A DNA stretch of 64,000 bases from an uncultured Candidatus Kuenenia sp. (lineage in GTDB: Bacteria; Planctomycetota; Planctomycetia; Pirellulales; UBA1268), in contig CAYVNX010000001.1 of assembly GCA_964453165.1 (NCBI GenBank), positions 27,284-91,283 on the forward strand, read 5' to 3'. Below the pieces are notes generated by a model. The model did not search any database. It was not told where the DNA came from and saw nothing but the letters and a program-made list of their open reading frames with translations. A program made the position numbers and the translations under genes. Below, one piece after another: positions 1 through 64,000 of the stretch. How positions within the stretch are numbered: the stretch's first letter is position 1; the number at the start of each line of letters is the position of its first letter.

Positions 1-3000
1 CATCCGTCACGGCGGCGTTCACGACCGCCACGGTGGCCGAGATCCTCTCGGCGACGGTCACGGCCGGCGGGTCGGTGACGGTCGCCGCCACCGATTCCCC
101 CGAGGTCACCTCGGATGCCGGGGCCGGCAGCCTCGCCGTGGGCTACGGTTCGTCGGCCGCGGCGGCCCTCGCCGCGGGGGTGATCCTGGCCGAGACGACG
201 TTCGCAAACACGGTCGCCGCCCGGATCGGCGTGGTGGCCGGGAGCAGCGTGCTGCCGCGCGTCGTCGCCCAGGGTTCGGGGAGCGTGAACGTGCTCGCCC
301 ACTCGGCTGCGACGGTCACCTCGACCTCGGTCGCGGTCGCCTTCTCGGCGTCGTTCTCACCCTCGTTTCTGGCAGCGGCCGCGGCGGTCGCCTATGCGGG
401 GGCCAAGGCCTCGTCGATGAGCGCGATCACCGCCGAGATCGGCGGAGGAACCGTCAGCGGCGCCGACGTGAGCGTGGCGGCCAGCACCGGCCACACCATC
501 ACCAACACGGTCGGCGTGGGGGCCGGCGTGCTCTCCGTGGTGGGCGGCTCGACGGGCTGGTCGACCGCCGAGGCGACCGTGGCCGACACCGTGATTGCCC
601 GGATCGGGGCGGCGGCGGTGACCGCCCGGACCGGCGACGTCGCCGTCGCGGCCCGCTCCGGCAACGTGCTCTCGACTCGGAGTGTCGCCACGTCGCTGGC
701 GCTCGCGATCGGGGGGGGCGGCACGGCCGGCCATGCCAGCTCGAAGGACACCTCGACGGTCACCGCCGAGATCGGCACGAGCGCGACCCTCGCCGCGCTG
801 ACGGGCACGGTCCGCGTCACGGTCGGTGGCCTGCCCGGCACGGCCGGCCATGGCAGTGTGACGGCCGTCTCCGACGGCGGCAGTGGCGGATTGATCACGG
901 TCGGCCGCGTCGAGGCCACGGCCGAGCACGCGCAGACGCGGCGTGCGACCGTTCGCGATGGCGTGAATCTCGCCCAGGTCGGCGGACTTACGGTCGAGGC
1001 GGGATCGAGGCCGAGCGTGAAGGCCCACTCCTTCGCCGTGGACATCGGCGGCATCATGGTGCAGGTGAACACGAGCCAGGCCACGGTCGGCGGCAGTGCG
1101 CGGGCCATGATCGGCAGCGATGCCATGCTCGCTGGCACCGTGCTCGTCTCGGCCGAAGGCGGTGCGACCTTCGACGTGCTGCAGGACGGCGGCGCGGGCG
1201 GGATCGTGGGGGCCGGCGACAACGACGCCAAGGCGACGACGCGGATGGCGGTCGAGGCGGCCCTCGGCGACCGGGCGCTGGCCGCTTCCGGCCGGCGGGT
1301 CGAGCGGCTTGCGGTGACGGCCCGCCACGCCGATGTTTCGACCGTGGCGGCCGAGAACGGCACGGTCGTGGGCGCGGGCGTCGCCCAGGTGTCGGCCGCG
1401 ATCACCGATCTGACGAGCACGAAGGCGACGCTCGGCCGGGTGGGCTCGGCCGACGGCCGCACGCCGCTCGAGGTCGGCATGCTGGAAGTGACGGCATCGC
1501 GTTCGCACGACTACGCCGCGACGGCCGACTCGTGGTTCGGCGCCCTCTTCGGCGGGTCGGTTCCCGCCGCGACCTTCACCACCAAGGACGCCGACGGCGT
1601 GACCGCCGACGCCCGGGCGGTCGTGGCCGCGGGCGCGAGCGTCTCGGCTTCGGGCACCGTGACGCTCGGCTCGGCGCACGCGATCCGGCGGGTCACGAGC
1701 GGCTACTCGGCCAGGGTGCGGGGAGGCGGCCTGGTGTCGGAGGCTGGTGACGCCTTGACCGGCGGCAGCACGGTCACGATCGATGCGGGGTCTCGGGTGG
1801 TGATCGGTGACGATGCCCGGATCGTGTCCGGCACCGGACCGGCCTCCCCCGGCGGCATCGCGATCCTGCCCACGGCGCATGTCGAGATCCGGGACTCGGT
1901 CGGCACCTGGAGCGGCGGGGCGTTTTCGTTCGGCTCGCTCGCCGCCCGGGTCACGACCGTGATGACCACGAGTGTGGAGGCCGGCCGCGACGTCACGCTC
2001 GACACCCGCGGCACGCTCGACATCGGCACGGCCTCGAACGTGGCGACGACGGCGCGGGTGCAGGGCGCCTCGAGCGGCGCGACCGCCAGCGTGAACTTCG
2101 ACGCCACCGCCGACACGAGCCTCACCCAGACCGTGGCCTTCGGGCCGAACGCGGCCCTCGCGGCCGACGGGGCGATGCGGATCACGGCCGGCGAAGACCC
2201 GGCCGGTCGTGCGGCGCGGGGCGTGGTGGTCGATGCGGTGGTCGATGGCGAGACCAACGGCGCCGTCACCTTCATCACCGTCGTCGCCAAGGCCAAGCTC
2301 ACGAACACGAGCACCGTGTCGTTCGGCACAGGCGCGGTGGCCAGCAGTGGCGGCGACATGCGGATCGTCGCCGAGACCGGCCGACCGACGGTCACGCGGG
2401 ACGGCGCCGTCACGTATCACGACATCCAGGGCTTCTTCGAGAATCTCTTCGGCGGAGAAAACGTCAAGCGGTACGACCCGGCCGCCGAGGAGACGAACAC
2501 CTCGAAGGTGACCCTCGCCGGCCGGTTCGCGGCCGGCGGCCAGGGCACCGTGTCGCTCACGATTCCGGCAACGTTCGCCTCGGGGACCCTCGCCGGCACC
2601 ACCGGCACGGGACTCGTATCAGCGGCGACGGCGAGTTTCGACGATGCGTTCGACCCGCAGGCTTTCGTGAGGGCGAACTTCGGCGATTCGGCCGATTTGC
2701 TCGCTGCCGCGGTTCCAGCGACAGGCAAGGCGGTGCGGATCAGCCCGATCGTGGCGGGCGGGGGCAGCCTGACGGTCCGCGGCGACGTGCTCGAGGGGCA
2801 GGCGACGCTCGGGGGCAGCCGGGCCCACGTGGCGATTCGGAACGAGAGTCCCCACCATCTGCTCCTCGACACCCTCCAGATCGCCGCGGCCACGGGCGGG
2901 GCGGTGCGGCTGGAGCGGACGTCGGGGGCCGAGGTTGCCGCCCCCGCGGGCTGGGGCCTCACCCGCGACGCCACCAGCCCGACGATCACGATCGACCAGA

Positions 3001-6000
3001 CCTGGGCGGAGCCGCTGGCTGGCAGTGTCTACGGGCCGGCCGTGTTCCTCACGAAGGCCGCCGGCAACCCGCGGGGGGACATCGAGATCACGAACGCCCG
3101 CGGGTCGCTCGGTGTGATCGGCACGATTGCGGCCAGGAGCTTCGACGCCCACGTGCCCAACGGGGCGATGGTGATCTACGTGAAGGGGGCCGTGCACGCC
3201 GCAGGTCCGCCGGCGACCAGCCAGCCGGCCGCGGAGCTGGCCGCAAGCGACGCGGCGCTTGCGGGCGATGCGCTCACGCTGGTCCGGAACTACGGGCCGT
3301 TTTACCGCAACCGCGACCTCACCGAGACCGAGACCCTCACGGCGGCGAGCACGGCGAGTCCGACCGGCGGCACCGCTATCGACGCCCAGCAGGTGGCGAT
3401 CTTCGCCGACACGATCAACGTCAACGGCGAGATGCTGATCGGCACGGCCGCGACGGCCGATCGGAGCGTGACCGTGCCGCTGGGCCTCCAGGCCGAACTC
3501 GAGACGTACCGGGCCGAGTTTCAGGCCGGCCGGAAGTCCGATCCGCTCTACCGTATCCCGGCAGAGAAGCTCGGGGCGAAGGCCGCAGGCGATGTGAAGC
3601 TCGGCGTGACCTTCGACGCCCGCACTGGCGAACTTCTGGTCGATCCTGCCGACATCGCCGCCGGCACGCGGCTGTCGCTCGTCGGCAAGATCATCAACAC
3701 GAACGCGAGCGGCGGAGCGATCCGGGTGCGGACCGACGGCGGTGGCGTGACGATCGAGAACCTGACTACGCTGCCGCTGGTGACCCAGGCGATCTCGACC
3801 CCCGGTACCGGTTTTTCGACGACCGTGCAGATCGTCGACATGCTGCAGCCGGAGGCGACCCGGCAGACTGTCTACCAGTCGCAGGACGGCGATCTGCGCG
3901 TCCGCGTGGGGCGGGCGACGGATGATCTGCTGGAGGCGGCGGCCGGAGACGTGCTGGCCGATACGTCGGCCACGGTGTACCGCCCGGTGGCCAACGCCCG
4001 GTGGACCTCGACCCGCCAGAGGTCGATCTGGTTCGGCTTTGGGTATCCGATCGGTGATTCCGGCTGGTCGTATGGCGCTGAGAACGACATCACAACGGGC
4101 CAGGTCGAGGTCCGCCCTGCCGACCCGGCGGTCACCCGCTCGATCACAATGCAGTATGCCTTCGAGCCCGATCGGGCCGACTACACCGTCACCGACTCGG
4201 TGCGGGCCGACCATCCGATCGCCGTGTCATTCAGCGGCGCGGCGTCGGCGGGTGTGACGATCACGTCGAGCGGCGGCGTCGTCCTCCGCGATGCGATCGA
4301 GTCCACGAGCGTGAAGGTTTGGGCCGGCGGCGGGATCGGCACGGTGCCGGGCGGCGGCGAAATCACCGCCGACTCCGTGAATCTGCTGGGCGTCAGCCTC
4401 GGGACCGAAGACCGGCCACTGCCAATCGCGACCGACACGCTCCGGGCCCAGGCGTGGACGGGCGGCGTCTGGCTCGCCGTGAATCGGGAGGATCCTGCCC
4501 GCCCCGTCACGCTCGACACCGTGGCCACGTATGCGGGCGGCCCGGTGCGAATCGTCGCCGGCGGCGACGTGCGGGCCGGCCAAAGCTCATTCGTCCTTGG
4601 CGGCGGCAGGATCGCCCTCGTGTCGGAGCAGGGGAGCCTGGGCACCGCCACGGCGCCGCTCACGACTCGGGTCACGCCGCTCGCGGCGACGGCCTCCCTG
4701 CCGCCGCTCCGCCTCGATGCGACGGCCGCGGGAAACATCAGCCTGTCCCACGTCGACGGCAGCGACACGCCGGCCGCCGACGACCTGCTCGTCGGCACGG
4801 TCACGGCGACGGCCGGCGACGTGGTCGTGCGGGCCGTGGGCAGTCTCTACGACGCCCACACCTGGACGGTCGATCCCGACCGGCAGGCCAAGGTCGAGAA
4901 AGCGGTCCACGACCTGGGGCTTGCGGATATCGACGCGGTGGTCGCCGAGGGTGTGGCGGCCTTCCAGGCGGTCGTGAAGTCGCGCTACATGCAGTACCAC
5001 GCGCTGCTGGCCGACGGGGTCGTGTTCAACGGTCGGCTCCAGCTGCGGGCCGACGCCTTCGACCGCTGGGCGACTCGCGCGGCCATCGCGCTCGAATTGC
5101 CCGCCGGCGTGATGCCGACCAACCAGGAAGTGCTCGACCACGCCGCCGCGACCCACCTGGAGGCCGTCGGCTATTTCATGCGGCTGATCGGGCCCGACTG
5201 GAACTCGCTCCCCGCGTTCCGGTCGTTCGACCCCGCGTGGGTGTATCAACCCTCGGCGGCGCAGGTCGAGCAGGTGAGAGGGGATCTCGGCCTCGATGCG
5301 ATCTCGCTGCTGCGGCAGGTGGGCGTGGACATGGGCCAGGCGACGCGGCCCTGGGATCCCGCCGTCCGGGTCGGTGGCGCGGTGAACGTCCGCGGCACAA
5401 ACGTCACGCTCGTCTCGGCAGCGGGGACGGTGGGTCGCACGTCGCCGCCGGTCACGATTCGGCGGGATGACGTGCTGTACGACCGTCTCACGCCCGAGCA
5501 GGTTTTCGAAATGGAACTCGCGGGCCAAAGGGGCGATGCGACGAAGGTCGCCGCCGGTTTCGAGTTCCGCGTTCTCCGCCCGCTCGTGGTCGCCGTCACC
5601 GGTCGCCTTGACGCGGAGGGCCTGCGGGGCGTCGCCGCCGCTCAACCCACCGGCACGCTCCGGATCGGCCGCGTCGCCGCTGCCGCGGGCACGGTGGGTA
5701 TCGCGGCCCAGGACAGCATCGAAAATGCCGCCGGCGGCACCGGGATCAACACGCACGCGGTCGATCCCGTGGCCGTCACCACGACGCTCTTTTCCCGGAC
5801 CGGGTCGATCGGCTCGGCCGAGTCGCCGATCACCGTGACTGGCGGTGCGGTGACGGCCGGCGTGCTCGCCGCCGACGGCACGGTCCACGTCGCGTCGCCG
5901 TTCGCCGTGATCCCCGAAGCCCCGCCGAAGCCGCAGCCCGGGGCCCCGGGCGAGCCGCAGCCGCCGCGGACGCAGCAGCTCGACAGGCTCGACGCCCGGG

Positions 6001-9000
6001 CGGGTGACACCCTGACCGTGATGCTCGGTGGCACCACGCCCGGCGACGGCACGGGCAAGCACGACCAGCTCGTCGTCACGGGGCCCGCGGTGCTCGACGG
6101 CACGATCGCCGTGAGGCTCTCGCCCGGCTATGTTCCCCAGCCCGGCGACCGGTTCACGGTCCTCACCTACCAGAGCGTGGTGGGCCGGTTCACCGCCGGC
6201 GACGGCCTGTTCGGGCTGTCGGGCAGCCTCTGGTTCGAGGTCGAGCAGACCGGCGACGCCACCACGCCGGGCGCCGTTACGCTCGTGGCCCGCAGCCTGT
6301 TCGTGCCCGGCATCAATGCCGCGATCGACTTCGCCGACGGGATCGTGGACGCGGCGGCGGTTCGCAGGGACATCGGGCGGTTTCTCAACGGGGGTTACTT
6401 CGGCTTCGATCTGGAGGTCTCGTTCTCGGGCGGATTCACCTACCGGGAGCTCGAGATCGAGGGCGCGGTCACCCTGCGGTACGACCGCAACCCCGGCCGC
6501 ACGAACTTTATCGAGGCTTCGGTCGCCGGCCGGACCGCGGTCGGTGAGACGGTGGAGCTCGTGGGCGACTTCCTCGTGTCGATCGGCCTGGCCGAGGGCA
6601 CGGTCACGAGCCTGGCGGTCCTCGGCCAGAACATCGATCTCGACGTCGCCGTCGGCGGCGTCACGCTCGGGGCCAGGAGCGGCAGGGTCGGGTTGCTCGC
6701 CAGCGACGCGGGCGTGGCCTTCGAGGCCTCGGCCGGCATCCGTGCCACTCTGACGAGCGACGTGTCGCTCTACGCGAGCGAAATCTTCGTATCGTTCAAC
6801 GCCACCGACGTGGACTACACCCGGCAGATGTTCGCGCTCGGGGAAGTCACCTACACCTTCGGCGACCTCGCCGCCGACACCTTCCGCGTCGGGGTGACGG
6901 GAGGCGAACTGATCGCGGGCGGCGCGGTGAGGGCGTCGGGCAACTTCGCGCTCGAGGGCCGCTCGCAGCAGGTCGCGCTCGCCGACGGCGCGCTCGTGAC
7001 CGCCGACCTGTTGACGATCGGTGGCGCGCGGCTCGGAGGATTCCTGGGCACGGCCGCCGGCACGTCGGCGGCGACCGGCGTCTCGATCGTGGACGCACAT
7101 GTCGCCGCCGCGATCGTGACGGAGCGGGGCGGCGCCGGCCGCCGGTGGCTCACGCTCGAAGGCCGCGGGGAGGCGGCGAGCCTCGTCGGTTTCGGTGGCG
7201 TGTCGGGAAGCCTCACCGATACGGCGGTCACGCTCAACCTGCCGGCCAGTGACGGCAGCCTCGTCGATTACCGCCCGGGGGCCACCGTGCTCACGATCGA
7301 CACCGGTCTGCCGCCCGGCGTCACGTTCTCGGCCGACGGCACGCGGGGCCGCATCATCCGGGCCTCCGGCACGGCCGCGCTGGCGATCGACGGAGCGGTC
7401 ACCGTGACCGGCACCGTCGGCATCAGCATCGAAGGCACGAGTGTCGTCGCGGTCGGCAGCGGGATTCGGGGCCGGCTCGGGGCCGCGACCGCCGCCACCT
7501 TCCTCGAGGTCGAGAACGGTTCGTTCGGCCTGCTCGCCACCGGCCGCGAGACCGCCTTCGAACTGCAGGGCGGGCTCTCGGCGGCGCTCGCGGGCTTCGC
7601 CACGGTCGGCGCCGACCGCGTCTTCGCCCAGTACACCTCGGCCCAGACCTCGATCGCGGCGGGACGGAGGCTCGACACCGGCACCGCGGCCTACACCTTC
7701 GCCGAGGCGATCGCCTCGGGCACGACGCTCTTCGCCGTCGAGGGCTTCACGGCGACGGTGGCGGACTTCGTGTCGCTCTCGGGCAACGTCGGCTTCCGGA
7801 GCGACGGCGACGGGTTCATCGCCGTCGGGGCGGGCATGGAAGCGACCCTGGCGGGCGGCGATCTCGCCAACCTGTCGGTGAGCGACGGCACCTTCGGGCT
7901 CCGCGTGGATGCGACCGGCACGGCCTTTGAACTCACAGCCCAAGACTTTGCCTTCCAGATCGCGAACCTGCCGGCAGCCAGGGCCGACACGGTGTTTCTC
8001 CGCTACACGTCCGCGAACGAGACCGTCGCGCAGCAAGACACGCTTTCCGTCGGCGGCATCGACTACGTGTTCCGCGAGGCGATCGCACCAGACACCGTCG
8101 CCTTCTCCTTCACCGGTTTCGAGACCGCCGTGAGCGACGTGCTGTCGGTCAGTGGCGACCTCGGGTTTGCCCGCGTCGGCAGCGACCTGATCGCGGTCGG
8201 GGAGAACCTCGACGCCTCGCTCGCCGCGGGGCCGGTGCGGGTCACGGCCACCGACGGAGCCTTCGGCCTGGTCGTGAGCGGCTCCGGCGTCGCCTTCGAA
8301 CTGCAGGGCGGCTTCGACGCGGCGATCGCGGGGCTGTTCGGTGCGTCGGCCGAACGGACGGTGGTGCAGTACGCCTCAGCCGGCGCATCGATCACTGCGG
8401 GACGGCGGCTGGCCATCGGCGCTGCCGGCTACACCTTCTCGACCGCGATCGCGGCCGGCACGGTCGGCTTCTCCGTCGAGGGCTTTCGGGCGAGTGCCAG
8501 CGGCTTCACCCCGATCTCCGGCAGCCTCGGCTTCGCCGTCGCGGGGCAGGATCTCGTCGCCGTGGGCGCGCAGATGTCGGCCGGCTATCTCGATCCGGTG
8601 CATGGCGGCATCCTGCATGAGGAGGGCCGCTTCGGCCTGGTCTCCAACGCCTCTGGCACCGCGTTCGAACTCGGAGCTGGCCGGCTGCGGATCAAAGTCG
8701 CCGACCTGTCGGACGTCCGTTCGGGCTCGACCTTCACGCAGTTCTCCACCGCCGGCATCACGATCGGCACCGGCCGCACCGTCGCGGCGGGAGGCCTCGA
8801 GTACACGTTCGACCGCGGGATCCATCCCGGCACCACGGTGTTTTCGGTGACCGGATTCTTGGCCACGGTCAAGGACTTCGTGTCGCTCGCCGGCGACGTG
8901 GGCTTCAGTCTCGTGGATGGCCGCATCCTGGCGGTGGGGGAGAGCGTCGCGGCCACGCTCGCCGCCGGGCCGGCCAGCCTGACCGCCCGTGGCCGGCTCG

Positions 9001-12000
9001 GCCTGCGGGTCGTAGACGACGCGGTGACGCTCGAGCTCACCGGCACGAGTCTGGCCGGCAGTCTGCCTTCGATCGGGGCGGTGGCTGCCGAGCGGGTGTT
9101 CGTGCAGTACGTCTCGCCGCTCGCGTCGGTCGCCGCCGGTGAGACCTTCCGCGTCGGCCAGGCGACCTACACCTTCGCCAAGGCGATCTCACCAGGCACG
9201 GTGGCCTTCGATCTGGAGGGTTTCTCGGCCGACCTCTTCGGTGTGCTCTCCGTCGGCGGCGACATCGGATTCGCGTATCGGCCGAAGGAGCTGCTGATCT
9301 CGGCCTACGCGACCGACGTCAATGCCCGGTTCGCGATCGGTGACGACGTCGAGGCGAGCCTCGCGCATGCCTCCTTCGATATTCGCTTCGGTTCGCAACT
9401 GCTCTTCGCCCTGCAGGGCGAGGCTCGTGTGAAGATCAAGGACATGATCGACGAGACCGTCGCGGTGCGGATCCAGCCCGACTACACCACGCTCACGCTC
9501 GACGACGAGTTCCGCAGCCAGGTGGACGCCGCGGTGATGTCGTTCGGCGCCGCGCTCCCCGACCTCCTCTTCGGTCCCACGGTGAACACGGGGGCTCCGA
9601 TGGTCGGCCTCCAATTGCAAGGGGCCGCATTCGGATTCGCCGTCGCCACCGCCCTGGACAGCGACCGCTTCTGGGTGGCGGCGGAGGCGCGGGCGACCGC
9701 CGGCCGTTTCCTGGGGGCTTTGGGCCTCGGTGAGGCGACGATCTCCGATGCCACGGTGCTCTTCAACACCACCACGGTGATCGGGGGCGACGGCCAGTCG
9801 GTGGATTGGTCGGCGACGCCCGTGACGATCGTTCCCGTGCCCCTCGGGCAGGCGGCCGCCGCCGACCCGATCACGTTCGACATGCGTGGGCCGACGCTCG
9901 CAGCCCGGGGCGACATCGAACTCGAGTTCGAGTACGGGGCCCGCGGGCCAACCGTGGCGGGCGGGTTCTCGCTGGAGTCGTCGCGTCGCGACGTGACGCT
10001 CGTCGGGGGCGACACGGTTGACGTGACGATGCTCGCGCTCGGCGTCCACGACGCCAGCGGCTGGTTCGACTTCTCGACCCCGAGCCTCCGCCGGGGCATC
10101 GAAGTCGACGGCGTCGATCTCGCGTTCGGGCTGTTCCAGGAGCGGGCACCCGCGGCCGGCCAGACGGCCCGCCAGTGGTCGCTGCTCGACGCGTCGGTCG
10201 GCGCGGCTGCGGTCGTCGGCGTCGAAGGCGTGACGCTCGCCGCCCGCGACGTGTCGATGGGCTACATCCATCTACCTGCCGATGGCTCCTCGATCGACAC
10301 CTCCACGCCGATCGCTTACGACGAAGACCTCGCCTTCTCGATGACGGCCGACCGGCTGCGGCCGGGGGCCCGCAGCCTGTTCGCCTTCGCAGGTGATTTC
10401 GACGTCGATGTCAGGGGCGTCGTGCAATTCCAAGACGCCGTCGACATCCAAGTCGAGCTCGACACCCTCGAGGTCTACGATCCGGCCACCCGCGGGCACA
10501 CAACTGAAGACGTGGTCACGCTCACCTTTGCGGCTCTCGATCAGGACCTCTTCGCCGGCAGGCAGTTCGAGGACCGGCGGGTCGGGCTGGAGCTGCCCGA
10601 CGTTGACGTTGCCGCGATGATCGCCTTCGGGCCGCAGACCGGCTCGCTCTGGGTGGCGGTGGACGCCGGCACGACCGGCGCGTCGGTCGTGGGCATTCCG
10701 CATGTGTCGCTCGCGGCCGAAGCGATCGATCTCCGCATCAATACGGCCGACTACCGCGGCCGCACGATCGACTTTGCGCGGAAGCCGCTCGAGGTGCCGA
10801 CGGGCCTGGCGATCCGGGCGGGCGATGCGTCGGGCTCGATTTGGGGCGACGGCCAGAGCACCCTGATCACCATCGACGGCACCCGGGGCGATGAACTCGG
10901 CGTGGTCGAGATCGCCGCTGCGGTCCTCGAAGTGGACGACTTCCTCTACGCCCGCGGCGACTACGCCTTCCGGATCGGCCGGCACACCGACGGGCTCGTG
11001 GTCACCGGGCTCGAGCCGGGCGGGGCTTCCACCGCGCTCGACGGGCCGTTTGCCGTGCTGTCGCTGGCGGCGACCGACGTCGACGTGTTCGCGGGGTATC
11101 GCGGGCCCGACTCCGCCGGCACCTCGCCCTTCACCGACACGGGGGTCCGCGAGGGCGCCATCGGCATCTTTGCCCGCGACGTCGATCTCGGCTACGCCGT
11201 GTTCACCGATGTTCAGCACGTCTTCGACTCGCTGAAAGTCAACCTGCCGGCGGCCGGTCTGGTGGGCCTTGAAGACATGGTCTCCGCCCTGCCGACCGAC
11301 GCCGCGGATGCCACGCGGGACTGGCTGCGGGAGAACGGCCTGGCGGAGGGCATCACCGCGTCGCTGACGGATGTGACCATCATCCGCAACGGCGGCCTGA
11401 GGTTCGTGGGAGCTCAGGTGGCACCGCTGCTGGCCGCGATCGACTTCCAGGCGAGTTTCCCGGGCGGCCAAGGCCTGCCGGCCGGCTACACGCTCGCCAC
11501 GCCGGGCGGATCGATCCTGCTCGACACGGCCGACGCAGTGCAGACGGTGGGGGCCAGCGTGGGCAACGCCACGCTCATGGTCAACGGCTTCCTGGAGGTC
11601 TCCGGTTCGCTGGCCTTTACGGTCGGCGGGAGAATCGGCGGGGCGAAGGCCGATCCCGGCGTCGTGGGGCTGATCCCGGGCGTCGCCGCGACCGGCATGA
11701 CCCACGATCTGTATTCGATCGAGATCGGGGGCAGCGGTCTCCGGGGCTTCGCCGGAGTGACGGTGCCCGCCATCAGGGGCGTGCCAGGGTTCGAGACGCC
11801 CGTCAGGATCGGCTACGAGATCGAAGACGCCACGTTCGGCTTCGCGATCATGCCGTCGCTGAGCGTGAGCGGGATCACCGTTCCCGGTCTCCCCGCGGTG
11901 TTGCCGACGTACATCGCGGGCAAGGTAACGGCGGGGGCCGCGCGGGCCGTCGGCTTGGAGAGCTGGCTTGGTCGTCTCCCTGGCGTGCTCCATCCCTCCT

Positions 12001-15000
12001 TCGAGGACGTGTCGATCGAGATCAACACCGGGTTGATCCCGCTCCTGACGGCGACCCTGCCGGCGCTTCAGGCCCTCGCCCAAGCCGCGCTGCCGATGCC
12101 CGCGCTCGACCTCCAGGGCGAGGCATTCTCGGCTGGTGGGCCGGGCCTGGAGATCGCAACCGGTGATCCGGCCAGGCCGGTGGTGCTCGGCTTCCGCGAG
12201 GAGGTGTATGCGATCGACATCGGGTATTTCGATGCGTCGCTGTTCAGCTTTTTCGACGCCGTCAACGGAGCCGATGGACTTATTCCGCGGCCCGAGGCGG
12301 CCGGCGTGGATCTCGTGAACCTGGGGATTCTTGCCGCTTCGACGGCAGTGGCGGCCCCGTCGCTCCAGGTAGCCGGCGCGGCGACGTTCGCCAAGCGCGG
12401 CGTGGAACAGGTGACGCTGGTCGACGGCCGGCAGATCGAGGTGATGTCGCTTGGTTTCTCGATGGTGGACGTGCGAGGCTTTCAGGGAGCCGGGGCCTAT
12501 TGGGGCCGCAACCCGGCCACCGGTCGGATCGACGGCAGCGTCGTGGACGAGGCGGCGATCGGCGTGGCGATCGACGACCTCGACCTCGGTGCGGTGTTCA
12601 TGGTGCGGATGCCCACGGGGTTGAGCCCGGTGCCGGCGGTCTACGTGGCCGCTTCGGCCGAGCTGGAAAGTGCGCGGCTGGTCGGCATCGAGGAACTGGC
12701 GAATGCGGAACTGTCCAACCTCGAACTGCAGGTCAATCTCGCCGCCAGCACCGACTTCAAGGTGGTCGATCTCGGCAAGTCATCGCATGCGGTCGTCCAT
12801 CCCGACGGCAGCCTCTCGACTGCTGCGGGCTACGCCGTGGCCGGTCCACGGAGCGCCCCGGCGGTGATCCTCGATTTCGCGGAGCCACTGCTCGCGACCC
12901 GGGGCACGATCGACGTGAACCTGCTCGACGTCGTCGTGCTTGAAGGCGACTTCCTGCTCCGCGCGGGCGGGTCGAGCATCCTGCTCTATGTCGATGGCAC
13001 GGGCCGGATCGGCCCCGCGGACACTCCCTGGATCACGAGCGACGTCGAGGCGTTCTTGCGGATGGACTCCCGCGGCGTCGTGTCGCGGGTGGTGCTCGAC
13101 ACCGATCCGATCAGAATCGGCTCCGCGGTCGAGATCGTGCCCGGTAGCCTGAACCTCCTCGCCAACACGACGGGTGAGGATGCCTCGTTCACGATTCCCG
13201 AGGAGCTCCGGCGGCCGGGCCAGCCCGATGCGATCACCGTCTCGGCGATCCCGCCGGGCAAGACGGAGGCAGCCGGGTATGTGGTCGCCTCGGGCGGCGG
13301 CCGCGTGCGACTCACCGATGCCTTTACGTTCGAGGGTGGTTTTGATCTCCGTCTGGAGCGGGAACGCTCGACCTTCGTGTTCGACGCCACGCTCGATCTG
13401 CCGGTGCTCGAGCCGCTGCGGATCGCGGGCTCACTCGAATACCTGCCGGGGGGCGACGGCGGTCTGTTTGGGAGCGTCGCGGCTGCGCCCGTCGGCGGCG
13501 ACATCATCTCCGTGCCCGGCATCACCCTCGGCGGCGAGATGCTGCTCGAAGTGAACACGAGCCCGGTCGTGCGGCAGGTGCGGTCGATCCGGCGGGCGGG
13601 CGAAAACGACCCCGACGGCGATGGCTACGTGCTCCGCGACGTACCCGCCGACCTCATCCGGCTCGGTGGGGCCGGGCGGCTCGAGGCGGGTGGCGTAAGC
13701 TTCGTCGGCACGCAGAGCCTCACGTTCGAGCCGGGGAAGATCAGGCTCGACCTGGCCAGCGGCGTGGACGTCGGCTTCGGGTCGCTCGGCGTGGCCGGCG
13801 AGGCCTGGCTGCTCCACGGCGAGGGCCGGCCGACGACGTTCGTGTTCGAGGGCACCGCCCGTGGCTCGCTCGGCGCGGTCAGCGGGATCGACGGCACGGT
13901 GCTCGTCAACACCGACGCGGGCGATGTGACGCTCACCAGTGGCACGACCGTCGCGGCCAACACGCCTTTCGACGTGCGGCTGACGGCGGGCATCGACATC
14001 GGCCTTTTCAAGCTCGACGTCGGCGGCCGGCTCTTCAAGCAGGGCGACCTGTGGGAGATCCGCGTCGATCGCGGCCTGGGCCGGCTCAATTTCTTCGATG
14101 TCGCCTCGCTGGCCTTCGATGCTGGCGGGTTCTATCGCTCCAACGGCGCCTATCTGTTCGAGCCCGTCGGCACGATCTCCCTCGGGGGTAAGCCCGTCGG
14201 GGCCGAGGGCACGCTGCGGCTCTCGCTCGGCCGCGATGCGGCCGGCGTGACGAGCTTCAAGGGCGACCTCTGGGGTACCACGCGATACGACATCGGCATC
14301 GCGCGCGGGGATGGGCCGGCGTTCCGCGGCACGCTGGCTTTCGGTCCGCAGGGGGCGTCGTTCGCCACCAGCGTCGAGCTGCCGATCATCGGCTGGTGGA
14401 CCTTGGGACCATTCGACTGGCGGTGGCGGGGCGACGGCGGAATCCGGCCCGACCCGGTGATCGGCCGGCTGGCTGACGGCGTGCTCACGCTCTCGAGCGG
14501 CGACGCGGCCGAGCGGTATGGCGATGCGGGCGGCCAATGGTACGGCACGCTGCTCAACGAGAGCTTCCAGATCGAGGCGGTGCGAAACGACCTCGGACGG
14601 CCGATTCCCGGCCAGGTGCGGGTGCGGTCGCTCGGGTACGAACAGATGTTTACCGGTGTCACGACGATCCGAGCGGCCGGCGGCCAGGGCAACGACACAT
14701 TCGACGTCGGCGCCGACGTCGACGTCGTGCTGGAGCTGAACGGCGGACCGGGCAGCGACGTCTTCCTGATCGGTTCGTTCGTGCCCGGTAGCCGCTTCGA
14801 CGGTGGCGTCGGCACCGGCTACGACGACCTCCGGCTTGCCGGTACGGTCGGTGACTACCGCCTCACGGCGATCGATGCCACGACGCTCGTCGCCCTGGCC
14901 GAGTCACCCGCCGCCACGGCCGCGGCCACGGGGATCGACGTCTTCCGCTTCGATGACGGCAGCCTCGGATCCCCGGCCGTGCCGACCGACACCCGAGCGC

Positions 15001-18000
15001 TCGCCGGGCCGATCGTCAATGAGAGCGTCTTCTTCGATCTGCGCACCTACGAGAACGGTGTGCTCGTCGCTGAACTCGACATCGCCCCGGGGCCCGGTGA
15101 GGCTACGACCACGACCGACTCCCGCGGCGTGTTCAACCTGCCCGACTCGCTGTTGTCGGCCTACGACCAGAATCGCGATGGCTTGGTCGACTTCAGGGAC
15201 GGCATGATCGTGGTCGGGACCTACTCCGACAACGGGGTGGGAACGGTGATCAGCGCGATCGACTCGATCACCGGAGCCGATCTCGGCATTCCTCTCGTGG
15301 GGCTGCCCGGCCACAGCGCGAGCCTCGTCTCGACGCTCAAGTACACGACGCTGCTCCGCTGGCGACCCGACCAAACGATCGCGGGGGTGCCGGTCACTCC
15401 CGAACTGATCGAAACCGTGCTCAGTCGGATCCTCGCCGACGTGCCATCTACGTTCACTGACGACAACTTCTCCCCGTACATCGCCCTCTCGTCATCCGAT
15501 TCGGCCGAGGTGGCCAAGGCGGTGGAGACGCTGCGGTTCTCCTACACGCACCTCGGCAACGTGCTCGCGGTCCGCGCACTGCTCGACGAACTGGGGCTGG
15601 ACTTTGGTCGCGGGAGAGACGTCTGGGGATATGACCCCGATCCCGCGCGAGCCGACCGGGTCGAGGTGATCGCATTCAGTGCCTATCTCAATGCGATCGC
15701 CACGCGGTTCGGAGAGCGGCCGCTCGACGTACTTCACCGGTCGCCCGTGGCCGCGACGTTCGATCCCTTGAATCAGTCCCATGTCCGAGCCGTGTTGGTG
15801 GAGATGCTCTCCAACTATCCAACGAAGCGGCTCTTCGAACTCGAGCCTGCCGTGCTCGCCGAATTCCTCGCTGACCCGCGCGGCGTGGCGGCCGCCTTCC
15901 CCACCCTCGAGGCCCAGTCTCGAGTCGAGGCGGCGATCGAGCGGCACTTCGGCACGCTGCTCGACAACGTCTCGGAGGGGCTCGTGCTCACGCAGAAAGC
16001 CCTCGTCCGCCGAGTCGTCGATGGGGCGGCCTTGAGCGATCTCGCGCCGGCCCTCGGTACCCAACTGCTCGTGCCCAGCGTGGCGGGGCTGAAGCGGCTG
16101 CTCGTCGAGGAGCTCGCGGAGTCGCTCGTGGAGGACGGTTGGCAGAATCGGGACGACTTCCTCGCCGCCTACTATCCGGTCTTCTATCAGCCCAAGCCGG
16201 TCGAGAAGGCGAGCCAGCCGGTGGTCGGACTGATCGGGCTTGCAGTGGCCGGCGGCGACGCGGCCGGCGGCAGCCTGGTGACGCTCGGTGAAGGCGACGA
16301 GATCGTCCGCCTCCAACTCGACTACAAGGACTCGCTCGCCCCGCTCCTTGCGCCCGACTACGGCCTGGCGGTTCGCTACCGGCTCGGCGGCACCGCCCGG
16401 GAGGGCATCGACTACTCGATCGTGGGCAACGGCGGGATTCCGATCGCCTCGATCCGTGCCGGCGAGTCGACCGGAAGCTTGAGCCTGCGGGTGACGCCCG
16501 AGGCGCTCGCAGCCGGAGACCGGTACATCCAGATCGAGCTCCTCTCGGCCGACTCCGGGATGCGGGTCGACGACACCCGCGCAGTGGTCACGATCGCGCT
16601 CGGCGTAGCTGGCCTGCCCCCCGGTGAGGCTCCCACCGGCGGCCGCTCCAGCTTCGTGCCCCACGCGCTCGTCACCGCGACCGGAGCCGGGCCGGCGATC
16701 ATCCGCGCTCCGGCCGGTGGCAGGAACGTCGTGCTCCGCGGGGAGAACGGCCGCGCCGATTTGTTCGTCGTCGGCGATCAGCAGTCCTCCGGAGTCCCCT
16801 TCGTCGAGAACTTCCGCGCGGAGGACGGCGACCGCATCTGGATCGCTGCGGGCGACCTCGTGGCCCATCGACGCAAGAACCTTGTGACCGATCCGACGAA
16901 GCGGGCGGCGGCTCGCGAGGTTCTCGCAGCGCGATATGGCGAGGAACTGGTCTCGGGCTTCGAGCCCGCTCGGCTCGAAGAGCTGATCGCCGCTGAGATC
17001 GAGGCCACGTCGCTCCAGCCGTTCGTGATCACCGAGCTCAATACCTACGGGGGCTTCATCTTCGACGTGGTCGGTCGCAACCCCGTGGCGATGGTGAGCG
17101 ACTATTCGGTCAGCGCAGGGGACAAGGCCTGGGCGTCGCTGAGCATGAACCCGGCGGGCGGGACGGCCTTCGCGACGGTGATCACGCTTTCGAGCATGAG
17201 CGTGGCGGAGGACATAGCGGCGGGTACGAGGGTGGGCGAGGTGTTCGTCCAGTCGCCGGTCGCCGCCGGTGCCTCTCAGGTGACGCTGGCGGCGGGCGAC
17301 GGCGACGATGACAACACCCTCTTCGAGGTCGTCCGGGACGATTCGGGCTCGAGTCCCCGGTCGTTCCTCGTGGCCCGAGGGCCCTTCGATTACGAGACCG
17401 ACCCCCGACTGTCTGTTCGCGTGCGGGCCACCGGAGCCGATGGCGTCGCCTTCGAGCAGGTGTTCGTGCTTCAGGTCGGTGACGTTCCCGAGCAGGTGAT
17501 CGTCGAGGTCGCGGCGTCGGAGTCGGTCGTGCTCGACGCGTTGCTCTGGAGCCGGGATACGCTCGTCGTCCGGGGCGGCGGCCGGGTGATCCTTGACTCG
17601 CCCAATCGCCACACCGGTGGCGTGGTGGTCGAGGCCGGTGAGCTGGTCGTGCGCGACCCGGCTGGCCTCGGGTCAGGGCCGCTCGCGGTCCGCGGTGGGG
17701 CGCGGGTGGTCTTCGATGTCGGATCCGACCTGGTGGCCTTGGCGGCGCTCGACCTGGCTGAGGGAGCCTTGATCGACGTGGGGCTCGGCCGGCTGACGAT
17801 AGCGGCCGGTGGATACGACGCCACGGACCTCCGGGCCTGGATCAGCACCGCCCGAAACGGCGGGGCCTGGGATGGCCCCGGGATCACGAGCGCCGCGGTC
17901 GCTACGACCCCGAACCGGGCGATCGGCCATCGCGTGTTCGCCGACGGTTCGGTGATCGTCGGCTTTGCGGCGATCGGCGATGCCACGATGGACGGCCGCG

Positions 18001-18347
18001 TGGACATCCAGGACCTGATCGCGTTCAACACGGGCGGCGCCTTTGGGACGAGCCAGGCGGATGCCGCCTGGTGGCAGAGCGACTTCAACGACGACGGCCG
18101 CGTGAACGTGTTCGACCTGATGGCGCTCGTCAGTTCTGGTCTTTATGCCGCGGGTACCTACCAAGCACAGAACGCCGGTCCGACCACCGAGTCAGCGGCA
18201 GCGTCGAGCCGTTTTGCACTCGCCGCGGACCCCGCGTCGGCGCGAGGGCTCGATCCATTTACCTGGGCCGCTCTCGCCATTCAGACCGAGGCCGAGGCGG
18301 CTCCAACCCGGAAGTCGAACCGCTTCCGGCTGCTCGGCCAGGGTTGA
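1..18347 (+). CDS. Giant (>6,100 aa) secreted repeat/adhesin-like exoprotein; 5' end probably outside the window
   Basis: Single uninterrupted frame 33..18347 in the track (GTG at 33). The frame stays open back to nt 3, so the true start is likely upstream. Ala/Gly/Val/Thr-rich beta-helix-like N-terminal part, internal 123-aa tandem repeats, and C-terminal RTX-like, Calx-beta, cadherin-like, PATR and dockerin-like modules. All overlapping ORFs in other frames are Arg/Pro/Gly-rich artefacts. Confidence 0.85.
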   Translation, partial: SVTAAFTTATVAEILSATVTAGGSVTVAATDSPEVTSDAGAGSLAVGYGSSAAAALAAGVILAETTFANTVAARIGVVAGSSVLPRVVAQGSGSVNVLAHSAATVTSTSVAVAFSASFSPSFLAAAAAVAYAGAKASSMSAITAEIGGGTVSGADVSVAASTGHTITNTVGVGAGVLSVVGGSTGWSTAEATVADTVIARIGAAAVTARTGDVAVAARSGNVLSTRSVATSLALAIGGGGTAGHASSKDTSTVTAEIGTSATLAALTGTVRVTVGGLPGTAGHGSVTAVSDGGSGGLITVGRVEATAEHAQTRRATVRDGVNLAQVGGLTVEAGSRPSVKAHSFAVDIGGIMVQVNTSQATVGGSARAMIGSDAMLAGTVLVSAEGGATFDVLQDGGAGGIVGAGDNDAKATTRMAVEAALGDRALAASGRRVERLAVTARHADVSTVAAENGTVVGAGVAQVSAAITDLTSTKATLGRVGSADGRTPLEVGMLEVTASRSHDYAATADSWFGALFGGSVPAATFTTKDADGVTADARAVVAAGASVSASGTVTLGSAHAIRRVTSGYSARVRGGGLVSEAGDALTGGSTVTIDAGSRVVIGDDARIVSGTGPASPGGIAILPTAHVEIRDSVGTWSGGAFSFGSLAARVTTVMTTSVEAGRDVTLDTRGTLDIGTASNVATTARVQGASSGATASVNFDATADTSLTQTVAFGPNAALAADGAMRITAGEDPAGRAARGVVVDAVVDGETNGAVTFITVVAKAKLTNTSTVSFGTGAVASSGGDMRIVAETGRPTVTRDGAVTYHDIQGFFENLFGGENVKRYDPAAEETNTSKVTLAGRFAAGGQGTVSLTIPATFASGTLAGTTGTGLVSAATASFDDAFDPQAFVRANFGDSADLLAAAVPATGKAVRISPIVAGGGSLTVRGDVLEGQATLGGSRAHVAIRNESPHHLLLDTLQIAAATGGAVRLERTSGAEVAAPAGWGLTRDATSPTITIDQTWAEPLAGSVYGPAVFLTKAAGNPRGDIEITNARGSLGVIGTIAARSFDAHVPNGAMVIYVKGAVHAAGPPATSQPAAELAASDAALAGDALTLVRNYGPFYRNRDLTETETLTAASTASPTGGTAIDAQQVAIFADTINVNGEMLIGTAATADRSVTVPLGLQAELETYRAEFQAGRKSDPLYRIPAEKLGAKAAGDVKLGVTFDARTGELLVDPADIAAGTRLSLVGKIINTNASGGAIRVRTDGGGVTIENLTTLPLVTQAISTPGTGFSTTVQIVDMLQPEATRQTVYQSQDGDLRVRVGRATDDLLEAAAGDVLADTSATVYRPVANARWTSTRQRSIWFGFGYPIGDSGWSYGAENDITTGQVEVRPADPAVTRSITMQYAFEPDRADYTVTDSVRADHPIAVSFSGAASAGVTITSSGGVVLRDAIESTSVKVWAGGGIGTVPGGGEITADSVNLLGVSLGTEDRPLPIATDTLRAQAWTGGVWLAVNREDPARPVTLDTVATYAGGPVRIVAGGDVRAGQSSFVLGGGRIALVSEQGSLGTATAPLTTRVTPLAATASLPPLRLDATAAGNISLSHVDGSDTPAADDLLVGTVTATAGDVVVRAVGSLYDAHTWTVDPDRQAKVEKAVHDLGLADIDAVVAEGVAAFQAVVKSRYMQYHALLADGVVFNGRLQLRADAFDRWATRAAIALELPAGVMPTNQEVLDHAAATHLEAVGYFMRLIGPDWNSLPAFRSFDPAWVYQPSAAQVEQVRGDLGLDAISLLRQVGVDMGQATRPWDPAVRVGGAVNVRGTNVTLVSAAGTVGRTSPPVTIRRDDVLYDRLTPEQVFEMELAGQRGDATKVAAGFEFRVLRPLVVAVTGRLDAEGLRGVAAAQPTGTLRIGRVAAAAGTVGIAAQDSIENAAGGTGINTHAVDPVAVTTTLFSRTGSIGSAESPITVTGGAVTAGVLAADGTVHVASPFAVIPEAPPKPQPGAPGEPQPPRTQQLDRLDARAGDTLTVMLGGTTPGDGTGKHDQLVVTGPAVLDGTIAVRLSPGYVPQPGDRFTVLTYQSVVGRFTAGDGLFGLSGSLWFEVEQTGDATTPGAVTLVARSLFVPGINAAIDFADGIVDAAAVRRDIGRFLNGGYFGFDLEVSFSGGFTYRELEIEGAVTLRYDRNPGRTNFIEASVAGRTAVGETVELVGDFLVSIGLAEGTVTSLAVLGQNIDLDVAVGGVTLGARSGRVGLLASDAGVAFEASAGIRATLTSDVSLYASEIFVSFNATDVDYTRQMFALGEVTYTFGDLAADTFRVGVTGGELIAGGAVRASGNFALEGRSQQVALADGALVTADLLTIGGARLGGFLGTAAGTSAATGVSIVDAHVAAAIVTERGGAGRRWLTLEGRGEAASLVGFGGVSGSLTDTAVTLNLPASDGSLVDYRPGATVLTIDTGLPPGVTFSADGTRGRIIRASGTAALAIDGAVTVTGTVGISIEGTSVVAVGSGIRGRLGAATAATFLEVENGSFGLLATGRETAFELQGGLSAALAGFATVGADRVFAQYTSAQTSIAAGRRLDTGTAAYTFAEAIASGTTLFAVEGFTATVADFVSLSGNVGFRSDGDGFIAVGAGMEATLAGGDLANLSVSDGTFGLRVDATGTAFELTAQDFAFQIANLPAARADTVFLRYTSANETVAQQDTLSVGGIDYVFREAIAPDTVAFSFTGFETAVSDVLSVSGDLGFARVGSDLIAVGENLDASLAAGPVRVTATDGAFGLVVSGSGVAFELQGGFDAAIAGLFGASAERTVVQYASAGASITAGRRLAIGAAGYTFSTAIAAGTVGFSVEGFRASASGFTPISGSLGFAVAGQDLVAVGAQMSAGYLDPVHGGILHEEGRFGLVSNASGTAFELGAGRLRIKVADLSDVRSGSTFTQFSTAGITIGTGRTVAAGGLEYTFDRGIHPGTTVFSVTGFLATVKDFVSLAGDVGFSLVDGRILAVGESVAATLAAGPASLTARGRLGLRVVDDAVTLELTGTSLAGSLPSIGAVAAERVFVQYVSPLASVAAGETFRVGQATYTFAKAISPGTVAFDLEGFSADLFGVLSVGGDIGFAYRPKELLISAYATDVNARFAIGDDVEASLAHASFDIRFGSQLLFALQGEARVKIKDMIDETVAVRIQPDYTTLTLDDEFRSQVDAAVMSFGAALPDLLFGPTVNTGAPMVGLQLQGAAFGFAVATALDSDRFWVAAEARATAGRFLGALGLGEATISDATVLFNTTTVIGGDGQSVDWSATPVTIVPVPLGQAAAADPITFDMRGPTLAARGDIELEFEYGARGPTVAGGFSLESSRRDVTLVGGDTVDVTMLALGVHDASGWFDFSTPSLRRGIEVDGVDLAFGLFQERAPAAGQTARQWSLLDASVGAAAVVGVEGVTLAARDVSMGYIHLPADGSSIDTSTPIAYDEDLAFSMTADRLRPGARSLFAFAGDFDVDVRGVVQFQDAVDIQVELDTLEVYDPATRGHTTEDVVTLTFAALDQDLFAGRQFEDRRVGLELPDVDVAAMIAFGPQTGSLWVAVDAGTTGASVVGIPHVSLAAEAIDLRINTADYRGRTIDFARKPLEVPTGLAIRAGDASGSIWGDGQSTLITIDGTRGDELGVVEIAAAVLEVDDFLYARGDYAFRIGRHTDGLVVTGLEPGGASTALDGPFAVLSLAATDVDVFAGYRGPDSAGTSPFTDTGVREGAIGIFARDVDLGYAVFTDVQHVFDSLKVNLPAAGLVGLEDMVSALPTDAADATRDWLRENGLAEGITASLTDVTIIRNGGLRFVGAQVAPLLAAIDFQASFPGGQGLPAGYTLATPGGSILLDTADAVQTVGASVGNATLMVNGFLEVSGSLAFTVGGRIGGAKADPGVVGLIPGVAATGMTHDLYSIEIGGSGLRGFAGVTVPAIRGVPGFETPVRIGYEIEDATFGFAIMPSLSVSGITVPGLPAVLPTYIAGKVTAGAARAVGLESWLGRLPGVLHPSFEDVSIEINTGLIPLLTATLPALQALAQAALPMPALDLQGEAFSAGGPGLEIATGDPARPVVLGFREEVYAIDIGYFDASLFSFFDAVNGADGLIPRPEAAGVDLVNLGILAASTAVAAPSLQVAGAATFAKRGVEQVTLVDGRQIEVMSLGFSMVDVRGFQGAGAYWGRNPATGRIDGSVVDEAAIGVAIDDLDLGAVFMVRMPTGLSPVPAVYVAASAELESARLVGIEELANAELSNLELQVNLAASTDFKVVDLGKSSHAVVHPDGSLSTAAGYAVAGPRSAPAVILDFAEPLLATRGTIDVNLLDVVVLEGDFLLRAGGSSILLYVDGTGRIGPADTPWITSDVEAFLRMDSRGVVSRVVLDTDPIRIGSAVEIVPGSLNLLANTTGEDASFTIPEELRRPGQPDAITVSAIPPGKTEAAGYVVASGGGRVRLTDAFTFEGGFDLRLERERSTFVFDATLDLPVLEPLRIAGSLEYLPGGDGGLFGSVAAAPVGGDIISVPGITLGGEMLLEVNTSPVVRQVRSIRRAGENDPDGDGYVLRDVPADLIRLGGAGRLEAGGVSFVGTQSLTFEPGKIRLDLASGVDVGFGSLGVAGEAWLLHGEGRPTTFVFEGTARGSLGAVSGIDGTVLVNTDAGDVTLTSGTTVAANTPFDVRLTAGIDIGLFKLDVGGRLFKQGDLWEIRVDRGLGRLNFFDVASLAFDAGGFYRSNGAYLFEPVGTISLGGKPVGAEGTLRLSLGRDAAGVTSFKGDLWGTTRYDIGIARGDGPAFRGTLAFGPQGASFATSVELPIIGWWTLGPFDWRWRGDGGIRPDPVIGRLADGVLTLSSGDAAERYGDAGGQWYGTLLNESFQIEAVRNDLGRPIPGQVRVRSLGYEQMFTGVTTIRAAGGQGNDTFDVGADVDVVLELNGGPGSDVFLIGSFVPGSRFDGGVGTGYDDLRLAGTVGDYRLTAIDATTLVALAESPAATAAATGIDVFRFDDGSLGSPAVPTDTRALAGPIVNESVFFDLRTYENGVLVAELDIAPGPGEATTTTDSRGVFNLPDSLLSAYDQNRDGLVDFRDGMIVVGTYSDNGVGTVISAIDSITGADLGIPLVGLPGHSASLVSTLKYTTLLRWRPDQTIAGVPVTPELIETVLSRILADVPSTFTDDNFSPYIALSSSDSAEVAKAVETLRFSYTHLGNVLAVRALLDELGLDFGRGRDVWGYDPDPARADRVEVIAFSAYLNAIATRFGERPLDVLHRSPVAATFDPLNQSHVRAVLVEMLSNYPTKRLFELEPAVLAEFLADPRGVAAAFPTLEAQSRVEAAIERHFGTLLDNVSEGLVLTQKALVRRVVDGAALSDLAPALGTQLLVPSVAGLKRLLVEELAESLVEDGWQNRDDFLAAYYPVFYQPKPVEKASQPVVGLIGLAVAGGDAAGGSLVTLGEGDEIVRLQLDYKDSLAPLLAPDYGLAVRYRLGGTAREGIDYSIVGNGGIPIASIRAGESTGSLSLRVTPEALAAGDRYIQIELLSADSGMRVDDTRAVVTIALGVAGLPPGEAPTGGRSSFVPHALVTATGAGPAIIRAPAGGRNVVLRGENGRADLFVVGDQQSSGVPFVENFRAEDGDRIWIAAGDLVAHRRKNLVTDPTKRAAAREVLAARYGEELVSGFEPARLEELIAAEIEATSLQPFVITELNTYGGFIFDVVGRNPVAMVSDYSVSAGDKAWASLSMNPAGGTAFATVITLSSMSVAEDIAAGTRVGEVFVQSPVAAGASQVTLAAGDGDDDNTLFEVVRDDSGSSPRSFLVARGPFDYETDPRLSVRVRATGADGVAFEQVFVLQVGDVPEQVIVEVAASESVVLDALLWSRDTLVVRGGGRVILDSPNRHTGGVVVEAGELVVRDPAGLGSGPLAVRGGARVVFDVGSDLVALAALDLAEGALIDVGLGRLTIAAGGYDATDLRAWISTARNGGAWDGPGITSAAVATTPNRAIGHRVFADGSVIVGFAAIGDATMDGRVDIQDLIAFNTGGAFGTSQADAAWWQSDFNDDGRVNVFDLMALVSSGLYAAGTYQAQNAGPTTESAAASSRFALAADPASARGLDPFTWAALAIQTEAEAAPTRKSNRFRLLGQG
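5980..6300 (+). other. Internal module DRLDARAGDTLTV...HDQLVVTGPAVLDGTIAVRLSPGYVPQPGDRFTVLTYQSVVGRF inside the giant ORF, preceded by a Pro-rich linker
   Basis: Translated motif seen directly. From memory, this pattern (DQL.VTG...L.GTL.V.L..G..P..GD.F.IL) resembles modules near the C-terminal ends of large PATR/autotransporter-like exoproteins. The Pro-rich linker PEAPPKPQPGAPGEPQPP lies at about 5905-5975. Confidence 0.35.
7150..9420 (+). repeat. Intragenic tandem repeats of 123 aa (369 nt): 5 clear units plus degenerate flanking units
   Basis: Anchor F/L-G-L codons start at 7524, 7893, 8262, 8631 and 8997 (spacing 369, 369, 369, 366 nt). Each unit carries FEL(Q/T)G ... (Q/R)Y(T/A/V)S ... 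Y(T/V)F..AI..GT..F...GF...V.DF.S(L/V)SG..GF. Degenerate copies sit near 7150 (LTLEG) and 9400 (FALQGE). Confidence 0.8.
14679..14790 (+). other. RTX-like (hemolysin-type Ca-binding) GGxGxD motifs in the giant ORF
   Basis: GGQGNDTFDVG and GGPGSDVFLIG are separated by about 10 residues. An EF-hand/dockerin-like DQNRDGLVDFRDG lies further downstream near 15170. Confidence 0.5.
16266..16605 (+). other. Calx-beta-like domain in the giant ORF
   Basis: LVTLGEGDEIVRLQLDY...YRLGGTAREGIDYSIVGNGGIPIASIRAGESTGSLSLRVTPEA...DRYIQIELLSADSGMRVDDTRAVVTIAL. This matches the Calx-beta pattern (GTA..G.DY ... F..GE....I.I....D...E..E.F.V.L). Confidence 0.65.
17181..17493 (+). other. Cadherin-like domain in the giant ORF
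   Basis: SVAEDIAAGTRVGEVFV...LAAGDGDDDNTLFEV...LVARGPFDYETDPRLSVRVRATGADGVAFEQVFVLQVGDVPE. This is the typical cadherin-repeat pattern (V.E....G..VG......D.D.......F......G.L......DYE......L.V.A.D..G......F.I.V.DV.E). Confidence 0.65.
17563..17715 (+). other. Autotransporter-associated beta-strand (PATR)-like repeats in the giant ORF
   Basis: LVVRGGGRVILDSPNRHTGGVVVEAGELVVRDPAGLGSGPLAVRGGARVVF (pattern G.G.L.L...N.YTGGT.V..G.L.V). Confidence 0.6.
17975..18140 (+). other. Dockerin-like double Ca-binding repeat near the C-terminus of the giant ORF
   Basis: GDATMDGRVDIQDLIAFNTGG and DFNDDGRVNVFDLMALVSSG form two D.(N/D)(D/G)GRV...DL segments about 30 residues apart. Confidence 0.6.
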
Positions 18348-18413
18348 GGGGATTGCCGCGCACGCAGACGTGGGACTTCCCTCCTCACCGCTCGTGGGGA
18401 CAATGGGGAGACG

Positions 18414-18755
18414 ATGACGAATTCTCCGCTCGAAATCACCGCCGCCGAGGCCAGCCGGATGCTCCAGGAGGCGGGGGCAGGCGAGTGCCTGCTCCTCGAC
18501 TGCCGCACGCCCGAGGAGCATGCCACCGCCCGGATTCAGGGCGCCTTGCTCATTCCGATGCACGAATTGCCGCAGCGGGTGGGTGAACTCGGCTCCTGGC
18601 AGGCCCGGCAGATCGTCGTGTACTGCCATCATGGCGTCCGCAGCCTTCGCGTGACGCACTGGCTCCGCGAACGCGGCTACGTGCATGTGTCGAGCCTCCG
18701 GGGTGGCATCGAGGCCTGGAGCCTCGACGTCGATCCGCAGGTGCCACGCTATTAA
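18414..18755 (+). CDS. Single-domain rhodanese-like sulfurtransferase
   Basis: 113 aa. Active-site loop VVYCHHGVRS with catalytic Cys; LLDCRTPEEH and GGIEAW are typical of the rhodanese fold; purine-rich ggggaga lies just upstream of the ATG. Confidence 0.85.
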   Translation: MTNSPLEITAAEASRMLQEAGAGECLLLDCRTPEEHATARIQGALLIPMHELPQRVGELGSWQARQIVVYCHHGVRSLRVTHWLRERGYVHVSSLRGGIEAWSLDVDPQVPRY

Positions 18756-18761
18756 ATCGGT

Positions 18762-18780
18762 GGCCGGCAGGCTGCCGGCC
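18762..18780 (+). terminator. GC-rich hairpin 7 nt after the rhodanese stop (possible terminator, no U-tract)
   Basis: ggccggca-ggc-tgccggcc is an 8-bp perfect stem with a 3-nt loop. It lies between convergent genes. Confidence 0.35.
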
Positions 18781-18848
18781 GCTGGCTGGCTGCGTCGGGG
18801 GAAAGCGGGGCAGGCGTTGCCGGCCAGGCGCGGTTCCCCCGGTCTACC

Positions 18849-20537
18849 CTAGAGGCATTTGAGAAATTCGATCAGGGCCATCCGCTCGTCCTCGGTGAGG
18901 CTGTCGCCGAAGGTATGGCCCGTGTTGAGCAGGCCCGTGTAGAGCTCCGGCCGGGAGGGATCGACCTGGGAGGAGGTCACCCCCGCGAGAGCCTGCCGCA
19001 GGGCTTCCCACTGCTCCGGCGTGCGCCACTCCGGGTCAAACACCCTGACATACGTGTCGGCCTCCATCTCCTCGAGGATCTCCGCGTGGGACTTGGCCGA
19101 TTCATCGACAAACTTCCAGCCGACCCGCACCTGATCGAAGTTGTCGGGGTCGATGCTGCTCGGCCGCATGCTGTACTTCTTCGGGCGGGTCGACGATTTC
19201 AGGAGGTTGTAGAGCGTGGGGACCGAGGCGTTGTGGAGGTAGGGGCCGCGGGCCCAGATGCCCGGCAGCGGTGGCGCCACGTAGCTCTTGGTGAGGGTCA
19301 CCTTTCCGCTGAGAAACCGCTTCTTCTCCTCGACGCTCATGTCGAAGATTCCGATGATCCGCAGCGGATCCGTGCCGACCTCCTCCGGCTCGATCAGCGC
19401 CCCGGGGAAGCTGACGAGCTCGTACTGCTTCTCACCGGTTTCCTCGAATTCACCATGGCAGCGGCCGCAGGACTCCTGGAAGATTCTGTGGCCGGCCGTG
19501 GCCTTCTCGGCATCGACCGTGGCAATGAACGGATACCGTGGCGGTTTCAACGATGAGAAGTAGGCAGGGACGCACTTGGCGAACGTCTCCCGGGCCTCGA
19601 CGTAGTCTTCCCCGAGATGCCCGCGGCTGATCGCCATGGCGTAGGTCACGTCGGCGACGTTGCCCTCGAACCCACCGTCGACGTAGAGCCCCTTGCCCTC
19701 GGTGCCGTTGATCTTGTAACCGTAGTTGGTCCACGGCTGCGGCTTGAGAAACGGGATCAGCGGGACCTTCGCCTCCATCTTCTTGGTGTAGCTGTTGGTG
19801 TGGGTGTCGACGAAGAACTTGTCGTACCGCAGGATGCTCGGCTTGATGCCATCGGGCCGCAGCACGGGGACCAGGACGCCGAAGAAGTCAGCCGAGTCGA
19901 CGAAGAACCGCGGCAGGTTCTTCGCGAAAACGTGGCCCGGGCTGGTTTCGCCGCTGGCGGCGACGTTCTGGTGAAACCGCTCGAAGTCGAGAAATACGTT
20001 GGGGATGCCTTCGGCGAGTCGTGGCTCGGGGTTCCTGGGGTCGGGGCTGGTGAACAGGACGGTCGAGTGACAGAGCCGGCAGCTCGCGGTCATGCCCGGG
20101 GCACGCGAGAAGGCGACGGTGGCCTCCGTCTTGAGGAGTCCCAACGCCACCGCATCGGCATGGTGATTGCCGGGCTGCGGGCGATGGATGCCATACCGCA
20201 TGTCCATCTCCCGCCACCAGCCCTCGCTGAACTCGGCCAGTCCCTGCAGCCGCTCCTGCTCCGCCTGGGCCGTGGCCTCCTCGGCCCAGATCTCGTTGAG
20301 CGTCTCCAGGCCGTCGAAGTTCCAGAGCGGCCGCGCCATGCGGAACCGCGTCTCGACCTCCATCTTCCCCGCCTCGACGAGCTCACCCCTGGCGATCAAC
20401 GCCTCCTCCTGCTGCTGTGGCGTCGGCGGCGCGACTGACACCTCGACGCCTCGCAGGGCAGTGGGAAACGACAGTGCTGCTCCGGCCGCGAGCAGCCGGA
20501 GCAGCCGGAGCGTGAGCCCGAACAAGGGAGTTGGCAT
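18849..20537 (-). CDS. Secreted di-heme c-type cytochrome (function unknown)
   Basis: 562 aa. N-terminal hydrophobic signal-like segment LRLLRLLAAGAALSF; two CxxCH heme-c motifs (CRLCH and CGRCH). No closer family assignment is possible by eye. Confidence 0.7.
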   Translation of the reverse strand: MPTPLFGLTLRLLRLLAAGAALSFPTALRGVEVSVAPPTPQQQEEALIARGELVEAGKMEVETRFRMARPLWNFDGLETLNEIWAEEATAQAEQERLQGLAEFSEGWWREMDMRYGIHRPQPGNHHADAVALGLLKTEATVAFSRAPGMTASCRLCHSTVLFTSPDPRNPEPRLAEGIPNVFLDFERFHQNVAASGETSPGHVFAKNLPRFFVDSADFFGVLVPVLRPDGIKPSILRYDKFFVDTHTNSYTKKMEAKVPLIPFLKPQPWTNYGYKINGTEGKGLYVDGGFEGNVADVTYAMAISRGHLGEDYVEARETFAKCVPAYFSSLKPPRYPFIATVDAEKATAGHRIFQESCGRCHGEFEETGEKQYELVSFPGALIEPEEVGTDPLRIIGIFDMSVEEKKRFLSGKVTLTKSYVAPPLPGIWARGPYLHNASVPTLYNLLKSSTRPKKYSMRPSSIDPDNFDQVRVGWKFVDESAKSHAEILEEMEADTYVRVFDPEWRTPEQWEALRQALAGVTSSQVDPSRPELYTGLLNTGHTFGDSLTEDERMALIEFLKCL

Positions 20538-20584
20538 GGGTTACCAGTTGTTTCCGGGGAAAGGATTCGAGAGCGGCCGTGGAG

Positions 20585-21419
20585 TCACCGGGAGCGGGGC
20601 TGCGGCGTCATTGTGGTGTCAGTCAACGGACTCCGTCGACTCAGGGGCGAGGGTGGAACGGTCATGGACATTGCTTCAAGCGGGCGGGTCCTCATGGATG
20701 AGGGCGGGGAGGCAGTGCCCTGCCGTCCTCGCGACGTGGCGGCTGCCCGCCCCGACCGCCACGACGGGGCTTGAAGGTCTCCGTCGTCGTCCGTCCGGAT
20801 GGGTCGGTGGATGTAAAAGGTCAGGGAGCCGCCCTGGCCGAGGACGTAGGCGACCGTGCCCCGGCGGCCGCCGACTTCGTAGGTCAGCAGCCGGCTCGTG
20901 GACGACGGGGACGTGATGCCCACGATCGTCGCGCCGCGAAGTGGCCGCATCGCCGGCCGCAGCGGCTCGGGGCTGGGGATCGACCTGGCCGTCCCACTCC
21001 GTGACCTCGCCATGAAACCCGCCATTGAGATACGGATAGGTCTTGGTGGCGTGATAGTGGTGGTGAGAGTCGTCGGCCCGACCGCAATGGCCTCCGTCCT
21101 CGTCGAGTTCGCCGACGAGGAAGGCGTCTTCGTCGCGGTTGTTGAGCGGATTGAAGATCGGCACCCCGTTGACGGTCGACGCGATCGCTCCTCGCAGGAA
21201 GCGGTTTTCGTAGACGTCGGTGTCGTGGCGGGAACGGGATCGAGCGGAATCCGCCAGGCATTCTCCCCGACATATCGCTGCGGGAGCGGAACCTGCTGCT
21301 CCCAGGCCTTGATGCCCACCATCAGTTGATGCTCCGGCATGCCGCTTGACTCGACGAAGAAGAAGCGGCCGCCGCAAGGATGAGGACGGCGGTGCGAACC
21401 TGCCAGAACGGGGTTGCGA
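20585..21419 (-). pseudogene. YHYH-domain protein gene disrupted by at least two frameshifts and lacking an obvious start/signal peptide
   Basis: Protein-like sequence switches frame twice. Frame of ORF 20585..21340: GGRFFFVESSGMPEHQLMVGIKAWEQQVPLPQRYVGENAWRIPLDPVPA, good down to about 21226. Frame of ORF 20676..21377: DTDVYENRFLRGAIASTVNGVPIFNPLNNRDEDAFLVGELDEDGGHCGRADDSHHHYHATKTYPYLNGGFHGEVTEWDGQVDPQP, about 21224 down to 20969. The first frame then resumes from about 20971 (PEPLRPAMRPLRGATIVGITSPSSTSRLLTYEVGGRRGTVAYVLGQGGSLTFYIHRP). The open frame abuts the zwf stop with no ATG/GTG/TTG before 21340. Confidence 0.55.
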
Positions 21420-23345
21420 TCACGATGGTTCGTTGCCCGCAGCGGTGGGGTGACTCTGGCGACTGGCCGCGATCCGCCGAAACTCGGCCTGCATCTGGGG
21501 GAAATCGTTGGCTATTCGGTGGAAGTCGGCGGCGTCGAGTGCGAGAAGGTCGCAGTGGCAGACGGCTCGGACCGTGGCAGAGCGGGGTTGGTCAAAGAGT
21601 ACTGCCATTTCGCCAAAAAACTCACCCTCCCCAATCCGGCCGACTCGCTCGCCGGCGCGGCCCAGCGCCTCGAGTTCGCCGCGGCAGACGAAATACATCT
21701 CACCGCCTCGGTCTCCCGCTCGGACGACCGTGTCACCCGGACCGAAAGCGAGCGGTCGAAACGCGAGGAGCAGGTTGTTGAGCATGACAGCCGGGGCAGT
21801 CGCCAGAAACTCGCTCCGGGCCAACACGTCGCGGGTCAGGTTCTCATGCCAGCGGCGACCGTCGCGCGCGAGCAGACTGTTGGCCGCCGCCGGTCCCCAG
21901 GTGCCGGCGGCATAGTTGGGGAAGTCGTCGGCGGGTGTGCCACGCCAGGCGTCGAGCATGGGTTGGACGATCTGCCAGGCCGTTTCCACGAAATCGGTGC
22001 GGGAGAACAGGGTTGGGTCGTTGTTGAGCGCCGCGTAGAGGAGCACCTCGTAGCCAGTCCCGCGGGCCGCCTCGAATGTCTCGGCGTAGTCGAACCGCAT
22101 GCCCGCGGGCTGGAGGCGAAACGCGGGGCCGGGTCGCTTGGCATGCATTCGGATCTCGACAGCCTGGTAGGGCTGAATGTGGAAGATCAAGAGATTGGGC
22201 TCGACCGCTGCGGAGCCCGAGGCCGGGGGCCGAAACTGCACGACGATTTCGGTGCCCCGCTTCCAGAGCGACTTTCCCGACCGCAGGTAGATCGGCACCC
22301 CGGCCCAGCGGGCATTGTCGATCTGCAGCCTGATCGCGGCGAAGGTCTCGGTATTCGACACCGGATCGACGTCGCGTTCCTGGCGATAGGCCACGGCCGG
22401 TGAACCGTCGGGCTTCGAGCCCGCGGCATATTGGCCGCGGACGCAGTCGCGGGCGACCGCCGTGGGATCGAGCAGCCGAACCGATTCCAGGAGCCGAGAC
22501 TTTCCGTCGCGAATCGCGGCCGGGTCCAGGGACGTCGGGGGCTCCATGCAGACGTAGGCCAGCATCTGGAGGAGGTGGTTTTGCACCATGTCGCAGACGA
22601 CCCCCGTTCGGTCGTAGTAGCCGCCCCGCGTCTCCACGCCAACCGTTTCGAGCGAGGAGAGCTGGACGTGGTCTATATGGCTGGCGTTCCAGAGCGGTGC
22701 GAACAGCGGGTTGGCCAGCCGAAAGGCTAGGATGTTCTGCACCGTCTCCTTGCCAAGGTAGTGATCGATGCGATAGATCTCGTCCTCCCGCCAGTGGGCC
22801 AGCAGGTCTCGATTGAGACCGATGGCCGAATGCAGATCCTTGCCGAACGGCTTTTCGACGATGATTCGTTTCAGGCCCGGCATCCGCGTGAAGCCTGCCG
22901 CGTCGAGCCGCCGATTCACTTCGGAGAAGAAGTCGGGCGAGATGGCCAGATAGATGAGCGTGTTGCCGGCCGCTCCGGTCTGCTGCCCAACCTCGAGCAC
23001 GAGCCTCATGAGCCGGTCGTAGGCGGCCGGATCGTCGAAGTTGCCCGGCAGGTAGTGGAGTCGCGATTCCAGCCACTGACAGCGGTCCTCGTCGAGGGCC
23101 TTCCGGGTCGTGAATCGGGCGATATCCTGCCGGTGGCGTGCTCGAAACTCGGCGGTGGTCTGCTCTGTCATCGCCATGCCAACGACGGCGAACTCGTCCG
23201 GCAGCAGCCCGTCGCAGGCGAGGTTGTAGAGAGCCGGCATCAGCAGCCGCTTCGTGAGATCGCCCGAGGCTCCGAGAATGACGATCAGCCCCGCCGCGGC
23301 CGTGGACGTTTGCCCGGCCTGGTTGCTGGGGGGTGCCATGGGCAT
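21420..23345 (-). CDS. zwf: Glucose-6-phosphate 1-dehydrogenase fused to a C-terminal cyclic-nucleotide-binding domain
   Basis: 641 aa. G6PD motifs ILGASGDLTKRLL (NADP site), IVEKPFG and YRIDHYLGKE (active-site region). The G6PD part ends near GTWGPAAANSLLARDGRRWHE, followed by about 134 extra residues with cNMP-binding signatures. Confidence 0.9.
   Translation of the reverse strand: MPMAPPSNQAGQTSTAAAGLIVILGASGDLTKRLLMPALYNLACDGLLPDEFAVVGMAMTEQTTAEFRARHRQDIARFTTRKALDEDRCQWLESRLHYLPGNFDDPAAYDRLMRLVLEVGQQTGAAGNTLIYLAISPDFFSEVNRRLDAAGFTRMPGLKRIIVEKPFGKDLHSAIGLNRDLLAHWREDEIYRIDHYLGKETVQNILAFRLANPLFAPLWNASHIDHVQLSSLETVGVETRGGYYDRTGVVCDMVQNHLLQMLAYVCMEPPTSLDPAAIRDGKSRLLESVRLLDPTAVARDCVRGQYAAGSKPDGSPAVAYRQERDVDPVSNTETFAAIRLQIDNARWAGVPIYLRSGKSLWKRGTEIVVQFRPPASGSAAVEPNLLIFHIQPYQAVEIRMHAKRPGPAFRLQPAGMRFDYAETFEAARGTGYEVLLYAALNNDPTLFSRTDFVETAWQIVQPMLDAWRGTPADDFPNYAAGTWGPAAANSLLARDGRRWHENLTRDVLARSEFLATAPAVMLNNLLLAFRPLAFGPGDTVVRAGDRGGEMYFVCRGELEALGRAGERVGRIGEGEFFGEMAVLFDQPRSATVRAVCHCDLLALDAADFHRIANDFPQMQAEFRRIAASRQSHPTAAGNEPS
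21423..21824 (-). other. cNMP-binding (CAP effector-type) domain forming the C-terminus of Zwf
   Basis: FRPLAFGPGDTVVRAGDRGGEMYFVCRGELEAL...RIGEGEFFGEMAVLFDQPRSATVRAVCHCDLLALDAADF carries the classic G.FFGE.AL....PRSATV phosphate-binding cassette. Confidence 0.75.
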
Positions 23346-23552
23346 GGACGGTTCCTGGGATGGAAAAGCCGCGGCGGCCCACGGCCAGGCTGGCGATATG
23401 GCGAATCAGCGTCGCTTTTATACCAGGATGGTGACAGCGACGATCCAGGCTCGGAGTCCTACACGATTGAGTCCGGGGGCGAGATCGGCACGCACACGAT
23501 GGCCCAGGCCACCAGGCAGTGCGGCGGTGCCACAAGCGTGACTCTCCAGGGG

Positions 23553-23581
23553 GTTGACAGGGAGTGAACAGCCGTATAGAT
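23553..23581 (+). promoter_or_regulatory. Sigma-70-like promoter candidate upstream of comM: TTGACA-N17-TAGATT
   Basis: TTGACA at 23553-23558, a 17-nt spacer, TAGATT at 23576-23581, about 60 nt upstream of the ATG at 23642. Same architecture as the site at 29661-29689. Confidence 0.45.
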
Positions 23582-23641
23582 TTAGGAGGTTGGCTGGATG
23601 GCACCACGTCGTCTGCCCGCGCATCTCCGGAGACTGTTGCC

Positions 23642-25189
23642 ATGCTTGCCCGCCTGCACACGTTTTCCCTGTTCGGCATTGATGCGGTGCCGGTGGAGGT
23701 CGAGGTCGATGTTTCCGGGGGGGCGCTGCCGGCGACCGTGCTTGTGGGACTGCCGGATGCGGCGATCCGGGAGAGCACGCACCGGGTCGCCCGGGCGATG
23801 GTGAACTCGGGCTTTACGCGGCCCAACGACCGGATCGTGGTCAATCTCGCCCCGGCGGAATTGCCCAAGCAGGCGGCCACGTTCGACCTTCCGATCACGC
23901 TTGGCATCCTGGCCGGCAGTGGGCAGTTCTCGTCCGAGCGGCTCAAGGATTACGCGGTGATCGGCGAACTCTCGCTCGAGGGCTCGACGCGGCCTGCCCG
24001 AGGAGCGCTCTCGATCGCCATGGCTGCGGCCCGGCAGCGCGGGGAGCGGCCGCTCAGGGGTGTGGTTGTGCCCGCTGCCAGTGCGACGGAGGCGGCGGTG
24101 GTCGAAGACATCGAGGTGATCCCGGTGTCGTCGCTCACCGAAGCCGTGCAGTTCTTCACCGGCGACATCGACATCACGCCGACGCCGGCCCGGGTGGCGG
24201 AGTGGTTCGACCGGTTTGCCACCTACGACATCGACTTCGCCGACGTCCGCGGGCAGGAGGCGGCGAAGCGAGCGATCTGTGTCGCGGCGGCAGGGGGGCA
24301 TAATTGCCTCATGGTCGGCCCGCCCGGCGGAGGCAAGACGATGCTGGCGAAGCGAGTGCCCACGATCCTGCCACAGCTTTCGGCGGTCGAGTCGATCGAG
24401 ACAACGCGGATCTATAGCGCGCTTGGGCTGCTCCAGCCAGGGCAGCCGCTCCTGGCCACGCGGCCGTTTCGGGCGCCGCACCATACGATTTCCGAGGCTG
24501 GCCTCGTGGGCGGCCGATCGATCCCAATGCCGGGTGAAATATCGCTCGCGCATAACGGGGTGCTTTTTTTGGACGAACTTCCCGAGTTCAACCGCCGCAC
24601 GCTCGAGGTGCTGCGGCAGCCGCTGGAAGACGGCTCGGTCACGATCAGCAGGGCCAAGACGACGACGCGGTTTCCGGCCGACTTCATGCTCGTGGCAGCG
24701 CTCAATCCCTGCCCCTGCGGCTATCGCGGCGACCCGCGGCGGCAGTGTCAGTGCTCAGCGCCGCAGGTCGAGAAATACATGGCGAAGATCTCGGGGCCGC
24801 TCGTGGATCGCATCGACATCCATTTGGAGGTGCCAGCCGTACCATTCAGGGAGTTGGCGGCCAAGCGGCCAGGCACGTCGAGCGGGCAGATGCGCGAGGC
24901 GGTGCTGGCGGCGCGGCTGCGGCAGGCCGTGCGGTTTGCGGATTCGGCCACGCGGTCAAACGCCCGAATGAACAGCCGCCAGATCCGGGAGTTCTGCCCG
25001 CTCGACCCGGCGGCAGCCGAGTTGCTGCGGGCTGCCGTGGCCGATCTCGGACTCTCTGCTCGGGCCCACGACAAAGTGCTGCGGGTTGCGCGAACTGTGG
25101 CCGACCTCGATGCGGCCGAGAGCATCGGGGCCGCCCACATCAGCGAGGCGATCAACTACCGGCTGCTCGATCGCGGCTTGTGGGAGTGA
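23642..25189 (+). CDS. comM: YifB/ComM-family Mg-chelatase-like AAA+ ATPase
   Basis: Starts MLARLHTFSLFGIDAVPVEVEVDVSGG..LVGLPDAAIRESTHRV (family-typical N-terminus). Walker A MVGPPGGGKTMLAKR, VLFLDELPEF, C-terminal SARAHDKVLRVARTVADL. The track start GTG 23564 lies upstream of the predicted -10, so ATG 23642 is preferred. Confidence 0.9.
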   Translation: MLARLHTFSLFGIDAVPVEVEVDVSGGALPATVLVGLPDAAIRESTHRVARAMVNSGFTRPNDRIVVNLAPAELPKQAATFDLPITLGILAGSGQFSSERLKDYAVIGELSLEGSTRPARGALSIAMAAARQRGERPLRGVVVPAASATEAAVVEDIEVIPVSSLTEAVQFFTGDIDITPTPARVAEWFDRFATYDIDFADVRGQEAAKRAICVAAAGGHNCLMVGPPGGGKTMLAKRVPTILPQLSAVESIETTRIYSALGLLQPGQPLLATRPFRAPHHTISEAGLVGGRSIPMPGEISLAHNGVLFLDELPEFNRRTLEVLRQPLEDGSVTISRAKTTTRFPADFMLVAALNPCPCGYRGDPRRQCQCSAPQVEKYMAKISGPLVDRIDIHLEVPAVPFRELAAKRPGTSSGQMREAVLAARLRQAVRFADSATRSNARMNSRQIREFCPLDPAAAELLRAAVADLGLSARAHDKVLRVARTVADLDAAESIGAAHISEAINYRLLDRGLWE

Positions 25190-25315
25190 CTCAAGCCGGC
25201 TCAGTGTGCCAGCCAAAAAGTGACGTCGCCCGCTCTGGTGGCGACTCCGCCGACACCCCTTCGGCCCGGGGAATCCCGATGGACGTCGGCTGGGGAGGTT
25301 TGCAACACTACCGGC

Positions 25316-26089
25316 ATGGACCCTCTCACGGCAGACTCCGGAGCGATTGACAGGCCGATCCCTCGGCAGGGCTTCCCGAACGGCTCCCCACGTCGCGGCT
25401 GGTCGGGACCGATGGCAGTGAGGCTCGCCCTCGCTGCCGCGCTTGCCATCATCGGCTGCGTGGCACTGTTCGTCGATCTTCCCGTCGCTGGATGGTTCCG
25501 CACCCATCGCCTGCCGGGGGACCTGGCCCGGCTCGTGGATTTCAGCGAGGTTTTCGCCCATGGGCTCGGCGCTGCCGTCGTGCTCGGTGTCACCGTCTCG
25601 CTCGATATGCGGCTGCGAAAGCTGGGGCAGGTGGCTGCGGCTCGCCGGGATGTGATCCGGCTCTTTCTGGCGGCCTACGCGGGAGGCCTGGTGGTGGATG
25701 TGATCAAGGCGCTCGTTGTCCGGGTGCGGCCACGTTCATGTGACTTTGCCGCGATGCACTCGGCCCTCGACACCTTCGGCGCCGCGGCAGCGGGCATGGT
25801 TTCAGGCATTCCTGCCGAGGGTGGCCTGAGGAAGAGCGTCGAGCTCATGAGCTTCCCCTCGGGCCACGCGGCCGTGGCCGCCGGACTCGCCACGGCGCTG
25901 GCCTGGAAATACCCCCACGGACGCTGGATCTTTGGAGCTCTGGCGGCATGTGCGGCCTTTCAGCGCGTTGCATCGTCGGCCCACTTCCCGAGTGACGTCG
26001 CCTGGGGGGCGGCGATCGGGGTGGCTGCCGCCGCCGTCTGCCTGGCGAGAGTCCAGCCCTCGACGGCGGGCGGCGTTCAGAGCGGCTGA
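25316..26089 (+). CDS. PAP2-family membrane phosphatase (start uncertain: 25220, 25316 or 25403)
   Basis: All three PAP2 motifs are present: KALVVRVRP (KX6RP), FPSGH, and QRVASSAHFPSD (RX5HX3D). Several hydrophobic helices. Confidence 0.75.
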   Translation: MDPLTADSGAIDRPIPRQGFPNGSPRRGWSGPMAVRLALAAALAIIGCVALFVDLPVAGWFRTHRLPGDLARLVDFSEVFAHGLGAAVVLGVTVSLDMRLRKLGQVAAARRDVIRLFLAAYAGGLVVDVIKALVVRVRPRSCDFAAMHSALDTFGAAAAGMVSGIPAEGGLRKSVELMSFPSGHAAVAAGLATALAWKYPHGRWIFGALAACAAFQRVASSAHFPSDVAWGAAIGVAAAAVCLARVQPSTAGGVQSG

Positions 26090-26165
26090 GCGGCTGAGCA
26101 GCGATGGTCGCTCCATGGCAAGCGTGATATCCTAGGCACACTCCGTCGCCCTGGGAAAATCGTTC

Positions 26166-26657
26166 ATGCCCCCCGCCAAGAAGCCCCGCAGTAAGAGCAG
26201 CAAGGCCGTCGCCGCCCCCTCCTCTGAGGCCCACGAATTCGAGCAGTCCGAGCCCGTCGCCCAGACCGCCGACGGCCCCAAGGCCGGCACGCGAGGAAGC
26301 AAGCGGATCCTGCTCGTCGACGATGATCAGGAGATCATCGAGTCGATGAAGACGGTCCTCGAGTCGCGGGGCTACGAGATTCTCGTCGCGCGGGATGGCA
26401 ACCAGGGGCTCGTCATGGCCGAGGGAGAGAGCCCAGACCTCGTCGTGCTCGACATGATGATGCCCAAGCGGAGCGGGTTTCTCGTGCTCGAAAAGCTCCG
26501 CCGCAGCCGCCCGGATCCGCTCCGCGTCATCATGATCACGGCCAACGAAGGAAGCCGGCACCGCGCCTATGCCGAGATGCTGGGCGTGGATGACTATATT
26601 CGGAAGCCGTTCGCCATGGATCGGCTTCTCGATAGCGTCGATCGGCTCCTATCTTGA
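26166..26657 (+). CDS. Single-domain CheY-like response regulator with a basic Lys/Ser/Ala-rich N-terminal tail
   Basis: ILLVDDD, phospho-acceptor LVVLDMMMPKRSG, VIMITA, IRKPF. The first approx 45 aa are MPPAKKPRSKSSKAVAAPSSE... Confidence 0.85.
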   Translation: MPPAKKPRSKSSKAVAAPSSEAHEFEQSEPVAQTADGPKAGTRGSKRILLVDDDQEIIESMKTVLESRGYEILVARDGNQGLVMAEGESPDLVVLDMMMPKRSGFLVLEKLRRSRPDPLRVIMITANEGSRHRAYAEMLGVDDYIRKPFAMDRLLDSVDRLLS

Positions 26658-26716
26658 TGCAGCCGCCGAGCAGATGAGCCGGGGCGTGCGCTGGTGTTCA
26701 TGAGAGGTGCAAAAGC

Positions 26717-29482
26717 ATGGATCAGCTTGGGCGTAGGGCATCGATCTGGACTCCGCGGGCGATGGTGCTCGCAGCGGCCGCGAGCATCGTGGTGGCCGGC
26801 AGGCCGGTCGGGTCCGCTGCTGCCGAGTGGCGGCAGCCCGTCGAGCAGATGCCGCTGGCAACAGACGACGGCGGCGGCGATCAGGCGTTCCGAGTGCCCG
26901 ATGGCTTTGTGGTGGATCGGCTCTTCGTGGTTCCGCGTGAGGAACTCGGCTCCTGGGTTTCGCTTGCGACCGACCCAGCGGGCCGTCTGATTGCCAGCGA
27001 CCAGGCTGACAAGGGGCTCGTGCGGATCACGCCAGCGCCGCTCGATGGAAGCGGCGAGACGGTTGTCGAACGAATTCCCGCTGCGATCACGGGGGCCCAG
27101 GGACTGCTCTGGGCCTTCGATGCGCTGTATGTCGTCTGCAACGGCGGCACCGGCAGCGGTCTCTACCGCCTCACCGACTCCGATGGCGACGACATGCCGG
27201 ACCGGGTGGAGAAACTGCGGGCCTTCGAGGGCGCGGGGGAACACGGGCCGCATGCCATCCGCCTCTCGCCCGACGGAAAAAGGCTGTTCGTCGTCTTCGG
27301 CAATCACACGAAGCTGCCCTTTGACCTGATCGACGAGACGCCGCCCCAGGTCATGGGGGGCATCCGCGCGAACCAGCGGAGGGTGCGGCTCGGGCCCGAC
27401 GGCACGAGCCGACTGCCCTGCAACTGGGACGAGGACGTCGTGGTCCGCCGGATGTGGGACGCCAACGGCCACGCGGCTGGGATTCTCGCCCCGGGTGGCT
27501 TCATCGCCTCGACCGATCCCGAGGGCAAGGGCTGGGAGGTGTGGAGCGCCGGTTACCGGAACGTCTACGACTTCGCCTTCAACGCCGACGGCGAACTCTT
27601 CGCCTACGACGCCGACATGGAGTGGGATCTGGGCTCGCCCTGGTATCGCCCCACGCGGGTCAACCACGCGACCAGCGGAAGCGAACTCGGCTGGCGGAGC
27701 GGCACCGCCAAGTGGCCCGCCTCGTACGGCGATAGCCTGCCCGGCCTCCTCGACATCGGACCGGGGTCGCCGGTGGGGGTCTGCTTCGGCTACGGCAGCC
27801 GGTTTCCTGGCCGCTACCAACGAGCCCTGTACGTCTGCGACTGGACCTTCGGCACGATGTATGCGGTCCACCTGGAGCCCGAGGGCTCGACGTACCGCGG
27901 CACGAAGGAGGAGTTCGTGGCCCGCACGCCCTTGCCGCTGACCGACGTGACCGTCGGCCGCGACGGAGCGATGTATTTCACGGTCGGCGGTCGCGGCGGG
28001 CAGAGCGAACTCTATCGGGTGCGGTATGCCGGCACCGACCCGGTCGCCCCGGTGGACGGCAAGGACGCCAGGGAGGTGGCCGCCCGAGCCACCCGGCGGT
28101 CGCTGGAGATGCTGCATCGTCGGGTGGACGATCCTGCGTCGGCTGTGGCGACGGCATTGCCGCATCTGGCGAGTTCCGATCGCTTCCTTCGCTATGCCGC
28201 CCGGATCGCACTGGAACACCAACCGCTTGCGACGTGGAAGGACGCAGCCCTCAATCATGCCGACCCATCCGCTCGGATCGAGGCGGCGATCGCCGTCGCC
28301 CGACAGGCCGACTCGGACGCGCAGCCAGAGGTGCTCGCGGCCCTCGACTCAGTCGATGGAGCCAGTCTGTCGCCCGAGGATCAGGTGCGGCTCGTGCGGG
28401 CCTGTCAGCTTGCGATCATCCGCCTCGGAGAGCCGCCCGCCGATGTCCGGGCAGCGATCGCGGCCCGGGTAATGCCAGTCTTTCCCACCGGTACAGACGA
28501 TCTCGACCGGGAACTGGCCAGCCTCCTCGCGGCGGTGAGGGCTCCGGGAATCGTGCCGCGTCTCGTCGGCCTGCTCGCCGATCGGGGCACAACGCCACCG
28601 AGCAACATCACGGCCGACGAAGCCGAGGTTCGTTCGCTGATCGAGCGGAATGCCGGCTACGGCGAGGCGGTGCGGGCCGCGCTCGATCGACGGGGCGACA
28701 TGCTCCAGATGCACTACGCCTATGTCTTGCGGGTGCTCCAGGATCAGCCGGATGACAGACTCTGGACGGCCGCCGACCGCAAGGCCTACTTCGCCTGGTT
28801 CAAGCGGGCTCGGGAGTGGGGCGGCGGAAACAGCTTCCAGAAGTTCCTGACGAACATCGAGGACGAGAGCCTGGCGGGGCTCTCTGAGAACGACCGGCTG
28901 GCGCTCGAGGCGCTGGGCGTGCGGGAGCCCTACATTCCCCCGCCGCTGCCGAAGCCCCAGGGGCCGGGGCGCACCTGGTCGGTCGCCGAGGTCATGGCTG
29001 CCACCGAACAGGGGCTCGCTCCGGGCACCCGTAACTTTGCCAAGGGCAAGCAGGCGTTCGCCGCGGCCCGGTGCATCGTCTGCCATCGGTTCGACGGTGA
29101 CGGCGGAGCGACGGGCCCCGACCTGACGCAGGCCGGCGGCCGGTTTCAAGTGAAGGACATGGTCGAGGCGATCGTGGAGCCGAGCCGCGCGGTCTCGGAC
29201 CAATACCGCGCGAGCATTCTCGAACTCACGAGCGGCAAGGTCATTACGGGCCGGATCGTCGCGGAAACCGCAGAGTCGGTGACGGTCGTGGTGGACCCAG
29301 AAAGCGCTGCCACCTGCGTGGAACTTGCCCGCGGCGACATCGAAGCGATTACGCCATCCCCCACCTCGCTGATGCCCGCCGGCCTCCTCGACCAACTCAA
29401 CGAGGACGAGGTGCTCGATCTGCTGGCCTACACCCTCTCCCGTGGCAAGAAGAAGGATCCCCGGTTCCGCCGGGGCCGGTAG
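26717..29482 (+). CDS. PVC-type putative membrane-bound dehydrogenase / HEAT-repeat / C-terminal heme-c-binding protein
   Basis: 921 aa. N-terminal FRVPDGFVVDRLFVVPREELGSWVSLATDPAGRLIASDQ and beta-propeller-like region. C-terminal cytochrome c module with CIVCHRFDGDGGATGPDLT ... SLMPAGLL. This domain pair is, from memory, characteristic of Planctomycetes/Verrucomicrobia. Confidence 0.75.
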   Translation: MDQLGRRASIWTPRAMVLAAAASIVVAGRPVGSAAAEWRQPVEQMPLATDDGGGDQAFRVPDGFVVDRLFVVPREELGSWVSLATDPAGRLIASDQADKGLVRITPAPLDGSGETVVERIPAAITGAQGLLWAFDALYVVCNGGTGSGLYRLTDSDGDDMPDRVEKLRAFEGAGEHGPHAIRLSPDGKRLFVVFGNHTKLPFDLIDETPPQVMGGIRANQRRVRLGPDGTSRLPCNWDEDVVVRRMWDANGHAAGILAPGGFIASTDPEGKGWEVWSAGYRNVYDFAFNADGELFAYDADMEWDLGSPWYRPTRVNHATSGSELGWRSGTAKWPASYGDSLPGLLDIGPGSPVGVCFGYGSRFPGRYQRALYVCDWTFGTMYAVHLEPEGSTYRGTKEEFVARTPLPLTDVTVGRDGAMYFTVGGRGGQSELYRVRYAGTDPVAPVDGKDAREVAARATRRSLEMLHRRVDDPASAVATALPHLASSDRFLRYAARIALEHQPLATWKDAALNHADPSARIEAAIAVARQADSDAQPEVLAALDSVDGASLSPEDQVRLVRACQLAIIRLGEPPADVRAAIAARVMPVFPTGTDDLDRELASLLAAVRAPGIVPRLVGLLADRGTTPPSNITADEAEVRSLIERNAGYGEAVRAALDRRGDMLQMHYAYVLRVLQDQPDDRLWTAADRKAYFAWFKRAREWGGGNSFQKFLTNIEDESLAGLSENDRLALEALGVREPYIPPPLPKPQGPGRTWSVAEVMAATEQGLAPGTRNFAKGKQAFAAARCIVCHRFDGDGGATGPDLTQAGGRFQVKDMVEAIVEPSRAVSDQYRASILELTSGKVITGRIVAETAESVTVVVDPESAATCVELARGDIEAITPSPTSLMPAGLLDQLNEDEVLDLLAYTLSRGKKKDPRFRRGR

Positions 29483-29532
29483 CCCCTCGTCACTTCAATC
29501 GCTGGCTCGTGGGCGGCACACGTGATTCAAAA

Positions 29533-29630
29533 CGGGATCCGCTGCCACGCGGAGCCCCCGACGCGAGTCGGGGGCTTCTATGCCGCGGGGACCGATCCGA
29601 ATCAAAGCCCCGGGCGCCAGCCCGGGCAAA
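29533..29630 (+). repeat. REP-like double-hairpin element, copy 1 (plus orientation)
   Basis: Hairpin 1 at 29553-29576: agcccccgac-gcga-gtcgggggct (10 bp). Hairpin 2 at 29609-29626: cccgggc-gcca-gcccggg (7 bp). About 75-80% identical by eye over approx 100 nt to the reverse complement of 44712-44815. Starts approx 50 nt after the stop of the 921-aa gene. Confidence 0.7.
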
Positions 29631-29660
29631 CTGGGCGATTTGCGGGGGCGAGGTCTGGCG

Positions 29661-29689
29661 TTGACCCCCGAGGAGGGCGTTCATAGATT
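29661..29689 (+). promoter_or_regulatory. Sigma-70-like promoter candidate upstream of dnaG-rpoD: TTGACC-N17-TAGATT
   Basis: TTGACC at 29661-29666, a 17-nt spacer, TAGATT at 29684-29689, 74 nt upstream of the dnaG ATG at 29763. Confidence 0.45.
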
Positions 29690-29762
29690 GCGGCGGTCAC
29701 CATTCGTTGCCTGGTCATCGACTCCGCGTTCAACGTTTCGCTCCTCGCCCGCCGTTTGAACC

Positions 29763-31598
29763 ATGCAGCCCCAAACCCCCGATCGCGATGACGTCAAAGA
29801 GAGAGTTCGCGACGCGATCGACATCGTCGATCTCGTCGGCTCCTACGTGTCGTTGCGGCGGGCGGGCCGCGGCTTCACTGGCCTCTGTCCCTGGCACGAG
29901 GATTCGCGGCCGAGCCTTCAGGTGAACCCGGAACGGCAGACCTTCCGCTGCTGGGTCTGTGACGTCGGCGGCGACGTCTTCAACTTCATGATGCGGATCG
30001 AGAAGCTGGAGTTTCGCGAGGCGCTCGAGCAGCTGGCCGATCGCGTTGGAATCGACCTGCCGCGGGGCCGGGGTGGCTTGGGCGGCGACGAACGGGCCCA
30101 GCTGGGCCGCGTGCTCGACTGGGCGGCAGCTCGGTTCCGCGAGTGCCTCGTCCACCTTCCCGACGCCGCGGCTGCCCGGGACTACCTGGCTGGTCGGGGA
30201 CTCACGCCCGAGACCCTTGGCAGGTTCGACGTGGGCTTCGCGCCGGAGTCGTGGGACTGGCTCCTGCGGCAGGCTGCTGCCGCAGGTATGGCTACGAGCC
30301 TGCTGGAGAAGACGGGGCTCGCGGTGCCCCGCAATGACCGGCCCGGCCACTACGACCGGTTCCGCGGCCGCGTGATCTTTCCGATTCGGGATCCGTTGGG
30401 ACGGTGCATCGCGTTCGGTGGGCGGGTGCTCCCCGGCGGCCGGCCCGACATGGCCAAATACATCAATTCGCCCGAGACGCCGCTGTTCTCCAAGAGTTCC
30501 ACGCTCTACGGGCTCGACTCGGCTCGTGAGGCGATGGCCCACTCCCGCAGGGCGGTCGTGGTCGAAGGCTACACCGACTGTCTGGCCGCCCGGCAGGCCG
30601 GCTGTTCCGACGTGGTGGCCGTGCTCGGCACCGCCCTTGGGGAACGACACGCGAAACTACTCCGCCGGTATGCCGACCGCGTGGTGCTCGTTCTCGACGG
30701 CGACGACGCCGGCCGGCGGCGAGCCAACGAGATCCTCGGCGTGCTCCTGGCCGAGCCGATCGATCTCCGGATCGCCCGGCTGCCATCCGGGGTCGATCCC
30801 TGCGACTTCATCCTCGGTGAAGGCGGGGCGGCCTTCGAGGAGATTCTGGCGGCCGCCGTCGACCCGCTCGACTACCGGATGGACGAGGCGCTCGCCTCGT
30901 TGCCGGCCGACGCGGGCGACGACGCTGCCCTGAACGCCGTCGAGAGCGTGCTTGCCGCCCTCGCCGCCGCCCGCTCGGGATCTTCGCTCTCGCCCTCGGA
31001 ACACCGGCTCCGCGAGGATCAGGTGCTCGGCCGACTGGCCCGCCGGTTCGGGCTTTCCCGCGCCGTGCTGCTCGAGCGGCTGCAGGCGCTCCGCGGCCGG
31101 GGCAGGGGGGGGCCGGGCCCCGAGCCCGTTCCCGAAGACTCGGCGGGAGTGCCGCGGCTACCGGCCTGGGATCGGGAGGTGCTCGAGGTGCTCGTTGGGG
31201 TGCCGGAAGGCGTCGGCCTCGTCGTGCGAGAGGTGCAACCGAACGACCTTGGCAGCCTGGAAGGCCGGACGGTGATGGAGGCCGCCTGCCGGCTGCACGC
31301 CGAGGGCCGGCCCGTCGGACTTTCAGGTCTGCTGATGGCCTTGCCCGATCCGCGGATCCAGAGTCTGCTGGTGGCCGTGGACGAAACCAACGCATCCCGT
31401 GGCCCTCTCGACCCAACGGAGCGGCTCGGCCATCTGGCCGACGCGCTGCGGCGGCGGGCCGCCGGCCGCGTGGCGCACGCCAGCGCCCGCGCACTCAAGA
31501 CAACTCGGCTCGATTCCCGCGCCGAGGCGGAACTTTTGGAACAGCTCGTCGCCCAACGGCGAGCCGCACAGGGCATGTCCGAACCCAAGGATGGGTGA
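29763..31598 (+). CDS. dnaG: DNA primase
   Basis: CHC2 zinc finger CPWHEDSRPSLQV...FRCWVCDVGGDVFNF. TOPRIM region VVVEGYTDCLA ... LVLDGDDAGRRA. Confidence 0.92.
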   Translation: MQPQTPDRDDVKERVRDAIDIVDLVGSYVSLRRAGRGFTGLCPWHEDSRPSLQVNPERQTFRCWVCDVGGDVFNFMMRIEKLEFREALEQLADRVGIDLPRGRGGLGGDERAQLGRVLDWAAARFRECLVHLPDAAAARDYLAGRGLTPETLGRFDVGFAPESWDWLLRQAAAAGMATSLLEKTGLAVPRNDRPGHYDRFRGRVIFPIRDPLGRCIAFGGRVLPGGRPDMAKYINSPETPLFSKSSTLYGLDSAREAMAHSRRAVVVEGYTDCLAARQAGCSDVVAVLGTALGERHAKLLRRYADRVVLVLDGDDAGRRRANEILGVLLAEPIDLRIARLPSGVDPCDFILGEGGAAFEEILAAAVDPLDYRMDEALASLPADAGDDAALNAVESVLAALAAARSGSSLSPSEHRLREDQVLGRLARRFGLSRAVLLERLQALRGRGRGGPGPEPVPEDSAGVPRLPAWDREVLEVLVGVPEGVGLVVREVQPNDLGSLEGRTVMEAACRLHAEGRPVGLSGLLMALPDPRIQSLLVAVDETNASRGPLDPTERLGHLADALRRRAAGRVAHASARALKTTRLDSRAEAELLEQLVAQRRAAQGMSEPKDG

Positions 31599-31698
31599 GG
31601 GTGTCCAACTCGTCGTTGCAGTCGGTCCGCCGGAAGCTCCTCCGTCGGTCCGGGGGGCGGCGCGCGAGTGACGATGGTATGGTGAAGGAGAACCCCAG

Positions 31699-33417
31699 AT
31701 GAACCGTTTCGTGCAACCCTCCCACAAGCCTTCCGCCGCGGCCGAACTCGCTCCAGGGGCGAACGGTGCCGCACACACGCCATCGGCTCCCGGCGGCGAC
31801 GCCGATCTCGGACGGCTGGTAGCCCTGGGCACCTCGCTCGGCTACCTCACGTTCGATCAGGTCAACGAATACCTGCCGGACGAGGCGGTGGACCCGGAGA
31901 AGATCGACGCCCTGCTCGTCGCCCTTGAGGACAAGGGAATCGAACTGGTCGATGCTCCGCCGGAACCGGCCGCGGCCGAGCCTGCAGCTCCCGCCCGGCC
32001 CCGGCGGGACGAGGCGATCACAACGCCCCCGTCCAACGCGGGCAACGACCCGATCCGGATGTACCTGGCCCAGATGGCCGAGATTCCGTTGCTCACCCGC
32101 CGTGAGGAAATATCCCTCGCCAAGCGCATCGAGGTGACGCGGAAGCGGTTCCGTCGGGCGGTCCTGGGATGCGCCTACTCCCTCCAGGCAACGGTGGACA
32201 CGCTCCGCAAGGTGCACGAGGGCCATCTGCCCTTCGATCGAACGATCAAGGTGTCGCTCACCGAGCGACTCACGAAGGAGCAGATCCAGGCCCGAATGCC
32301 GCACAACCTCCAGACCCTCGACAGGCTGATGGCTGAGAGCCGGACTGCATTTCGGCAGCTCATCAGCCAGCGAACCGGCCCGGCCGAGGCCCGGGCTGCC
32401 CGCGAGAAATTTCGCCGCCACCGCGCGAAGTTGCTCGTCTTGGTCGAGGAACTGAGCCTTCGCACCAGGCGGGTGCAGCCGCTCGTCAAGATCCTCCGCG
32501 GCATGTCGGCCCGGATGGACGCCCTCCAGCGGGACCTCAAGGCGATGAAGGCGGGCGAACGGAGCTGCGACGACCGGGCCGACATGCGGAAGGAACTCCG
32601 CGACCTGATGCTGACCACCCTCGAAAGCCCGCGGTCGCTGCGAGAGCGGGTGGGAACGCTCGATAAGCTCCGCGAGGAGTACGAGGCGGCCAAGCGGAAC
32701 CTCTCGGCCTCGAACCTCCGGCTCGTCGTGTCGATCGCAAAGAAGTACCGCAACCGCGGCCTGTCGTTTCTCGACCTGATCCAGGAGGGGAACACCGGCT
32801 TGATGCGAGCCGTCGACAAGTACGAGTATCGCCGGGGCTTCAAGTTTTCGACCTACGCCACCTGGTGGATTCGGCAGGCGATCACCCGGGCGATCGCGGA
32901 TCAGGCCCGCACCATCCGAATCCCGGTGCACATGATCGACGTGCTCTCGAAGCTGCGGACAATGGCGAAGAAGCTGCTTCACGAACTGGGCCGGGAACCG
33001 AGCGCGGAGGAAATCGCCGCCGCGGCGGACGTGCCGCTCGAGGAGGCCCGCCGGGTGATGGACATGGGACGGCAGCCGATGAGCCTCGACCGGCCGGTGG
33101 GCGAGAGCGAGGACGCGAGCTTCAGCGAGTTCGTCGAGGATGTCGGCGTGGCCAGCCCCACGCAGTCCACGACTCACGGCCTCTTGCGGGACAAGATCGA
33201 TTCGCTCCTCAAGACACTCACCTACCGTGAACGCGAGATCATTCGACTCCGCTACGGCCTGACCGACGGCTACACCTACACCCTCGAGGAGGTCGGCCGG
33301 ATCTTCCGCGTCACCCGGGAGCGGGTCAGGCAGATCGAGGCCAAGGCCGTGAAGAAGCTCCAGCATCCGGTCCGCTCCCGGCAGCTGGAAAACTTCATGG
33401 AAAACGCGGTCAACTGA
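31699..33417 (+). CDS. rpoD: Primary RNA polymerase sigma factor (sigma-70)
   Basis: AAGGAG RBS upstream. Region 1.1-like acidic N-terminus, region 2 [30 protein letters not shown], region 4 [27 protein letters not shown]. Sits directly downstream of dnaG, the conserved pairing. Confidence 0.95.
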
Positions 33418-33495
33418 CCACCCGGCGTGGTCGCGTGACACCGGCGTGATACACTCTCCGGCGGGGCGGATGTCCCCGTCCCGTCGGAGAGCATC

Positions 33496-34218
33496 ATGTC
33501 TGTCGCCGTCGCCACTGGAACGCTTCGCACGTTGCACCGGATGTACCGGCAACTGGAGGATCTCAGCGGCCGGCTGGCAGCCGGGCCGCGACGGGTGGCC
33601 GTGCTGGCAGCAGCGGTCGCGGCGGCCGAGGCCGGGCTGCAGCAGGCCCACGACGCGCTCAAGCTGGCGAGGTTGTCGGCCGACAAGAAGCAGCTGGAGT
33701 TGAAGTCGGCCGAGGTCAAGATCCGCGACCTCGAGAGCAAGCTCAACGCCTGCAAGACCAACCGGGAATACCAGACGCTTGGCGACCAGATAGCGGCCGA
33801 CAAGATGGCTACCAAGGTGCTCGAGGACGAGATTCTCGACGCCCTCGAGAGGATCGACGCCCTCAAGCCGGCTGTGCCCGATGCCGAGGCGGCGATCACC
33901 GCTGCCAAGCGGCGGCTCAGCGAGGAAGAGGCTCGGGTGCGGGGCGAGGCCGGCCAGTTGGAGGCCGAGGTCAGTCGCATCCGGGGCGATCTCGCCGCGA
34001 CCGAGAAGGAGTTGAGCGACGACGTCCGGGAACGGTACGACCGCGCCGTCAAGCTCAAGGGAGCCGACGGCATGGCCGAGGTCGATGGCCGCAGCTGCGG
34101 CGGCTGTCACCAGCAGATCACGAGCAACATGCAATCCGAACTGCTGACCGGCAGAGTCGTGATCTGTCGGAGTTGTGGCCGCCTGCTCTACACGCCCGCC
34201 GGTTCGGGCCAGGCGTGA
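33496..34218 (+). CDS. Coiled-coil protein with C-terminal C4 zinc ribbon (COG1579-like)
   Basis: 240 aa. Long heptad-like helical region, then CGGCHQQI...VVICRSCGRLLY (CxxC...CxxC). Confidence 0.7.
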   Translation: MSVAVATGTLRTLHRMYRQLEDLSGRLAAGPRRVAVLAAAVAAAEAGLQQAHDALKLARLSADKKQLELKSAEVKIRDLESKLNACKTNREYQTLGDQIAADKMATKVLEDEILDALERIDALKPAVPDAEAAITAAKRRLSEEEARVRGEAGQLEAEVSRIRGDLAATEKELSDDVRERYDRAVKLKGADGMAEVDGRSCGGCHQQITSNMQSELLTGRVVICRSCGRLLYTPAGSGQA

Positions 34219-34256
34219 CGGGCCTCGTTGGGCGAGGCTGCTCGATCCACACGTTC

Positions 34257-34312
34257 GATGTGTCTCAGGGATTGAATGTGCATTAGGGATTGGATGTGTC
34301 TTAGGGGAGTTG
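34257..34312 (+). promoter_or_regulatory. Three tandem 18-20-nt imperfect direct repeats in the greA leader, each with an (A/G)GGGA core
   Basis: gatgtgtctcagggattg (34257-34274), aatgtgcattagggattg (34275-34292), gatgtgtcttaggggagttg (34293-34312). The third overlaps the Shine-Dalgarno-like GGGGAG just before ATG 34317. By eye this is the most AT-rich stretch of the window. Confidence 0.6.
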
Positions 34313-34316
34313 ATTG

Positions 34317-34796
34317 ATGTCCGATCGCATTCCGATGACCAGGGCCGGCTACGACAAGCTCAAGGCCGAGGTGGAGGATCTCGAAACCGTCGAGATGCCC
34401 AAGCTCGCCCAGCGAGTTGCGGCAGCCCGCAGCGAGGGTGACCTCAGCGAAAATGCCGAATACCACGGGGCCCGCGAGAGCCAGGGCATGCTCCAGGCCA
34501 AGATCAATGTGCTTCGCGACAAGCTGGCCCGGGCCGTGATCGTGGAGCGGGCCAAGGAACCGACCGGCGAGGTGGTGTTCGGGGCCACGATCCGCGTCAA
34601 AGATCTGAAGTTCGGCGACGAGGAGGAATACGTGCTCGTCGGCGCTGGCGAGGAGGACTTCGACTCCGGCCGGATCAACGTCGCCAGCCCCCTCGCCCAG
34701 GGCTTCCTCGGGCGGAAGGTCGGCGAGAAGGTCTCGATCGACGTTCCGGCCGGCACGCTCAAGTATGAAATTCTCGAGGTCCGGTTCGAGGATTGA
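34317..34796 (+). CDS. greA: Transcription elongation factor GreA
   Basis: MSDRIPMTRAGYDKLKAEVEDLE...AARSEGDLSENAEYHGARESQ...INVASPLAQGFLGRKVGE. The track start TTG 34314 is one codon upstream of ATG 34317. Confidence 0.92.
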   Translation: MSDRIPMTRAGYDKLKAEVEDLETVEMPKLAQRVAAARSEGDLSENAEYHGARESQGMLQAKINVLRDKLARAVIVERAKEPTGEVVFGATIRVKDLKFGDEEEYVLVGAGEEDFDSGRINVASPLAQGFLGRKVGEKVSIDVPAGTLKYEILEVRFED

Positions 34797-34815
34797 GCGG
34801 CTCGTGCGGTCCGGG

Positions 34816-34840
34816 GAAAAAGCCTTTCATGGCCTTTTTC
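34816..34840. terminator. Possible bidirectional intrinsic terminator between convergent greA and yggS
   Basis: gaaaaagcc-tttcat-ggcctttttc is an A-tract/short GC stem/T-tract with one bulged C, 20 nt after the greA stop. The stem is weak. Confidence 0.3.
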
Positions 34841-34925
34841 TACGTGGGCGGCCTCAGGAAATACCGAGGGTTTCCTGGGGCACTGGCCGCTGCATCCTCC
34901 GGCGGCAAACGCTTTCCACAGTCTG

Positions 34926-35681
34926 CTATCCAAGGCCCTCGAAGAGCGCCGAGCCGATCCGGACGATGGTCGCTCCTTCCAGGATGGCGGCTTCGAAGTC
35001 GCCACTCATTCCCATCGACAACTCAGCGAGGTGGGATGGCTCCGGCAAATTCGGGACCAGTCGGTCGCGGAGTTCCCGTAGCCGGGCGAAGTCCCTCCGG
35101 GCGTCGGAGTGGGGCGCATCCGGGTGGCCCGCCATGCCCATCAGCCCTCGCAGCCTGACCTGAGTGGATCGCGCCGCGGCCGCGACGAGCGCCGGCACAT
35201 CGGCCTCGGCGGCGCCCGAGCGGCTCGGGTCGCTCGTGAGGTTGACCTCGATGAGCAGGTCGCATGGCGCAAGCCCTTGCCGCCCACCCTCGATCTCGAT
35301 GGCCTCGAGCAGCCGCAGGCTGTCGAGCGTCTCCAGCATGGCCGTCAGCGGGAGCGTGCGGCGGACCTTGTTCCGCTGCAGATGTCCAATCAGGTGCCAA
35401 CTGGGCGGAGGAGTCCAGGCGGCAAGAGCGGCCGACTTCTCCCAGATCGCCTGCGGCCGGCTCTCGGCCAGCTCGCGGCAGCCGGCGGCCAGCACGGCGG
35501 CCGTCGTGGCCGCATCGACGTATTTGGTCACCGCCACAAGCACGACCTCGGCGGGATCCCGGCCGGCCTGGCGGCAGGCCGCTGCCATTCGGTCACGGAC
35601 GGCAGCAACGTTCGCGAGCACCGGCCCGCATACCCGCGGGTCGGCGGTCACTGGTCCGGATGAGTTGTCAGGACCAGTCAC
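34926..35681 (-). CDS. yggS: YggS-family pyridoxal-phosphate homeostasis protein (start uncertain: GTG 35681 overlapping the upstream stop, or GTG 35651)
   Basis: VLVAVTKY (PLP Lys), HLIGHLQRNK, LRGLMGMA, LSMGMSGDFEAAILEGATIVRIGSALF. The 489-aa track ORF is an artefactual N-terminal extension overlapping the upstream gene. Confidence 0.85.
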   Translation of the reverse strand: MTGPDNSSGPVTADPRVCGPVLANVAAVRDRMAAACRQAGRDPAEVVLVAVTKYVDAATTAAVLAAGCRELAESRPQAIWEKSAALAAWTPPPSWHLIGHLQRNKVRRTLPLTAMLETLDSLRLLEAIEIEGGRQGLAPCDLLIEVNLTSDPSRSGAAEADVPALVAAAARSTQVRLRGLMGMAGHPDAPHSDARRDFARLRELRDRLVPNLPEPSHLAELSMGMSGDFEAAILEGATIVRIGSALFEGLG

Positions 35682-37288
35682 TGGATCTCGAGGGTGCGTT
35701 TGACTTCGCCCTTCCGCTTGATGTGGCCGAGGAGGAACTCGCAGGCCACGTTGCAGCCGAGCAGCGTGCGGTTTCGCGGGGCGTCGAGCGAGCGATACAC
35801 CAGCCACTGCTCGAGGCCGGCCTGCACGCGGAAACCGGCCGCCTGATGGGGCCCGAGGTTCTGTCGGGTGTCGGCCACCGTCAACTGACGCCAGGTCAGC
35901 GGCCGACCGATCCGGGCTGGCTCGAGGTCGAGCCAGAGCGGGGCATACAGCCGGCGACCGGGCGAGTCCTGCGCGAGCCGGAGGTTCCCGGCCGTCGCGG
36001 TGAAACCCCCGCGTACCGGCACCCGCCATTCCTGAAGCGCGAGCGGACAGGCCATGAATCTCACGGCAGCGTCGCGGATAACGATCTCGCGGGTCTCGTT
36101 CGCCGCCACGGCCTCGAGGCCCGCTGCCAGCGGCAGGGAGGAGGCGTATTTCAGCCAGCCGGTGTTCGGGTCGGAATCGGCAGCGGTCAACGCCGGTGGA
36201 GCGGACGTGGTCACGGCGTCGGCCAGCAGCAGCACCCGGTCCCGGGGCAAGAGGACGAGACTCCGCTCGAACTGCCGGCCTCCGGGCAGCGCGGCGGTCA
36301 GTTCGAGATAGCAGGCCTTCGCACCCGGCTCCCAACAGGCCACGCTCCACGGGCCCTCGGGATCCAGTCGCTCGCCGTCGACCGAGAGACTCCACTCCCA
36401 GTCACCCTCGGCAAGCATCCGGTCTCCGGTCGCGATCTCGAGCCGTGGCACGGTCTGCCGGTAGTCACAGAGAACCCGAATGGCCCGCGCATCCCAGCCG
36501 GTGCGCAGGATGGCGACAGCTGCCTCAGGGTCGTTCAGATGGAGCCGGAGGCACCGGGCAGCCGGTTTGGACCCTCGCCCCGCAGCCCGGAGCATCTTGA
36601 CGGTGCGGGCTCGGCGGCCTTCCAGCGTGGCAACCGCCGCGAGCAGCGGGGCCGTGAAGGGAAGGGGCATCAGGCCTGCGCCCTCGATCTGGCGGCCGTG
36701 CCGGCCGAGCAGGCGAACGGACGCGGTCGCAGCCTCCCGCCACCGCCGTTCAGTCGGCCCGCCCCAGATCGCGGCTCCGGTCGCCTCGGCCAACTCGCGA
36801 CAGGTCGTCCAGCGAACGACCCGCCGCACCATGTCCCCACCGCTTGCGACGTTTACGACTCCGCCGGGCGAGACGAGCCGATCGATTTCGGCTGTGAGCG
36901 CGTCGGTAGCCGTGGCTTCAAGGCAGCGGCAGGCCTCGATGTCGGCGAACAGGCGGGCGAGGGTGAGCAAGAACCGGGCGGAGCTGGTGTCGCCCCGCGC
37001 GAGGAACTCCTGGGCAACGCGAGCTTCCTTCACGAGCCGTTCCAACAGGCCTCCCGCCGAGCCGCCGGCGCGACGGGCCCGGGCCATCCACCCCAGGGCC
37101 CAGGCCGCTCCCTCCGCGGCGAGCCAGCGATCCCCAGGACATCCGGATCCGACGTCGTCGAGGCAGTCGGAAATGGCGGCCTCCACGAACCGGGCCCGGT
37201 GGGGGTTGCCGGCGCCGTCCTTCACCTGGCCGGCCAGCCGCACGAGCCGGTCGCGACAGGCGGGCGTCTCAGTCCATTCGGCGATCAT
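35678..37288 (-). CDS. Hypothetical protein, possibly heparinase II/III-like at the C-terminus (start uncertain: ATG 37288 or 37495)
   Basis: Protein-like composition begins at MIAEWTETPACRDRLV. The 130 aa upstream in the track ORF are Arg/Pro-rich and would overlap the divergent gene start. The C-terminal segment ...GRQFERSLVLLPRDRVLLLADAV... weakly recalls heparinase II/III-type beta-sandwich domains (unverified). Confidence 0.5.
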   Translation of the reverse strand: MIAEWTETPACRDRLVRLAGQVKDGAGNPHRARFVEAAISDCLDDVGSGCPGDRWLAAEGAAWALGWMARARRAGGSAGGLLERLVKEARVAQEFLARGDTSSARFLLTLARLFADIEACRCLEATATDALTAEIDRLVSPGGVVNVASGGDMVRRVVRWTTCRELAEATGAAIWGGPTERRWREAATASVRLLGRHGRQIEGAGLMPLPFTAPLLAAVATLEGRRARTVKMLRAAGRGSKPAARCLRLHLNDPEAAVAILRTGWDARAIRVLCDYRQTVPRLEIATGDRMLAEGDWEWSLSVDGERLDPEGPWSVACWEPGAKACYLELTAALPGGRQFERSLVLLPRDRVLLLADAVTTSAPPALTAADSDPNTGWLKYASSLPLAAGLEAVAANETREIVIRDAAVRFMACPLALQEWRVPVRGGFTATAGNLRLAQDSPGRRLYAPLWLDLEPARIGRPLTWRQLTVADTRQNLGPHQAAGFRVQAGLEQWLVYRSLDAPRNRTLLGCNVACEFLLGHIKRKGEVKRTLEIQ

Positions 37289-37676
37289 GCTGATCCGACG
37301 GGCCGACTGGGTGCGGCGCACCCGCGGCGGTGTGGGGGAGTCCGCAGGAGCGTTCGCCCCATGAGGCTCCCGCAACGGCGGTGCTGCAGGTTGGGAGGCT
37401 GCGTCGCCCTCCTCAGTCCGGCGGACCGGAGGCCGCCGCTTCCCGTTGCGGCTGGCGTGGGACGAATCCTGGGGGCCGCGGGTCTCGGTAGGCATGCTTG
37501 GGTGGCGGGTGTTGTGGAAGGAAGTGGCCGAGCCCGTGGTGCGGGTCCGCCGGGCGGAGATGGCGCGGGAACCCCCGCGGCGGTATCGTACCGGAGGCGG
37601 GGTGCGGCATCCACGAACCGCGGGCCGCAGCCTGTCCCCGTCCAGCTGAGTTTGTCCCCCGGGAGGATCACGAGCC

Positions 37677-38411
37677 ATGCCCAGCCCCGCTGCTCGCCCC
37701 TGGTGGTTTCCGTTCGCCGGGAACGCCGTGACGGTTGCCGCCGTGGCGATCGCCCTGCCGCCGGTCTCGCGGGCGGAGCCCCCTGTCGCCGTCGACCCTG
37801 CGCCGCCGGTCGATGCCCACCCCGACCTCCGGCGGCTCTCGCCCGATCATGCCATCTGGATCGACCCCGTCCGCCGTCAGGTCGTCGTCGGGGGCGTGGT
37901 CGCGCTCGCGGAAGGGCCGATCGAGGTCTTCGCCTGTCCCGAGCGAACCAAGGAGCACGAGGCGGTGGTGGCGACCCACTGCCCCGCGCGGTTGCTGCAT
38001 GCCGGTCTCCTGGCGATCGGCCTGGAGCCGGGGAATCCTGTCTCGTTTCACCCTGAGTACGCAGCGGCCCGAGGACCAGCGGTCGCGATTCGAGTCCGCT
38101 GGCTCGACGCGGCGGGCAAGGCCCAGGAGTCCGCCGCCCAGGAATGGGTTCGCAACACGAAGACGGGCCGGCACCTCGAGGCCGAGTGGGTGTTTGCCGG
38201 AAGCGGCTTCTGGCGTGACCCTGCCGACGGCGCTGAGCACTACCAGGCCGACGGCGGCGACATGATCTGCGTCTCGAATTTTCCCACGGCGTTGCTCGAC
38301 CTTCCGCTTGAAAGCAGCGAGTCCAACGAGGCGTTGCTGTTCGAAGTCTTTGCCGGCCGGGTGCCGGCCCGCGGCACGGACGTGGAACTCGTGCTTTCTG
38401 CCGCCGAGTGA
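37677..38411 (+). CDS. Secreted hypothetical protein (YdjY-like domain suspected)
   Basis: N-terminal hydrophobic segment AVTVAAVAIALPPVSRA. I associate the motif EVFACPERTKEHEAVVATHCPARLLHAGLLAIGLEPG with YdjY-domain proteins common in PVC genomes; this is not verifiable here. Confidence 0.55.
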   Translation: MPSPAARPWWFPFAGNAVTVAAVAIALPPVSRAEPPVAVDPAPPVDAHPDLRRLSPDHAIWIDPVRRQVVVGGVVALAEGPIEVFACPERTKEHEAVVATHCPARLLHAGLLAIGLEPGNPVSFHPEYAAARGPAVAIRVRWLDAAGKAQESAAQEWVRNTKTGRHLEAEWVFAGSGFWRDPADGAEHYQADGGDMICVSNFPTALLDLPLESSESNEALLFEVFAGRVPARGTDVELVLSAAE

Positions 38412-38432
38412 CGCAGCCTAGCGTGCGGCCCC

Positions 38433-39293
38433 TTAGACCTGGCAGTGGGCCAGGATCTCGGCCGGGGTCGAGATGTAGCCGGTGTAGAAGGGCCCGAACT
38501 CGGCGTAGCGGGCGCTCGCCTCGTCGAATCGCATCGTGTAGACGATCTCCTTGAGAAATTCGGGCCGCCGGGCCCAGAGGGTCACGCCCCACTCCCAGTC
38601 GTCGAGGCCCACCGACACCGTGATCAATTGGCTGACGCGGCCACCGAACGACATGCCCGTGCGGCCGTGCTCGGCCATCAGCCGGCTTCGCTCGGCGAAC
38701 GGAAGCGTGAACCAATTTTCGCCGACCTTCCGCTTCTTGTTCATCGGATAGAAGCAGGCATTGGGCCAGGCTGGGAAATCGGGCTCGAGCCGGGCCTTCC
38801 GCATCATGTCTTCCCGAGCCGCGTAGCCCTGCACCTTGGCCTTCCAGGCGGGGCTGTCAGCCGTCTCACCCTCCTCGATCAGCCGTTGGCCGTATTGCTC
38901 GACGGTCGGCACGTATTCGCTCACCTCGGTGAGGCCCACGAACGAGTACGTGGGCACGATCGCCGCGCCGAGCGGACTCGCAAGCAGCCGTTGGTGGACG
39001 GCGTCCACCGCGAGCGGCGAGGGGTCGAGCACCATTAGTCCGAAGTCGGCTTTGTGGCCCGACACGATCCAGCTCTGGAGCCTGGTGGGCGCGTCCGGCC
39101 CGGTCGGATCGAGGGCGGCGGCAAAGGCCTCGCGGCCGGCCGCCCGTACCACCGGCGACAGCGAGGCGAGCAGCGGCCGATCAAACCGGTAGAAGGAGTG
39201 GGTCACGTGCCAGCCCGTCGCCGGTTGGATGGAGGTCTCGACCGCGTCGTGCGGAGAGGCGTGATGACCGTGAGCGGGAGCGGGCCGTGACAT
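38433..39293 (-). CDS. Chlorite dismutase-family protein (ChdC/HemQ-like coproheme decarboxylase candidate)
   Basis: 286 aa from ATG 39293 (MSRPAPAHGHH...). GWHVTHSFYRFDR, FYPMNKKR...ENWFTLPF..R..LM.EHG, VSQLITVSVGLDDWEWGVTLWA. The longer 461-aa track ORF runs antisense to the WXG-like gene and is rejected. Confidence 0.8.
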   Translation of the reverse strand: MSRPAPAHGHHASPHDAVETSIQPATGWHVTHSFYRFDRPLLASLSPVVRAAGREAFAAALDPTGPDAPTRLQSWIVSGHKADFGLMVLDPSPLAVDAVHQRLLASPLGAAIVPTYSFVGLTEVSEYVPTVEQYGQRLIEEGETADSPAWKAKVQGYAAREDMMRKARLEPDFPAWPNACFYPMNKKRKVGENWFTLPFAERSRLMAEHGRTGMSFGGRVSQLITVSVGLDDWEWGVTLWARRPEFLKEIVYTMRFDEASARYAEFGPFYTGYISTPAEILAHCQV

Positions 39294-39446
39294 GGCGAAA
39301 CTCGTGATGGGAGACGGATCGGGCGGAGGCAGTGCAGCAGCGGCGATTCGTGGACATCGGACGGCGGGCCGCCCCATGTCCACGCCAGCTGGTTTCGCGG
39401 TAGGATACCGGTTCGTTTCCAACCGGGCCATGAGGGGCAGTTCACC

Positions 39447-39719
39447 ATGGGACAGGCAATCGTCGATCCAGCCGAGCTTCGCCGTTTCGCGGGCAGCCTG
39501 CGGACCTTCAGCGAGGAGGTTCTCGCCCACATGCAGATGGTGCAGCGACAGCTGGCCGCGCTCGGCGCCACCTGGCGGGATCAGGAGCAGCAGAAGTTCG
39601 CCGAGGAGTTCGAGGCCCAGCTCACGACGTTCAAACGATTCGCCGAATCGACCGGCGAGTACGTGCCGTATCTGATTCGGAAGGCGGAGCGGGTCGAGGA
39701 ATACCTGCAGCAGCGGTAG
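39447..39719 (+). CDS. WXG100-like small helical-hairpin protein (W-x-D variant), P1 of the T7SS-like operon
   Basis: 90 aa; GAGGGG 9 nt upstream of the ATG. N-terminus AIVDPAELRRFAGSL parallels the canonical WXG100 I.V.PE.L...A. Central LGATWRDQEQQKFAEEFE lies between two predicted helices. High third-position GC and Lys/Glu/Gln/Phe-rich composition, unlike the antisense ORF. Confidence 0.6.
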   Translation: MGQAIVDPAELRRFAGSLRTFSEEVLAHMQMVQRQLAALGATWRDQEQQKFAEEFEAQLTTFKRFAESTGEYVPYLIRKAERVEEYLQQR

Positions 39720-39765
39720 GCGACACCGTCCCGGGAGGACGGGGGCGACCAGAGGAGACCGAGTC

Positions 39766-40374
39766 ATGGCCGACCAGGCCGATGTCAAATCGATCGACAC
39801 GCTGGCCTTCGTGCGCACGGCGTTTGCGTCGTTCGCCCATGAAACGGGCCAGGCCCTGGCGGAGATCGAGATTCAGGGACAGCGGGCCGTCGACTGGATC
39901 TGCGTCGATCAGGCCGCCTACTGGAAGACCGAGATCCGCAAGGCCAACGAGGTCGTCAACAAGGCGATCAAGGACCTGGAGCATTGCCGGACGTTCAAGA
40001 AGGTGGGCGATACCACCCCCTCGTGCATCGAGGAGAAGAAGGCCCTGGAGAAGGCCCGCCAGAAGCTCGCCCGGGCCGAGGCCAAGGCGGAGGCCGTGCG
40101 GCGGTGGACGCCGATCGTGCAGCAGCAGTTTCGCGAGACGGGTGTCCGGCTGGTGCGGTTCCGCGACGTGATCGACGTCGATTGCCCCCGGGCGATGGCC
40201 CAACTCGAGAAGATGCTGCGGGCGCTCGACGCCTACCGCCAGCTCTCGTCTCCCACGGGCGGCGCGGAGGGTGGCACTGGCTCGGCGGGGCCGAGCGTGA
40301 CCAGGCAATTGGAGGAGCCACCACCGGCTGCCGCCGGGCAGGCCGGGCCGGTTTCTGGAGGTGCGGCACCATGA
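39766..40374 (+). CDS. Helical protein of unknown function, P2 of the T7SS-like operon
   Basis: 202 aa. Helix-rich, charged (KKALEKARQKLARAEAKAEAVRRW), with a Gly/Pro/Ala-rich C-terminal tail. Its stop overlaps the P3 start (ATGA at 40371-40374). Confidence 0.6.
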   Translation: MADQADVKSIDTLAFVRTAFASFAHETGQALAEIEIQGQRAVDWICVDQAAYWKTEIRKANEVVNKAIKDLEHCRTFKKVGDTTPSCIEEKKALEKARQKLARAEAKAEAVRRWTPIVQQQFRETGVRLVRFRDVIDVDCPRAMAQLEKMLRALDAYRQLSSPTGGAEGGTGSAGPSVTRQLEEPPPAAAGQAGPVSGGAAP

Positions 40375-40607
40375 GAGTCTGTGACCTTTCCAGCGGCGCC
40401 TCGAAACTCGCCAACGCGCTCAAGCAGATGAATCTCAAGTGGGATGCCGCCACCGAGACCTGGAACGACGCGCGGGCAAAAGCCTTCCACAAAGAACATG
40501 TGGAGCCGCTTCTGCCGAGCGTGAAGGAGACGCTCGACGCCCTCGGCCGGCTCGCGGAGGTGCTCGACCGCGCCGCCCGCGACGTGAGTGACAGCGACGG
40601 GGCGTGA
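40371..40607 (+). CDS. Second small WXG100-like helical-hairpin protein (W-x-D variant), P3
   Basis: 78 aa: MRVCDLSSGASKLANALKQMNLKWDAATETWNDARAKAFHKEHVEPLL...LDALGRLAEVLDRAARDV. Central TWND..AKAF sits between two helices. ATG 40371 is translationally coupled to P2. Confidence 0.5.
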   Translation: MRVCDLSSGASKLANALKQMNLKWDAATETWNDARAKAFHKEHVEPLLPSVKETLDALGRLAEVLDRAARDVSDSDGA

Positions 40608-40662
40608 CCCCGGCGGCCCGATCCCTACCCGTTGCCCCCGCCCCATCCTCCGAGGTTTGAGA

Positions 40663-43600
40663 GTGAGTTCGAACGCCCCCGAGAGCGCCGCATCGCCCGC
40701 AGCCACAGCCGAGGCCCGCACCGCGTATCACCCCGACGTGCTGCGGCAGCAGATGGCGATTCTCCGTCGGGAGTCGGCGGCCAGGGCCAAGGCTGAGGCG
40801 GAGATCGCCGCGGCGTACGAAGAGGCTACGACGGCCGCGCAGGCCGCGGCGCAGCGGTCGCTCGCCGCCACCCGGGAGAAGCACGCCGCCGAGATCGAGG
40901 CCACTCGGCGGAAACACGATGACGTGAAGCGGCAGGCGGATGAGTTTCGGGCGGCAGAGCAGAAGAAGCTCGACGAGTTTCGCCAGGCGAAAACCAAGGC
41001 GATCAAGGGGGAGTGTGCCCAGCGGGTCGAAGACCTCAACGAGACCGAAACCTTCGAGCAGATCCGCTTCAAGGAGGTGGTGAAGTCGAAGACGCCAGAG
41101 CCGCAGCAGGCGGCAGCCGCGCTCGACCAGAAGCTCTCGGCCGGGCTTGCCCAACTCCGGGAGGCCGCCACCGCCGCGACCAAACTGCTCGCCTCGTGGG
41201 GCGTGAAGGGAGGCGAGTCCGCGGGAGCCGTTGCCGCGGCCGAGACAAAGGGGCCAGTCGAAGCGATCCTGGCGGCTCGCGATGCGGTGTTGGAGATCAC
41301 CAAGGCGATCAAGGGCGACGATGCGGCCAAGGCGGCGCTCTCGGGGGGTATTCGCGGGCTCTTGAGCGGCAACAAGGCCGAGAAGCGGACGGAACTCGCC
41401 GCCCGGCTCACTGAACTCGAATGCCACCTAGCGCGGGCCAACAGCCTCGAGCCGGCGGCGCGGCAATGGATCGCGGCGAAGAAGGAGGAGCACGCCCGCC
41501 GGCTCGAAACACAATTTCGCGAGGAGGATGCCGCCCGCAAGGCGGCCCTCAAGCAGGCGCTCGCCGCCGCTGCGGCGGCCCGCGACACGGCACTGGCCGA
41601 CCTGGAGGCGAAGGTGGCCGATGGCTCGGCCAAGCTCGCCGCCAAAGTGGGCGACCATCTGCGGGGAGCCGAGGAGAAGTACCCCGCCCGCGTGGCCGCC
41701 CTCGAGGCCGCGCTCGCGGCCGATGTGGATCGGCTCGAGCGGGAACGGGCCGAGCAACTCGCCGCCGCAGAGCGGACGCGGGACGATGCCCTGGCCGCGA
41801 TGACCGCCGCCTGGCGTCAGGCTCGGGAGTCGACGGCCGCGGTCTACGCCGACGCGACGCGGCTCGACGCCGAGGCGTTCAGGCCCTGGGCGGTGCTCGC
41901 CGATCCGACGGTGCCGCTGCCGGTCGACGCTCCACCGGGGCTCCGGTTCGGCGATCTGGCCCTGTCGCTCGAGCGGGTGCCCGGGGGCGTGTCGAACGTC
42001 GAAGAGCTCAACTCCTTCGGGCCGATCACCTGGTCGCAGCCGGCCACGGTCGCCTGGCCGGTCGCAGCCTCGCTCGTGATCAAGACCTCGGCCGGAGAGA
42101 AGGAGACGGCCTCGGCCCTCATCCAGGCCCTGATGCTCAGGATCGCCACCGGCATTCCCGCTGGCCAAAGCCGATTCACGATCATCGACCCGCTCGGCCT
42201 GGGCAAGCAATTTGCGGGCTTCATGCACCTCGCCGACCACGACGAGCTGCTCGTCACCAGTCGGATCTGGACGGAGCCGCAACTGATCGAGCAGAAACTC
42301 GCCGACATCACCGAACAGATGGAGGTGGTGATCCAGAAGTATCTGCGGAACGAATACGAGTCGATCGGTGCCTACAACGCCGATGCCGAAGTGCCGGAGC
42401 CGTACCGATTCGTGGCTGTGGCCAACTTCCCGGCCAACTTCAACGAGACGAGCGCCCGGCGGCTGGCCAGCATCGCCGCCTCGGGGCCGCGGTGCGGGGT
42501 GTATGTGATCGTGTCGATCGACCCCTCGCTTCAGATGCCTTCGGGCTTCAGCCGGGCCGAACTCGAGCAGCACGCGACCGTACTCGAGCTGAAGAACGGC
42601 ACCTTCACCTGGGCCGACCCGGAGTTTTCCAAGTGGCCGCTCGCGGTGGAACAGGCTCCACCCGACGATCTCTTCACCACGATCATCCAGCGGGTGGGGT
42701 CGGCGGCCAAGGCAGCCAAGCGGGTCGTGGTGCCGTTCGACCGCGTGGCCCCGAAGGAGGAGGACTGGTGGCACGGCAGCACGGCCAACGAGGTCATCGC
42801 CCCGCTCGGTCCAGCCGGCGCCAAGAAGCTTCAGTATCTCAAGCTCGGCAAGGGCACCAGCCAGCATCTGCTGATCGCCGGCAAGACGGGCTCCGGTAAA
42901 TCGACCCTGATGCACGCGATGATCACGAGTCTGGCGCTGCAGTACAGCCCCAACGAGATCCAGTTTTATCTGATCGATTTCAAGAAGGGAGTCGAGTTCA
43001 AGCTCTACGACCACTACGCGCTGCCGCATGCGCGGGTGATCGCGATCGAGAGCGAACGAGAGTTCGGCCTGTCGGTGATGGAGCAACTCGATCGCGAACT
43101 CAAGCGGCGCGGTGATCTGTTTCGCGAACTGTCGGTGCAGAACGTGGCCGGCTTCCGCCAGACGGGCCATCCCGATCCGATGCCCCGGATCCTCCTCCTG
43201 ATCGACGAGTTTCAGGAGATCTTCGTCGAGGACGACAAGATCGCCCAGGATGCCTCGCTGATCCTCGACCGACTGGTCCGGCAGGGCCGAGCCTTCGGCA
43301 TCCACGTGCTCCTCGGGTCGCAGACCCTGGGCGGCTCCTACAGCCTGCCACGGGCCACGATGGGGCAGATGGCGGTACGGATCGCACTGCAGTGCAACGA
43401 GGCTGACTCGAGTCTGATTCTCAGCGACGACAACACGGCGGCCCGACTGCTGACCCGGCCGGGCGAGGCGATCTACAACGACGCCAACGGCATGGTGGAG
43501 GGCAATAATCCCTTTCAGGTCGTGTTTCTCACCGACGAGCAGCGGGAGCAGTATCTCGGCGACCTGCGAAAGCTGGCCGACCGGCGGACCGACATTCCCC

Positions 43601-44682
43601 ACCTCCATCGGATCGTATTCGATGGCAACCAGGCAGCTGATCCGGCCCTCAATCCGTTGCTGACGGAGATGCTTGCTTCGGGCACGGTGGGTGGTCGCGA
43701 TCTGGTCGCGCCCCTGGCCTGGCTGGGTGATGCGATCGCGATCAAGGATCCGACGGCGGCGATCTTCCGCCGCCAGGCGGGGGCCAATTTGCTGATCGTG
43801 GGGCAGCGGGAGGACCTCGGCACGAGCCTGTTGGCCCTGTCGATCGTGAGCCTCGCGGCCGAGCACGATCCCCATCCTGGCGGCGGACTCGGCAAGGCCG
43901 CCCGGTTCGTGGTGCTCGAGCCGGCGATCGCCGAGGAGAAGCCCGACCTGATGCTCGCGAATCTGGCCAGCCACCTGCCCCATGAGATGGAGCTCGCCGG
44001 GCGGCTGGGAGTGACCGAGGCGATGGCAGCCCTGGCCGCGGAGGTGAAGCGGCGGCTCGATGAGCAGGTGCTCGACGGCGAGTCGGTCTACCTCGTGATC
44101 CGTGACCTGGGCCGGTTCCGCGAGCTGCGGAAGTCGGAAGGGGATTTCGGCTTCGGCGGTTTCGGCGGCGAAGAGAAGAAGGCCTCGCCGGCCGACAACC
44201 TCCTGAGCGTGCTCCGCGACGGGCCGACGGTGGGCATCCATGTGATCTGCTGGTGCGACTCGCTCATGAACCTCCAGCGGACATTCGACCGCAACGCGAT
44301 CAAGGAGTTCGAACTCCGGGTGCTCTTCCAGATGAGCAGCAACGACTCCAGCACGCTGATCGACAACCCGGCCGCCGGCAAACTCGGCCCGCAGCGCGGG
44401 CTCTTCGTGCACGAGGAGACGGGCACGGTGGAGAAGTTCCGCCCCTACTCGTTTCCCTCGCCCGAGTGGCTCACCACGATCGCGGCCCAGATGCGCGCGC
44501 GGCCCCAGGGCACTCCGGTCGAGCGTCCCCGTCCTGCGGCTGCCGCGTCCGCTCCGCCGACCGACGAGAAGAAGAGCAGCTTCTCGTTCGGCGGGGGCGG
44601 CGACTTCAATTTCACGAAACTCCTCGACGACGGCCCCGACGAGCCGCCCGCTGACGATGGCGCACGCGGATTTCTTGGTTGA
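40663..44682 (+). CDS. FtsK/SpoIIIE-family multi-P-loop ATPase (EccC/EssC-like) with coiled-coil N-terminus and no TM helix, P4
   Basis: GTG 40663 is preceded by GAGG 8 nt upstream (alternatives GTG 40588 or an internal ATG). 40663-41880 is Ala/Glu/Lys/Arg-rich coiled coil. Canonical Walker A GKTGSGKST (42880-42906) and Walker B ILLLIDEFQE (43189-43218). It is flanked by degenerate P-loop-like modules: LVIKTSAGEKETAS / RFVAVANFP / GVYVIVS at approx 42060-42540, and LLIVGQREDLGTS / VYLVIRDLGRF / GIHVICWCDS at approx 43780-44400. No hydrophobic stretch long enough for a TM helix. Confidence 0.85.
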   Translation: MSSNAPESAASPAATAEARTAYHPDVLRQQMAILRRESAARAKAEAEIAAAYEEATTAAQAAAQRSLAATREKHAAEIEATRRKHDDVKRQADEFRAAEQKKLDEFRQAKTKAIKGECAQRVEDLNETETFEQIRFKEVVKSKTPEPQQAAAALDQKLSAGLAQLREAATAATKLLASWGVKGGESAGAVAAAETKGPVEAILAARDAVLEITKAIKGDDAAKAALSGGIRGLLSGNKAEKRTELAARLTELECHLARANSLEPAARQWIAAKKEEHARRLETQFREEDAARKAALKQALAAAAAARDTALADLEAKVADGSAKLAAKVGDHLRGAEEKYPARVAALEAALAADVDRLERERAEQLAAAERTRDDALAAMTAAWRQARESTAAVYADATRLDAEAFRPWAVLADPTVPLPVDAPPGLRFGDLALSLERVPGGVSNVEELNSFGPITWSQPATVAWPVAASLVIKTSAGEKETASALIQALMLRIATGIPAGQSRFTIIDPLGLGKQFAGFMHLADHDELLVTSRIWTEPQLIEQKLADITEQMEVVIQKYLRNEYESIGAYNADAEVPEPYRFVAVANFPANFNETSARRLASIAASGPRCGVYVIVSIDPSLQMPSGFSRAELEQHATVLELKNGTFTWADPEFSKWPLAVEQAPPDDLFTTIIQRVGSAAKAAKRVVVPFDRVAPKEEDWWHGSTANEVIAPLGPAGAKKLQYLKLGKGTSQHLLIAGKTGSGKSTLMHAMITSLALQYSPNEIQFYLIDFKKGVEFKLYDHYALPHARVIAIESEREFGLSVMEQLDRELKRRGDLFRELSVQNVAGFRQTGHPDPMPRILLLIDEFQEIFVEDDKIAQDASLILDRLVRQGRAFGIHVLLGSQTLGGSYSLPRATMGQMAVRIALQCNEADSSLILSDDNTAARLLTRPGEAIYNDANGMVEGNNPFQVVFLTDEQREQYLGDLRKLADRRTDIPHLHRIVFDGNQAADPALNPLLTEMLASGTVGGRDLVAPLAWLGDAIAIKDPTAAIFRRQAGANLLIVGQREDLGTSLLALSIVSLAAEHDPHPGGGLGKAARFVVLEPAIAEEKPDLMLANLASHLPHEMELAGRLGVTEAMAALAAEVKRRLDEQVLDGESVYLVIRDLGRFRELRKSEGDFGFGGFGGEEKKASPADNLLSVLRDGPTVGIHVICWCDSLMNLQRTFDRNAIKEFELRVLFQMSSNDSSTLIDNPAAGKLGPQRGLFVHEETGTVEKFRPYSFPSPEWLTTIAAQMRARPQGTPVERPRPAAAASAPPTDEKKSSFSFGGGGDFNFTKLLDDGPDEPPADDGARGFLG

Positions 44683-44711
44683 TCATCGGGGTCGGTCTCG
44701 CCCAACGACTC

Positions 44712-44815
44712 GGTGCCACCGGACTCGCGTCCGGGGCTTGTATTCGCGGTGACTGTCGCGGCCATACCAGCCCCCGACGCAAGTCGGGGGGCTCCGCGTG
44801 GTGGCGGATCCCGCT
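44712..44815 (-). repeat. REP-like double-hairpin element, copy 2 (minus orientation)
   Basis: The reverse complement aligns with 29533-29630. Hairpins on the plus strand at 44719-44734 (ccggac-tcgc-gtccgg) and 44769-44793 (agcccccgac-gcaa-gtcggggg(g)ct, one bulged G). Read on the minus strand, the element starts approx 75 nt after the htrA stop. Confidence 0.7.
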
Positions 44816-44889
44816 TTCCCTGCCGTAGCGACGCGACGTGTGCCGCCAACGAGCCGGTGAAGTACGCCTAAGGGGCCGCGGGCGACGAG

Positions 44890-46008
44890 TCAGCGGGGGC
44901 GGCGGCCGATCTCGACGGTGAGCATCAGCGGCTTGCCTTCGCGGATGACTTCGATCGGCAGTTCGGCGCCGACCTCGGCCCGGGTGAGCATGAGCACGAG
45001 TTCGGCCGGCGACGAGATCGGCTCGTCGTCGAATCGCACGATCACGTCGCGGGGCCTGATCCCGGCGAGGTCGCCGGGAGCACCCGGCTCGGTCGCCATC
45101 ACGAGCACGCCCCGTGAGCCATCCACCGTGCCCCGGAGCGCCAGGCCGAGGTAGCCCCGCTCCACGTGGCCGAGCCGGAGGATGGCCTCCGCCACTTCCC
45201 GGGCGGTGTTGCTCGGAATGGCAAACCCGATCCCGCGGGCGTCACCGCCGGCGATCGCCGTGGTGATCCCGATGATCCGTCCGTTGACATCGATCAGCGG
45301 TCCCCCTGAGTTGCCCGGGTTGATCGCGGCGTCGGTCTGGAGGAACTCCTGGAAGGGATCGTTCACGACGCCGCGACGGCCCACACCGCTCAGGATGCCG
45401 TAGGTCAGCGTCCGATCCAGGCCGAAGGGGTTTCCGATCGCCCAGACCATCTCGCCAACTTCGACGGTATCGCTGTCGCCCCAGGCCGCTGCCGGAAGGC
45501 CCTCGGCGTCGATCTCCAGCACGGCCAGGTCGGTGCCGGCGTCGGCCCCGACGAGCCGGGCCGGAAACCGGCGGCCATCGGCCAGGGCGACGTTGATCCG
45601 ATCGGCCCGAGAGACGACGTGATAGTTCGTCAGAATCACGCCGTTGGATTCGATGATCACTCCCGAGCCGATCGACTCGTCATTGACACCGCCCGGAGGC
45701 AGGCCGTGCAGGGCCGCGATCTCGTCGGCGAAACTCCGAAGCCGGCGGTCGGCCGTGACGTTGACCACAGCCGGGCCGACCAGCCGGGCCAGCGTGGTGA
45801 AGAGCTTTGCCACCGGCGCCAGCCGCGCGCCGGCCGCGGCGTCGGCAATCGCGGCCAACTCGGCCCGCGTGCGGGCATACTGGATCCGCCCGATGAAGGA
45901 GGGCCAGGCGATCAGGCCGACGAGCACGACGAAGCCGAGAAAGAGCAAGGCTGTCCGCCAGCGTGCGGTGAAGGCCGATGCGGTCTGGTCGAAGTTCGCG
46001 TCGCTCAT
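44890..46008 (-). CDS. htrA: HtrA/DegP-family serine protease with one PDZ domain
   Basis: N-terminal TM/signal ALLFLGFVVLVGLIAW. Catalytic triad contexts TNYHVV, TDLAVLEI, GNSGGPLIDVNGRIIGI. C-terminal PDZ-like region. Confidence 0.9.
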   Translation of the reverse strand: MSDANFDQTASAFTARWRTALLFLGFVVLVGLIAWPSFIGRIQYARTRAELAAIADAAAGARLAPVAKLFTTLARLVGPAVVNVTADRRLRSFADEIAALHGLPPGGVNDESIGSGVIIESNGVILTNYHVVSRADRINVALADGRRFPARLVGADAGTDLAVLEIDAEGLPAAAWGDSDTVEVGEMVWAIGNPFGLDRTLTYGILSGVGRRGVVNDPFQEFLQTDAAINPGNSGGPLIDVNGRIIGITTAIAGGDARGIGFAIPSNTAREVAEAILRLGHVERGYLGLALRGTVDGSRGVLVMATEPGAPGDLAGIRPRDVIVRFDDEPISSPAELVLMLTRAEVGAELPIEVIREGKPLMLTVEIGRRPR

Positions 46009-47219
46009 GCCCGGACTTCTAACTCGAGGGCGAGGGTTCTCACCAGGTCGAGGGCTGCCTTCGCGGCCCGGCTGGCTGCGAGGTCGGGGCCGCCGCCGAG
46101 CACGTGCTCGAGCATGCGGCCGCCCGACGCAGTCGCGACCGCGAACCGAATTGCGGTCCTGCCATCCGCGACGGGATAGGCCGAGCCGATTCCCAGGCCG
46201 ACCGACCCGCCGAAGGACGCCCGAGCCTGCTCGGCGAGCGCGGCTGCCTCCTGCGTTCCGTCAGCAGCGGTTACGAGGCCACCGCGGAAGACCCCGGGCT
46301 GGCCCGCCGTGAACCGGCGGTGGCTTGCCTGAGCTGCCAGGCTCGTCGCCCGCCCGGCAGTGGCCGCCTCACCGATCGCCAGCGTCGCGCCGGAGGCGGC
46401 CAGGGCGGCGAGCGTCGCATCCTCCAGTTCGTCGTCTTCCTCACCGAAGACGAGTTGCCCGAGGCAGTCGCGAATCAGCACTTCGGTCGCGGCGATCTTC
46501 TCGCGACATTCGGCCTCGTTCGGGCCCCGGGCCGCAATCCGCAGCGTGATCGTGGCCTCGTGGGCCGTGATGCCGACGAGCGGATCCCGCCCGCGGCGAA
46601 TCAGATCGGGCAGCATCGCCTCGAGCGCGCTCTCGCCGGCACCGAAGCACTTGATCCGACGCTGGATGATCGTGGCCTGCTCGGGCAAGAGCCTCGCCAA
46701 CGCCGGAGCGACGGTGGCCTGCCACATCAGCTTCATCTCGGACGGCACGCCCGGGAGCGCGACGACCCGCACCGGGCGGCCGGCGACATGCAGGTCGAGG
46801 TCGATGCCGGGCGCCGTGCCGAACGGATTGGGGATTTCACGGCTGCCGGCCGGGAACAGGGCCTGGCGGAGGTTCGATTCCGGCATCGGCATCCCCCGGC
46901 GGGCGAACCGCGATTCGATCGCGGCGACGGCCTCCGACGATTGCTCCAGTGGCACGCCAGCCAGCGCGGCCAGCACGTCGCGAGTGAGGTCGTCGGCTGT
47001 CGGGCCGAGCCCGCCGGTCGCCACGACGATATCGGCCCGGCCGGCCGCGGTCCGAAACGCGGCCAGCCCCGCCTCGAGCGTGTCGGCGGCCGTGACGTGA
47101 TAGGTCACCGGTATTCCGAGCACGCCGAGCTCGGCGGAGAGCCAACGGCTGTTGGTGTCGAGCCGCTGGCCCGAAACGAGTTCGTCACCGATGGCGATAA
47201 CTTCCGCTTGTATGGACAT
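46005..47219 (-). CDS. cinA: CinA-family competence/damage-inducible protein (MoCF-binding plus nicotinamide-nucleotide amidase domains)
   Basis: Starts MSIQAEVIAIGDELVSGQRLDTNS; VVATGGLGPTADDLT. The stop overlaps the htrA start by 4 nt. The 64-aa N-terminal extension in the track is rejected. Confidence 0.85.
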   Translation of the reverse strand: MSIQAEVIAIGDELVSGQRLDTNSRWLSAELGVLGIPVTYHVTAADTLEAGLAAFRTAAGRADIVVATGGLGPTADDLTRDVLAALAGVPLEQSSEAVAAIESRFARRGMPMPESNLRQALFPAGSREIPNPFGTAPGIDLDLHVAGRPVRVVALPGVPSEMKLMWQATVAPALARLLPEQATIIQRRIKCFGAGESALEAMLPDLIRRGRDPLVGITAHEATITLRIAARGPNEAECREKIAATEVLIRDCLGQLVFGEEDDELEDATLAALAASGATLAIGEAATAGRATSLAAQASHRRFTAGQPGVFRGGLVTAADGTQEAAALAEQARASFGGSVGLGIGSAYPVADGRTAIRFAVATASGGRMLEHVLGGGPDLAASRAAKAALDLVRTLALELEVRA

Positions 47220-47330
47220 GGATTTCGCCACCGAGGGCTCACCGGAGACCCCGGCGACGCCCCATCTATAGCCTCCCTGGTCGGCCCTGCACAGCCGCAG
47301 CCCTGGCGGGCGGCGGCCTCTCCGGCGACA

Positions 47331-48515
47331 ATGGGGACGATGAAACTCGCACTGCTCGGAACGGACGATCGGATCGATCAGGTGGCTGCGGCCGCCCTGC
47401 GGGCCGGCCACGAGGTGGTCGCTGCCAGCGACCTGCCCGGAGGGAGCCGATGGCGGTCGCTGGTCCCCTGGGAGGATCTGCTCGACGCCGCTGTCTGCGA
47501 CGCCGTCTTGGTCGGCCGTGAGGGCTGGACCGAGGCCCGGGCCGAGGCGGTGCGGGCGCTCGTCCAGGCAGGCCGACCGCTGCTGGTGTCACACCCAGCG
47601 GAGCTGTCGATGCTCTGGGCTTGGGAGCTCGAAATGATCCGGCAAGACGCGGGCGGACTGCTTGTGCCGCTCTTGCCCGAGCGACTCCATCCCTTCGTGC
47701 AGCGGCTCAGAACCACGCTCGAGGCGGCGCTCGCCGGCGCCGGCCCGCTGGGGCAGGTCGAGTCGCTCGTGTTCGAGCGGCGACTCGCCGAGCGGCACCG
47801 CGATCGGGTGCTCGCATCGCTGGCCCGCGATGCCGATCTCGTGCGGGTGATCGTCGGCGAGCCAGCCCGGATCGCCGCGCTCGGGGTCGCAGCCGACGCC
47901 GAGCCATCTGCCTGGAACTCGCTGACCGTGGGGCTGACAGGGCCGACGAGTGTGCCGGTTCGCTGGCAGGTCGCCGGAGGCAACGCGGGACAGCTCGCGC
48001 TCGCCCTCCATTGCGAGCGGGGGCGAATCGAACTCGTGATTCCCGATGACTGGTCAAAACCCTGGCAGTGGACGGAATCGGACCAGCCCGGTGAACAGTG
48101 CTGGTTTGACCAGGCAGCCGCGATGCTGCCGCTCGTGTCGGGGCTGACGGAGATCAGCGCCGCGGATTCCATGACCCCGGCCCGCTGGTCCGATGCCGCG
48201 CGGGCGATCGAGGTTGCCGAGGCGGTACCACGGAGTCTCGCCAAGGGGCGGGCCATCGACCTGCACCAGGAGGAATTCAGCGAGTTGGGGACCTTCCGAG
48301 GCACGATGGCCTCGGCGGGCTGCGGACTGATCTTGCTGGCGCTCGGCCTGCTGGTGGTGGCCACCCTTGTGGGCGGCATCGCCCATGAGTTTGGCTGGGA
48401 CCAGGGGGGCCGGATTGCCGGCGTCTGGCCGGTCGTGGTGCTGGTCGCGTTGGGGGGCTTCCTGCTGCTGCAGTTGCTGCCGCTCCTGGTGACGACCGGG
48501 CGTCGGCATGAATGA
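47331..48515 (+). CDS. Hypothetical membrane-anchored protein (weak Gfo/Idh/MocA-like N-terminus, two C-terminal TM helices)
   Basis: MGTMKLALLGTDDRIDQVAAAALRAGHEVVAASD... C-terminal GCGLILLALGLLVVATLVGGI and VWPVVVLVALGGFLLLQLLPLLV. The upstream part of the 803-aa track ORF is antisense to cinA. Confidence 0.55.
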   Translation: MGTMKLALLGTDDRIDQVAAAALRAGHEVVAASDLPGGSRWRSLVPWEDLLDAAVCDAVLVGREGWTEARAEAVRALVQAGRPLLVSHPAELSMLWAWELEMIRQDAGGLLVPLLPERLHPFVQRLRTTLEAALAGAGPLGQVESLVFERRLAERHRDRVLASLARDADLVRVIVGEPARIAALGVAADAEPSAWNSLTVGLTGPTSVPVRWQVAGGNAGQLALALHCERGRIELVIPDDWSKPWQWTESDQPGEQCWFDQAAAMLPLVSGLTEISAADSMTPARWSDAARAIEVAEAVPRSLAKGRAIDLHQEEFSELGTFRGTMASAGCGLILLALGLLVVATLVGGIAHEFGWDQGGRIAGVWPVVVLVALGGFLLLQLLPLLVTTGRRHE

Positions 48516-48681
48516 TTTTGCCGCAGCCCGCACGGGCGGATTTCCCGGGTGTTTTTCTGGGAAACTCTGCCGGGGGACCTCCCCCGTGGTGGATGCTTTC
48601 CGATCAACCGCCGATCCACAACCGCATGGGGACGGGTGAGGCTGCCGCCGGGCGGCTGCCCCCGGCCTGGCCGGGGAGCGG

Positions 48682-49995
48682 GTGCCAATGCGGGACGTGC
48701 GAAGCCTGATGGCCGTCTTGGTCTGTGCCGTCGCGCTCCCCGTGGGTGGAGCCGCCTCGGAGGCCCGCCGCTCGGCGATCGTGATCGCGATCGAGAGCCA
48801 GCGGGATTCGGTCGTCAACATCCACGGCCAGAAACTCGTTCCGTCGGGCGACGACGGCGCGGGTGAGCTTCGCCGGGTCAACGGCATGGGCACCGGGGTG
48901 GTGATCGACCCCCGGGGCTACGTCGTGACGAACTTCCACGTGGTGGACGGGGTCAAGCGGATCGAAGTCACCCTGGCCAATGGTCGAACGGTCGCCGCCT
49001 CGCTCGTATCCCACGACCCGCGGACCGATCTGGCCGTCATTAAGATCGATTCGGACCAGTCGCTCCCCGTCGCCCGGATCGGCACGTCGAGCGACCTGAT
49101 GATCGGTGAGACCGTGCTGGCGCTCGGCAACGCCTACGGCTACGAGCACACGGTCACCCGGGGCATCATTTCGGCCCTCCATCGCAATGTGGAGGTCAGC
49201 CGCACGCAGCGGTACGACGACCTGATCCAGACCGACGCCAGCATCAACCCGGGCAATTCGGGTGGCCCGCTTCTCAATGTCGATGGTGAAGTGATCGGGA
49301 TCAACGTGGCGGTGCGGGCGGGCGCGCAGGGCATCGGTTTCGCGATCCCGATCGACAAGGTGCTCGATGTCGTGTCGCGGCTGCTCTCCGTGGAGAGGGT
49401 CTCCCACACCTGGCACGGGCTGGTCGTGCGCGGAGACCGTGACGGAGGGGCCGTCGTGGAAGGCGTCCACCGCCAAAGCCCGGCCGAGGGCGTCGGCATG
49501 CGAGCTGGCGACCTGATCACCCAGGTCGGTGACATGCCGGTTGGCTGCCAACTCGACCTGGAGCGGGCGCTGTTGGGCCACAAGCCGGGTGAGCGGGTGC
49601 CGGTGACTGTGGTGAGGGCCGGGGCTCAGGAGCGGATCGAGTTGCCACTGGTTGCCGTCCGCAAGGATTCGGCAAGCCTGGATGATCGGTGCTGGCGGGA
49701 GTTCGGCGTGCGGCTCGAGCCGGTGCAGGCTGCGGCCGTCCAGAAGCTCCAATCGCGGTATCGCGGCGGCCTGCTCGTGCAGGATGTTCGCGACGATGGG
49801 CCGGCGGCCGAACAGGGCATCCGCAAGGGTGACATCCTCGTCGGCCTGCATGTCTGGGAGACCATCGCCCCCGACAACATCGCCTACATCCTCGAGAAGG
49901 CTGAGCAGGAGCACCTCAATCCCATCAAGTTTTATGTGCTCAGGGGTCGGGAGACCCTGTTTGGCCACCTCGTCTCCGACACGATCCGCCGGTAG
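48682..49995 (+). CDS. Second HtrA/DegP-family serine protease with PDZ domains
   Basis: Signal-like LMAVLVCAVALPVGGAAS. TNFHVV, TDLAVIKI, GNSGGPLLNVDGEVIGI. Two PDZ-like segments. Confidence 0.85.
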   Translation: MPMRDVRSLMAVLVCAVALPVGGAASEARRSAIVIAIESQRDSVVNIHGQKLVPSGDDGAGELRRVNGMGTGVVIDPRGYVVTNFHVVDGVKRIEVTLANGRTVAASLVSHDPRTDLAVIKIDSDQSLPVARIGTSSDLMIGETVLALGNAYGYEHTVTRGIISALHRNVEVSRTQRYDDLIQTDASINPGNSGGPLLNVDGEVIGINVAVRAGAQGIGFAIPIDKVLDVVSRLLSVERVSHTWHGLVVRGDRDGGAVVEGVHRQSPAEGVGMRAGDLITQVGDMPVGCQLDLERALLGHKPGERVPVTVVRAGAQERIELPLVAVRKDSASLDDRCWREFGVRLEPVQAAAVQKLQSRYRGGLLVQDVRDDGPAAEQGIRKGDILVGLHVWETIAPDNIAYILEKAEQEHLNPIKFYVLRGRETLFGHLVSDTIRR

Positions 49996-50050
49996 ACCGC
50001 GCCGAGGTGCGAGCACGGCCAGCTCGGGCGGGATACTCAGGATTTCCTGC

Positions 50051-51007
50051 ATGACGGGTGAAGCCGAGTTCGTCACCGCCGTGCTGGCCAGCCTGCCGGC
50101 CGATCCGCGGCTCGAGGTGCCGGCTGGCGACGATGCGGCCGTGCTGCGGCCGCCCGCCGGCCGGCGTACGGTGGTGACCGTCGACATGCTGATGGAAGGG
50201 GTCGACTTCATCCTTGGTTCAGAGTGTCTTCCGGAGGCGGTCGGGCACAAGTCGTTGGCGGTGAATCTCAGCGACCTCGCCGCCATGGGCGCGAGGGCCG
50301 AGGCGGCCGTCGTGGCCGTGGCGTTGCCCCGGCGGCACGGCGGGGAACTCGGCCGTGGCATCCAGCGGGGGATCGCCGCCCTGGCCGCCGAGTTCGGGGT
50401 GGCTCTGGCCGGCGGCGACACCAACTCTTGGGATGGCCCGCTCGTGGTGAGCGTGACGGCGATCGGAAGCGTGGCCCCGGGGGCGGCCTGGCGACGCGAC
50501 GGAGCCATGGTGGGCGATCTGCTCGTTGCGACGGGGCCGTGTGGCGGCAGTCTGCTCGGGCGGCATCTCGCCGTGCGGCCAAGGTGCCGCGAAGCCGTCG
50601 CAATCGCCACCGCGTACCGAGTGCATGCGGCGATCGACGTGAGTGACGGGCTTTCGCTCGATGTGGCCCGGATGATGGCTTCCAGTAGGGTGGCGGCCCT
50701 CCTCGACCTTACCGCGATCCCGATTCATCCGGATGCGGTGCGGATGGCGGCCATGCCCGGCGACGGCCGATCTGCGATCGAGCATGCGCTTGGGGATGGC
50801 GAGGACTTCGAACTCGTGTTGGCCCTTCCCCCCGCGGAGGCCCGCCGGCTCGTGGCTGACAGCCCGATGATCACGAACGGGGAGGCATTCACGATCATCG
50901 GGGAGGTGGTTGAAGGTGAAGGGGTATTTGCCGGCACGGCCACCGGGGAACGCGTGCCGCTCGAGGTCCGAGGGTTCATCCATGCACTCGACACTCCCGA
51001 CGCCTGA
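50051..51007 (+). CDS. thiL: Thiamine-monophosphate kinase
   Basis: PAGDDAAVL, VTVDMLMEGVDF, GHKSLAVNLSDLAAMGA, LAGGDTN, AIDVSDGL. Confidence 0.85.
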   Translation: MTGEAEFVTAVLASLPADPRLEVPAGDDAAVLRPPAGRRTVVTVDMLMEGVDFILGSECLPEAVGHKSLAVNLSDLAAMGARAEAAVVAVALPRRHGGELGRGIQRGIAALAAEFGVALAGGDTNSWDGPLVVSVTAIGSVAPGAAWRRDGAMVGDLLVATGPCGGSLLGRHLAVRPRCREAVAIATAYRVHAAIDVSDGLSLDVARMMASSRVAALLDLTAIPIHPDAVRMAAMPGDGRSAIEHALGDGEDFELVLALPPAEARRLVADSPMITNGEAFTIIGEVVEGEGVFAGTATGERVPLEVRGFIHALDTPDA

Positions 51008-51500
51008 GCTCCCGCCGACGGCCGTCGTGACCGTGGCGACCGAGGCAGATCTCACGCCGCTGGCTGCGCGGCTCGTCGCCGTGCTGCCGCGGCCGATGCT
51101 GGTCGCCTTGTCGGGCGATCTCGGGGCCGGCAAGACCACGCTCGTCAAGGCTGTCGCCGCGGCCTGCGGCCTCGACCCGGCCGACGTGATCAGCCCCACC
51201 TTCGGTCTGATCCACGACTATGCCTTGCCGGAGCGGCCCGATCTGCCCGCCCGGCTCGTGCATGCCGACCTCTACCGCCTCTCCGGCAGCGACGAGCTTG
51301 CCGAGACAGGCTGGGGGGATGCGATCGCCGGCGACACCTGGACATTTCTGGAATGGCCCGAGCGGATCGCCGCGGCGTTGCCGTCTGCGCGGATCGACCT
51401 GGCCATCGAGATCGAATCAACGACGGCCCGTCGGCTCCGCTTCACCGGCCACGGGCCAGCTGCCGGCAAGGCGGTCCGTATGCTGGAGCCGGGGGGCTGA
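50982..51500 (+). CDS. tsaE: tRNA t6A37 biosynthesis ATPase TsaE
   Basis: P-loop LSGDLGAGKTTLVKA, SPTFGLIHDY, HADLYRL, EWPE. The start overlaps the thiL end by 26 nt. Confidence 0.85.
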   Translation: MHSTLPTPELPPTAVVTVATEADLTPLAARLVAVLPRPMLVALSGDLGAGKTTLVKAVAAACGLDPADVISPTFGLIHDYALPERPDLPARLVHADLYRLSGSDELAETGWGDAIAGDTWTFLEWPERIAAALPSARIDLAIEIESTTARRLRFTGHGPAAGKAVRMLEPGG

Positions 51501-51529
51501 CACAACCGGCTTCTGCTAACCTTCCCGCC

Positions 51530-52063
51530 ATGCGACTCGTTCCGGAACAGTCTCTGCTCTGCGTCATCGATGTCCAGGAGCGACTCCTGGCGGTGATACC
51601 CGATTCCGCTCAGGTGGTGGGGCGGTGTATCCGGCTGGCCGAGGCCGCCCGGCTCTTGGGAGTCCGCTGCGTGCTCACGGAGCAGTATCCACGTGGCCTG
51701 GGGTCGACCGCCCCAGGCCTGGCCGCGATGCTGCCGAGCATCCCAGAGAAACTGTCCTTCAGTTGTGTCGGCTGTGAAGCATTCGATGCCGCGGTTGCGT
51801 CAGGAGTAACTGCCGTCGTAGTGGCCGGCCTCGAAACCCACGTTTGCGTGGCCCAGACGGCGCTCGACCTGGTGGCGGCTGGACGCCGGGTGTATCTGGT
51901 CGTGGATGCGGTCGCCTCACGGCATGCCATCGATCACGAGACGGCCCTCCGGCGGCTGGAGGCAGCCGGTGTCGTGCTGGTCACAAGCGAGGCCGTCCTC
52001 TTCGAATGGTGCCGCACGGCCGCGCATCCGCAGTTTCAGGCGATCCGCCAACTGGTCCGCTGA
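51530..52063 (+). CDS. Isochorismatase-family hydrolase
   Basis: LLCVIDVQE, VVVAGLETHVCVAQTALDL (catalytic Cys context), 177 aa. Confidence 0.75.
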   Translation: MRLVPEQSLLCVIDVQERLLAVIPDSAQVVGRCIRLAEAARLLGVRCVLTEQYPRGLGSTAPGLAAMLPSIPEKLSFSCVGCEAFDAAVASGVTAVVVAGLETHVCVAQTALDLVAAGRRVYLVVDAVASRHAIDHETALRRLEAAGVVLVTSEAVLFEWCRTAAHPQFQAIRQLVR

Positions 52064-52081
52064 TTGCCCGGGTCGACGGCG

Positions 52082-52981
52082 TCACGGCCCTGGAGCCGGA
52101 ATCGGTGCCCCGGCACCCGATTCCGGCAACTCAGGGTCCGCGAGTGTGAGGTCCACGAGCGCTGCGGTCGTTTCCGACGCGGCCGCAAGACCGCGAAGCC
52201 GGGCCACCTTCATCGCCGCGGTCGGTTCGCCGGCGAGTTCCTGACCGGGCGCCGAGCCAAACCGAATCAGGCGGTCCCCGGGGCCGAGCAGTTCCCAGGG
52301 GCGGGGCGGCCTGTCGAAGGCCGACGGACGGCATTCCACGAGGCCCAGTGGTCCCCACTCGGGGCCGATCACAGCCGCGATCGCGGCCCCCTCCTCGACC
52401 CGAGGGTCGCCCCAGGCAAAGCCGGCGGCACCCCGCGGTCCCGACTCGATGCCCGTAATCTTGGGATAGCGGGCAGCCGACTCCGCGGTGAAATCCTCGC
52501 TCGGCAGCACGATGCCCTCTGCATCGACGGCGAGCAGGCCTCCGGGCACGCTCACCATGGCCACCGGCTCGCGGCAGCGAATCTCGACGCGGGCCGCGGC
52601 TGGGTGTCGGAGGGACACGCTCACGACCTCCCGAACCCAGGGATGGATGGCGAAGGCGCGGGCCAGCCGCCGGGCCAACTCGGGGTCGTCAAGCGGGAGG
52701 CCGCCGTCGAGGCTCGCATCCCGCAGCGCCTCCGCCTTCAGGTCGCCACGAATCCATTCCGCCTTGCCGAGAAGCTCGACGTTTCCGGGGAGCACGATGC
52801 TGGTGCGATCGGTGGAAACCGGCGACCGGGTCATGAGAATCCAGCCACCCGCGACGGCCGCCGCGATCACGGCCACAGCCCCCAGCCCGGCGGCATGGTC
52901 GCGGGCGAATGCCAGCGCACCCGAAGGGGGTGTCGGGGGCGCGGCCGGCGGCGGTTGCTTCGAGTCGCGGAACGGCTTCAT
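52082..52981 (-). CDS. FtsQ/DivIB-like cell-division protein (TM plus POTRA)
   Basis: Single TM GLGAVAVIAAAVAGGWILM. POTRA-like IVLPGNVELLGKAEWIRGDL...IHPWVREVVSVSLRHPAAARVEIRCREPVAMV...LLAVDAEGIVLP. Located directly downstream of murB. Confidence 0.6.
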   Translation of the reverse strand: MKPFRDSKQPPPAAPPTPPSGALAFARDHAAGLGAVAVIAAAVAGGWILMTRSPVSTDRTSIVLPGNVELLGKAEWIRGDLKAEALRDASLDGGLPLDDPELARRLARAFAIHPWVREVVSVSLRHPAAARVEIRCREPVAMVSVPGGLLAVDAEGIVLPSEDFTAESAARYPKITGIESGPRGAAGFAWGDPRVEEGAAIAAVIGPEWGPLGLVECRPSAFDRPPRPWELLGPGDRLIRFGSAPGQELAGEPTAAMKVARLRGLAAASETTAALVDLTLADPELPESGAGAPIPAPGP

Positions 52982-52996
52982 GGCACCCCAGGCCTG

Positions 52997-53917
52997 CTAC
53001 CACACCTGGATCAGAGGCGTCAGTTCCACGCCCAAGCGCTGGCGAACGCGATCTCGCACCAGTTCCACGAGCCGCCGCACGTCGTCGGCGGAGCAGCCCG
53101 GGCCCGCCACCACGTAGTTGGCATGGGGCGGATGAACCGCCGCCTCTCCCGCTCGCAGGTCGCGGCCACCGGCCTGTTCGATCATGGCCTCGGCGGTTGT
53201 ACCGAGCGGATCCTTGAACATCATCGCCACGCTGCGGGTGCCACTCGGCTGCCCGCCTCGGCCCACGATCCATTGCTTCTGCATCCGCTTGGTAAGCAGA
53301 CCGGGATCCTCCACGTCGAGTTCGAAGCAGCAGCCGATCACGAGGCAATCGTCGAGGTTGCTCCACCGCGACTCGAAGGCGAGCTTGGGGCGGCCGCGGA
53401 CTTCGACCGTGCCGTCGGCCCGCATCACGGTGACCTCCCGCACGCGTTGGCCGATATCGCCACCGTGACCCCCGGCGTTGCCCACGACCGCGCCCCCGAC
53501 CGTGCCAGGGATGTCGACGAGCATCTCGAGCCCGGCCAAGCCGGCCTGAACGGCCGCCGAGACGACGTGGACGAGTTTGGCCCCGGCCCCGGCCCGAATC
53601 ACCGGCTGCTCAACCGAAATCCCACAGAATGCCGGAGCCGAAAGCCTGATCACCATGCCGGGGAAGCCGACGCTCGGTACCAGCACATTCGATCCGCCCC
53701 CGATCACCCGCACCGGGATCGAGCGCTCGTGGCACCGCCGGACGACGCGGGCCAGGGCCTCGACATCGACGGGCTCGCAGAACCAGGCGGCCTCACCGCC
53801 GATTCCCAGCCAGGTATGGTGGGCCAGCGGCTCGCCCCGCGATACCGCCACCCCGAGTTCGTCGAACGAGGCGGCCTCCGCCTCACCGTCCACCTTGCTT
53901 TCCGCGCGTTTCGTCAT
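52997..53917 (-). CDS. murB: UDP-N-acetylenolpyruvoylglucosamine reductase
   Basis: From ATG 53917 (MTKRAES...): HTWLGIGGEAAWF, VIGGGSNVLV, MFKDP, HANYVV. Confidence 0.9.
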   Translation of the reverse strand: MTKRAESKVDGEAEAASFDELGVAVSRGEPLAHHTWLGIGGEAAWFCEPVDVEALARVVRRCHERSIPVRVIGGGSNVLVPSVGFPGMVIRLSAPAFCGISVEQPVIRAGAGAKLVHVVSAAVQAGLAGLEMLVDIPGTVGGAVVGNAGGHGGDIGQRVREVTVMRADGTVEVRGRPKLAFESRWSNLDDCLVIGCCFELDVEDPGLLTKRMQKQWIVGRGGQPSGTRSVAMMFKDPLGTTAEAMIEQAGGRDLRAGEAAVHPPHANYVVAGPGCSADDVRRLVELVRDRVRQRLGVELTPLIQVW

Positions 53918-54070
53918 GACCACCCTTCGCCCTTGTGCCGCCCGTGATCCTGTCCTCCGCCCACCGCAGCCGGAACCACCATCGGCCCGCAGCGAGGCAC
54001 CGCAGGATTGTGGCGGATCGCGGTTGGGCTCGTCCACGCCGAATCGCCCGCACTCGTTCCGGGGCTCGAC

Positions 54071-55588
54071 TCAGGCGGCCCGGCGAGTCGCGGCCAACGG
54101 GGAGGCCGTGGCCAGTTGCAACCAGCCGTCCACGAGCATCGCCAGGGGAAAGCGGCCGGCGGGAGGCAGCGGGCCGCGGCTCCTGGCAGGCAGGCCGCCG
54201 AGGGCGAGGAGACAGTCGTCGGGCCCCAGCGATTCCAGCAGTCGGTCGATCCGGGCGTAGGCCTCGAGCTCCTCGTGCCCGGCATCGTCGTCGAGCACGC
54301 CGACCGGCGCGACCACGCAGGCATCGCAGTGGCGGGCCACGAGCGGGCCGAAGCGGCCGCCACCAAGCCGGGCCACCGTCGTCTCCTCTGCGATGACCGC
54401 CAGCCGGCCCCGGGTGAGCCGCCGGAGGCTCGCGAGCGTGGCGGCCAAGGCGTGGCCGCTGGTCGGCGTGTCGAGAAAGATCGGCGTGTCCTGACCTCGG
54501 TCGAGCCGCTCTGCCCGTCCAGGCACGCAGCCTGCGACTTCGAGCCCGCGGACGGCCGTGGCTAGAGGAATGCGGTAGCGGGCGCCGACCGCGATCGCCA
54601 AGAGGCTGTCTCGCACAAAGGGCACGACGGGCGTTTCGAGCGCGACCGGCATCGTCTGGCCACCATACGAGACGAGGACGGTGCGGCCGAGGAGGCTCTG
54701 GTCGACCGGCGTGGCCGTCACATCGGCTCCCTCCGCGAGGCCGGCCCGGATGCACGAGGCGGTGGCCGGCAGGCGTCGCTGCAGCAGGGCCAGTTGTTCG
54801 GCTTCAACGCCGCTGACGAGGCAGCCATCTGCCGCAAGCGCGGCGACCGCCCGGGCCTTGACGGCATGGTAGGCCCGCTTCGTGCCATGGGCATCGAGAT
54901 GGGCGACGCCGAGATTCGTGACCACCACGGTGTCAAAGCAGACGCCCGCCAAGGCGTGCTCTGCCAGCATCCTGCTCGACACCTCGATCACCGCGTGGGT
55001 GCAACCACTGGCCTTCAGCTGGACGAGCCACGCAGCCAGTTCTTCGGGCCGGGTGCAGTCACCGGGGCAGGGGAGGGGATCGTCGGGTCCGAGGCAGCCG
55101 AGATCCGAGATCACGCCGACCCGCAGGCCGGCCTCGGCCAGGACGGCTGCGGTGAGCCACGCGGTCGTGGTTTTGCCGCTCGTGCCGGTGACGACGATCA
55201 CCCGCATGCCGACCGACGGATGGCCCGCGAGCGCCTGCCCAAGGCGGGCAAAGGCCTCGTTGCTGTCCGGCACCACCGCCAAGGGCACGCCGTCGGTGGG
55301 CACGATCCGCTCTGCAACCACGCCCGCCGCGCCCCGCGCGATTGCCCGGCTCACGTGCTCGTGACCGTCGACGGCCAGCGTGCTCCGGGCGACGAACAGG
55401 TCACCTGGCTGGCAGCGTTCGGCGTCATCCTGCACCACGGTGGCCAGAATGTCGTCACAGGCGAAGAACGTGACCTGCTGCAGAGCCTGAGAGAGTGCCA
55501 CCGGCTGCCGAGGGGGCAGACACTCGGATCCGAGTCGAATGCGGGAACCGGTCGGTGGGGTCTTCCGGGACGAGGGTTTCCGAGCCAT
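54071..55588 (-). CDS. Mur ligase family protein, MurE-like with a divergent C-terminal domain
   Basis: PGDLFVARSTLAVDGHEHVSRAIARGAAGVVAE (MurE-type N-terminus), VTGTSGKTTT P-loop, IEVSSRMLAEHALAGVCFDTVVVTNLGVAHLDAHGT..AY...KA. The usual C-terminal DNPR motif is not seen. Confidence 0.75.
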   Translation of the reverse strand: MARKPSSRKTPPTGSRIRLGSECLPPRQPVALSQALQQVTFFACDDILATVVQDDAERCQPGDLFVARSTLAVDGHEHVSRAIARGAAGVVAERIVPTDGVPLAVVPDSNEAFARLGQALAGHPSVGMRVIVVTGTSGKTTTAWLTAAVLAEAGLRVGVISDLGCLGPDDPLPCPGDCTRPEELAAWLVQLKASGCTHAVIEVSSRMLAEHALAGVCFDTVVVTNLGVAHLDAHGTKRAYHAVKARAVAALAADGCLVSGVEAEQLALLQRRLPATASCIRAGLAEGADVTATPVDQSLLGRTVLVSYGGQTMPVALETPVVPFVRDSLLAIAVGARYRIPLATAVRGLEVAGCVPGRAERLDRGQDTPIFLDTPTSGHALAATLASLRRLTRGRLAVIAEETTVARLGGGRFGPLVARHCDACVVAPVGVLDDDAGHEELEAYARIDRLLESLGPDDCLLALGGLPARSRGPLPPAGRFPLAMLVDGWLQLATASPLAATRRAA

Positions 55589-55746
55589 GACGGCCTCCTG
55601 CCATTCGGGTTCGCTCCCGGGCTGAACCCGGGAGCCGCTGATCGCTTTGCGAGGGTCATCCTTGACCGTCGCAACCGTCCGATTCTCAATGGACGCCGCG
55701 GGCGGTCAATCCCAAAGACCACGCGGGGCACACACACGGGTCGGCC

Positions 55747-55815
55747 GGGTTGCCACGACAGCCCAGGCAGCCCGGCTTGCCACACGAAACGGGCCCAGGC
55801 TAGGTTGCCATGCGG
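55747..55815. repeat. 2.5 tandem approx 27-nt repeats carrying TTGCCA in the murE-like/REC-like divergent intergenic region
   Basis: TTGCCA at 55750-55755, 55777-55782 and 55805-55810 (spacing 27 and 28 nt). The first two are each followed by gcccaggc (55761-55768, 55793-55800). Confidence 0.5.
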
Positions 55816-55836
55816 CTATACAGGTAAAATTTGGTT

Positions 55837-56727
55837 ATGCATCCCGTATCAGTGAGCCAGCCGGTTGCGTCGGGAGGCGGCTCGCCCGTTGAACGGCACC
55901 GTGTGCTCTGGATCGGGGCTGGAGTCGCTGGCGACCTCAGCATGGCTCGGATGCAAATTGCCGCGATTGCGGATGTGACTGACGCCCCGTCGCCACTGGA
56001 GGCCGCACGGAATCCACCGGCATGCTTCCGCGGTCGGACGCCCGCTGTCATCCTCCTCGCCTCAGCCACGCCGGCGACATGGAGCCGTGTCGATCTCGTC
56101 GCGCTGAAGATTGCCTGGCCACTTGCGCCGGTCGTGTCAGTGGCCTCGGGCCTGGTCGATGGACGACGCCGCAGCGGCCCTCCGCTGGCGGGCGTTGAAG
56201 AGGTGCCGTGGCACGACCTCGCCGGACGGCTGGCGTCGTGGCTGGCCGACCGTACCGCCGGGCGGCCGGGAACCCTCGGTCTTCCTGCCACCATCCGCCG
56301 CGAAGATCGATTTCTGGAGGGATCGCGGGTGCTGGCTGGCCCGCCGCCCCGCGTGGCGGTGGCGGCCCGTGGAGCCCTCGACCTCGAAGCGGTCACCGAC
56401 CTGGTTTCCGCGGCCGGAGGTAGCGTGATCGACCTGGCCCGTGGGCGGCCTCGCCTCACGGTCGCCGCCGATGTCATCCTCTGGGACATCGCCACGCCGG
56501 ACGACGCGGATGTTCCATGGCTGCGGATGCTCGTGGCCCAGCGGCCCCAGCGTCGGGTCATCGTGCTCGAGTCGTTTCCCCGCGTCGATCGAGTGGCCGC
56601 CCTGGTCAGGGCGGGAGCGAGCGGCGTGCTGGGCCGGCCCGGGTCGGCCGAAGCGGTCGCGGGCCTCCTTCTCCAGCCCACCGGATTTGGCGGAATCGGG
56701 CTTGGTTCGCCAGTCACCGCGCCCTAG
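55837..56727 (+). CDS. Protein with two degenerate receiver (REC)-like halves, no output domain (start uncertain)
   Basis: The second half, DVILWDIATPDDADVPWLRMLVAQRPQRRVIVLESFPRVDRVAALVRAGASGVLGRP, follows the REC pattern (D at the acceptor position, GA.G.L.[KR]P). The first half, AVILLASATP...APVVSVAS, lacks the acceptor Asp. Confidence 0.45.
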   Translation: MHPVSVSQPVASGGGSPVERHRVLWIGAGVAGDLSMARMQIAAIADVTDAPSPLEAARNPPACFRGRTPAVILLASATPATWSRVDLVALKIAWPLAPVVSVASGLVDGRRRSGPPLAGVEEVPWHDLAGRLASWLADRTAGRPGTLGLPATIRREDRFLEGSRVLAGPPPRVAVAARGALDLEAVTDLVSAAGGSVIDLARGRPRLTVAADVILWDIATPDDADVPWLRMLVAQRPQRRVIVLESFPRVDRVAALVRAGASGVLGRPGSAEAVAGLLLQPTGFGGIGLGSPVTAP

Positions 56728-56789
56728 CATCCCCACCCTCGGGCCGGGTCGCCGCTGGGGCGGACCGTCGGACGAGACGGAGGTAGGTT

Positions 56790-57653
56790 GTGGCACAGCC
56801 CGGATGGATCCGCAGCGTTGCGGCAGTGGCCTTGGCCTGCGGAGGCTGCGCGCACGTGGCTTCGGCTCCCGAGTGGACGGCCTCGCCCATGGCGCTCTTT
56901 CGCGGCCAGGGCCTCGACGCTGCCGACCTGCCACGCCGAGCGGAACTGGTCGTCGGACAGCTCGTGATCCGTGCCGACTTTCCTCTGGCGGGCCAGCACC
57001 GACTCGTGCGGGATCTCGAGGCGATGCGGGTCGACGTGAGCCAGGAACTCGGCCTGCCGATCTCGGATGAACCCGTCCATCTCTATCTGTTCGAGAACAC
57101 GGCGCGCTATGACGCCTTCGTGGCGGCCCGGTTTCCCGGCTTTCCGGCCCGGCGGGCGTTCTTCGTCGAGACCGACACCACGCTCGCCGTGTTCGCTGCC
57201 TGGCAGGATCGGATTGCCGAAGACCTGCGTCATGAGACGACGCACGGCTACGTGCATGCGGTGGTGCCGACCGTTCCCCTGTGGCTCGACGAGGGCATCG
57301 CCGAGTACTTCGAGGTGCCGCGGGCAAACCGCGGCCTCCATCCGGCGCACCTCGCCCATCTCGCCGGCCGCATGCTCGAGGGAACCTGGCGACCCGACAT
57401 GGCCCGCCTCGAGGCGCTCGAGTCGGCGGGTGAGATGTCGCAGGATCACTACGCCGAGGCCTGGTGTTGGGTGCACTGGCTGCTCTGCACCACGCCCGAA
57501 CGGCGGGCCTTGCTGCAGGACTATCTCGCCGGGGTGCGGCGCGACGTGACAGCGGCCCCACTCTCGGCCCGACTGCGACTCGTGTCCGGGGATCCCGCCG
57601 GCGAACTCACCGAGTATGTCGCGAGCCTCGCGTCGCTCGACAGCCCGCCGTGA
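56790..57653 (+). CDS. DUF1570-like putative secreted/lipoprotein metallopeptidase (HExxH)
   Basis: GGAGG 5 nt upstream of GTG 56790. Signal-like VAAVALACGGCA. LRHETTHGYVHAV (HExxH) and LWLDEGIAEYFE are typical of DUF1570-type proteins of planctomycetes as I recall them. Confidence 0.6.
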   Translation: MAQPGWIRSVAAVALACGGCAHVASAPEWTASPMALFRGQGLDAADLPRRAELVVGQLVIRADFPLAGQHRLVRDLEAMRVDVSQELGLPISDEPVHLYLFENTARYDAFVAARFPGFPARRAFFVETDTTLAVFAAWQDRIAEDLRHETTHGYVHAVVPTVPLWLDEGIAEYFEVPRANRGLHPAHLAHLAGRMLEGTWRPDMARLEALESAGEMSQDHYAEAWCWVHWLLCTTPERRALLQDYLAGVRRDVTAAPLSARLRLVSGDPAGELTEYVASLASLDSPP

Positions 57654-57687
57654 GCCGGCTCCGAATCGGTGGACATCCTGCCGGTGG

Positions 57688-58647
57688 TCAGCCCGAACGG
57701 TGGAAAACGACGCCGTGATCGGTGGCCTTGAAACCGAGCTTGTCGAACAGGCTCAGGGCGGCGGCGTTGCCTTCGGTCACGTGGGCCTCGACCAGCGTGG
57801 TCCCCTCCTGGGCGAGGTCGTGGAGCGCCTCGGCGACGAGGTAGTTCGCCAGCCCCTGCCGCCGCCGGGCCCCCTCGATGTCGATGCGAATCAGCCCGGC
57901 CATCGCCAGGCCCCAGGAAGCGGCCAAGGGTTGCACATCCCAGAAGGAGCCGCTTCCCAGCAGGGCGTCCGCCTCGCCGCGGAGCTCGTAGCGCCGTAGC
58001 GCGATGCCGGTCGTCGTCGCCGCCTCCCACCAACTGCGGCGGGCCGGCTCGTCGATCGCCCGCAGCGTCGTCGCCCTGCGGATGGCCAGCTGGAGCCGGT
58101 TGACGGGCGGACGAAACCCGGTCAGCGGCCGCCGTAGCACCGCGATGCGACGGTCCGCTGTGTACCCGGCTCGGTGAAACACCGCCTGCATGCCGGGCGA
58201 GGATTCGAGAATGCCCGGCAGATCGCTGCCCCCGTAGAGCCCAAGATAGAAGCCCCCGAGATCGGGCGTGCCGCCGCCGAGCATCGTCGTGGCCCCGCGG
58301 CTGCGGAGATACTCTTCGCAGCGGGCGAGCAGCCCGTCCTCGATCTCGTGCTGGCGTGCGTGGGGTGGCACGACGACCAGCAGAGTGGTGCCGACGCGGT
58401 GGTCGATGGCCGATCGATCCTCGGTGGGGCCAAAGCCGGCGTGGGCGAATCCGAGCAGGCGATCGCCCGCACGGGCGACGATCAGCCCGTGGCGATCGAA
58501 GTACGGCTTGGAGAAGACCGCCGCTTCGAGGGCGGCGGATGTCATCGGCTGGAGGGCGGCGGGGCCGAGGTCGGTGGCCCGCCAGGCATCGGCCAGCCGG
58601 GGCGGGTCGTCGTTGCGGAAGCAGTCGAAGCAGATCGTGTCAGTCAT
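57688..58647 (-). CDS. GNAT-family N-acetyltransferase (two GNAT-like halves)
   Basis: C-terminal half IDIEGARRRQGLANYLVAEAL...GNAAALSLFDKLGFK (acetyl-CoA-binding R/Q-x-x-G-x-A motif). Confidence 0.7.
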   Translation of the reverse strand: MTDTICFDCFRNDDPPRLADAWRATDLGPAALQPMTSAALEAAVFSKPYFDRHGLIVARAGDRLLGFAHAGFGPTEDRSAIDHRVGTTLLVVVPPHARQHEIEDGLLARCEEYLRSRGATTMLGGGTPDLGGFYLGLYGGSDLPGILESSPGMQAVFHRAGYTADRRIAVLRRPLTGFRPPVNRLQLAIRRATTLRAIDEPARRSWWEAATTTGIALRRYELRGEADALLGSGSFWDVQPLAASWGLAMAGLIRIDIEGARRRQGLANYLVAEALHDLAQEGTTLVEAHVTEGNAAALSLFDKLGFKATDHGVVFHRSG

Positions 58648-58982
58648 GCTTCCGCCGCGGATGATCCGGAAATGGCCGTCACCCGCACCTCCACGGTGCC
58701 CTCCCGCTCGCGAACCTCAAACACCTCCTGGCGGACGTTGGCCGACGATTGATGGCGACCGGTCGCTACGTCGAACTGCCAGCCGTGCCAGGGGCAGGTG
58801 AGCACCGCGCCGCAGAGACCGCCGGTGCCGAGCGGGCCGCCCTGATGCGGACAGAGGCCGTCGATGGCATGGAAAGTGCCACCGACGTTGGCCAGGGCCA
58901 CGATCCGTTCGCCGGCAACCCGTTCGATGCTTTGCCCTGGCGGGCACTCCGTGGCCCGGGCGATCGGGATCCAGTCGGCCAT
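58644..58982 (-). CDS. Small Rieske [2Fe-2S] ferredoxin-like protein
   Basis: 112 aa from ATG 58982. CPHQGGPL ... CPWHGWQF (CxH / CxxH). The stop overlaps the GNAT start by 4 nt. Confidence 0.8.
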   Translation of the reverse strand: MADWIPIARATECPPGQSIERVAGERIVALANVGGTFHAIDGLCPHQGGPLGTGGLCGAVLTCPWHGWQFDVATGRHQSSANVRQEVFEVREREGTVEVRVTAISGSSAAEA

Positions 58983-59028
58983 GGGGAAGCAGCAGGCGGT
59001 GAACGGGGCAGGAGCCGACGGGCGGTCC

Positions 59029-59973
59029 TCACGCCGCCGGCCTCGACACTCTAGTCTTTCGCGGCGGAGACCGCCATCGGCGATGGACCCACCAATACTG
59101 CCCCGGCTCCCGCCGGATCGCGTTTTCCAGAATCGTCGTATACCACTGCGAGAGCGAATGCAGGTCGCCAGTTTCCGGCGTGCCATCGGCCGGATCGGCC
59201 ACCCCCTCGAGCCGGAGGTCGAAGTCGAAGAGACCCCCGCGACGGGTGGCCGAGCAGACGAGCACGGGCGCCGAGGCGGACAGCGCGAACACACCGATGG
59301 CTTTGTGGACGCTCGCTGGGCGGCCGAAGAAATCCACCCAGCAGCCCTTGGGGCCGGCCGACTGGTCGCCCAACAGGCCGATAGCTCCGTTCTCCTCCAG
59401 CACGAGCGCGACGTCGGGCGCGCTCCCCTTCTTGGGGAGGATGATCTGCCCGCGGGACTCGCGAAACCGGGTCACGAATCGGTCGAGCAGCGGGTTGTCG
59501 AGTTCCCTCGCCACGGAGAAGATCCGCAGGCCGAACAGGCCGAACAGGTAGGCAGCCAGTTCGAAATTGCCGTAGTGGCCGGAGAGGATCACCTTGGGGC
59601 GGTCGAGCCAGAAGAGGCGAACCATCTCCTCCATGCCGTGGATCCGCAGATGCTGCCGCCAGTTGGTCTTGTGAATCACCCGGTTGGCGTGGGCGATTTC
59701 CACGACCATCAAGAGCAGGTGCTCCCACATCGCCCGGGCAGTCTCGCGCTGCTCTGCGGCCGTGATCTCGGGAAACGCGGTACGGAGATTCTCCCGCACC
59801 ACGCCCCGGCGGATCCGCAGCCGGTTGGCGAGGACATGCGAGAGGCCGCGGGCCCACCGCTCGCAGGTGCCCCGAGGCAGTGCCTGCACGAAGCAGATCG
59901 CGACCCGAACGGCGACGTAGGCGGCGAGGTCAGTCAGCCGGGTGACGAGCGGGCGGGACACGGCAGCGGACAT
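59029..59973 (-). CDS. LpxL/HtrB-like lysophospholipid (lipid A-type) acyltransferase
   Basis: From ATG 59973 (MSAAVSRPLV...). N-terminal TM; ILSGHYGNFELAA (HX4[D/E] acyltransferase motif); family-typical C-terminal QYWWVHRRWR. Confidence 0.7.
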   Translation of the reverse strand: MSAAVSRPLVTRLTDLAAYVAVRVAICFVQALPRGTCERWARGLSHVLANRLRIRRGVVRENLRTAFPEITAAEQRETARAMWEHLLLMVVEIAHANRVIHKTNWRQHLRIHGMEEMVRLFWLDRPKVILSGHYGNFELAAYLFGLFGLRIFSVARELDNPLLDRFVTRFRESRGQIILPKKGSAPDVALVLEENGAIGLLGDQSAGPKGCWVDFFGRPASVHKAIGVFALSASAPVLVCSATRRGGLFDFDLRLEGVADPADGTPETGDLHSLSQWYTTILENAIRREPGQYWWVHRRWRSPPRKTRVSRPAA

Positions 59974-60070
59974 CCTTGGGCTTTCGCGGGCCGCCTCCTG
60001 CAGCCTGCCGAGATTCTCGCCGGAGCCGCCCCCCTGGGCCAGACCGGTTTTCACCGGCTCGGCCGGGTTT

Positions 60071-60907
60071 TCAGCCGGCTGCGGGCACCGCGGCCGGGCC
60101 CGGATCCGCCAGCAGCAGGCCGACGCTCACGGCGTTGAAAAAGGCGTGGAGCAGGATGCAGGGAAGAATCGTTCCGGTACGGCTGGCCATGAAGCCGAGC
60201 ACGAGTCCCAGCGGCAGCAGCGGCAGGTAGGCGAGCCCCTGACCATGGTGGGCCAGCGCGAAGGCTGCCGATGAAACCAGGATGGCGGGGGCACCGCTGT
60301 CGGAGGGCAGGGCCTTGTCGAGCCAGCCGAGCAGGATGCGGCGGAAGAAGAGTTCCTCGGCGATCGGCGCGGCCACCACGGCGGCGATCACGACGGTCGC
60401 CACCGCCGCGAGGCTGCGGTTCTCCCCCAGCAGCGCCACGACCGGGTGTTCGTAGGTGACGACGGCGTTGAGGGCTGCGGCCAGGGCCAAGAGCGGGGCC
60501 AACACGAAGGCCCAGCCGGCGAGTGCGAGTTCGAGATCGCGCCGCGGCCGGACCGGCGCCAGCCCCAGGTCGGTGAGGTCGGCCCCGCGAAGCATCAGCC
60601 AGCCGATCGCGACCAGTGACACCGCCACGTTGATCACTGAATTGGCTGCGAGCATCGACTCAAGCATGGGGCTCTTGCCCAGCGCGGCCGACGCGAGCGT
60701 CGCCGCCGCGACGTAGGCGAGGACGACGACCGCCACATCAATGCCGCTCCAGGGAACAGGCCTCGTCGCCGCCTGGGGGATCAGCGGCAGCCCGGCCCGC
60801 AGCCGGCCCAGCAGCACCGCCACGACGGCCAGGAAGGCGGCCCCGGCACACCCGCCGGCAAGGCGGAGCCATTCGGGCACGGCGGCGAGAGAGTCGGAAA
60901 GGCTCAT
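60071..60907 (-). CDS. CPBP-family intramembrane glutamic endopeptidase (CAAX protease/Abi-like)
   Basis: From ATG 60907. Multiple TM helices; motifs PIAEELFFRR, FALAHH, LLHAFFN. Confidence 0.75.
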   Translation of the reverse strand: MSLSDSLAAVPEWLRLAGGCAGAAFLAVVAVLLGRLRAGLPLIPQAATRPVPWSGIDVAVVVLAYVAAATLASAALGKSPMLESMLAANSVINVAVSLVAIGWLMLRGADLTDLGLAPVRPRRDLELALAGWAFVLAPLLALAAALNAVVTYEHPVVALLGENRSLAAVATVVIAAVVAAPIAEELFFRRILLGWLDKALPSDSGAPAILVSSAAFALAHHGQGLAYLPLLPLGLVLGFMASRTGTILPCILLHAFFNAVSVGLLLADPGPAAVPAAG

Positions 60908-60963
60908 CGATATGGCGGGAGGCGAGGGCGGCGGCGAACGCCCGCGGATCGCTCCAGGCAACG

Positions 60964-61539
60964 CTAGCGGATCAGGCTCCGGGCCGCCCAGAGATACTCG
61001 AGGCCGGACCAGCCCGTGGAGATCACGGCGGCCCAGGTCGCCCAGATCGCGAGGTGGCCGAGTGACACGGGTTCGGGCCAGAGGTCGGGCCAACTGCGGG
61101 CGGCCAGGACACAGGCCACAGCCACGCACTGGAGCACCATCTTCACCTTGCCGGAGAAGCTGGCGGAAAAGTCGGAGCCGGCCCGCTCCAATTCGGCCCG
61201 CAGGGCCGTCACGACGAGTTCCCGCACGACCACCAGCACCGCCATCCAGGGCAGGATCGGGCCGGCATCGCCGGCCACGAGGATGAACGCCCCACAGATC
61301 AAGACCTTGTCCACGAGCGGATCGAAGATCCGCCCGAGCCGGCTCACCTGATCGAACCGCCTGGCATACCAGCCATCGATGCCGTCGCTGGCAGCCGCGA
61401 CGACGAACAGGATCAGGGCTGCCGGCCAGGCCTCCTGCTGGATCGCCCAAAAGGCCACGATCGCGAGCACGAACCGCGCGAGCGAAATCAGATTTGGCAC
61501 CGTCCAGACGCGGTCGCTGGCAGGATCGCCCCGCATCAC
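60964..61539 (-). CDS. pgsA: CDP-diacylglycerol--glycerol-3-phosphate 3-phosphatidyltransferase
   Basis: CDP-alcohol phosphatidyltransferase motif SDGIDGWYARRFDQVSRLGRIFDPLVDK. The start overlaps the rimO stop by 4 nt. Confidence 0.85.
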   Translation of the reverse strand: MMRGDPASDRVWTVPNLISLARFVLAIVAFWAIQQEAWPAALILFVVAAASDGIDGWYARRFDQVSRLGRIFDPLVDKVLICGAFILVAGDAGPILPWMAVLVVVRELVVTALRAELERAGSDFSASFSGKVKMVLQCVAVACVLAARSWPDLWPEPVSLGHLAIWATWAAVISTGWSGLEYLWAARSLIR

Positions 61540-62996
61540 TCGGCATCCTCGACGGCCACTGCCGCGACGTCGTATCCCGCAGCCGCGACCACGTCCACCG
61601 GGACGATGTGGCCCGTGAGCGGCGGTCCCGCCTCGCTGCCCGGCGCGGTCACGTAGGCCACGCAGTCGATATCGGGCGCGTCGGCCCGCGTGCGGCCGAT
61701 CCAGACATCGTCGCGGGCCTCGCTCCGCCGATCGATGATCACCGCCTGCCGCCGGCCCACCTGGGCCGCGGCATGCTCGTGGGCGATCGCCTGCTGGAGC
61801 GTCATGAGTTCATCGCGGCGGGCCTGCTTCTCGGCCTCCGGCAGATGGCCGTCGAGCCGGGCCGCGGGCGTGTCGGGTTCGAGCGAGTAGGGAAACACGC
61901 CCACCCGCTCGAACCGCCAGCGGGCTGCAAATTCGAGCAGTTCCTCGAACTGGCTGCGGGTCTCGCCGGGGAAGCCCGTGATGAAGGTGGTCCGGAGCAC
62001 GAGGTCGGGAACGCGTTCGCGGAGCTTGGCCAGGAGATCTTCCGTGGCAGCCCGATTCACGCGGCGTTGCATCCGCTTGAGCACCGCGTCGGAGGCGTGC
62101 TGCAGGGGCATGTCGAGGTAGGGGAGAATCTTGCCGCTGCCGGCGATCGTGGCGATCAGGCCGTCGGTGAAATGGATCGGGTAGAGGTACATCAGCCGGA
62201 TCCACTCGATGCCCTCGACCTGCTCAAGCTCCGCGAGCAATTCCACGAGCCGCGGCTCGCCGTAGAGGTCGATGCCGTAAAAGGTCGTGTCTTGGGCGAC
62301 GAGCACGAGTTCCTTCACGCCGTCGGCTGCGAGCTCCCGGGCCTCGCGCACCACTTCCTCGATCGGCTTTGTCGCATGCTTGCCCCGCATCCGGGGAATT
62401 GCGCAGAAGGTGCAGGTCCGGTCGCAGCCTTCGGAGATCTTGAGGTAGGCGACGTGCCGCGGCGTGACCCGGAGCCGACCAGTGTCGCCCAGGGCCCGGG
62501 CCGGGGCGGGCCGGAACAGGCTCCGCTGGTCGTGGAGGCCGCCGATCAGCCGCTCGGCGGCCCGGGCTACCTCGTCGCGGGAGAAGACGCCAATGACGGC
62601 GTCGACCTCGGGAAGTTCCTCGAGCAGGCTCTCCTTCTGCCGCTCGGCCAGACAGCCCGCCACGATCACGCCGCGCGTGCCTCCGGCCCGCTTGAGGGCC
62701 AGCATCTCCTCGACCGCCGCGTAGGACTCCTGCCGCGAGGCATCGATGAAGGCGCAGGTGTTGACGATCACGAGGTCGGAGCCCTCCGGCTCGCGGACGA
62801 ACTGCCAGCCGTCGTCCCGCAACAGACCCAGCATCCGCTCGCTGTCGACGAGGTTCTTGGGGCAGCCGAGCGTGACGAGCGAAAAGCTGCCGCGCCGGGT
62901 CGCGGGATCGCCCTCCGGCACCGCGGGTAGCACGGCAGGGCCGGCGCCGCAGACTTCGGCCGAGCCAGGATCGACGATCGGAAGCGAGGTTTTCAT
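61536..62996 (-). CDS. rimO: Ribosomal protein S12 methylthiotransferase
   Basis: UPF0004 N-terminus SLVTLGCPKNLVDSE, radical-SAM EGCDRTCTFCAIP, C-terminal TRAM-like region. Confidence 0.9.
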   Translation of the reverse strand: MKTSLPIVDPGSAEVCGAGPAVLPAVPEGDPATRRGSFSLVTLGCPKNLVDSERMLGLLRDDGWQFVREPEGSDLVIVNTCAFIDASRQESYAAVEEMLALKRAGGTRGVIVAGCLAERQKESLLEELPEVDAVIGVFSRDEVARAAERLIGGLHDQRSLFRPAPARALGDTGRLRVTPRHVAYLKISEGCDRTCTFCAIPRMRGKHATKPIEEVVREARELAADGVKELVLVAQDTTFYGIDLYGEPRLVELLAELEQVEGIEWIRLMYLYPIHFTDGLIATIAGSGKILPYLDMPLQHASDAVLKRMQRRVNRAATEDLLAKLRERVPDLVLRTTFITGFPGETRSQFEELLEFAARWRFERVGVFPYSLEPDTPAARLDGHLPEAEKQARRDELMTLQQAIAHEHAAAQVGRRQAVIIDRRSEARDDVWIGRTRADAPDIDCVAYVTAPGSEAGPPLTGHIVPVDVVAAAGYDVAAVAVEDAE

Positions 62997-63003
62997 GGCT
63001 CCC

Positions 63004-64000
63004 TCAGGTCGTCCGGGCCGCGATCAGCTTGTCGAGTTCACCCCGCAGCCGCGGCAGAATTTCGTCGTAGGGGAAAGCCCCCAGCTCCTCGCTCCGCTTC
63101 TTGAGGTTGACGTGAGTAGGGCCGCACCAGAGACCGAGGTCGGCGTCGTCGGTCTCGCCCGGGCCATTCACCCGGCAGCCCATCACGGCGATCGTGATCG
63201 CGTGGTCTTTGGCATAGGCCGTCATCTCCTTGACCTGCTTGGCCAGGTCGATGAAGGCCTCGTTTTCCACCCGCGAGCAGCTTGGGCAGGAGATGATGTT
63301 GAGCGAGGCGAGGCCGTAGTCGACCACGCTTCGCACCCTTCCCGCGGCAATGTCGGCCAGGATCGCGTTGGCGGCCGCGATCTCCTGCGGCTTGTCGGCG
63401 TTGGCGACGGTGAGAGAGACCCGCACGGTGTCGCCAATGCCCCGCGAGATCAGCTGCTCGAAGGCGATCCTCGTCTTGATGATGCCGTCCGGCGGCATGC
63501 CGGCCTCGGTCACACCGAGATGCAGTGGCACGTCGGGCCGTTCGGCGGCGAACCGGCGATTGACCTCGATCACCTTCTGCGGGTCAGAATCCTTGAGCGA
63601 CACGCAATACCGCGTGAAGCCGAGCGAGTCGAGCAGGCTGCAATGTTCGAGGGCGCTGGCGAGCATCGGACCGATCGAGTCGTCCTCGGCAAACTGCTCT
63701 TTCTTGGCCGGATCGACGCTGCCGCAGTTCACGCCCACCCGCAGCGCACAGTCGTTCGCCGCCGCGGTGTCGGCGATGAGCCGCACCTTGTCCTGCCAGG
63801 GCTTGGTCGGCTCGTGGTGGTAGAGGTGGCCGGGGTTGTAGCGGAGCTTGTCGACGTGCGGGGCCACCTCGAGGGCCAGGCGGTAGTTTTCCTGCAGGTC
63901 GATGGCGAGATTGGCGGCGGTGCCGGCCCGGATGGCGGGCAGGGCGGCGGCGTCTTTCTTCGAATCAACCGCGATTCGCACCACGCCGGCGCCTGCGGCA
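63004..64000 (-). CDS. ispG: 4-hydroxy-3-methylbut-2-en-1-yl diphosphate synthase, long form; N-terminus outside the window
   Basis: LRYNPGH, VGVNCGS, C-terminal cluster ligands ISCPSCSR ... [13 protein letters not shown]. The frame stays open to nt 64000. Confidence 0.9.

What the first reader, a model, noticed from the sequence alone, without database searches (positions are those of the whole stretch)
21420..23345. Glucose-6-phosphate dehydrogenase fused in frame to a cyclic-nucleotide-binding domain
Seen: a complete Zwf (GASGDLTKR, EKPFG, RIDHYLGKE, ending ...GTWGPAAANSLLARDGRRW) continues without a stop into approx 134 aa. This tail carries the cNMP phosphate-binding cassette (GEGEFFGEMAVLFDQPRSATVRA) and a beta-roll pattern (21423-21824). 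Established: CAP-effector domains confer cAMP/cGMP-dependent regulation. Bacterial G6PDs are normally approx 490-510 aa without such a domain, as far as I know. Inference: direct second-messenger control of entry into the oxidative pentose-phosphate/ED route, an uncommon architecture worth testing.
Basis: partly seen in the sequence, partly recalled or inferred. Interest (0 to 1): 0.55.

Follow-up and report, generated by a model that had tools for sequence, protein, structure and literature searches.

The report
G6PD fused to cyclic-nucleotide sensor
This bacterial glucose-6-phosphate dehydrogenase has a cyclic-nucleotide-binding domain fused, with almost no linker, to the end of the enzyme that other organisms use as an allosteric control site; the fusion is real and conserved in hundreds of uncultured bacteria from several phyla, but no paper I could search has tested what the messenger does to the enzyme.

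Summary
Window 21420-23345 (-) is one uninterrupted 641-aa ORF with G6PD_N (E 2.4e-57), G6PD_C (2.7e-102) and cNMP_binding (1.2e-19, 70.5 bits against a cut-off of 27.5). It is not an assembly artefact. Six independent assemblies give 641-aa products at 90% identity or more. A MAG with 91-95% nucleotide identity carries the same gene, and 53 reference-genome loci carry uninterrupted fused ORFs.

The fusion is not a one-off. All 240 best database hits (two searches) are fused. Carriers are labelled Planctomycetota, Myxococcota, Methylomirabilota, Acidobacteriota, Verrucomicrobiota and Proteobacteria. All fused proteins form one clade with a junction free of gaps, which points to a single fusion event.

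The catalytic residues and the cNMP phosphate-binding cassette (G578, E579, R588, A590) are invariant. The sensor starts five or fewer residues after the enzyme's natural C-terminus. That is where OpcA docks on cyanobacterial G6PDH and where human G6PD binds structural NADP+.

Most likely mechanism (inferred): cAMP or cGMP binding allosterically tunes G6PD. The direction is unknown. The window enzyme also lacks the NADP+-discriminating Arg (Met59). I found no conserved neighbours, no cyclase in the window and no literature on the fusion. Verdict: a new variant of a known kind, moderately interesting and directly testable.

The parts
21420..23345 (-). Complete zwf-CNB coding sequence (641 codons plus stop)
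   Evidence: identical in length to five other members of its 90% cluster
22734..23282 (-). G6PD N-terminal Rossmann (coenzyme-binding) domain, residues 22-204, including GASGDLTKR (23247-23273) and EKPFG (22842-22856)
   Evidence: PF00479 E 2.4e-57; motif coordinates verified
23169..23171 (-). Met59 codon, at the beta2-alpha2 loop position of the NADP+ 2'-phosphate-binding Arg (E. coli R50, human R72)
   Evidence: Pairwise alignment to human G6PD (the human sequence was verified against PDB 6e08). Arg in 117 of 144 unfused representatives; Met/Leu in the window's close relatives. Role of the Arg from PMC4807051 and PMC8546961
21846..22730 (-). G6PD C-terminal beta+alpha domain, residues 206-500, including RIDHYLGKE (22746-22772) and catalytic His257 (22575-22577)
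   Evidence: PF02781 E 2.7e-102; catalytic residues invariant in all fused proteins
22155..22265 (-). Residues 361-397: beta-strands carrying residues conserved only in the fused family (W361, G364, F388, H389, Q394, E397). G364, H389 and E397 align with human K366, R393 and Y401 of the structural-NADP+ site
   Evidence: Enrichment at the exact site positions P=0.023; not significant at +/-3 residues
21831..21866 (-). Junction RDGRRWHENLTR (residues 494-505): the natural G6PD C-terminus running straight into the CNB domain, with no gaps in any fused homologue. W499 and E501 are invariant
   Evidence: Solved unfused enzymes end 1-4 residues after the Trp. pLDDT 84-89 across the junction
21453..21830 (-). 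Cyclic-nucleotide-binding domain, residues 506-631: N-terminal helices, beta-roll (530-604), alphaB (605-614) and alphaC (616-631)
   Evidence: PF00027 E 1.2e-19. Aligns to the SthK CNBD over tail residues 7-131, E 6.6e-25. AF2 secondary structure, pLDDT about 90
21564..21617 (-). Phosphate-binding cassette FGEMAVLFDQPRSATVRA (residues 577-594)
   Evidence: G578, E579, L583, R588 and A590 are invariant in 91 of 91 fused sequences. Aligns without gaps to PKG cassettes

Best explanation
The gene encodes a catalytically competent glucose-6-phosphate dehydrogenase whose natural C-terminus continues, with a linker of five residues or fewer, into a ligand-competent cyclic-nucleotide-binding (CNB) domain. 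The C-terminal segment of G6PD forms part of the enzyme's known allosteric site. OpcA docks there on the cyanobacterial enzyme, and human G6PD holds its structural NADP+ there.

I propose that the CNB domain is a built-in, cis-acting allosteric regulator. Binding of cAMP (less likely cGMP) to the phosphate-binding cassette would reposition the CNB N-terminal helices and the alphaB/alphaC lid, as in other CNB proteins. Because those helices join the G6PD C-terminus directly, the movement would pass to the beta-sheet and C-terminal surface and on to the G6P site and/or the dimer-tetramer equilibrium. This would raise or lower entry of glucose-6-phosphate into the oxidative pentose-phosphate / Entner-Doudoroff routes.

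Shown: the architecture, its conservation, its single origin, intact catalytic and ligand-binding residues, and the position of the junction. Inferred: that a cyclic nucleotide binds, that binding changes activity, and the route of transmission. Unknown: the sign of the effect and the identity of the nucleotide. In the window's own lineage the enzyme also lacks the Arg that discriminates NADP+ from NAD+, so the regulated output may be NADH or mixed NAD(P)H rather than strictly NADPH.
For: Architecture and integrity.

Not an artefact.

Conserved family: all 120 best hits to the window protein and all 120 best hits to a 51%-identical Polyangiaceae member carry PF00479+PF02781+PF00027. Fused ORFs occur in MAGs labelled Planctomycetota, Methylomirabilota, Myxococcota, Acidobacteriota, Verrucomicrobiota and Gamma/Betaproteobacteria.

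Single origin: there is one full-length fused representative at 50% clustering. In a neighbour-joining tree the 126 fused proteins fall on one side of a split together with only a frameshifted fused protein and one unfused relative. The junction has no gaps.

Catalytic competence: K165, D194, H195, K199 and H257 are invariant.

Ligand competence: G574, G578, E579, L583, R588 and A590 are invariant in 91 of 91 sequences. The best solved relatives of the tail are cGMP- and cAMP-binding domains of PKG, SthK, PKA RI-alpha, MloK1 and HCN. The nearest non-G6PD genomic relatives are C-terminal CNB modules of K+ channels and other C-terminal CNB fusions.

Coupling: unfused solved G6PDs end 1-4 residues after the conserved DGRxW. 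OpcA contacts the C-terminal loops and Arg505/Arg508 of Synechocystis G6PDH, a surface its authors equate with the human structural-NADP+ site (PMC11648896). E501 at the joint is invariant in fused proteins and variable or absent in unfused ones. Fused-specific conserved residues G364, H389 and E397 occupy the positions of human K366, R393 and Y401 (P=0.023). The AF2 model has pLDDT 87.3 and pTM 0.86, with the junction at 84-89, which argues against a floppy tether.
Against: There is no biochemical data of any kind. The enrichment of fused-specific residues at structural-site positions is post hoc and weak (P=0.023), and it vanishes when widened to +/-3 residues (P=0.15). No adenylate or guanylate cyclase lies in the 64-kb window or next to the gene in three other genomes, so no genomic link to a messenger source was found. 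The neighbour-joining tree has no bootstrap support values. The residue after the cassette Arg varies (T/S/N/A), so nucleotide specificity cannot be read from sequence. The top PDB sequence hits are cGMP-binding PKG domains while the prokaryotic ones are cAMP-gated channels.
Confidence: 0.6

Rival explanations
1. The CNB domain is a ligand-independent structural module, like the CNB-homology domains of KCNH channels. It would stabilise the G6PD dimer or tetramer in place of structural NADP+ or OpcA, without sensing any messenger.
For: It sits at the site that stabilises oligomers in human and cyanobacterial G6PD. Nine of the eleven published human structural-NADP+ contact residues could be aligned to the window protein. 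None is retained and only K403->R399 is conservative, so something else may fill that role. The confident AF2 junction suggests a fixed packing.
Against: The residues that contact the cyclic phosphate and ribose (G578, E579, R588, A590) are invariant across two subclades that differ at about 50% of positions. That is hard to explain without selection for ligand binding. From my own knowledge, ligand-free CNB-homology domains have lost these residues.
Confidence: 0.12
2. The domain senses a ligand other than cAMP or cGMP (for example another nucleotide or a metabolite), as some CRP/FNR-type domains do. G6PD would then be controlled by that signal.
For: Nothing in the window or neighbouring loci links the gene to a cyclase. 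[quoted passage not shown]
Against: This cassette is the canonical one, not a divergent one. It aligns without gaps and with about 60% identity to functional PKG cassettes. The nearest relatives are cyclic-nucleotide-gated channel modules.
Confidence: 0.1
3. A cyclic nucleotide binds, but the output is not catalytic rate. The domain would control partner binding, localisation or turnover of G6PD.
For: The alphaB/alphaC lid is solvent-exposed in many CNB proteins and can recruit partners (my own knowledge). Apart from an unstructured tail (residues 632-641, pLDDT below 50 from residue 634), nothing follows alphaC, so no extra segment is available to reach the active site.
Against: The near-zero, gap-free linker and the junction residues conserved only in fused proteins (E501) point to tight mechanical coupling with the enzyme core rather than a free docking module. 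No conserved neighbouring gene suggests a partner.
Confidence: 0.1
4. The fusion is an artefact: two adjacent genes joined by a sequencing or assembly error or a missed stop codon.
For: A few public loci do show interrupted versions (L011, L017, L024, L057, L059-L061, L065; P0242 is frameshifted). Indel errors therefore exist in such MAGs.
Against: Six independent assemblies give 641-aa products at 90% identity or more. There are 53 uninterrupted fused ORFs in species-representative genomes and 240 of 240 top hits are fused. No ribosome-binding spacer or separate start exists, because the CNB begins five or fewer residues after the G6PD end.
Confidence: 0.01

Closest known systems
Canonical bacterial Zwf / G6PD (TIGR00871; solved examples: Synechocystis 9emm/9emn, Zymomonas mobilis 7xhl, Leuconostoc mesenteroides 1dpg)
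   Same: Residues 15-500 align end to end (9emm E 3.2e-131). Foldseek TM about 0.9 normalised to the target. All catalytic and substrate motifs are present.
   Different: These enzymes stop 1-4 residues after DGRxW. The window protein continues for 142 more residues into a CNB domain. Met59 replaces the NADP+-discriminating Arg, and Leu34 replaces a Lys found in 109 of 143 unfused representatives.
OpcA-regulated cyanobacterial G6PDH (PMC11648896)
   Same: Allosteric control is exerted at the C-terminal loops and extreme C-terminus of G6PDH (Arg505, Arg508). That is the surface to which the CNB domain is covalently attached here.
   Different: OpcA is a separate 52-kDa redox-sensing protein acting in trans. 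Here the putative regulator is a 14-kDa CNB fold in cis and would sense a nucleotide messenger rather than thiol redox state. No opcA-like gene was seen in the window.
Human G6PD structural-NADP+ site
   Same: The same surface of the beta+alpha domain. Three of the nine alignable site positions carry residues conserved specifically in the fused family.
   Different: None of the nine alignable contact residues is retained (only K403->R399 is conservative), so a structural NADP+ is unlikely. The regulator is a protein domain rather than a dinucleotide.
Mycobacterial cAMP-regulated protein acetyltransferase Pat (NF058543; Rv0998 / MSMEG_5458)
   Same: A bacterial enzyme covalently fused to a CNB domain. 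The window tail gives a weak match to the CNB part of that model (E 2.5e-06). From my own knowledge, cAMP relieves autoinhibition in Pat; this is the functional precedent.
   Different: In Pat the CNB is N-terminal and the catalytic domain is a GNAT. The score (26.6 bits) is far below the family cut-off of 460. This is an analogy of design, not membership.
Prokaryotic cyclic-nucleotide-gated K+ channels SthK / MloK1
   Same: These are the closest prokaryotic CNB domains (SthK CNBD 4d7s/4d7t, E 6.6e-25 over tail residues 7-131; MloK1 about 1e-16). The nearest genomic non-G6PD relatives are Ion_trans+CNB proteins. The CNB is C-terminal in both cases.
   Different: The output domain is a membrane pore rather than a soluble dehydrogenase.
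Other natural G6PD fusions (G6PD::6PGL of Trichomonas, Giardia and Plasmodium; H6PD / GDH-6PGL, 8em2)
   Same: G6PD tolerates extra domains fused to it (PMC7402283; 8em2 hit).
   Different: Those fusions add the next pathway enzyme (lactonase), not a signalling sensor.

Membership tests
Glucose-6-phosphate dehydrogenase (Zwf; PF00479+PF02781, TIGR00871) | Full-length profile match above curated cut-offs | tested here: met
   TIGR00871 533.6 bits against 400.6; PF00479 195 bits against 22.1; PF02781 342 bits against 27
Glucose-6-phosphate dehydrogenase (Zwf; PF00479+PF02781, TIGR00871) | Dinucleotide-binding fingerprint GxxGDLxx(R/K), substrate motifs EKPFG and RIDHYLGKE, and the catalytic His (human H263) with Asp (human D200) | tested here: met
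   GASGDLTKR 25-33, EKPFG 164-168, RIDHYLGKE 192-200, H257, D194. All invariant in the fused family
Glucose-6-phosphate dehydrogenase (Zwf; PF00479+PF02781, TIGR00871) | G6PD fold | tested here: met
   AF2 model pLDDT 87.3. Foldseek 1e77/9emm/7xhl E about 1e-50, TM 0.87-0.92 normalised to the target
Glucose-6-phosphate dehydrogenase (Zwf; PF00479+PF02781, TIGR00871) | G6P-dependent NAD(P)+ reduction | not testable with these tools
   Requires an enzyme assay
NADP+-specific G6PD subclass | Arg in the beta2-alpha2 loop that binds the 2'-phosphate (E. coli R50, human R72) | tested here: not met
   Met59 in the window protein. Arg in 117 of 144 unfused representatives. Criterion from PMC4807051 and PMC8546961
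Cyclic-nucleotide-binding domain (PF00027, CAP/PKA-R type) | Profile match above the gathering score | tested here: met
   70.5 bits against 27.5, E 1.2e-19, profile positions 4-87 of 89
Cyclic-nucleotide-binding domain (PF00027, CAP/PKA-R type) | Phosphate-binding cassette with Gly-Glu (ribose 2'-OH) and Arg-x-Ala (cyclic phosphate) | tested here: met
   F577-G-E-M-A-V-L-F-D-Q-P-R588-S-A-T-V-R-A. G578, E579, R588 and A590 are invariant in 91 of 91
Cyclic-nucleotide-binding domain (PF00027, CAP/PKA-R type) | Beta-roll flanked by N-terminal helices and a C-terminal alphaB/alphaC hinge-lid | tested here: met
   AF2/DSSP: helices 505-528, seven DSSP-assigned strands spanning 530-604, helices 605-614 and 616-631, pLDDT about 90
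Cyclic-nucleotide-binding domain (PF00027, CAP/PKA-R type) | Measured binding of cAMP or cGMP | not testable with these tools
   Requires ITC, DSF or a co-crystal
CRP/FNR transcription factors | C-terminal helix-turn-helix DNA-binding domain after the CNB domain | tested here: not met
   The protein ends 10 residues after alphaC. No HTH family appears in the Pfam scan. The CRP model scores 28.5 bits against a cut-off of 266
OpcA-dependent G6PDH system | An opcA gene accompanying zwf | tested here: not met
   No OpcA-family hit among about 30 window ORFs, and none in three other fused loci. The rest of the genome was not available
cAMP-regulated enzyme of the Pat type (design analogy only) | Catalytic activity changes on cAMP binding to a covalently fused CNB domain | not testable with these tools
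   The covalent fusion is shown. The response is untested

The most novel reading that the evidence does not exclude
The CNB domain is a cis-acting functional replacement for OpcA or structural NADP+. That would make G6PD itself a direct cyclic-nucleotide effector in Planctomycetota, Myxococcota, Methylomirabilota and others. As far as I could find, it would be the first central-carbon dehydrogenase gated directly by cAMP or cGMP in bacteria, bypassing transcription (CRP) and phosphorylation. In the window's lineage and most of the second subclade the NADP+-discriminating Arg is lost, so the messenger might control how much NADH versus NADPH glucose-6-phosphate oxidation yields.
Probability: 0.4. 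Interest if true: 0.65.

Novelty: new variant of a known kind. Interest (0 to 1): 0.5.

Why it matters
G6PD is the committed step of the oxidative pentose-phosphate and Entner-Doudoroff routes and a major source of reducing power. Its known controls are product inhibition, thiol redox state (plants, and cyanobacteria via OpcA), structural NADP+ (animals) and kinase signalling.

A G6PD with its own cyclic-nucleotide sensor would add a direct post-translational link from second messenger to flux in bacteria, in phyla whose cAMP/cGMP biology is almost unexplored. The sensor sits on the same surface used by OpcA and structural NADP+. The protein would therefore also be a natural experiment on how that allosteric site transmits to the active site, which bears on human G6PD deficiency and on small-molecule activators.

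It is cheap to test: one soluble protein, a spectrophotometric assay and commercially available ligands. If the messenger has no effect, the family still shows that this surface of G6PD has been recruited for regulation or stabilisation at least three separate times.

Tried and rejected
1. Contact analysis of the AF2 model: the coordinates and PAE are not exposed to the sandbox, so the CNB-core interface could not be read directly.

2. Conserved gene neighbourhood: four fused loci with Pfam-annotated gene calls share no neighbours. None has an adjacent cyclase, pgl, gnd, edd/eda or opcA.

3. Cyclase in the window: about 30 GC3-filtered ORFs were scanned against Pfam and none matched PF00211.

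4. My first reading of the cofactor position was wrong. After I assigned the loss of Arg59 to the whole Pirellulales-type subclade. Raw segments show that most of that subclade keeps Arg. The loss is in the window's own close relatives and in most of the second subclade. This is corrected in the notebook.

5. Enrichment of fused-specific residues near the structural-NADP+ site: significant only for the exact positions (P=0.023) and not for +/-3 residues (P=0.15). I treat it as weak support.

6. I suspected a YHYH-type frameshifted gene just downstream (20585-21377). Neither frame hits any Pfam family, so I dropped the idea.

7. The Biopython distance/NJ run timed out. I replaced it with a numpy NJ on Kimura-corrected p-distances, without bootstrap.

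8. Literature: seven full-text searches and the CNB census paper PMC2246266 gave no description of a G6PD-CNB fusion. Subscription-only papers are not covered.

9. The promoter/terminator scan of 21200-23700 found nothing above shuffle expectation.
Full report
**1. Observation**

The window carries one uninterrupted ORF at 21420-23345 on the minus strand: 641 aa, ATG start, no internal stop, and an in-frame stop 20 codons upstream.

Pfam gives three domains:
- G6PD_N, residues 22-204, E 2.4e-57
- G6PD_C, residues 206-500, E 2.7e-102
- cNMP_binding, residues 534-613, E 1.2e-19, 70.5 bits against a gathering score of 27.5

NCBIfam's zwf equivalog scores 533.6 bits against a cut-off of 400.6.

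**2. Not an artefact**

- The window protein's 90%-identity cluster has six 641-aa members from six different assemblies (Logan, ENA, NCBI).
- Locus L001, from an independently assembled lake MAG, is syntenic with window 15812-28965 at 91-95% nucleotide identity and contains the same ORF.
- Of 65 reference-genome loci examined, 55 have an ORF spanning the whole match. 53 of these carry both the G6PD and the cassette motifs.
- The few interrupted copies look like local indel errors. P0242, for example, runs into an Arg-rich out-of-frame tail.

**3. Distribution**

The 120 best hits to the window protein (67-100% identity, 611-668 aa) all carry the three Pfam domains. So do the 120 best hits to a 51%-identical Polyangiaceae member.

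In one-genome-per-species contigs, full-length fused matches come from MAGs labelled Pirellulales/Planctomycetia (64-94%). At about 50% identity they also come from other Planctomycetota, Methylomirabilota/Rokubacteria, Myxococcota (Polyangiaceae, Kofleriaceae, Sandaracinaceae), Acidobacteriota, Akkermansiaceae, Rhodocyclaceae, Thiogranum and Pseudomonadales. MAG labels are not all reliable. Several 67%-GC lake MAGs are titled 'Candidatus Kuenenia stuttgartiensis', and one record is labelled Clostridia.

All named members are annotated simply as 'glucose-6-phosphate dehydrogenase'. All those I saw are from metagenome-assembled genomes.

**4. One origin**

An exhaustive HMMER search of 1.84 billion 50%-identity representatives returned one full-length fused representative (P0241, 657 aa, 54% identity, query 16-629) and two fused fragments. 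Nearly all the other top hits are ordinary 480-530-aa G6PDs at 37-53% identity. 3841 clusters have E<=1e-30.

In a neighbour-joining tree of the G6PD portion (270 sequences, 478 columns), all 126 fused sequences fall on one side of a split. The only others on that side are the frameshifted P0242 and one genuinely unfused 498-aa relative, P0243. No bootstrap was run.

Two deep subclades exist. Mean corrected distance is 0.26-0.28 within each, 0.63 between them, and at least 0.76 to unfused enzymes. The junction has no insertion or deletion in any member...RDGRRW[H/F]E[V/I/L/C][L/V]-[T/N/S]-x-[D/E]-V-L....

**5. Both halves look functional**

The catalytic and substrate residues (human K171, D200, H201, K205, H263 = window K165, D194, H195, K199, H257) are invariant in the fused family.

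In the CNB part, G574, G578, E579, L583, R588 and A590 are invariant in 91 of 91 aligned sequences. The alphaC residue R629 is also invariant. G578/E579 and R588/A590 are the cassette residues that hold the ribose 2'-OH and the cyclic phosphate in CNB domains (established knowledge of the family).

The tail's best solved relatives are ligand-binding domains of PKG, the cAMP-gated channel SthK (E 6.6e-25 over nearly the whole domain), PKA RI-alpha, MloK1 and HCN. Its nearest non-G6PD genomic relatives are C-terminal CNB modules of K+ channels. Others are CNB fusions to NDH-2, a Na+/H+ exchanger, an ABC transporter and MscS.

There is no DNA-binding domain, so this is not a CRP/FNR regulator.

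**6. Where the sensor is attached**

Solved unfused G6PDs end one to four residues after the conserved DGRxW (Synechocystis ...DGRRWR plus 2; Zymomonas ...DGVTWYD plus a few). Here Pfam G6PD_C ends at residue 500 and the SthK-like alignment begins at 506, so the linker is five residues or fewer.

[quoted passage not shown] Those arginines lie within the G-R-R-W-R stretch that aligns with window residues 497-501. The exact numbering offset of the tagged PDB chain is uncertain by about one residue.

E501 at the joint is invariant in fused proteins and variable or missing in unfused ones.

I compared 126 fused with 143 unfused sequences. 36 positions are at least 93% conserved in fused proteins and at most 25% shared by unfused ones. 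After aligning to human G6PD (my recalled sequence matched PDB 6e08 at 515 of 515 positions), G364, H389 and E397 coincide with K366, R393 and Y401. These are three of the eleven published structural-NADP+ contacts (PMC7402283; mapping). That is more than expected by chance (hypergeometric P=0.023). The test is post hoc, however, and loses significance when widened to +/-3 residues (P=0.15).

The AF2 model is confident (pLDDT 87.3, pTM 0.86; CNB about 90; junction blocks 84-89), consistent with a fixed rather than floppy arrangement. I could not inspect coordinates or PAE. Foldseek finds only the about 490-residue G6PD core in the PDB, and no solved structure contains both parts.

**7. Mechanism**

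Best explanation (confidence about 0.6): cAMP or cGMP binds the CNB domain. The resulting movement of its N-terminal helices and alphaB/alphaC lid passes through the near-zero linker to the C-terminal allosteric surface of G6PD. That changes substrate affinity, turnover or oligomeric state.

- Shown: the architecture, the conservation, and the junction position.
- Inferred: ligand binding, coupling, and the route of transmission.
- Unknown: the sign of the effect and the identity of the nucleotide.

cAMP is favoured only because the closest prokaryotic relatives are cAMP-gated channels (my own knowledge for SthK and MloK1) and because bacteria mostly make cAMP. The residue after the cassette Arg varies (T/S/N/A) and is not diagnostic.

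Rivals are a ligand-independent stabilising module (0.12), a different ligand (0.10), an output other than catalysis (0.10) and an artefact (0.01).

**8. Cofactor side-finding**

The Arg that binds the NADP+ 2'-phosphate (E. coli R50, human R72) is Met59 here. E. coli K18 is Ser27. The Lys equivalent to E. coli K25 / human K47 is Leu34 in 100% of fused proteins, against Lys in 109 of 143 unfused ones.

Arg59 is present in 117 of 144 unfused representatives and in 41 of 47 sampled Pirellulales-type fused proteins. It is replaced by Met/Leu in the window's closest relatives (at least 75% identity). It is Arg in only 9 of 78 members of the second subclade; hydrophobic residues (Met, Phe, Leu, Ile, Val) replace it in 62, usually followed by Asp.

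Published mutagenesis and comparative work treat absence of this Arg as loosened NADP+ discrimination or NAD+ preference (PMC4807051; PMC8546961). The window enzyme may therefore use NAD+ or both cofactors. This is an inference.

**9. Context**

The gene is solitary. It is transcribed divergently from a YifB/ComM-type Mg-chelatase-like ATPase (23564-25189). A hypothetical ORF and a RoxA-like cytochrome c follow it. The rest of the window is housekeeping: dnaG, rpoD, greA, murB/murC-like, ispG, miaB-like, HtrA proteases and FtsK. No cyclase, phosphodiesterase, pgl, gnd, edd/eda or opcA was found. Three other fused loci have entirely different neighbours.

**10. Novelty and verdict**

Automated pipelines already record the three Pfam domains on these proteins, so the sequence family is public. 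Seven full-text searches and the CNB-domain census (PMC2246266) gave no description or test of a G6PD-CNB fusion. Literature behind paywalls is not covered.

I class it as a new variant of a known kind: a known enzyme plus a known sensor in an undescribed combination, attached at a known allosteric site. Interest is 0.5. A specialist would find it noteworthy rather than astonishing. It is widespread and cleanly testable, but the function remains inferred and the finding comes from a routine domain scan.

Noticed in passing
window 33-18347 (+): A giant 6104-aa ORF with coding-like composition (GC3 0.88) and no Pfam family at E<=1e-3 in either half. It fills more than a quarter of the window. 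The close relative L081 also carries a long unannotated gene, cut off at its contig end.
   Followed up: partly
window 23169-23171 (-) (Met59) and 23244-23246 (-) (Leu34): The window G6PD lacks the Arg that discriminates NADP+ (Met59) and a nearby Lys (Leu34). Published criteria class such enzymes as NAD+-preferring or dual-cofactor. The Arg loss is shared with the closest relatives and most of the second fused subclade, but not with most Pirellulales-type fused proteins.
   Followed up: partly
L072:3074-4669, L074:4717-6312 (Chlamydiota MAGs): A type II NADH dehydrogenase (Pyr_redox_2 + NDH2_C) carrying a C-terminal cNMP_binding domain. I scanned the L072 ORF. L074 has an ORF of the same 532-aa length, and L074 and L075 match the same tail residues. 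This is another redox enzyme fused to a cyclic-nucleotide sensor. A Na+/H+ exchanger with two CNB domains (L073), an ABC transporter+CNB (L078) and MscS+CNB (L079) were also seen.
   Followed up: no
window 20585-21377 (-): Just downstream of zwf, two overlapping minus-strand ORFs (251 and 233 aa) each look protein-like over part of their length. Neither hits Pfam. This is the only stretch where the 91-95% identical relative L001 shows indels. It may be a fast-evolving hypothetical gene, a pseudogene or local indel errors.
   Followed up: partly
L001, L009-L012, L020 (record titles): Lake MAG records titled 'Candidatus Kuenenia stuttgartiensis' or 'Candidatus Kuenenia sp.' carry Pirellulales-like fused zwf genes at 70-94% identity to the window. 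L001, the one I measured, has 67.5% GC and is syntenic with the window. The organism label looks wrong.
   Followed up: no
window 18849-20537 (-) and 18348-18755 (+): A RoxA-like di-haem cytochrome c (562 aa, PF21419) and a small rhodanese-domain protein lie between the giant ORF and zwf. The same pair flanks the gene in L081.
   Followed up: no
window 38433-39872 (-): A 479-aa ORF whose C-terminal about 200 residues match chlorite dismutase / HemQ-type PF06778 (E 2.9e-50), with a long unannotated N-terminal extension.
   Followed up: no
P0289 (representative library hit): A 1011-aa protein that matches the CNB tail in eight separate stretches. It appears to be built almost entirely of tandem CNB domains.
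   Followed up: no
P0243 (representative library hit): A 498-aa unfused G6PD that groups inside or next to the fused clade. It ends ...DGRRWVKITKPATVGQGPARS and has an internal deletion. It could be a secondary loss of the CNB domain or the closest surviving unfused lineage.
   Followed up: partly

Follow-up and report, generated by a model that had tools for sequence, protein, structure and literature searches.

A chromosomal cassette of WXG100-type proteins, a predicted helical-hairpin protein and an EssC-like ATPase conserved across Planctomycetota

[quoted passage not shown] Reviews still restrict type VII secretion to Actinomycetota and Bacillota (PMC11217815); the locus described here is a related module of a kind to which comparative genomics has drawn attention in diderm bacteria. 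One such case is HP0062/HP0066 of Helicobacter pylori, described as a minimal Gram-negative T7SS set (PMC4978471; PMC3397514): HP0062 (PDB 3FX7, 2GTS) is an 86-aa helical hairpin that dimerizes as an antiparallel four-helix bundle (PMC3397514), and its gene is clustered with the FtsK/SpoIIIE gene HP0066 and an HNH nuclease (PMC4978471). Footnote 6 to Table 1 of Zhang et al., 2012 (PMC3482391) speaks of 'mobile versions of T7SS', and Bell et al., 2024 (PMC11090510), in a passage that also cites Anantharaman et al., 2012, report the module from extended Type III-A CoCoNuT operons. As that passage describes it, the module combines two WXG100 proteins with a coiled-coil protein and an EssC homologue; the latter has a coiled coil at its N-terminus, lacks transmembrane (TM) segments and is active in its central domain alone, and the authors remark that 'a different mechanism appears likely' (PMC11090510). 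In the relevant passages of Zhang et al., 2012, Uchiyama et al., 2016 and Bell et al., 2024, such modules are often mobile, with a coiled-coil nuclease in the slot corresponding to the P2 gene below, and planctomycetes are explicitly among the listed host lineages. The suggestion in a preliminary description of our locus, that it might represent an undescribed system, therefore has to be given up, the module being already present in these three works.

The locus lies in a window of 64,000 nucleotides, the whole stretch of DNA analysed here, from a member of the Planctomycetota. [quoted passage not shown] The genes are closely spaced, with gaps of 46 nt between P1 and P2, -4 nt between P2 and P3, where the start of P3 overlaps the stop of P2 (ATGA), and 55 nt between P3 and P4, which initiates at a GTG codon; its homologues start at the same position. 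The presumed promoter region of the cassette (39294..39446, no strand assigned) separates P1 from a divergent chlorite-dismutase-family (HemQ-like) gene; it was placed there from the gene layout only, because a scan of this interval for the sigma-70 consensus gave no match. At the other end, a consensus scan picked out a terminator-like hairpin on the + strand (44719..44744), 37 nt past the P4 stop codon, which is weak evidence because the region has 4 such sites against 2.7 expected.

The smaller proteins P1 and P3 are both of the WXG100 type. P1 scores 31.7 bits against the Pfam WXG100 model, passing the gathering score of 27.3, and P3 comes just under it at 24.4 bits; among their relatives, 25 of 25 for P1 and 24 of 25 for P3 match the family at E <= 0.01. 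The turn motif of P1 reads W43-R-D45 (39573-39581), and P3 has the invariant motif W31-N-D33 (40461-40469). The solved structure nearest to P1 is HP0062 of H. pylori, matched over the full length (E 3e-7) and with the W-R-D turn motif common to both; P1 additionally matches solved EsxA and EsxB chains, while a sequence search of the PDB with P3 returned no match. P1 is 75-100% identical among the Pirellulales loci, 54% identical to its orthologue in Gemmataceae and 44% to that in Phycisphaerae, and its C-terminal tail, YVPYLIRKAERVEEYLQQR (39660-39716), is nearly invariant. Orthologues of P3 were likewise recovered in Gemmataceae (E 2e-7) and Phycisphaerae (E 9e-11). P1 is also related to the WXG100 genes of plasmid-borne modules, namely those of Caballeronia (E 5e-17), Helicobacter (90 aa; 5e-10) and Rhodococcus (87 aa; 5e-7); sequence homology between P3 and its positional counterparts on the plasmids was not detected.

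The AlphaFold2 model of P2 (pLDDT 74) has two predicted helices, at residues 4-77 and 88-159, joined by the loop FKKVGDTTPSC (39994-40026), and residues 160-202 form a predicted disordered tail rich in Pro, Ala and Gly. Searches against Pfam and NCBIfam placed P2 in no family, and those of its 630 homologues that carry a functional name are all labelled hypothetical; Foldseek comparison of the model with the PDB returned generic coiled coils only, none at E <= 1e-3. Orthologues are nevertheless readily found in Urbifossiella (E 3e-12) and Phycisphaera (E 3e-16). In the related mobile modules, the protein encoded in the P2 slot joins a coiled coil to a C-terminal globular domain, which may be a nuclease or of another type: its plasmid counterparts are an HNH protein of 340 aa (Helicobacter) and a protein of 436 aa (Caballeronia), and sequence homology of P2 to either was not detected. 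P2 itself has no toxin or nuclease domain, and there is no immunity gene at the locus.

In P4, the three FtsK-like domains follow a long N-terminal region (residues 1-423; 40663..41931, + strand, as are all P4 segments) that is rich in Ala, Glu, Arg and Lys, with 27% Ala, and is presumed from this composition to be a coiled coil; it has no Pfam domain above cut-off, no FHA domain and no TM helix. The first domain, dA (residues ~424-700; 41932..42762), is a degenerate FtsK-like P-loop domain in which KTSAGEKET (42082-42108) and FVAVANFP (42409-42432) are the remnants of the Walker A and B motifs; it belongs to the well-predicted portion of the AF2 model (pLDDT 70-88), lies within a colinear Foldseek match to EccC D1-D3 and gives a weak match to EssC D2 (E 0.33). 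The second, dB (residues ~701-995; 42763..43647), is the sole canonical ATPase domain, with an intact Walker A (GKTGSGKST, 42880-42906) and Walker B (ILLLIDEFQE, 43189-43218), and residues 711-888 match Pfam FtsK_SpoIIIE (PF01580) at E 4e-33. The third, dC (residues ~996-1290; 43648..44532; pLDDT 60-86), is again degenerate, with GQREDLGTS (43801-43827) and YLVIRDLGRF (44089-44118) at the Walker A and B positions, and aligns to dB in hhalign over 200 colinear columns with 29% identity. The C-terminal tail (44533..44682), predicted to be disordered (pLDDT <50) and ending at the stop codon, has a motif, FNFTKLLDD (44605-44631), that is kept in the Pirellulales family and missing from more distant representatives. 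Of the three domains, dB alone has canonical Walker A/B motifs, both in the window protein and in the relatives compared (50 planctomycetal representatives, three plasmid homologues), among which these motifs do not vary; the motifs of dA and dC are degenerate in all relatives compared, with the Walker A lysine lost in both.

Structure and profile comparisons place P4 closest to the secretion ATPases. With a model that is poor as a whole (mean pLDDT 59), Foldseek ranked EccC D1-D3 (4nh0) first, at E 7e-25 over ~1,000 aligned columns, followed by EssC/EccC D2-D3, and reached FtsK motors only at ~1e-8; in a PDB profile search, too, EccC D1 and D2, EccC5 and YukB outranked FtsK. The best NCBIfam matches are EccCa, EccCb and EssC, at ~100-110 bits, far under their cut-offs of 347-778. 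The dA-dB-dC series may correspond to either DUF-D1-D2 or D1-D2-D3 of EccC. In tblastn comparisons P4 matched the plasmid homologues over several domains, with E-values from 1e-83 to 3e-41.

The relation of P4 to the membrane differs between the window lineage and its relatives. No 19-residue window in P1-P4 reaches a Kyte-Doolittle hydropathy of 1.6; the maximum in P4 is 1.43, and hence the window ATPase has no TM helix. The corresponding claim of the preliminary description stands for this lineage but not for the relatives: 145 of the 156 planctomycetal P4 sequences checked (~93%), a set made up of 150 representatives and six cluster members, have hydrophobic TM-like segments, usually two and otherwise one, at a fixed position ~500 residues upstream of the P-loop. 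Most relatives have an insert of ~55 residues with two hydrophobic helices near the point corresponding to P4 residues 232-233 (~41356-41361), and of 120 close homologues ~90 have a hydrophobic hairpin. The window lineage has lost this hairpin, its loss is seen in no fewer than three separate groups, and the plasmid ATPase homologues, at 823-927 aa, are by length too short for the ~420-residue N-terminal region. Given the TM-less window protein, these repeated losses and the short plasmid homologues, membrane insertion of the ATPase appears to be dispensable.

The cassette as a whole is strongly conserved. The order P1-P2-P3-P4 was found in all of more than 60 related Pirellulales loci with enough upstream DNA, with local synteny kept, and its recurrence in every one of them puts the arrangement far beyond chance; within this close family insertions fall exclusively outside the four-gene block. 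It was further recovered in Gemmataceae (the cultured Urbifossiella limnaea), in a Phycisphaera MAG and in two further distant contigs, where the flanks are unrelated. Since it is kept in distant classes amid unrelated flanks, we regard it as a self-contained, vertically inherited unit of the core genome. Some variation was seen around it: on the distant contig L090 a small gene sits between P3 and P4 and an FHA gene adjoins the cassette, and in Gemmataceae a Ser/Thr kinase domain is fused to the N-terminus of the P4 orthologue, with a second kinase gene upstream. No fifth gene is conserved with the cassette. The best 150 P4 representatives are 48-56% identical to the window protein, one reaching 79%, and nearly all span the three domains in one stretch. 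P4 homologues go in the databases under names such as 'cell division protein FtsK' and 'DNA segregation ATPase'.

The neighbouring genes in the window are of a housekeeping kind (DnaG, RpoD, GreA, HemQ-like, HtrA, CinA, MurB, IspG), the GC content is uniform throughout, and among the window genes scanned none belonged to an integrase, transposase or relaxase family. Pfam families for EccB/D/E, MycP, EsaA, EssA, EssB and the YukD type (EsaB) were likewise not found among these genes, nor among the Pfam assignments precomputed for seven related contigs. The preliminary description is otherwise largely borne out: its coordinates and gaps for the four genes and the peptides and motifs it quoted are all correct, and it had rightly recognized WXG100-type proteins in P1 and P3, one canonical P-loop and two degenerate modules in P4, and in their combination a T7SS-like set, WXG100-type proteins beside a multi-domain EccC/EssC-like ATPase, in a planctomycete. 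The absence of the known accessory membrane parts that it reported extends from the window genes scanned to the related contigs, the diderm PVC-type background it proposed agrees with a lipid A acyltransferase gene in the window, the four-gene arrangement on whose conservation in relatives it had staked its reading reaches Gemmataceae and Phycisphaerae, and P4 is neither a chromosome-segregation FtsK nor a conjugative TraB-type translocase.

We favour the view, to which we would give a probability of roughly 0.55, that the locus is a stand-alone chromosomal member of the known WXG100/coiled-coil/EssC-like module that drives translocation of a helical bundle; its most likely function is the ATP-driven handling, probably export, of a putative helical-bundle substrate. 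Under such a scheme P1 and P3 would pair as WXG100-type hairpins and, by analogy with T7SS pre-secretion complexes, would probably bundle with the long hairpin of P2. The invariant C-terminal tail of P1 could then dock on a P4 hexamer at one of its pseudo-ATPase domains, with ATP hydrolysis in dB driving the bundle forward. In relatives with the TM hairpin, the bundle would pass through the cytoplasmic membrane to the periplasm; in the TM-less window lineage P4 might be brought to the membrane by its presumed N-terminal coiled coil and a putative partner, or might work in the cytoplasm. Against export stand the lack of TM helices in the window ATPase and the dispensability of membrane insertion, the poor structural model of P4, the lack of any inner- or outer-membrane conduit encoded nearby, and the conservation of P1, which exceeds that of the whole ATPase and is unusual for a secreted effector. 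A further point against the favoured view is the lack of detectable sequence homology of P2 and P3 to their positional counterparts on plasmids.

Several of these points bear equally on the alternative that the cassette is a non-secretory cytoplasmic machine, whose ATPase ring would remodel, unfold or assemble P2 and the WXG100-type proteins that go with it; this machine would descend from a defence or conflict module that was domesticated, and might be linked to Ser/Thr phosphorylation signalling. We consider this possible, if distinctly less probable than export. The TM-less P4 of the window and its nearest relatives, the short plasmid ATPases, the lack of a conserved membrane partner nearby and the very strong conservation of P1 are all in keeping with it, as are the occurrence of the module in other bacteria inside defence islands that also contain VWA, PP2C, kinase and CARF genes (PMC11090510; PMC4978471), the kinase fusion and upstream kinase gene of Gemmataceae, and the FHA gene beside the cassette in L090. 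However, a hydrophobic hairpin at a fixed position in ~93% of the planctomycetal orthologues suggests that the ATPase acts at the membrane; in fold and domain order P4 is nearest to the secretion ATPases EccC and EssC; and WXG100 proteins, where studied, are T7SS substrates or co-substrates (PMC11217815).

More doubtful still is that the cassette is a housekeeping machine that defines the phylum, rather than a toxin exporter, and is either a descendant or an ancestor of the mobile T7SS-like modules; it would export or assemble P2 and its WXG100-type partners for an envelope or cell-cycle role in these FtsZ-less diderms, with optional membrane anchoring and, in Gemmataceae, regulation by Ser/Thr kinases. 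Were it true, a T7SS-type system would for the first time be seen to serve the core physiology of a Gram-negative phylum.

Two further candidates, a chromosome-segregation FtsK and a recent mobile element, are both disfavoured for the window locus. It is very improbable that P4 is a DNA translocase for chromosome segregation or cell division, an FtsK paralogue of FtsZ-less planctomycetes with the small proteins as regulators: the annotation of its homologues, its phylum-wide, highly conserved core-genome status and the FtsK_SpoIIIE domain dB would fit, but P4 scores 31 bits against the NCBIfam FtsK equivalog NF007615 (cut-off 1,566), has no Pfam match to FtsK_alpha or FtsK_gamma, is matched far worse by FtsK motors than by EccC/EssC, shares with the latter and not with FtsK the three tandem domains of which two are degenerate, and has WXG100-type proteins as obligate partners. 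Just as improbable is a recently acquired toxin-delivery element of the polymorphic-toxin type, a 'mobile T7SS' such as has been suggested for this clade of ATPases in other phyla, for which the 'mobile versions' noted in Zhang et al., 2012 and the homologous plasmid modules that pair an HNH toxin with a SUKH immunity protein provide precedents, but against which stand the toxin-less P2, the missing immunity gene, the housekeeping surroundings with no mobility gene among those scanned, the uniform GC, the synteny over more than 60 genomes and the spread of the cassette across classes of the phylum.

On the favoured reading of a chromosomal WXG100/coiled-coil/EssC-like module, what is new here is that in planctomycetes it is a four-gene cassette kept across classes, with ~50% identity of the ATPase, and not a sporadic mobile element; judging from the sequences, the planctomycetal ATPase usually bears a TM hairpin and the cassette appears to be toxin-free. 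Several planctomycetes are genetically tractable. A toxin-free, phylum-wide cassette in tractable hosts therefore makes this phylum a good setting in which to study a minimal WXG100/EssC-like system. It raises the questions of what role such a 'minimal' system plays and how it works in a cell with an outer membrane and without the known membrane partners, for which the natural TM-plus and TM-minus variants of P4 offer a ready-made comparison.

Set against the known systems, P4 has in common with FtsK/SpoIIIE the P-loop motor fold of dB. FtsK differs in having a single active alpha-beta motor, a polytopic membrane domain of four or five TM helices at its N-terminus and a KOPS-binding gamma domain, and P4 has none of the three. 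The likeness to T7SS goes further: WXG100-family proteins adjoin a multi-domain FtsK/SpoIIIE ATPase whose best matches are EccC, EssC and YukB, and in the P4 relatives an N-terminal domain is followed by two TM helices, a stalk and the ATPase domains, which is also the T7SS topology. Unlike T7SS, the locus has neither the accessory membrane components nor FHA domains and resides in a diderm host with LPS; the window ATPase is not membrane-anchored; the active domain is the central and not the first one, which reads KTSAGEKET and VAVANF; and the turn motif is W-x-D and not W-x-G. The flanking of a longer helical-hairpin protein by small helical partners recalls the LXG-Lap and EatA-TapA targeting complexes. 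The H. pylori system, with its shared turn motif, belongs to another phylum, and the Helicobacter plasmid homologue differs in its 823-aa ATPase without the long N-terminal region and in the toxin and immunity pair in the P2 slot. The closest comparison is with the module of Zhang et al. and Bell et al., which is mobile or found in defence islands, whereas the planctomycetal cassette is chromosomal, phylum-wide and part of the core genome; its P2 has no nuclease or toxin domain, the locus has no immunity or DNA-mimic gene and no TerY-P triad, and most planctomycetal orthologues, the window's excepted, have a TM hairpin that the cited passages do not mention. Nonetheless, both have three FtsK/HerA domains with the middle one alone active, an N-terminal region without FHA domains, which in the TM-less window P4 is presumed from its composition to be coiled-coil-like, and a coiled-coil protein between WXG100-type proteins, one clear and one weak in the window. 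P1 and P4 are homologous to the plasmid and defence-island examples, and the window gene order matches that of both the Caballeronia plasmid (WXG100, 436-aa, 113-aa and 76-aa proteins, ATPase) and the Helicobacter plasmid (WXG100, coiled-coil HNH protein, SUKH immunity protein, 77-aa protein, ATPase).

The four genes of the cassette lie co-directionally on the forward strand and are predicted to encode, in order, a WXG100 protein (P1, 39447-39719, 90 aa), a helical-hairpin protein (P2, 39766-40374, 202 aa), a WXG100-like protein (P3, 40371-40607, 78 aa) and an FtsK-like ATPase (P4, 40663-44682, 1,339 aa), with spacings of 46, -4 (an ATGA overlap) and 55 nt. These ORFs, their coordinates and gaps agree with the preliminary description, and the peptides quoted in it were confirmed, with GKTGSGKST at 42880-42906 and ILLLIDEFQE at 43189-43218. 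In this ~69% GC genome, the GC content by codon position favours each of the four ORFs being a genuine gene. P4 most likely starts with the GTG at 40663 and not with the one further upstream, at 40588, since its homologues, which open with MST or MSS, begin at the former point. A promoter scan upstream of the cassette detected no sigma-70 consensus.

By profile comparison P1 is of the WXG100 type: it scores 31.7 bits against the Pfam WXG100 model, passing the curated threshold of 27.3 bits. P3, at 24.4 bits, falls slightly under this threshold and is probably of the same type. When 25 relatives of each were compared with the model at E <= 0.01, all 25 of those of P1 and 24 of those of P3 gave a match. 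Both families have an invariant turn motif, W-x-D instead of W-x-G; P1 reads W43-R-D45 here and P3 reads W31-N-D33. P2 belongs to no family in Pfam or NCBIfam, and those of its 630 homologues that bear a functional name are all called hypothetical. Its AlphaFold2 model (pLDDT 74) displays one long antiparallel hairpin, with helices at residues 4-77 and 88-159, followed by a disordered tail. Against PDB, Foldseek matched P2 only to coiled coils of a generic kind (SH3BP5, chemoreceptors and BAR domains among them), none at E <= 1e-3, and these matches say nothing beyond a long helical hairpin. P2 is without an effector domain.

In P4, the sole canonical FtsK_SpoIIIE domain (Pfam, E 4e-33) spans residues 711-888. 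It is the central one of three FtsK-like domains (dB), with GKTGSGKST at the Walker A and LLIDEF at the Walker B position. The two flanking domains align colinearly with it and have lost their Walker motifs, the equivalent positions reading KTSAGEKET and VAVANF in the first domain (dA) and GQREDLGTS and VIRDLG in the last (dC). PADLOC gave generic FtsK/HerA-type ATPase matches to the central domain (SspH and mad8) and no system-level match, while in single-sequence searches of PDB dA matched EssC D2 marginally (E 0.33) and dC returned noise. The three domains may equate to either DUF-D1-D2 or D1-D2-D3 of EccC. The AlphaFold2 model of residues 401-1339 is of low confidence (pLDDT 59; dA and dC fare better), a probable effect of the limited diversity of the alignment, and was read by E-values and colinearity, with TM-scores left aside. 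The best match in PDB for this low-confidence model, as found by Foldseek, is the three-ATPase cytoplasmic domain of T. curvata EccC (4nh0, E 7e-25, ~1,000 columns), followed by EssC/EccC D2-D3, with the FtsK motors reaching just ~1e-8. A sequence-profile search of PDB with P4 agrees with this ranking. Among NCBIfam models EccCa, EccCb and EssC lead, all far under their cut-offs; FtsK scores 31 bits against a cut-off of 1,566. Taken together, the domain, fold and profile matches identify P4 as an EccC/EssC-like ATPase, not an FtsK, with three domains and a single predicted active site.

Close relatives of P4 number in the hundreds and all come from Planctomycetota MAGs, the nearest being MAG contigs with 94% identity; with each GTDB species represented by a single genome, 480 genomes were found to hold a relative. 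When all 1.84 billion cluster representatives were searched by HMMER with P4, 3,223 matched at E <= 1e-30. Among the best 150 of these 3,223, most have lengths of 1,280-1,600 aa, with three below this range, nearly all match in a single stretch over all three domains, and one is 79% identical to P4, the others 48-56%. Among the named members are Pirellulales, the cultured strain Urbifossiella limnaea of Gemmataceae and a Phycisphaera MAG. Several MAG contigs (L002, L005, L020, L029 and others) are 60-94% identical to the ~69% GC Pirellulales-type locus and are labelled 'Candidatus Kuenenia stuttgartiensis', a label that looks wrong.

The order P1, P2, P3, P4 is kept in every one of the 80 loci fetched that has enough upstream DNA, and P1, 75-100% identical across them, exceeds the ATPase as a whole in conservation. 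The syntenic upstream flank comprises DnaG, RpoD, GreA, YggS, a 550-670-aa protein, a YdjY-like protein and a chlorite-dismutase-family protein, and the downstream flank HtrA and CinA; in close Pirellulales loci, insertions near the cassette fall only outside the P1-P4 block. The same four-gene order recurs in Urbifossiella, the Phycisphaera MAG and two other distant contigs, where the neighbourhoods are completely different and a WXG100 gene of 89-90 aa is followed by genes of 152-226 and 72-80 aa and then the ATPase. Identities to the Urbifossiella and Phycisphaera orthologues are, respectively, 54 and 44% for P1, 31 and 30% for P2, and 27 and 25% for P3. This persistence of order amid unrelated flanks indicates that the four genes form the conserved functional unit, one found throughout the phylum and with no fifth gene that accompanies it.

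Around the cassette, two conserved syntenic genes without a Pfam family, one of 666 aa at 35678-37678 (-) and one of ~400 aa with hydrophobic helices at its end at 47301-48515 (+), go with it in Pirellulales and not in Gemmataceae or Phycisphaerae. Shortly downstream, two paralogous HtrA/DegP-type serine proteases (trypsin and PDZ) at 44890-46008 (-) and 48640-49995 (+) bracket CinA. HtrA was considered as a MycP-like partner and rejected, as it adjoins the cassette in most Pirellulales loci and is missing near the Gemmataceae, Phycisphaerae and other distant cassettes. Further afield, a glucose-6-phosphate dehydrogenase shows an unusual fusion to a C-terminal cyclic-nucleotide-binding domain at 21420-23405 (-). 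A giant Ala/Gly/Val/Thr-rich ORF at 3-18347 (+), of more than 6,115 aa, is cut by the left edge of the window and matches no Pfam domain at E <= 1e-4; its C-terminus bears two dockerin-like Asp-rich repeats (DGRVDIQDL and DDGRVNVFDL), and its product probably lies on the cell surface as a giant protein. In L090 (2375-5005), one of the two distant planctomycetal contigs with the same gene order, a divergent FHA-domain gene lies upstream of the cassette, and a small four-helix-bundle gene of the 23S_rRNA_IVP/bAvd family sits between P3 and the ATPase.

In the N-terminal region of P4 (residues 1-423), rich in Ala/Glu/Arg/Lys, neither a domain nor a TM helix was recognised. That the ATPase lacks TM helices, as proposed earlier, holds for the window P4, which has no hydrophobic segment (Kyte-Doolittle maximum 1.43), and fails for most of its relatives. 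Alignment with three homologous P4 proteins (P0038, P0053 and P0089) places at 41356-41361 (+; P4 residues 232-233) the site where most homologues carry an insert of ~55 residues with two strongly hydrophobic helices. This TM hairpin is present in ~90 of 120 close homologues, and hairpin-type hydrophobic segments were found in 145 of 156 related sequences (the best 150 of the 3,223 representatives and six cluster members). Hence, in the common form of P4 the TM hairpin and then a stalk lie between an N-terminal cytoplasmic domain and the three ATPase domains. The sequences without the hairpin include truncated entries and kinase-fused Gemmataceae proteins. In the Urbifossiella limnaea locus (L084, 5958-14722; CP036273.1), the ATPase orthologue of 1,573 aa has a Ser/Thr kinase domain replacing the N-terminal coiled-coil and TM region, and a second kinase gene (965 aa) lies directly upstream of the WXG100 gene. 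In a rough NJ tree of the ATPase region, rooted at the midpoint with no outgroup, proteins lacking the TM hairpin make up at least three separate groups nested among the TM-bearing ones. This suggests that the hairpin was cleanly and repeatedly lost from an otherwise highly conserved P4, in the window lineage and in at least two other groups.

In T7SS, substrates form pre-secretion complexes and the signal of EsxB is recognised by EccC. By analogy, P1 and P3 would pair, probably bundling with P2, and the invariant tail of P1 would dock onto a pseudo-ATPase domain of P4; dB would power translocation through a P4 hexamer, which in the TM-bearing relatives would proceed across the cytoplasmic membrane. 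We favour protein export as the job of the cassette, with a probability of roughly 0.45-0.55. The main rival, a cytoplasmic remodelling or signalling machine, is a less probable but serious contender: the repeated loss of the TM hairpin, the short plasmid ATPases, the kinase fusions of Gemmataceae and the failure to find a conduit all speak for it. An FtsK-type DNA translocase is most improbable, given the weak NCBIfam FtsK score and the far better match to EccC than to the FtsK motors. We give just as little credence to a recently acquired mobile toxin system; there are no mobile-element genes among the window genes scanned.

The preliminary description had taken the operon for an undescribed T7SS-like system. 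The T7SS-like reading is supported by the predicted WXG100-type P1 and EccC/EssC-like triple-domain P4; the novelty is not, as the architecture, planctomycetes included, has already been published. These accounts are comparative-genomic remarks without experiments. A module of WXG100 with an EssC-like ATPase is remarked on in a table footnote of Zhang et al. (2012; PMC3482391, Table 1 footnote 6). In extended CoCoNuT defence operons, Bell et al. (2024; PMC11090510) describe a homologue of EssC that has three ATPase domains, the central one alone active, and in which an N-terminal coiled coil replaces the FHA domains and TM helices; without TM domains, they state, 'a different mechanism appears likely'. 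They add that Anantharaman et al. (2012) took the operon for a mobile, stand-alone secretion system. For Uchiyama et al. (2016; PMC4978471), WxG plus FtsK (HP0062 and HP0066 of H. pylori) is a minimal T7SS set. Of the relatives of P1 with a solved structure, the closest (E 3e-7) is HP0062, an 86-aa hairpin dimer whose turn motif, WRD (PMC3397514), recurs in P1 as W43-R-D45.

A tblastn search of plasmids with the P4 ATPase region recovered multi-domain homologues in Caballeronia, Helicobacter, Rhodococcus and Deinococcus; in all examined, the central domain alone is canonical. The Helicobacter plasmid encodes a 90-aa WXG100 protein, a 340-aa coiled-coil HNH protein, a SUKH/SMI1 immunity protein, a 77-aa protein and an 823-aa ATPase, and the Caballeronia plasmid a WXG100 protein, proteins of 436, 113 and 76 aa and a 927-aa ATPase, then CARF, VWA, PP2C and kinase genes. 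On the latter (pSBC2-5, L086, 2681-13503), the module lies between VWA genes and is followed by CARF, PP2C phosphatase, Ser/Thr kinase and AAA protein genes, a context that fits the TerY-P-associated defence setting of the literature. The P1 profile matches the plasmid WXG100 genes at E 5e-17 (Caballeronia) and 5e-10 (Helicobacter), and their turn motifs are P1-like: TWQD and TWGD in these two, and QWKD in Rhodococcus. For P2 and P3, no sequence similarity to the plasmid proteins in corresponding places was detected (P3 against the 76-77-aa proteins was not significant, nor, in hhalign, was the P2 profile against P1, P3 or the plasmid middle proteins), so that their equivalence is positional only. 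We hold with high confidence that the cassette belongs to this described module. What the present analysis apparently adds is a fixed four-gene cassette conserved vertically and phylum-wide in the core genome, a P2 without effector domain, the shared W-x-D motif, and the TM hairpin of most planctomycetal orthologues with its repeated loss. With that hairpin, the common planctomycetal P4 has the same topology as EccC/EssC, from which the window lineage departs by having lost it.

Follow-up and report, generated by a model that had tools for sequence, protein, structure and literature searches.

A W-x-D WXG100-fold protein of the HP0062 clade in a toxin-less planctomycete cassette with an anchor-less EccC/EssC-like ATPase

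Introduction

How do EccC/EssC-like ATPases that lack a membrane anchor cooperate with WXG100-fold proteins in Gram-negative-type bacteria? To our knowledge, this class has yet to be the subject of an experimental study. The question is sharpened by a four-gene cassette, encoding the proteins P1, P2 and P3 and an ATPase, in an uncultured Candidatus Kuenenia sp. The window, that is, the whole stretch of DNA analysed, comprises 64,000 nt (GCA_964453165.1, contig CAYVNX010000001.1, positions 27,284–91,283, forward strand). An earlier note on this DNA had read P1 and P3 as a WXG100-like pair with a W-x-D turn and no obvious C-terminal YxxxD/E export signal. It had proposed that they form a divergent subfamily and that, if exported, they would be recognised by a signal different from that of ESX substrates. 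As set out below, P1 and P3 do have W-x-D and do lack YxxxD/E, but these are already-known hallmarks of the HP0062 clade, and the locus is a toxin-less variant of an already described architecture.

Organisation and conservation of the cassette

The four genes (Table 1) are closely packed. A Shine–Dalgarno-like GAGGGG lies upstream of the P1 ATG, the P2 stop codon overlaps the P3 start as ATGA, and the ATPase gene, 870 nt downstream of P1, belongs to the same operon in 73/73 loci. The true start of the ATPase is more likely GTG 40663, which GAGG precedes by 9 nt. A promoter scan found none, and the hairpin beyond the ATPase stop codon is only suggestive of an operon end because the regional count of such sites is at chance level. 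GC3 of the cassette ORFs is 0.84–0.86; this value, the hundreds to thousands of conserved homologues and the kept synteny exclude chance ORFs in GC-rich DNA. No further paralogues of P1, P2 or P3 occur in any of the six frames of the window.

Table 1. Coordinates of the cassette genes and their main features in the window.
Feature	Position	Strand	Basis or remark
P1, 90-aa WXG100-fold hairpin, HP0062 clade, W-R-D turn	39447..39719	+	ATG...TAG; Pfam, AF2, Foldseek, PDB match
P1 turn motif W43-R44-D45, D replacing the canonical G	39573..39581	+	Homologue conservation, AF2 loop, EsxB alignment
P1 C-terminal tail P74-R90, candidate docking element	39666..39716	+	Conservation
P2, 202-aa long helical hairpin, disordered Pro/Ala/Gly-rich tail, no known family	39766..40374	+	AF2
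P3, 78-aa divergent WXG100-like protein, W-N-D	40371..40607	+	Sub-cut-off Pfam WXG100, conservation
P3 turn motif W31-N32-D33	40461..40469	+	Conservation, hhalign to P1 W-R-D
EccC/EssC-like FtsK/SpoIIIE ATPase without membrane helices	40588..44682	+	1364 aa counted from GTG 40588
ATPase N-terminal region, ~400 aa, Ala/Glu/Arg/Leu/Lys-rich, presumed coiled coil	40720..41940	+	Composition
Sole Walker A of the ATPase, GKTGSGKS, aa 765-772, middle domain	42880..42903	+	Regex scan
Terminator-like hairpin, 37 nt 3' of the ATPase stop codon	44719..44734	+	Hairpin scan

Across Planctomycetota the cassette lies on the chromosome, with its synteny kept. All 73 planctomycete loci that hold the four genes have them in the order P1-P2-P3-ATPase, and this order persists even in Isosphaeraceae, where the flanks differ completely. 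At least 597 of the 600 pattern matches listed in a one-genome-per-species scan encode a relative. Mean identity between loci is 81% for P1, 68% for P2, 70% for P3 and 65% for the ATPase, with 77% for the neighbouring chlorite-dismutase-family gene. P1 is thus the most conserved gene of the cassette, and it evolves much more slowly than P3 in 25/25 loci.

No transmembrane (TM) helix or signal peptide is predicted in any of the four proteins. Partner components of type VII secretion systems, the membrane ones included (EccB/D/E, MycP, EsaA, EssA, EssB, YukD), are absent from the 31.7–50.0 kb section of the window and from the flanks of distant loci. No defence, nuclease or immunity genes lie beside the planctomycete cassettes in the window or at distant loci, and no VWA genes beside that of the window. 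A PADLOC search returned just generic FtsK/HerA-domain matches to the ATPase (SspH, mad8), and an assignment of the cassette to a catalogued defence system was rejected on that ground.

P1 is a WXG100 hairpin of the HP0062 clade

P1 matches the Pfam WXG100 family (PF06013) with 31.7 bits, above the gathering cut-off of 27.3 (E = 1.9e-7); against TIGR03930 it scores 30.3, under the stricter cut-off of 44.85. The AF2 model (pLDDT 90) is a helical hairpin with helices at residues 8–40 and 46–89, joined by a loop (residues 41–45) that contains W43 to D45, so a non-hairpin structure, which the earlier note had named as a refuter, was not predicted. All of the top 30 Foldseek matches are WXG100/Esx proteins (EsxB, EsxA, HP0062), with TM-scores of 0.7–0.88; among them, HP0062 has 29% identity and TM-scores of 0.81–0.88. 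HP0062 is also the best PDB sequence match of P1, over residues 1–85 (E = 2.3e-6 with the single sequence and 1.5e-9 with the family profile), and the family profile matches EsxB with E = 3e-7. P1 has no hydrophobic N-terminus or signal peptide (maximum KD19 0.56).

Where the WXG100 family has a Trp-x-Gly turn, P1 has W-R-D, with the Trp kept and aligned to the family Trp. A phmmer alignment with B. anthracis EsxB places W on W, D45 on the canonical G and F51 on F. Neither W43 nor D45 varies among the close homologues (121/121). Searches recovered 2266 clusters of P1 homologues; among the best 150 representatives at 50% identity, the turn reads WRD in 103, WQD in 29, WKD in 5 and another W-x-D in 4 (~141/150), and W-x-G occurs in none. 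Furthermore, W43, D45, F51 and Y86 are still invariant after addition of homologues from Isosphaeraceae, a Burkholderiales plasmid, a Helicobacter plasmid and HP0062, and the cross-phylum alignment retains E10, F14, L18, F21, L39, W43, D45, F51, L76 and Y86. Conservation of W-x-D to this extent far exceeds chance.

P1 is a genuine WXG100 hairpin. It belongs with the HP0062-like clade by its full-length similarity to HP0062, its W-x-D turn and its linkage to an FtsK-like ATPase that has no membrane anchor. The divergent subfamily proposed for it is borne out by the Pfam score, the modelled hairpin and the Esx matches, with its turn fixed as W-x-D. None of this is new to the clade: the 'WRD' turn of HP0062 and its FtsK/SpoIIIE linkage had been stated by 2012 (PMC3397514), and in NCBI and JGI annotation P1 homologues already bear the names 'WXG100 family type VII secretion target' or 'YukE'. 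In its crystals HP0062 is a homodimer (PMC3397514), and P1 may therefore act alone. A tandem double W-R-D hairpin (P1-P1) occurs naturally (P0304), and this is compatible with an antiparallel homodimeric four-helix bundle.

P3 is a probable but sub-threshold relative of the WXG100 family

The membership of P3 is weaker. Its Pfam WXG100 score of 24.4 bits lies under the cut-off of 27.3, covering model positions 16–85, and its TIGR score is likewise under the cut-off; 16 of 37 P3 homologues match WXG100 at E <= 1e-3 (best E = 2.4e-6), and no other Pfam family is matched. The P3 family profile finds no sequence match in the PDB and no Esx protein. W31 and D33 are invariant in 121/121 homologues, with H, N, D or Q between them; W24, P46, P49 and the F at W+8 are invariant too, and W31 falls on the same Pfam model position as W43 of P1. 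Comparison of the P1 and P3 profiles by hhalign aligned the two W-x-D...F motifs with each other at 6% probability, a value that was rejected as proof of homology. P3 is probably a sub-threshold WXG100 relative. Of the 'pair' that had been proposed, P1 thus stands above the Pfam cut-off, whereas P3, with its low bit score, no PDB match and a marginal comparison with P1, does not.

The motifs themselves had been read correctly, both coordinates and sequences agreeing with T-W-R-D-Q in P1 and T-W-N-D-A in P3 and with the absence of the canonical G from both. The Trp, whose lack of conservation had been named as a refuter, is present in 121/121 close homologues of each protein (P1 W43, P3 W31). 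The conserved Phe is also present (P1 F51, P3 F39); its spacing is exactly W+8 in both, not 7–8 residues. Unlike the genes of CFP-10/ESAT-6 pairs, those of P1 and P3 are separated by P2. As P2 intervenes between the two genes and HP0062 is homodimeric, a P1–P3 heterodimer is unproven.

P2 is a long helical hairpin without a known family

No Pfam family matched P2. From a rather shallow alignment, AF2 predicted helices at residues 2–77 and 85–161 and a disordered tail at 165–202 (pLDDT 81); P2 would thus be a bare hairpin plus a disordered tail, and it has no nuclease domain. Comparison with PDB sequences and folds returned just generic coiled coils, BAR domains and chemoreceptor hairpins and was uninformative. 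All 630 clusters of P2 homologues are annotated 'hypothetical'.

The ATPase has one Walker A motif and no membrane anchor

In the ATPase, Pfam FtsK_SpoIIIE is found at residues 736–913. The EccCa, EccCb and EssC models match partially, the EssC model over positions 804–982 only, and the best PDB matches are T. curvata EccC (4NH0, 118 bits), EccC5 and YukB, with FtsK at 50 bits. A regex scan found a single Walker A in the 1364 aa, followed by a Walker B at aa 869–876; the corresponding loops of the flanking domains are degenerate. No FHA domain is matched in Pfam, and no TM helix is predicted because the highest Kyte–Doolittle 19-residue window reaches just 1.43. This is an EccC/EssC-like ATPase with three FtsK-like domains, of which only the middle one carries a Walker A, and with no membrane anchor.

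The N-terminal region is rich in A (25%), E (10%), R (9%) and L (9%) and has low identity between loci (29–43%). Judged by composition alone, it is presumed to be a coiled coil. Sister ATPases are reported to have an N-terminal coiled coil that replaces the FHA and TM segments (PMC11090510).

Export-signal motifs and the P1 tail

Neither small protein carries the ESX-type signal whose absence the earlier note had pointed out. P1 ends ...EYVPYLIRKAERVEEYLQQR, and Y-x-x-x-[D/E] occurs in 0/121 P1-family sequences; P3 contains no Tyr, and Y...[DE] occurs in 0/121 sequences of its family. Outside mycobacterial ESX systems, a lack of YxxxD/E is to be expected and is unremarkable in itself. Nor do P1, P3 or any P3 homologue have the extended motif HxxxD/ExxhxxxH, which is present in just 20/121 P1-family sequences.

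YWKTE of P2, put forward as the only YxxxE of the operon, is not alone, since the ATPase has internal YLRNE and YSPNE. That it could easily be chance holds: shuffling gives a 24% probability of such a match. It is not a signal, because its Tyr is His or Phe in 53/119 scored homologues and the site is mid-helix; on these three grounds it was rejected.

The expectation of a recognition signal different from that of ESX substrates is plausible, and P1 offers a candidate element. Its last 17 residues (P74-R90) are almost invariant and read P-[YF]-L-x-R-K-A-E-R-x-E-E-Y-L-Q-Q-R. Within this tail, P74, L76, R78, K79, A80, Y86 and Q89 do not vary, and conservation is >=90% at most of the other positions; L76 and Y86 are invariant across phyla. 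On this conservation, the invariant tail ...RKAERVEEYLQQR is a candidate recognition signal. By likeness to the tail of EsxB and its ATPase EccC, we infer that it may dock on the ATPase.

Sister cassettes and natural fusions

Cassettes of the same order occur on plasmids of other phyla. In Helicobacter, an 89-aa W-G-D protein is followed by a WHH/HNH toxin, a SUKH immunity protein, a 77-aa protein and the ATPase. Similarly, the Caballeronia cassette encodes an 89-aa W-Q-D protein, which scores 74 bits on the P1 HMM, then proteins of 436, 113 and 76 aa and the ATPase. Sister cassettes sit in TerY-P / CoCoNuT type III-A defence loci, with genes for VWA, CARF, PP2C and kinase proteins on either side. 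The Helicobacter and Caballeronia ATPases also have a single, middle-domain Walker A, and that of Caballeronia is collinear with the planctomycete ATPase over residues 383–1287 (E = 5e-79).

P2 occupies the slot that coiled-coil nuclease toxins fill in these sister cassettes. The P2 family has no significant similarity to the N-termini of the Helicobacter WHH toxin or the Caballeronia 436-aa protein, and the equivalence of P2 with the toxins is positional only. The P3-slot proteins of both sister cassettes have no Trp, and the P3 family has no significant similarity to these 76/77-aa proteins, although inspection by eye shows a common D-x(12)-P spacing; the second small protein of such cassettes is described as lacking WxG (PMC11090510).

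Two natural fusions occur. In one locus (L083, known from one assembled contig), P1 and P2 are fused in frame, in situ before a P3 homologue. In another (L084), a W-R-D WXG100 domain is fused to a 130-aa C-terminal domain of unknown kind, followed by an overlapping small ORF. An N-terminal module with variable C-terminal domains, together with a toxin and immunity pair, is a hallmark of exported polymorphic toxins (PMC3113570).

Comparison with known systems

HP0062 (PDB 3FX7, 2GTS) is the best relative of P1 in both sequence and fold, of the same length class and with the same W-R-D turn, and its C-terminal ...EE(D)YL ending resembles that of P1. As here, the WxG/FtsK cluster HP0062...HP0066 has a linked FtsK/SpoIIIE ATPase gene (PMC3397514, PMC4978471). 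The H. pylori cluster is reported with an HNH/EndoVII nuclease (PMC4978471), whereas in the window P2 is toxin-less and no immunity gene accompanies it. The WHH toxin and SUKH immunity gene of the Helicobacter plasmid version are both missing from the window, and the planctomycete ATPase is ~500 aa longer at its N-terminus than the Helicobacter counterpart.

From computational work, Bell et al. 2024 (PMC11090510) described an EssC-like ATPase in which D2 alone is active and the N-terminus is a coiled coil, together with two WXG100 proteins. The same TerY-P-type architecture was described computationally by Anantharaman 2012, as cited in PMC11090510 and PMC4978471. The TerY-P / type III-A CoCoNuT cassette (PMC11090510) has in common with the window an ATPase of three FtsK-like domains with the sole Walker A in the middle, and two small proteins of WXG100 fold (probable for P3) flanking a coiled-coil protein. 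By contrast, its VWA/TerY, CARF, PP2C and kinase flanks, nuclease domain and DNA-mimic/immunity gene have no counterpart in the window, and it is part of a mobile defence island whereas the planctomycete cassette is chromosomal and syntenic.

With the type VIIb EsxA/EssC systems of Bacillota and their sagEsxA-like homodimeric WXG100 proteins, the cassette shares the P1 fold and an N-terminal x-x-D-P-x-E-L-x-x-F resembling EsxA/EsxB of S. aureus and B. anthracis, and an ATPase motor domain homologous to YukB/EssC. It differs in its W-x-D turn, in an ATPase without FHA and TM segments, in having no EsaA, EssA, EssB or YukD nearby and in its diderm host. With just the FtsK_SpoIIIE domain detected, no TM helix and no partner genes nearby, it does not match a type VIIb system. 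Mycobacterial ESX (type VIIa) systems resemble the cassette in their WXG100-fold proteins, in a motor of the EccC type (T. curvata EccC 4NH0 is the best PDB match of the ATPase) and in the idea that one partner uses its C-terminal tail to dock on the ATPase. Their YxxxD/E, bicistronic EsxB-EsxA, EccB/D/E, MycP and membrane-anchored EccC are all lacking from the cassette. As there is no TM helix and no EccB/D/E or MycP family in the 31.7–50.0 kb section or the distant flanks, P2 splits P1 and P3, and YxxxD/E is found in 0/121 sequences of each, it does not match a type VIIa system either.

The complex of LXG proteins with Lap1 (DUF3130) and Lap2 (DUF3958) is compared here for its possible working, not for membership. 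It likewise places two hairpins of ~80–100 aa beside a long helical domain, carries the signal motif on a small partner rather than the cargo, and works with an EssC-family ATPase (PMC9600955). In the TelC-LapC1-LapC2 heterotrimer, the signal motif lies on a non-exported WXG100-like partner (PMC9600955). The gene order differs, the small proteins of the window flanking the long one. No match at E <= 1 was found for LXG (PF04740) in P2 or for DUF3130/DUF3958 in P1 and P3, and the Lap1 motif F-x-x-x-D is absent from the P1 and P3 sequences.

Made up of four genes, and without a toxin, an immunity gene or a defence-island setting, the planctomycete cassette is the simplest form seen. Simple and widespread, it is a clean system in which to address secretion, the recognition signal and the cargo-versus-escort role of small hairpins.

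Possible mechanism and alternative explanations

It is tentatively proposed, at a probability put a little short of even, that P1 and P3 escort P2 to the ATPase through the C-terminal tail of P1, in a toxin-less relative of the toxin-bearing cassettes. The Asp of W-x-D takes the place of the loop-closing Gly, ending the turn and capping helix 2. The hairpins of P1 and P3 would attach lengthwise to the P2 helices, each of ~76 residues, and so form an elongated helical bundle, likened to the Lap1/Lap2–LXG pre-secretion complexes, and the near-invariant P1 tail, rather than a YxxxD/E motif, would dock this bundle on the ATPase, which might then thread or translocate it. P2 would serve as a toxin-less cargo or stalk, because sister cassettes hold coiled-coil nuclease toxins, along with immunity genes, in its slot. 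The helix lengths fit such a bundle (2 x ~76 residues in P2, 33 + 44 in P1, shorter in P3), and the natural fusions, with the tandem double hairpin, favour a link between P1 and cargo. We only infer complex formation, tail docking and any membrane passage. On the other side, P2 has no LXG match, P1 and P3 have no Lap1/Lap2 match, and P2 has no similarity to toxin N-termini. Moreover, no membrane component is encoded in the cassette and the host is diderm, which speaks against export.

A rather less likely alternative is that the module is cytoplasmic and does not secrete, the hairpins acting as regulators or adaptors of a conflict, stress-response or remodelling/unfolding machine. [quoted passage not shown] However, the planctomycete cassettes have no defence, nuclease or immunity gene beside them and yield only generic FtsK-domain matches in PADLOC; the active ATPase domain is nearest to bona fide secretion ATPases (EccC, YukB), and W-x-D domains are found fused to variable C-termini and beside a WHH toxin and SUKH pair, as is typical of exported polymorphic toxins (PMC3113570), which points back to an export system. 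A further, improbable option is that the toxin-less cassette, vertical in Planctomycetota, has become a domesticated housekeeping machine, either an as yet unrecognised envelope-delivery route or a cytoplasmic threading device. In the former case, a membrane-less EccC-like hexamer would deliver P2 to or through the diderm envelope using an unlinked partner; in the latter, a purely cytoplasmic protein-threading device would have been derived from a toxin-export system.

It is also improbable that the cassette is a minimal classical type VII system, with an ESAT-6/CFP-10-like P1–P3 heterodimer as the exported substrate and the ATPase as the motor. WXG100 is indeed the only Pfam family matched by P1 and P3, both have W-x-D followed by F at +8, and the term 'minimal type VII secretion system' has been applied to the combination of WxG and FtsK (PMC4978471). 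Yet P2 lies between P1 and P3 in 73/73 loci, the profile similarity of the two is marginal (6% probability), P1 evolves much more slowly than P3 (25/25 loci), and the closest solved relative is homodimeric, with a tandem P1-P1 protein existing in nature. The ATPase is without the TM helices and FHA/DUF domains of EssC/EccC, none of EccB/D/E, MycP, EsaA, EssA or EssB is encoded nearby, and YxxxD/E is absent. The W-x-D of P3 could instead be convergent or coincidental, P3 being an unrelated small helical adaptor and P1 the sole WXG100 protein. This is the least probable of the readings considered, although P3 scores too low for both Pfam and TIGR, its family profile retrieves no Esx protein from the PDB, and hhalign gives 6% for the comparison with P1; the P3-slot proteins of Helicobacter and Caballeronia are without Trp, matching the remark in PMC11090510, and the invariant P46 and P49 interrupt the would-be helix 2. 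Against convergence, WXG100 is the sole Pfam family matched, in 16/37 members with a best E of 2.4e-6 and both helices spanned (model 16–85), W31 shares its model position with W43 of P1, and W, D and F(+8) are invariant.

Two observations on P1 evolution bear on the escort and domestication readings. P1 is more conserved than the neighbouring chlorite-dismutase-family gene, which is presumed to be housekeeping; this is in line with both. Very strong purifying selection on P1, together with vertical inheritance, is unusual for toxin-delivery systems and counts against the escort reading.

Organisation of the cassette

P1, P2, P3 and the downstream gene for an FtsK/SpoIIIE-type ATPase have a high third-position G+C (0.84–0.86) in a window of ~69% G+C. 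A GAGG-type site lies 8–12 nt upstream of the ATG in each of P1, P2 and P3. The ATPase start chosen by ORF finding, GTG 40588, overlaps P3 by 20 nt and is preceded by no ribosome-binding site, whereas GAGG lies 9 nt upstream of GTG 40663, which is therefore the more likely start. Neither a transmembrane helix nor a signal peptide was found in any of the four cassette proteins.

Features of the window around the cassette
Feature	Position	Strand	Remarks
Giant ORF	33–18347	+	6104 aa
Gene without Pfam family	35678–37678	-	666 aa
Gene without Pfam family	37677–38411	+	244 aa
Chlorite-dismutase-family gene	38436 to ~39300	-	upstream neighbour, divergent from P1
P1	39447–39719	+	90 aa
P2	39766–40374	+	202 aa
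P2 C74...C87	39985–40026		cysteine pair
P2 residues 177–184	40294–40317		tail motif
P3	40371–40607	+	78 aa; ATG overlaps P2 stop as ATGA
Large ORF (FtsK-like ATPase)	40588–44682	+	1364 aa
HtrA protease gene	44890–46008	-	convergent, downstream of the four plus-strand genes

P1 and the W-x-D turn

P1 passes the Pfam cut-off for WXG100 (31.7 bits against 27.3), and its homologues are publicly annotated as 'WXG100 family type VII secretion target' or 'YukE'. As the earlier note had expected, AlphaFold2 modelled P1 as a helical hairpin (mean pLDDT 90), with helices 8–40 and 46–89 joined by loop 41–45 (A-T-W-R-D). All top Foldseek matches in the PDB were WXG100 proteins: B. anthracis EsxB, S. aureus EsxA, S. 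agalactiae SAG1039 and GBS1074, Geobacillus EsxA and H. pylori HP0062. By sequence, the nearest solved protein is HP0062 (3FX7/2GTS; E 2.3e-6 with the single sequence, 1.5e-9 with the family profile), whose own turn reads S-W-R-D-A.

The turn of P1 is T-W43-R-D45-Q, followed by F51, and that of P3 is T-W31-N-D33-A, followed by F39. The replacement of W-x-G by W-x-D, and the conserved Phe beyond it, had been noticed from the window alone and are confirmed; Trp and Asp proved invariant in 121/121 P1-family and 121/121 P3-family sequences. The profile search that had been suggested, run over 1.8 billion cluster representatives, recovered 1417 P1 relatives at E ≤ 1e-3. Among the best 150 of these 1417, W-x-D dominates (WRD 103, WQD 29, WKD 5, other W-x-D 4), and none carries W-x-G. 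Such conservation of the W-x-D turn is not chance.

When P1 is aligned with B. anthracis EsxB by phmmer, W43 falls on the canonical Trp, D45 takes the position of the canonical Gly, and F51 matches the conserved Phe. Since Asp is favoured at helix N-caps and in turns, and helix 2 of the model begins at residue 46, D45 would take the place of Gly as the loop-closing, helix-capping residue. Residues E10, F14, L18, F21, L39, W43, D45, F51, L76 and Y86 are kept across phyla, and the tail P74–R90 is near-invariant.

P1 ends in ...EYVPYLIRKAERVEEYLQQR, and P3 contains no Tyr. The absence of Y-x-x-x-[DE] from both proteins, as first noted, extends to their families (0/121 in each). P1, P3 and every P3 homologue lack the extended WXG100 pattern HxxxD/ExxhxxxH of Poulsen et al. 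(PMC3935865), and only 20/121 P1-family sequences have it. The YWKTE of P2, already suspected to be fortuitous, sits in the middle of a helix, with His or Phe in place of the Tyr in 53/119 scored homologues. The finding itself is real, and reading it as a divergent WXG100 subfamily with a recognition signal other than YxxxD/E is reasonable, but most of this has already been published for HP0062. HP0062 and HP0066 have been called a minimal WxG+FtsK set in H. pylori (PMC4978471).

P3, P2 and the ATPase

The membership of P3 in WXG100 is less certain than that of P1. WXG100 is the only Pfam family that P3 touches, below cut-off (24.4 bits, model positions 16–85), and 16/37 P3 homologues match it at E ≤ 1e-3. 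The P3 family profile found no Esx protein in the PDB, and the invariant P46 and P49 fall in the would-be second helix. Comparison of the P1 and P3 profiles was marginal (6% probability), with both W-x-D...F motifs superposed; P1 and P3 as a 'pair' is unproven.

P2 matches no Pfam family. Its predicted structure (pLDDT 81) is one very long hairpin (helices 2–77 and 85–161) followed by a disordered Pro/Ala/Gly-rich tail, and by fold it matches generic coiled coils. An invariant cysteine pair, H-C74...P-S-C87, flanks the hairpin tip, where it may act as a disulfide staple or form a metal site; the pair is absent from Isosphaeraceae P2. C-x(12–17)-C also occurs at the tip in the P2-like protein of L084, a stretch from another genome, and in the 436-aa coiled-coil protein of Caballeronia. 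The stretch S-V-T-R-Q-L-[DE]-E is conserved within the otherwise variable tail; its R180 is invariant in 121 sequences, and it may serve as a linear recognition motif. A 280-aa member of the P2 protein cluster (P0533) has exactly the summed lengths of P2 and P3, which suggests a read-through or frameshift fusion over the ATGA overlap in some assemblies.

The ATPase has one FtsK_SpoIIIE domain (Pfam, residues 736–913), with a single Walker A (GKTGSGKS, 765) and a single Walker B (869), flanked on both sides by degenerate domains. Its N-terminal ~400–450 residues are rich in Ala, Glu, Arg, Leu and Lys, and no hydrophobic segment was found (maximum KD19 1.43). The best solved relatives are T. curvata EccC (4NH0, 118 bits), EccC5 and B. 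subtilis YukB, with FtsK far behind (50 bits).

Sister cassettes and natural fusions

A comparable architecture has been published as an insert in type III-A CoCoNuT/TerY-P loci: an EssC-like ATPase of three domains, with D2 alone active and an N-terminal coiled coil replacing the FHA and transmembrane segments, is accompanied by two WXG100 proteins, one without WxG, with a coiled-coil nuclease in between (PMC11090510). According to Anantharaman et al. (2012), as cited in PMC11090510, the set also occurs as a stand-alone element.

Two annotated sister cassettes, located by tblastn, share the gene order of the window. Caballeronia plasmid pSBC2-5 encodes, in order, VWA, an 89-aa WXG100 protein, 436-aa, 113-aa and 76-aa proteins, a 927-aa FtsK-like ATPase, CARF, VWA, PP2C and a kinase. 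The 89-aa protein carries W-Q-D, scores 74 bits on the P1 HMM and ends in ...RDYLQS; the ATPase, with one central Walker A, is collinear with residues 383–1287 of the window ATPase (E 5e-79). The Helicobacter sp. plasmid encodes an 89-aa protein (W-G-D), a 340-aa protein with a WHH/colicin-DNase toxin domain, SUKH immunity, a 77-aa protein and an 823-aa ATPase. Given the same gene order, P2 occupies the place of a polymorphic nuclease toxin, but it lacks a toxin domain and is not followed by an immunity gene. No similarity in sequence could be detected between P2 and the toxin N-termini, nor between P3 and the 76/77-aa proteins.

Distant P1 representatives include three kinds of natural fusion. 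In L084 (969–1849, 227 aa), an N-terminal W-R-D WXG100 domain precedes a ~130-aa C-terminal domain of no known family and an overlapping small ORF, a layout resembling that of polymorphic toxins and their immunity genes; another P1–P2 pair and the end of an ATPase gene adjoin it. The L084 contig has 44% G+C and so comes from a quite different organism. L083, likewise from another genome, holds an in-frame fusion (2816–3604, 262 aa) of P1 (residues 2–87) and P2 (residues 100–260) homologues through a Gly-rich linker, followed by a P3 homologue and then a coiled-coil N-terminus; on a single assembled contig, this fusion may be an assembly artefact. The relative P0304 is a tandem double hairpin.

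Proposed function

The only experimentally studied parallel, combining two small WXG100-like hairpins, a long helical protein and an EssC-type ATPase, is the LXG–Lap1–Lap2 pre-secretion complex, in which the small proteins act as escorts, with the export motif on one of them (PMC9600955). By the same logic, P1 and P3 would bind lengthwise to the hairpin of P2, an arrangement with which the helix lengths agree (2 × ~76 residues in P2, 33 + 44 in P1, P3 being shorter). In ESX systems the EsxB tail docks on EccC, and in a similar way the P1 tail P74–R90 would then dock the P1–P2–P3 complex on the ATPase. A classical exported P1–P3 heterodimer fits poorly and is improbable, as P2 intervenes between the two genes, P1 and P3 evolve at unequal rates and HP0062 is homodimeric.

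The toxin-bearing sister cassettes and the fusion of WXG100 to a C-terminal domain of no known family argue that the cassette family is a trafficking device, and against a role confined to the cytoplasm. Export is nevertheless not established, because the cassette encodes no membrane component, the host envelope is diderm and the sister cassettes sit in defence loci; for the same reasons a cytoplasmic role, although rather unlikely, is a serious rival to trafficking.

Distribution and genomic neighbours

When one genome per species was scanned, at least 597 stretches proved to encode a P1 relative. Nearly all of the best 80 of these are labelled Planctomycetota or show Pirellulales-type synteny, and they include Pirellulales, Planctomycetaceae and Isosphaeraceae, with the complete Singulisphaera sp. 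Ch08 genome among them. Several contigs (L002, L017, L018, L049, L064 and others) bear 'Candidatus Kuenenia' or 'Chitinophagaceae' labels yet have Pirellulales-type synteny and P1 identities of 77–96%; these MAG labels are probably wrong.

Order and strand of P1-P2-P3-ATPase are identical in 73/73 loci holding all four genes. Isosphaeraceae loci are flanked by unrelated housekeeping genes (kinase, MIOX and BlaI at one locus; TgpA, YchF, Tsp and epimerase at another), so the four genes alone are the conserved unit. P1 is the slowest-evolving cassette gene, with a mean identity of 81%; P2 averages 68%, P3 70% and the ATPase 65%, and the chlorite-dismutase-family neighbour reaches 77%. Within the searchable literature, a toxin-less, phylum-wide, vertically inherited planctomycete cassette with an unusually long ATPase N-terminus is apparently undescribed.

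The 666-aa and 244-aa genes lie upstream of the cassette in most Pirellulales loci, are absent there in Isosphaeraceae and are probably mere conserved neighbours. The 6104-aa ORF, without a Pfam match at E ≤ 1e-4, is rich in Ala, Gly, Val and Thr, an adhesin- or beta-helix-like composition, and has dockerin-like D-G-R-V-D/N repeats toward its C-terminus; its product is probably a giant surface protein.
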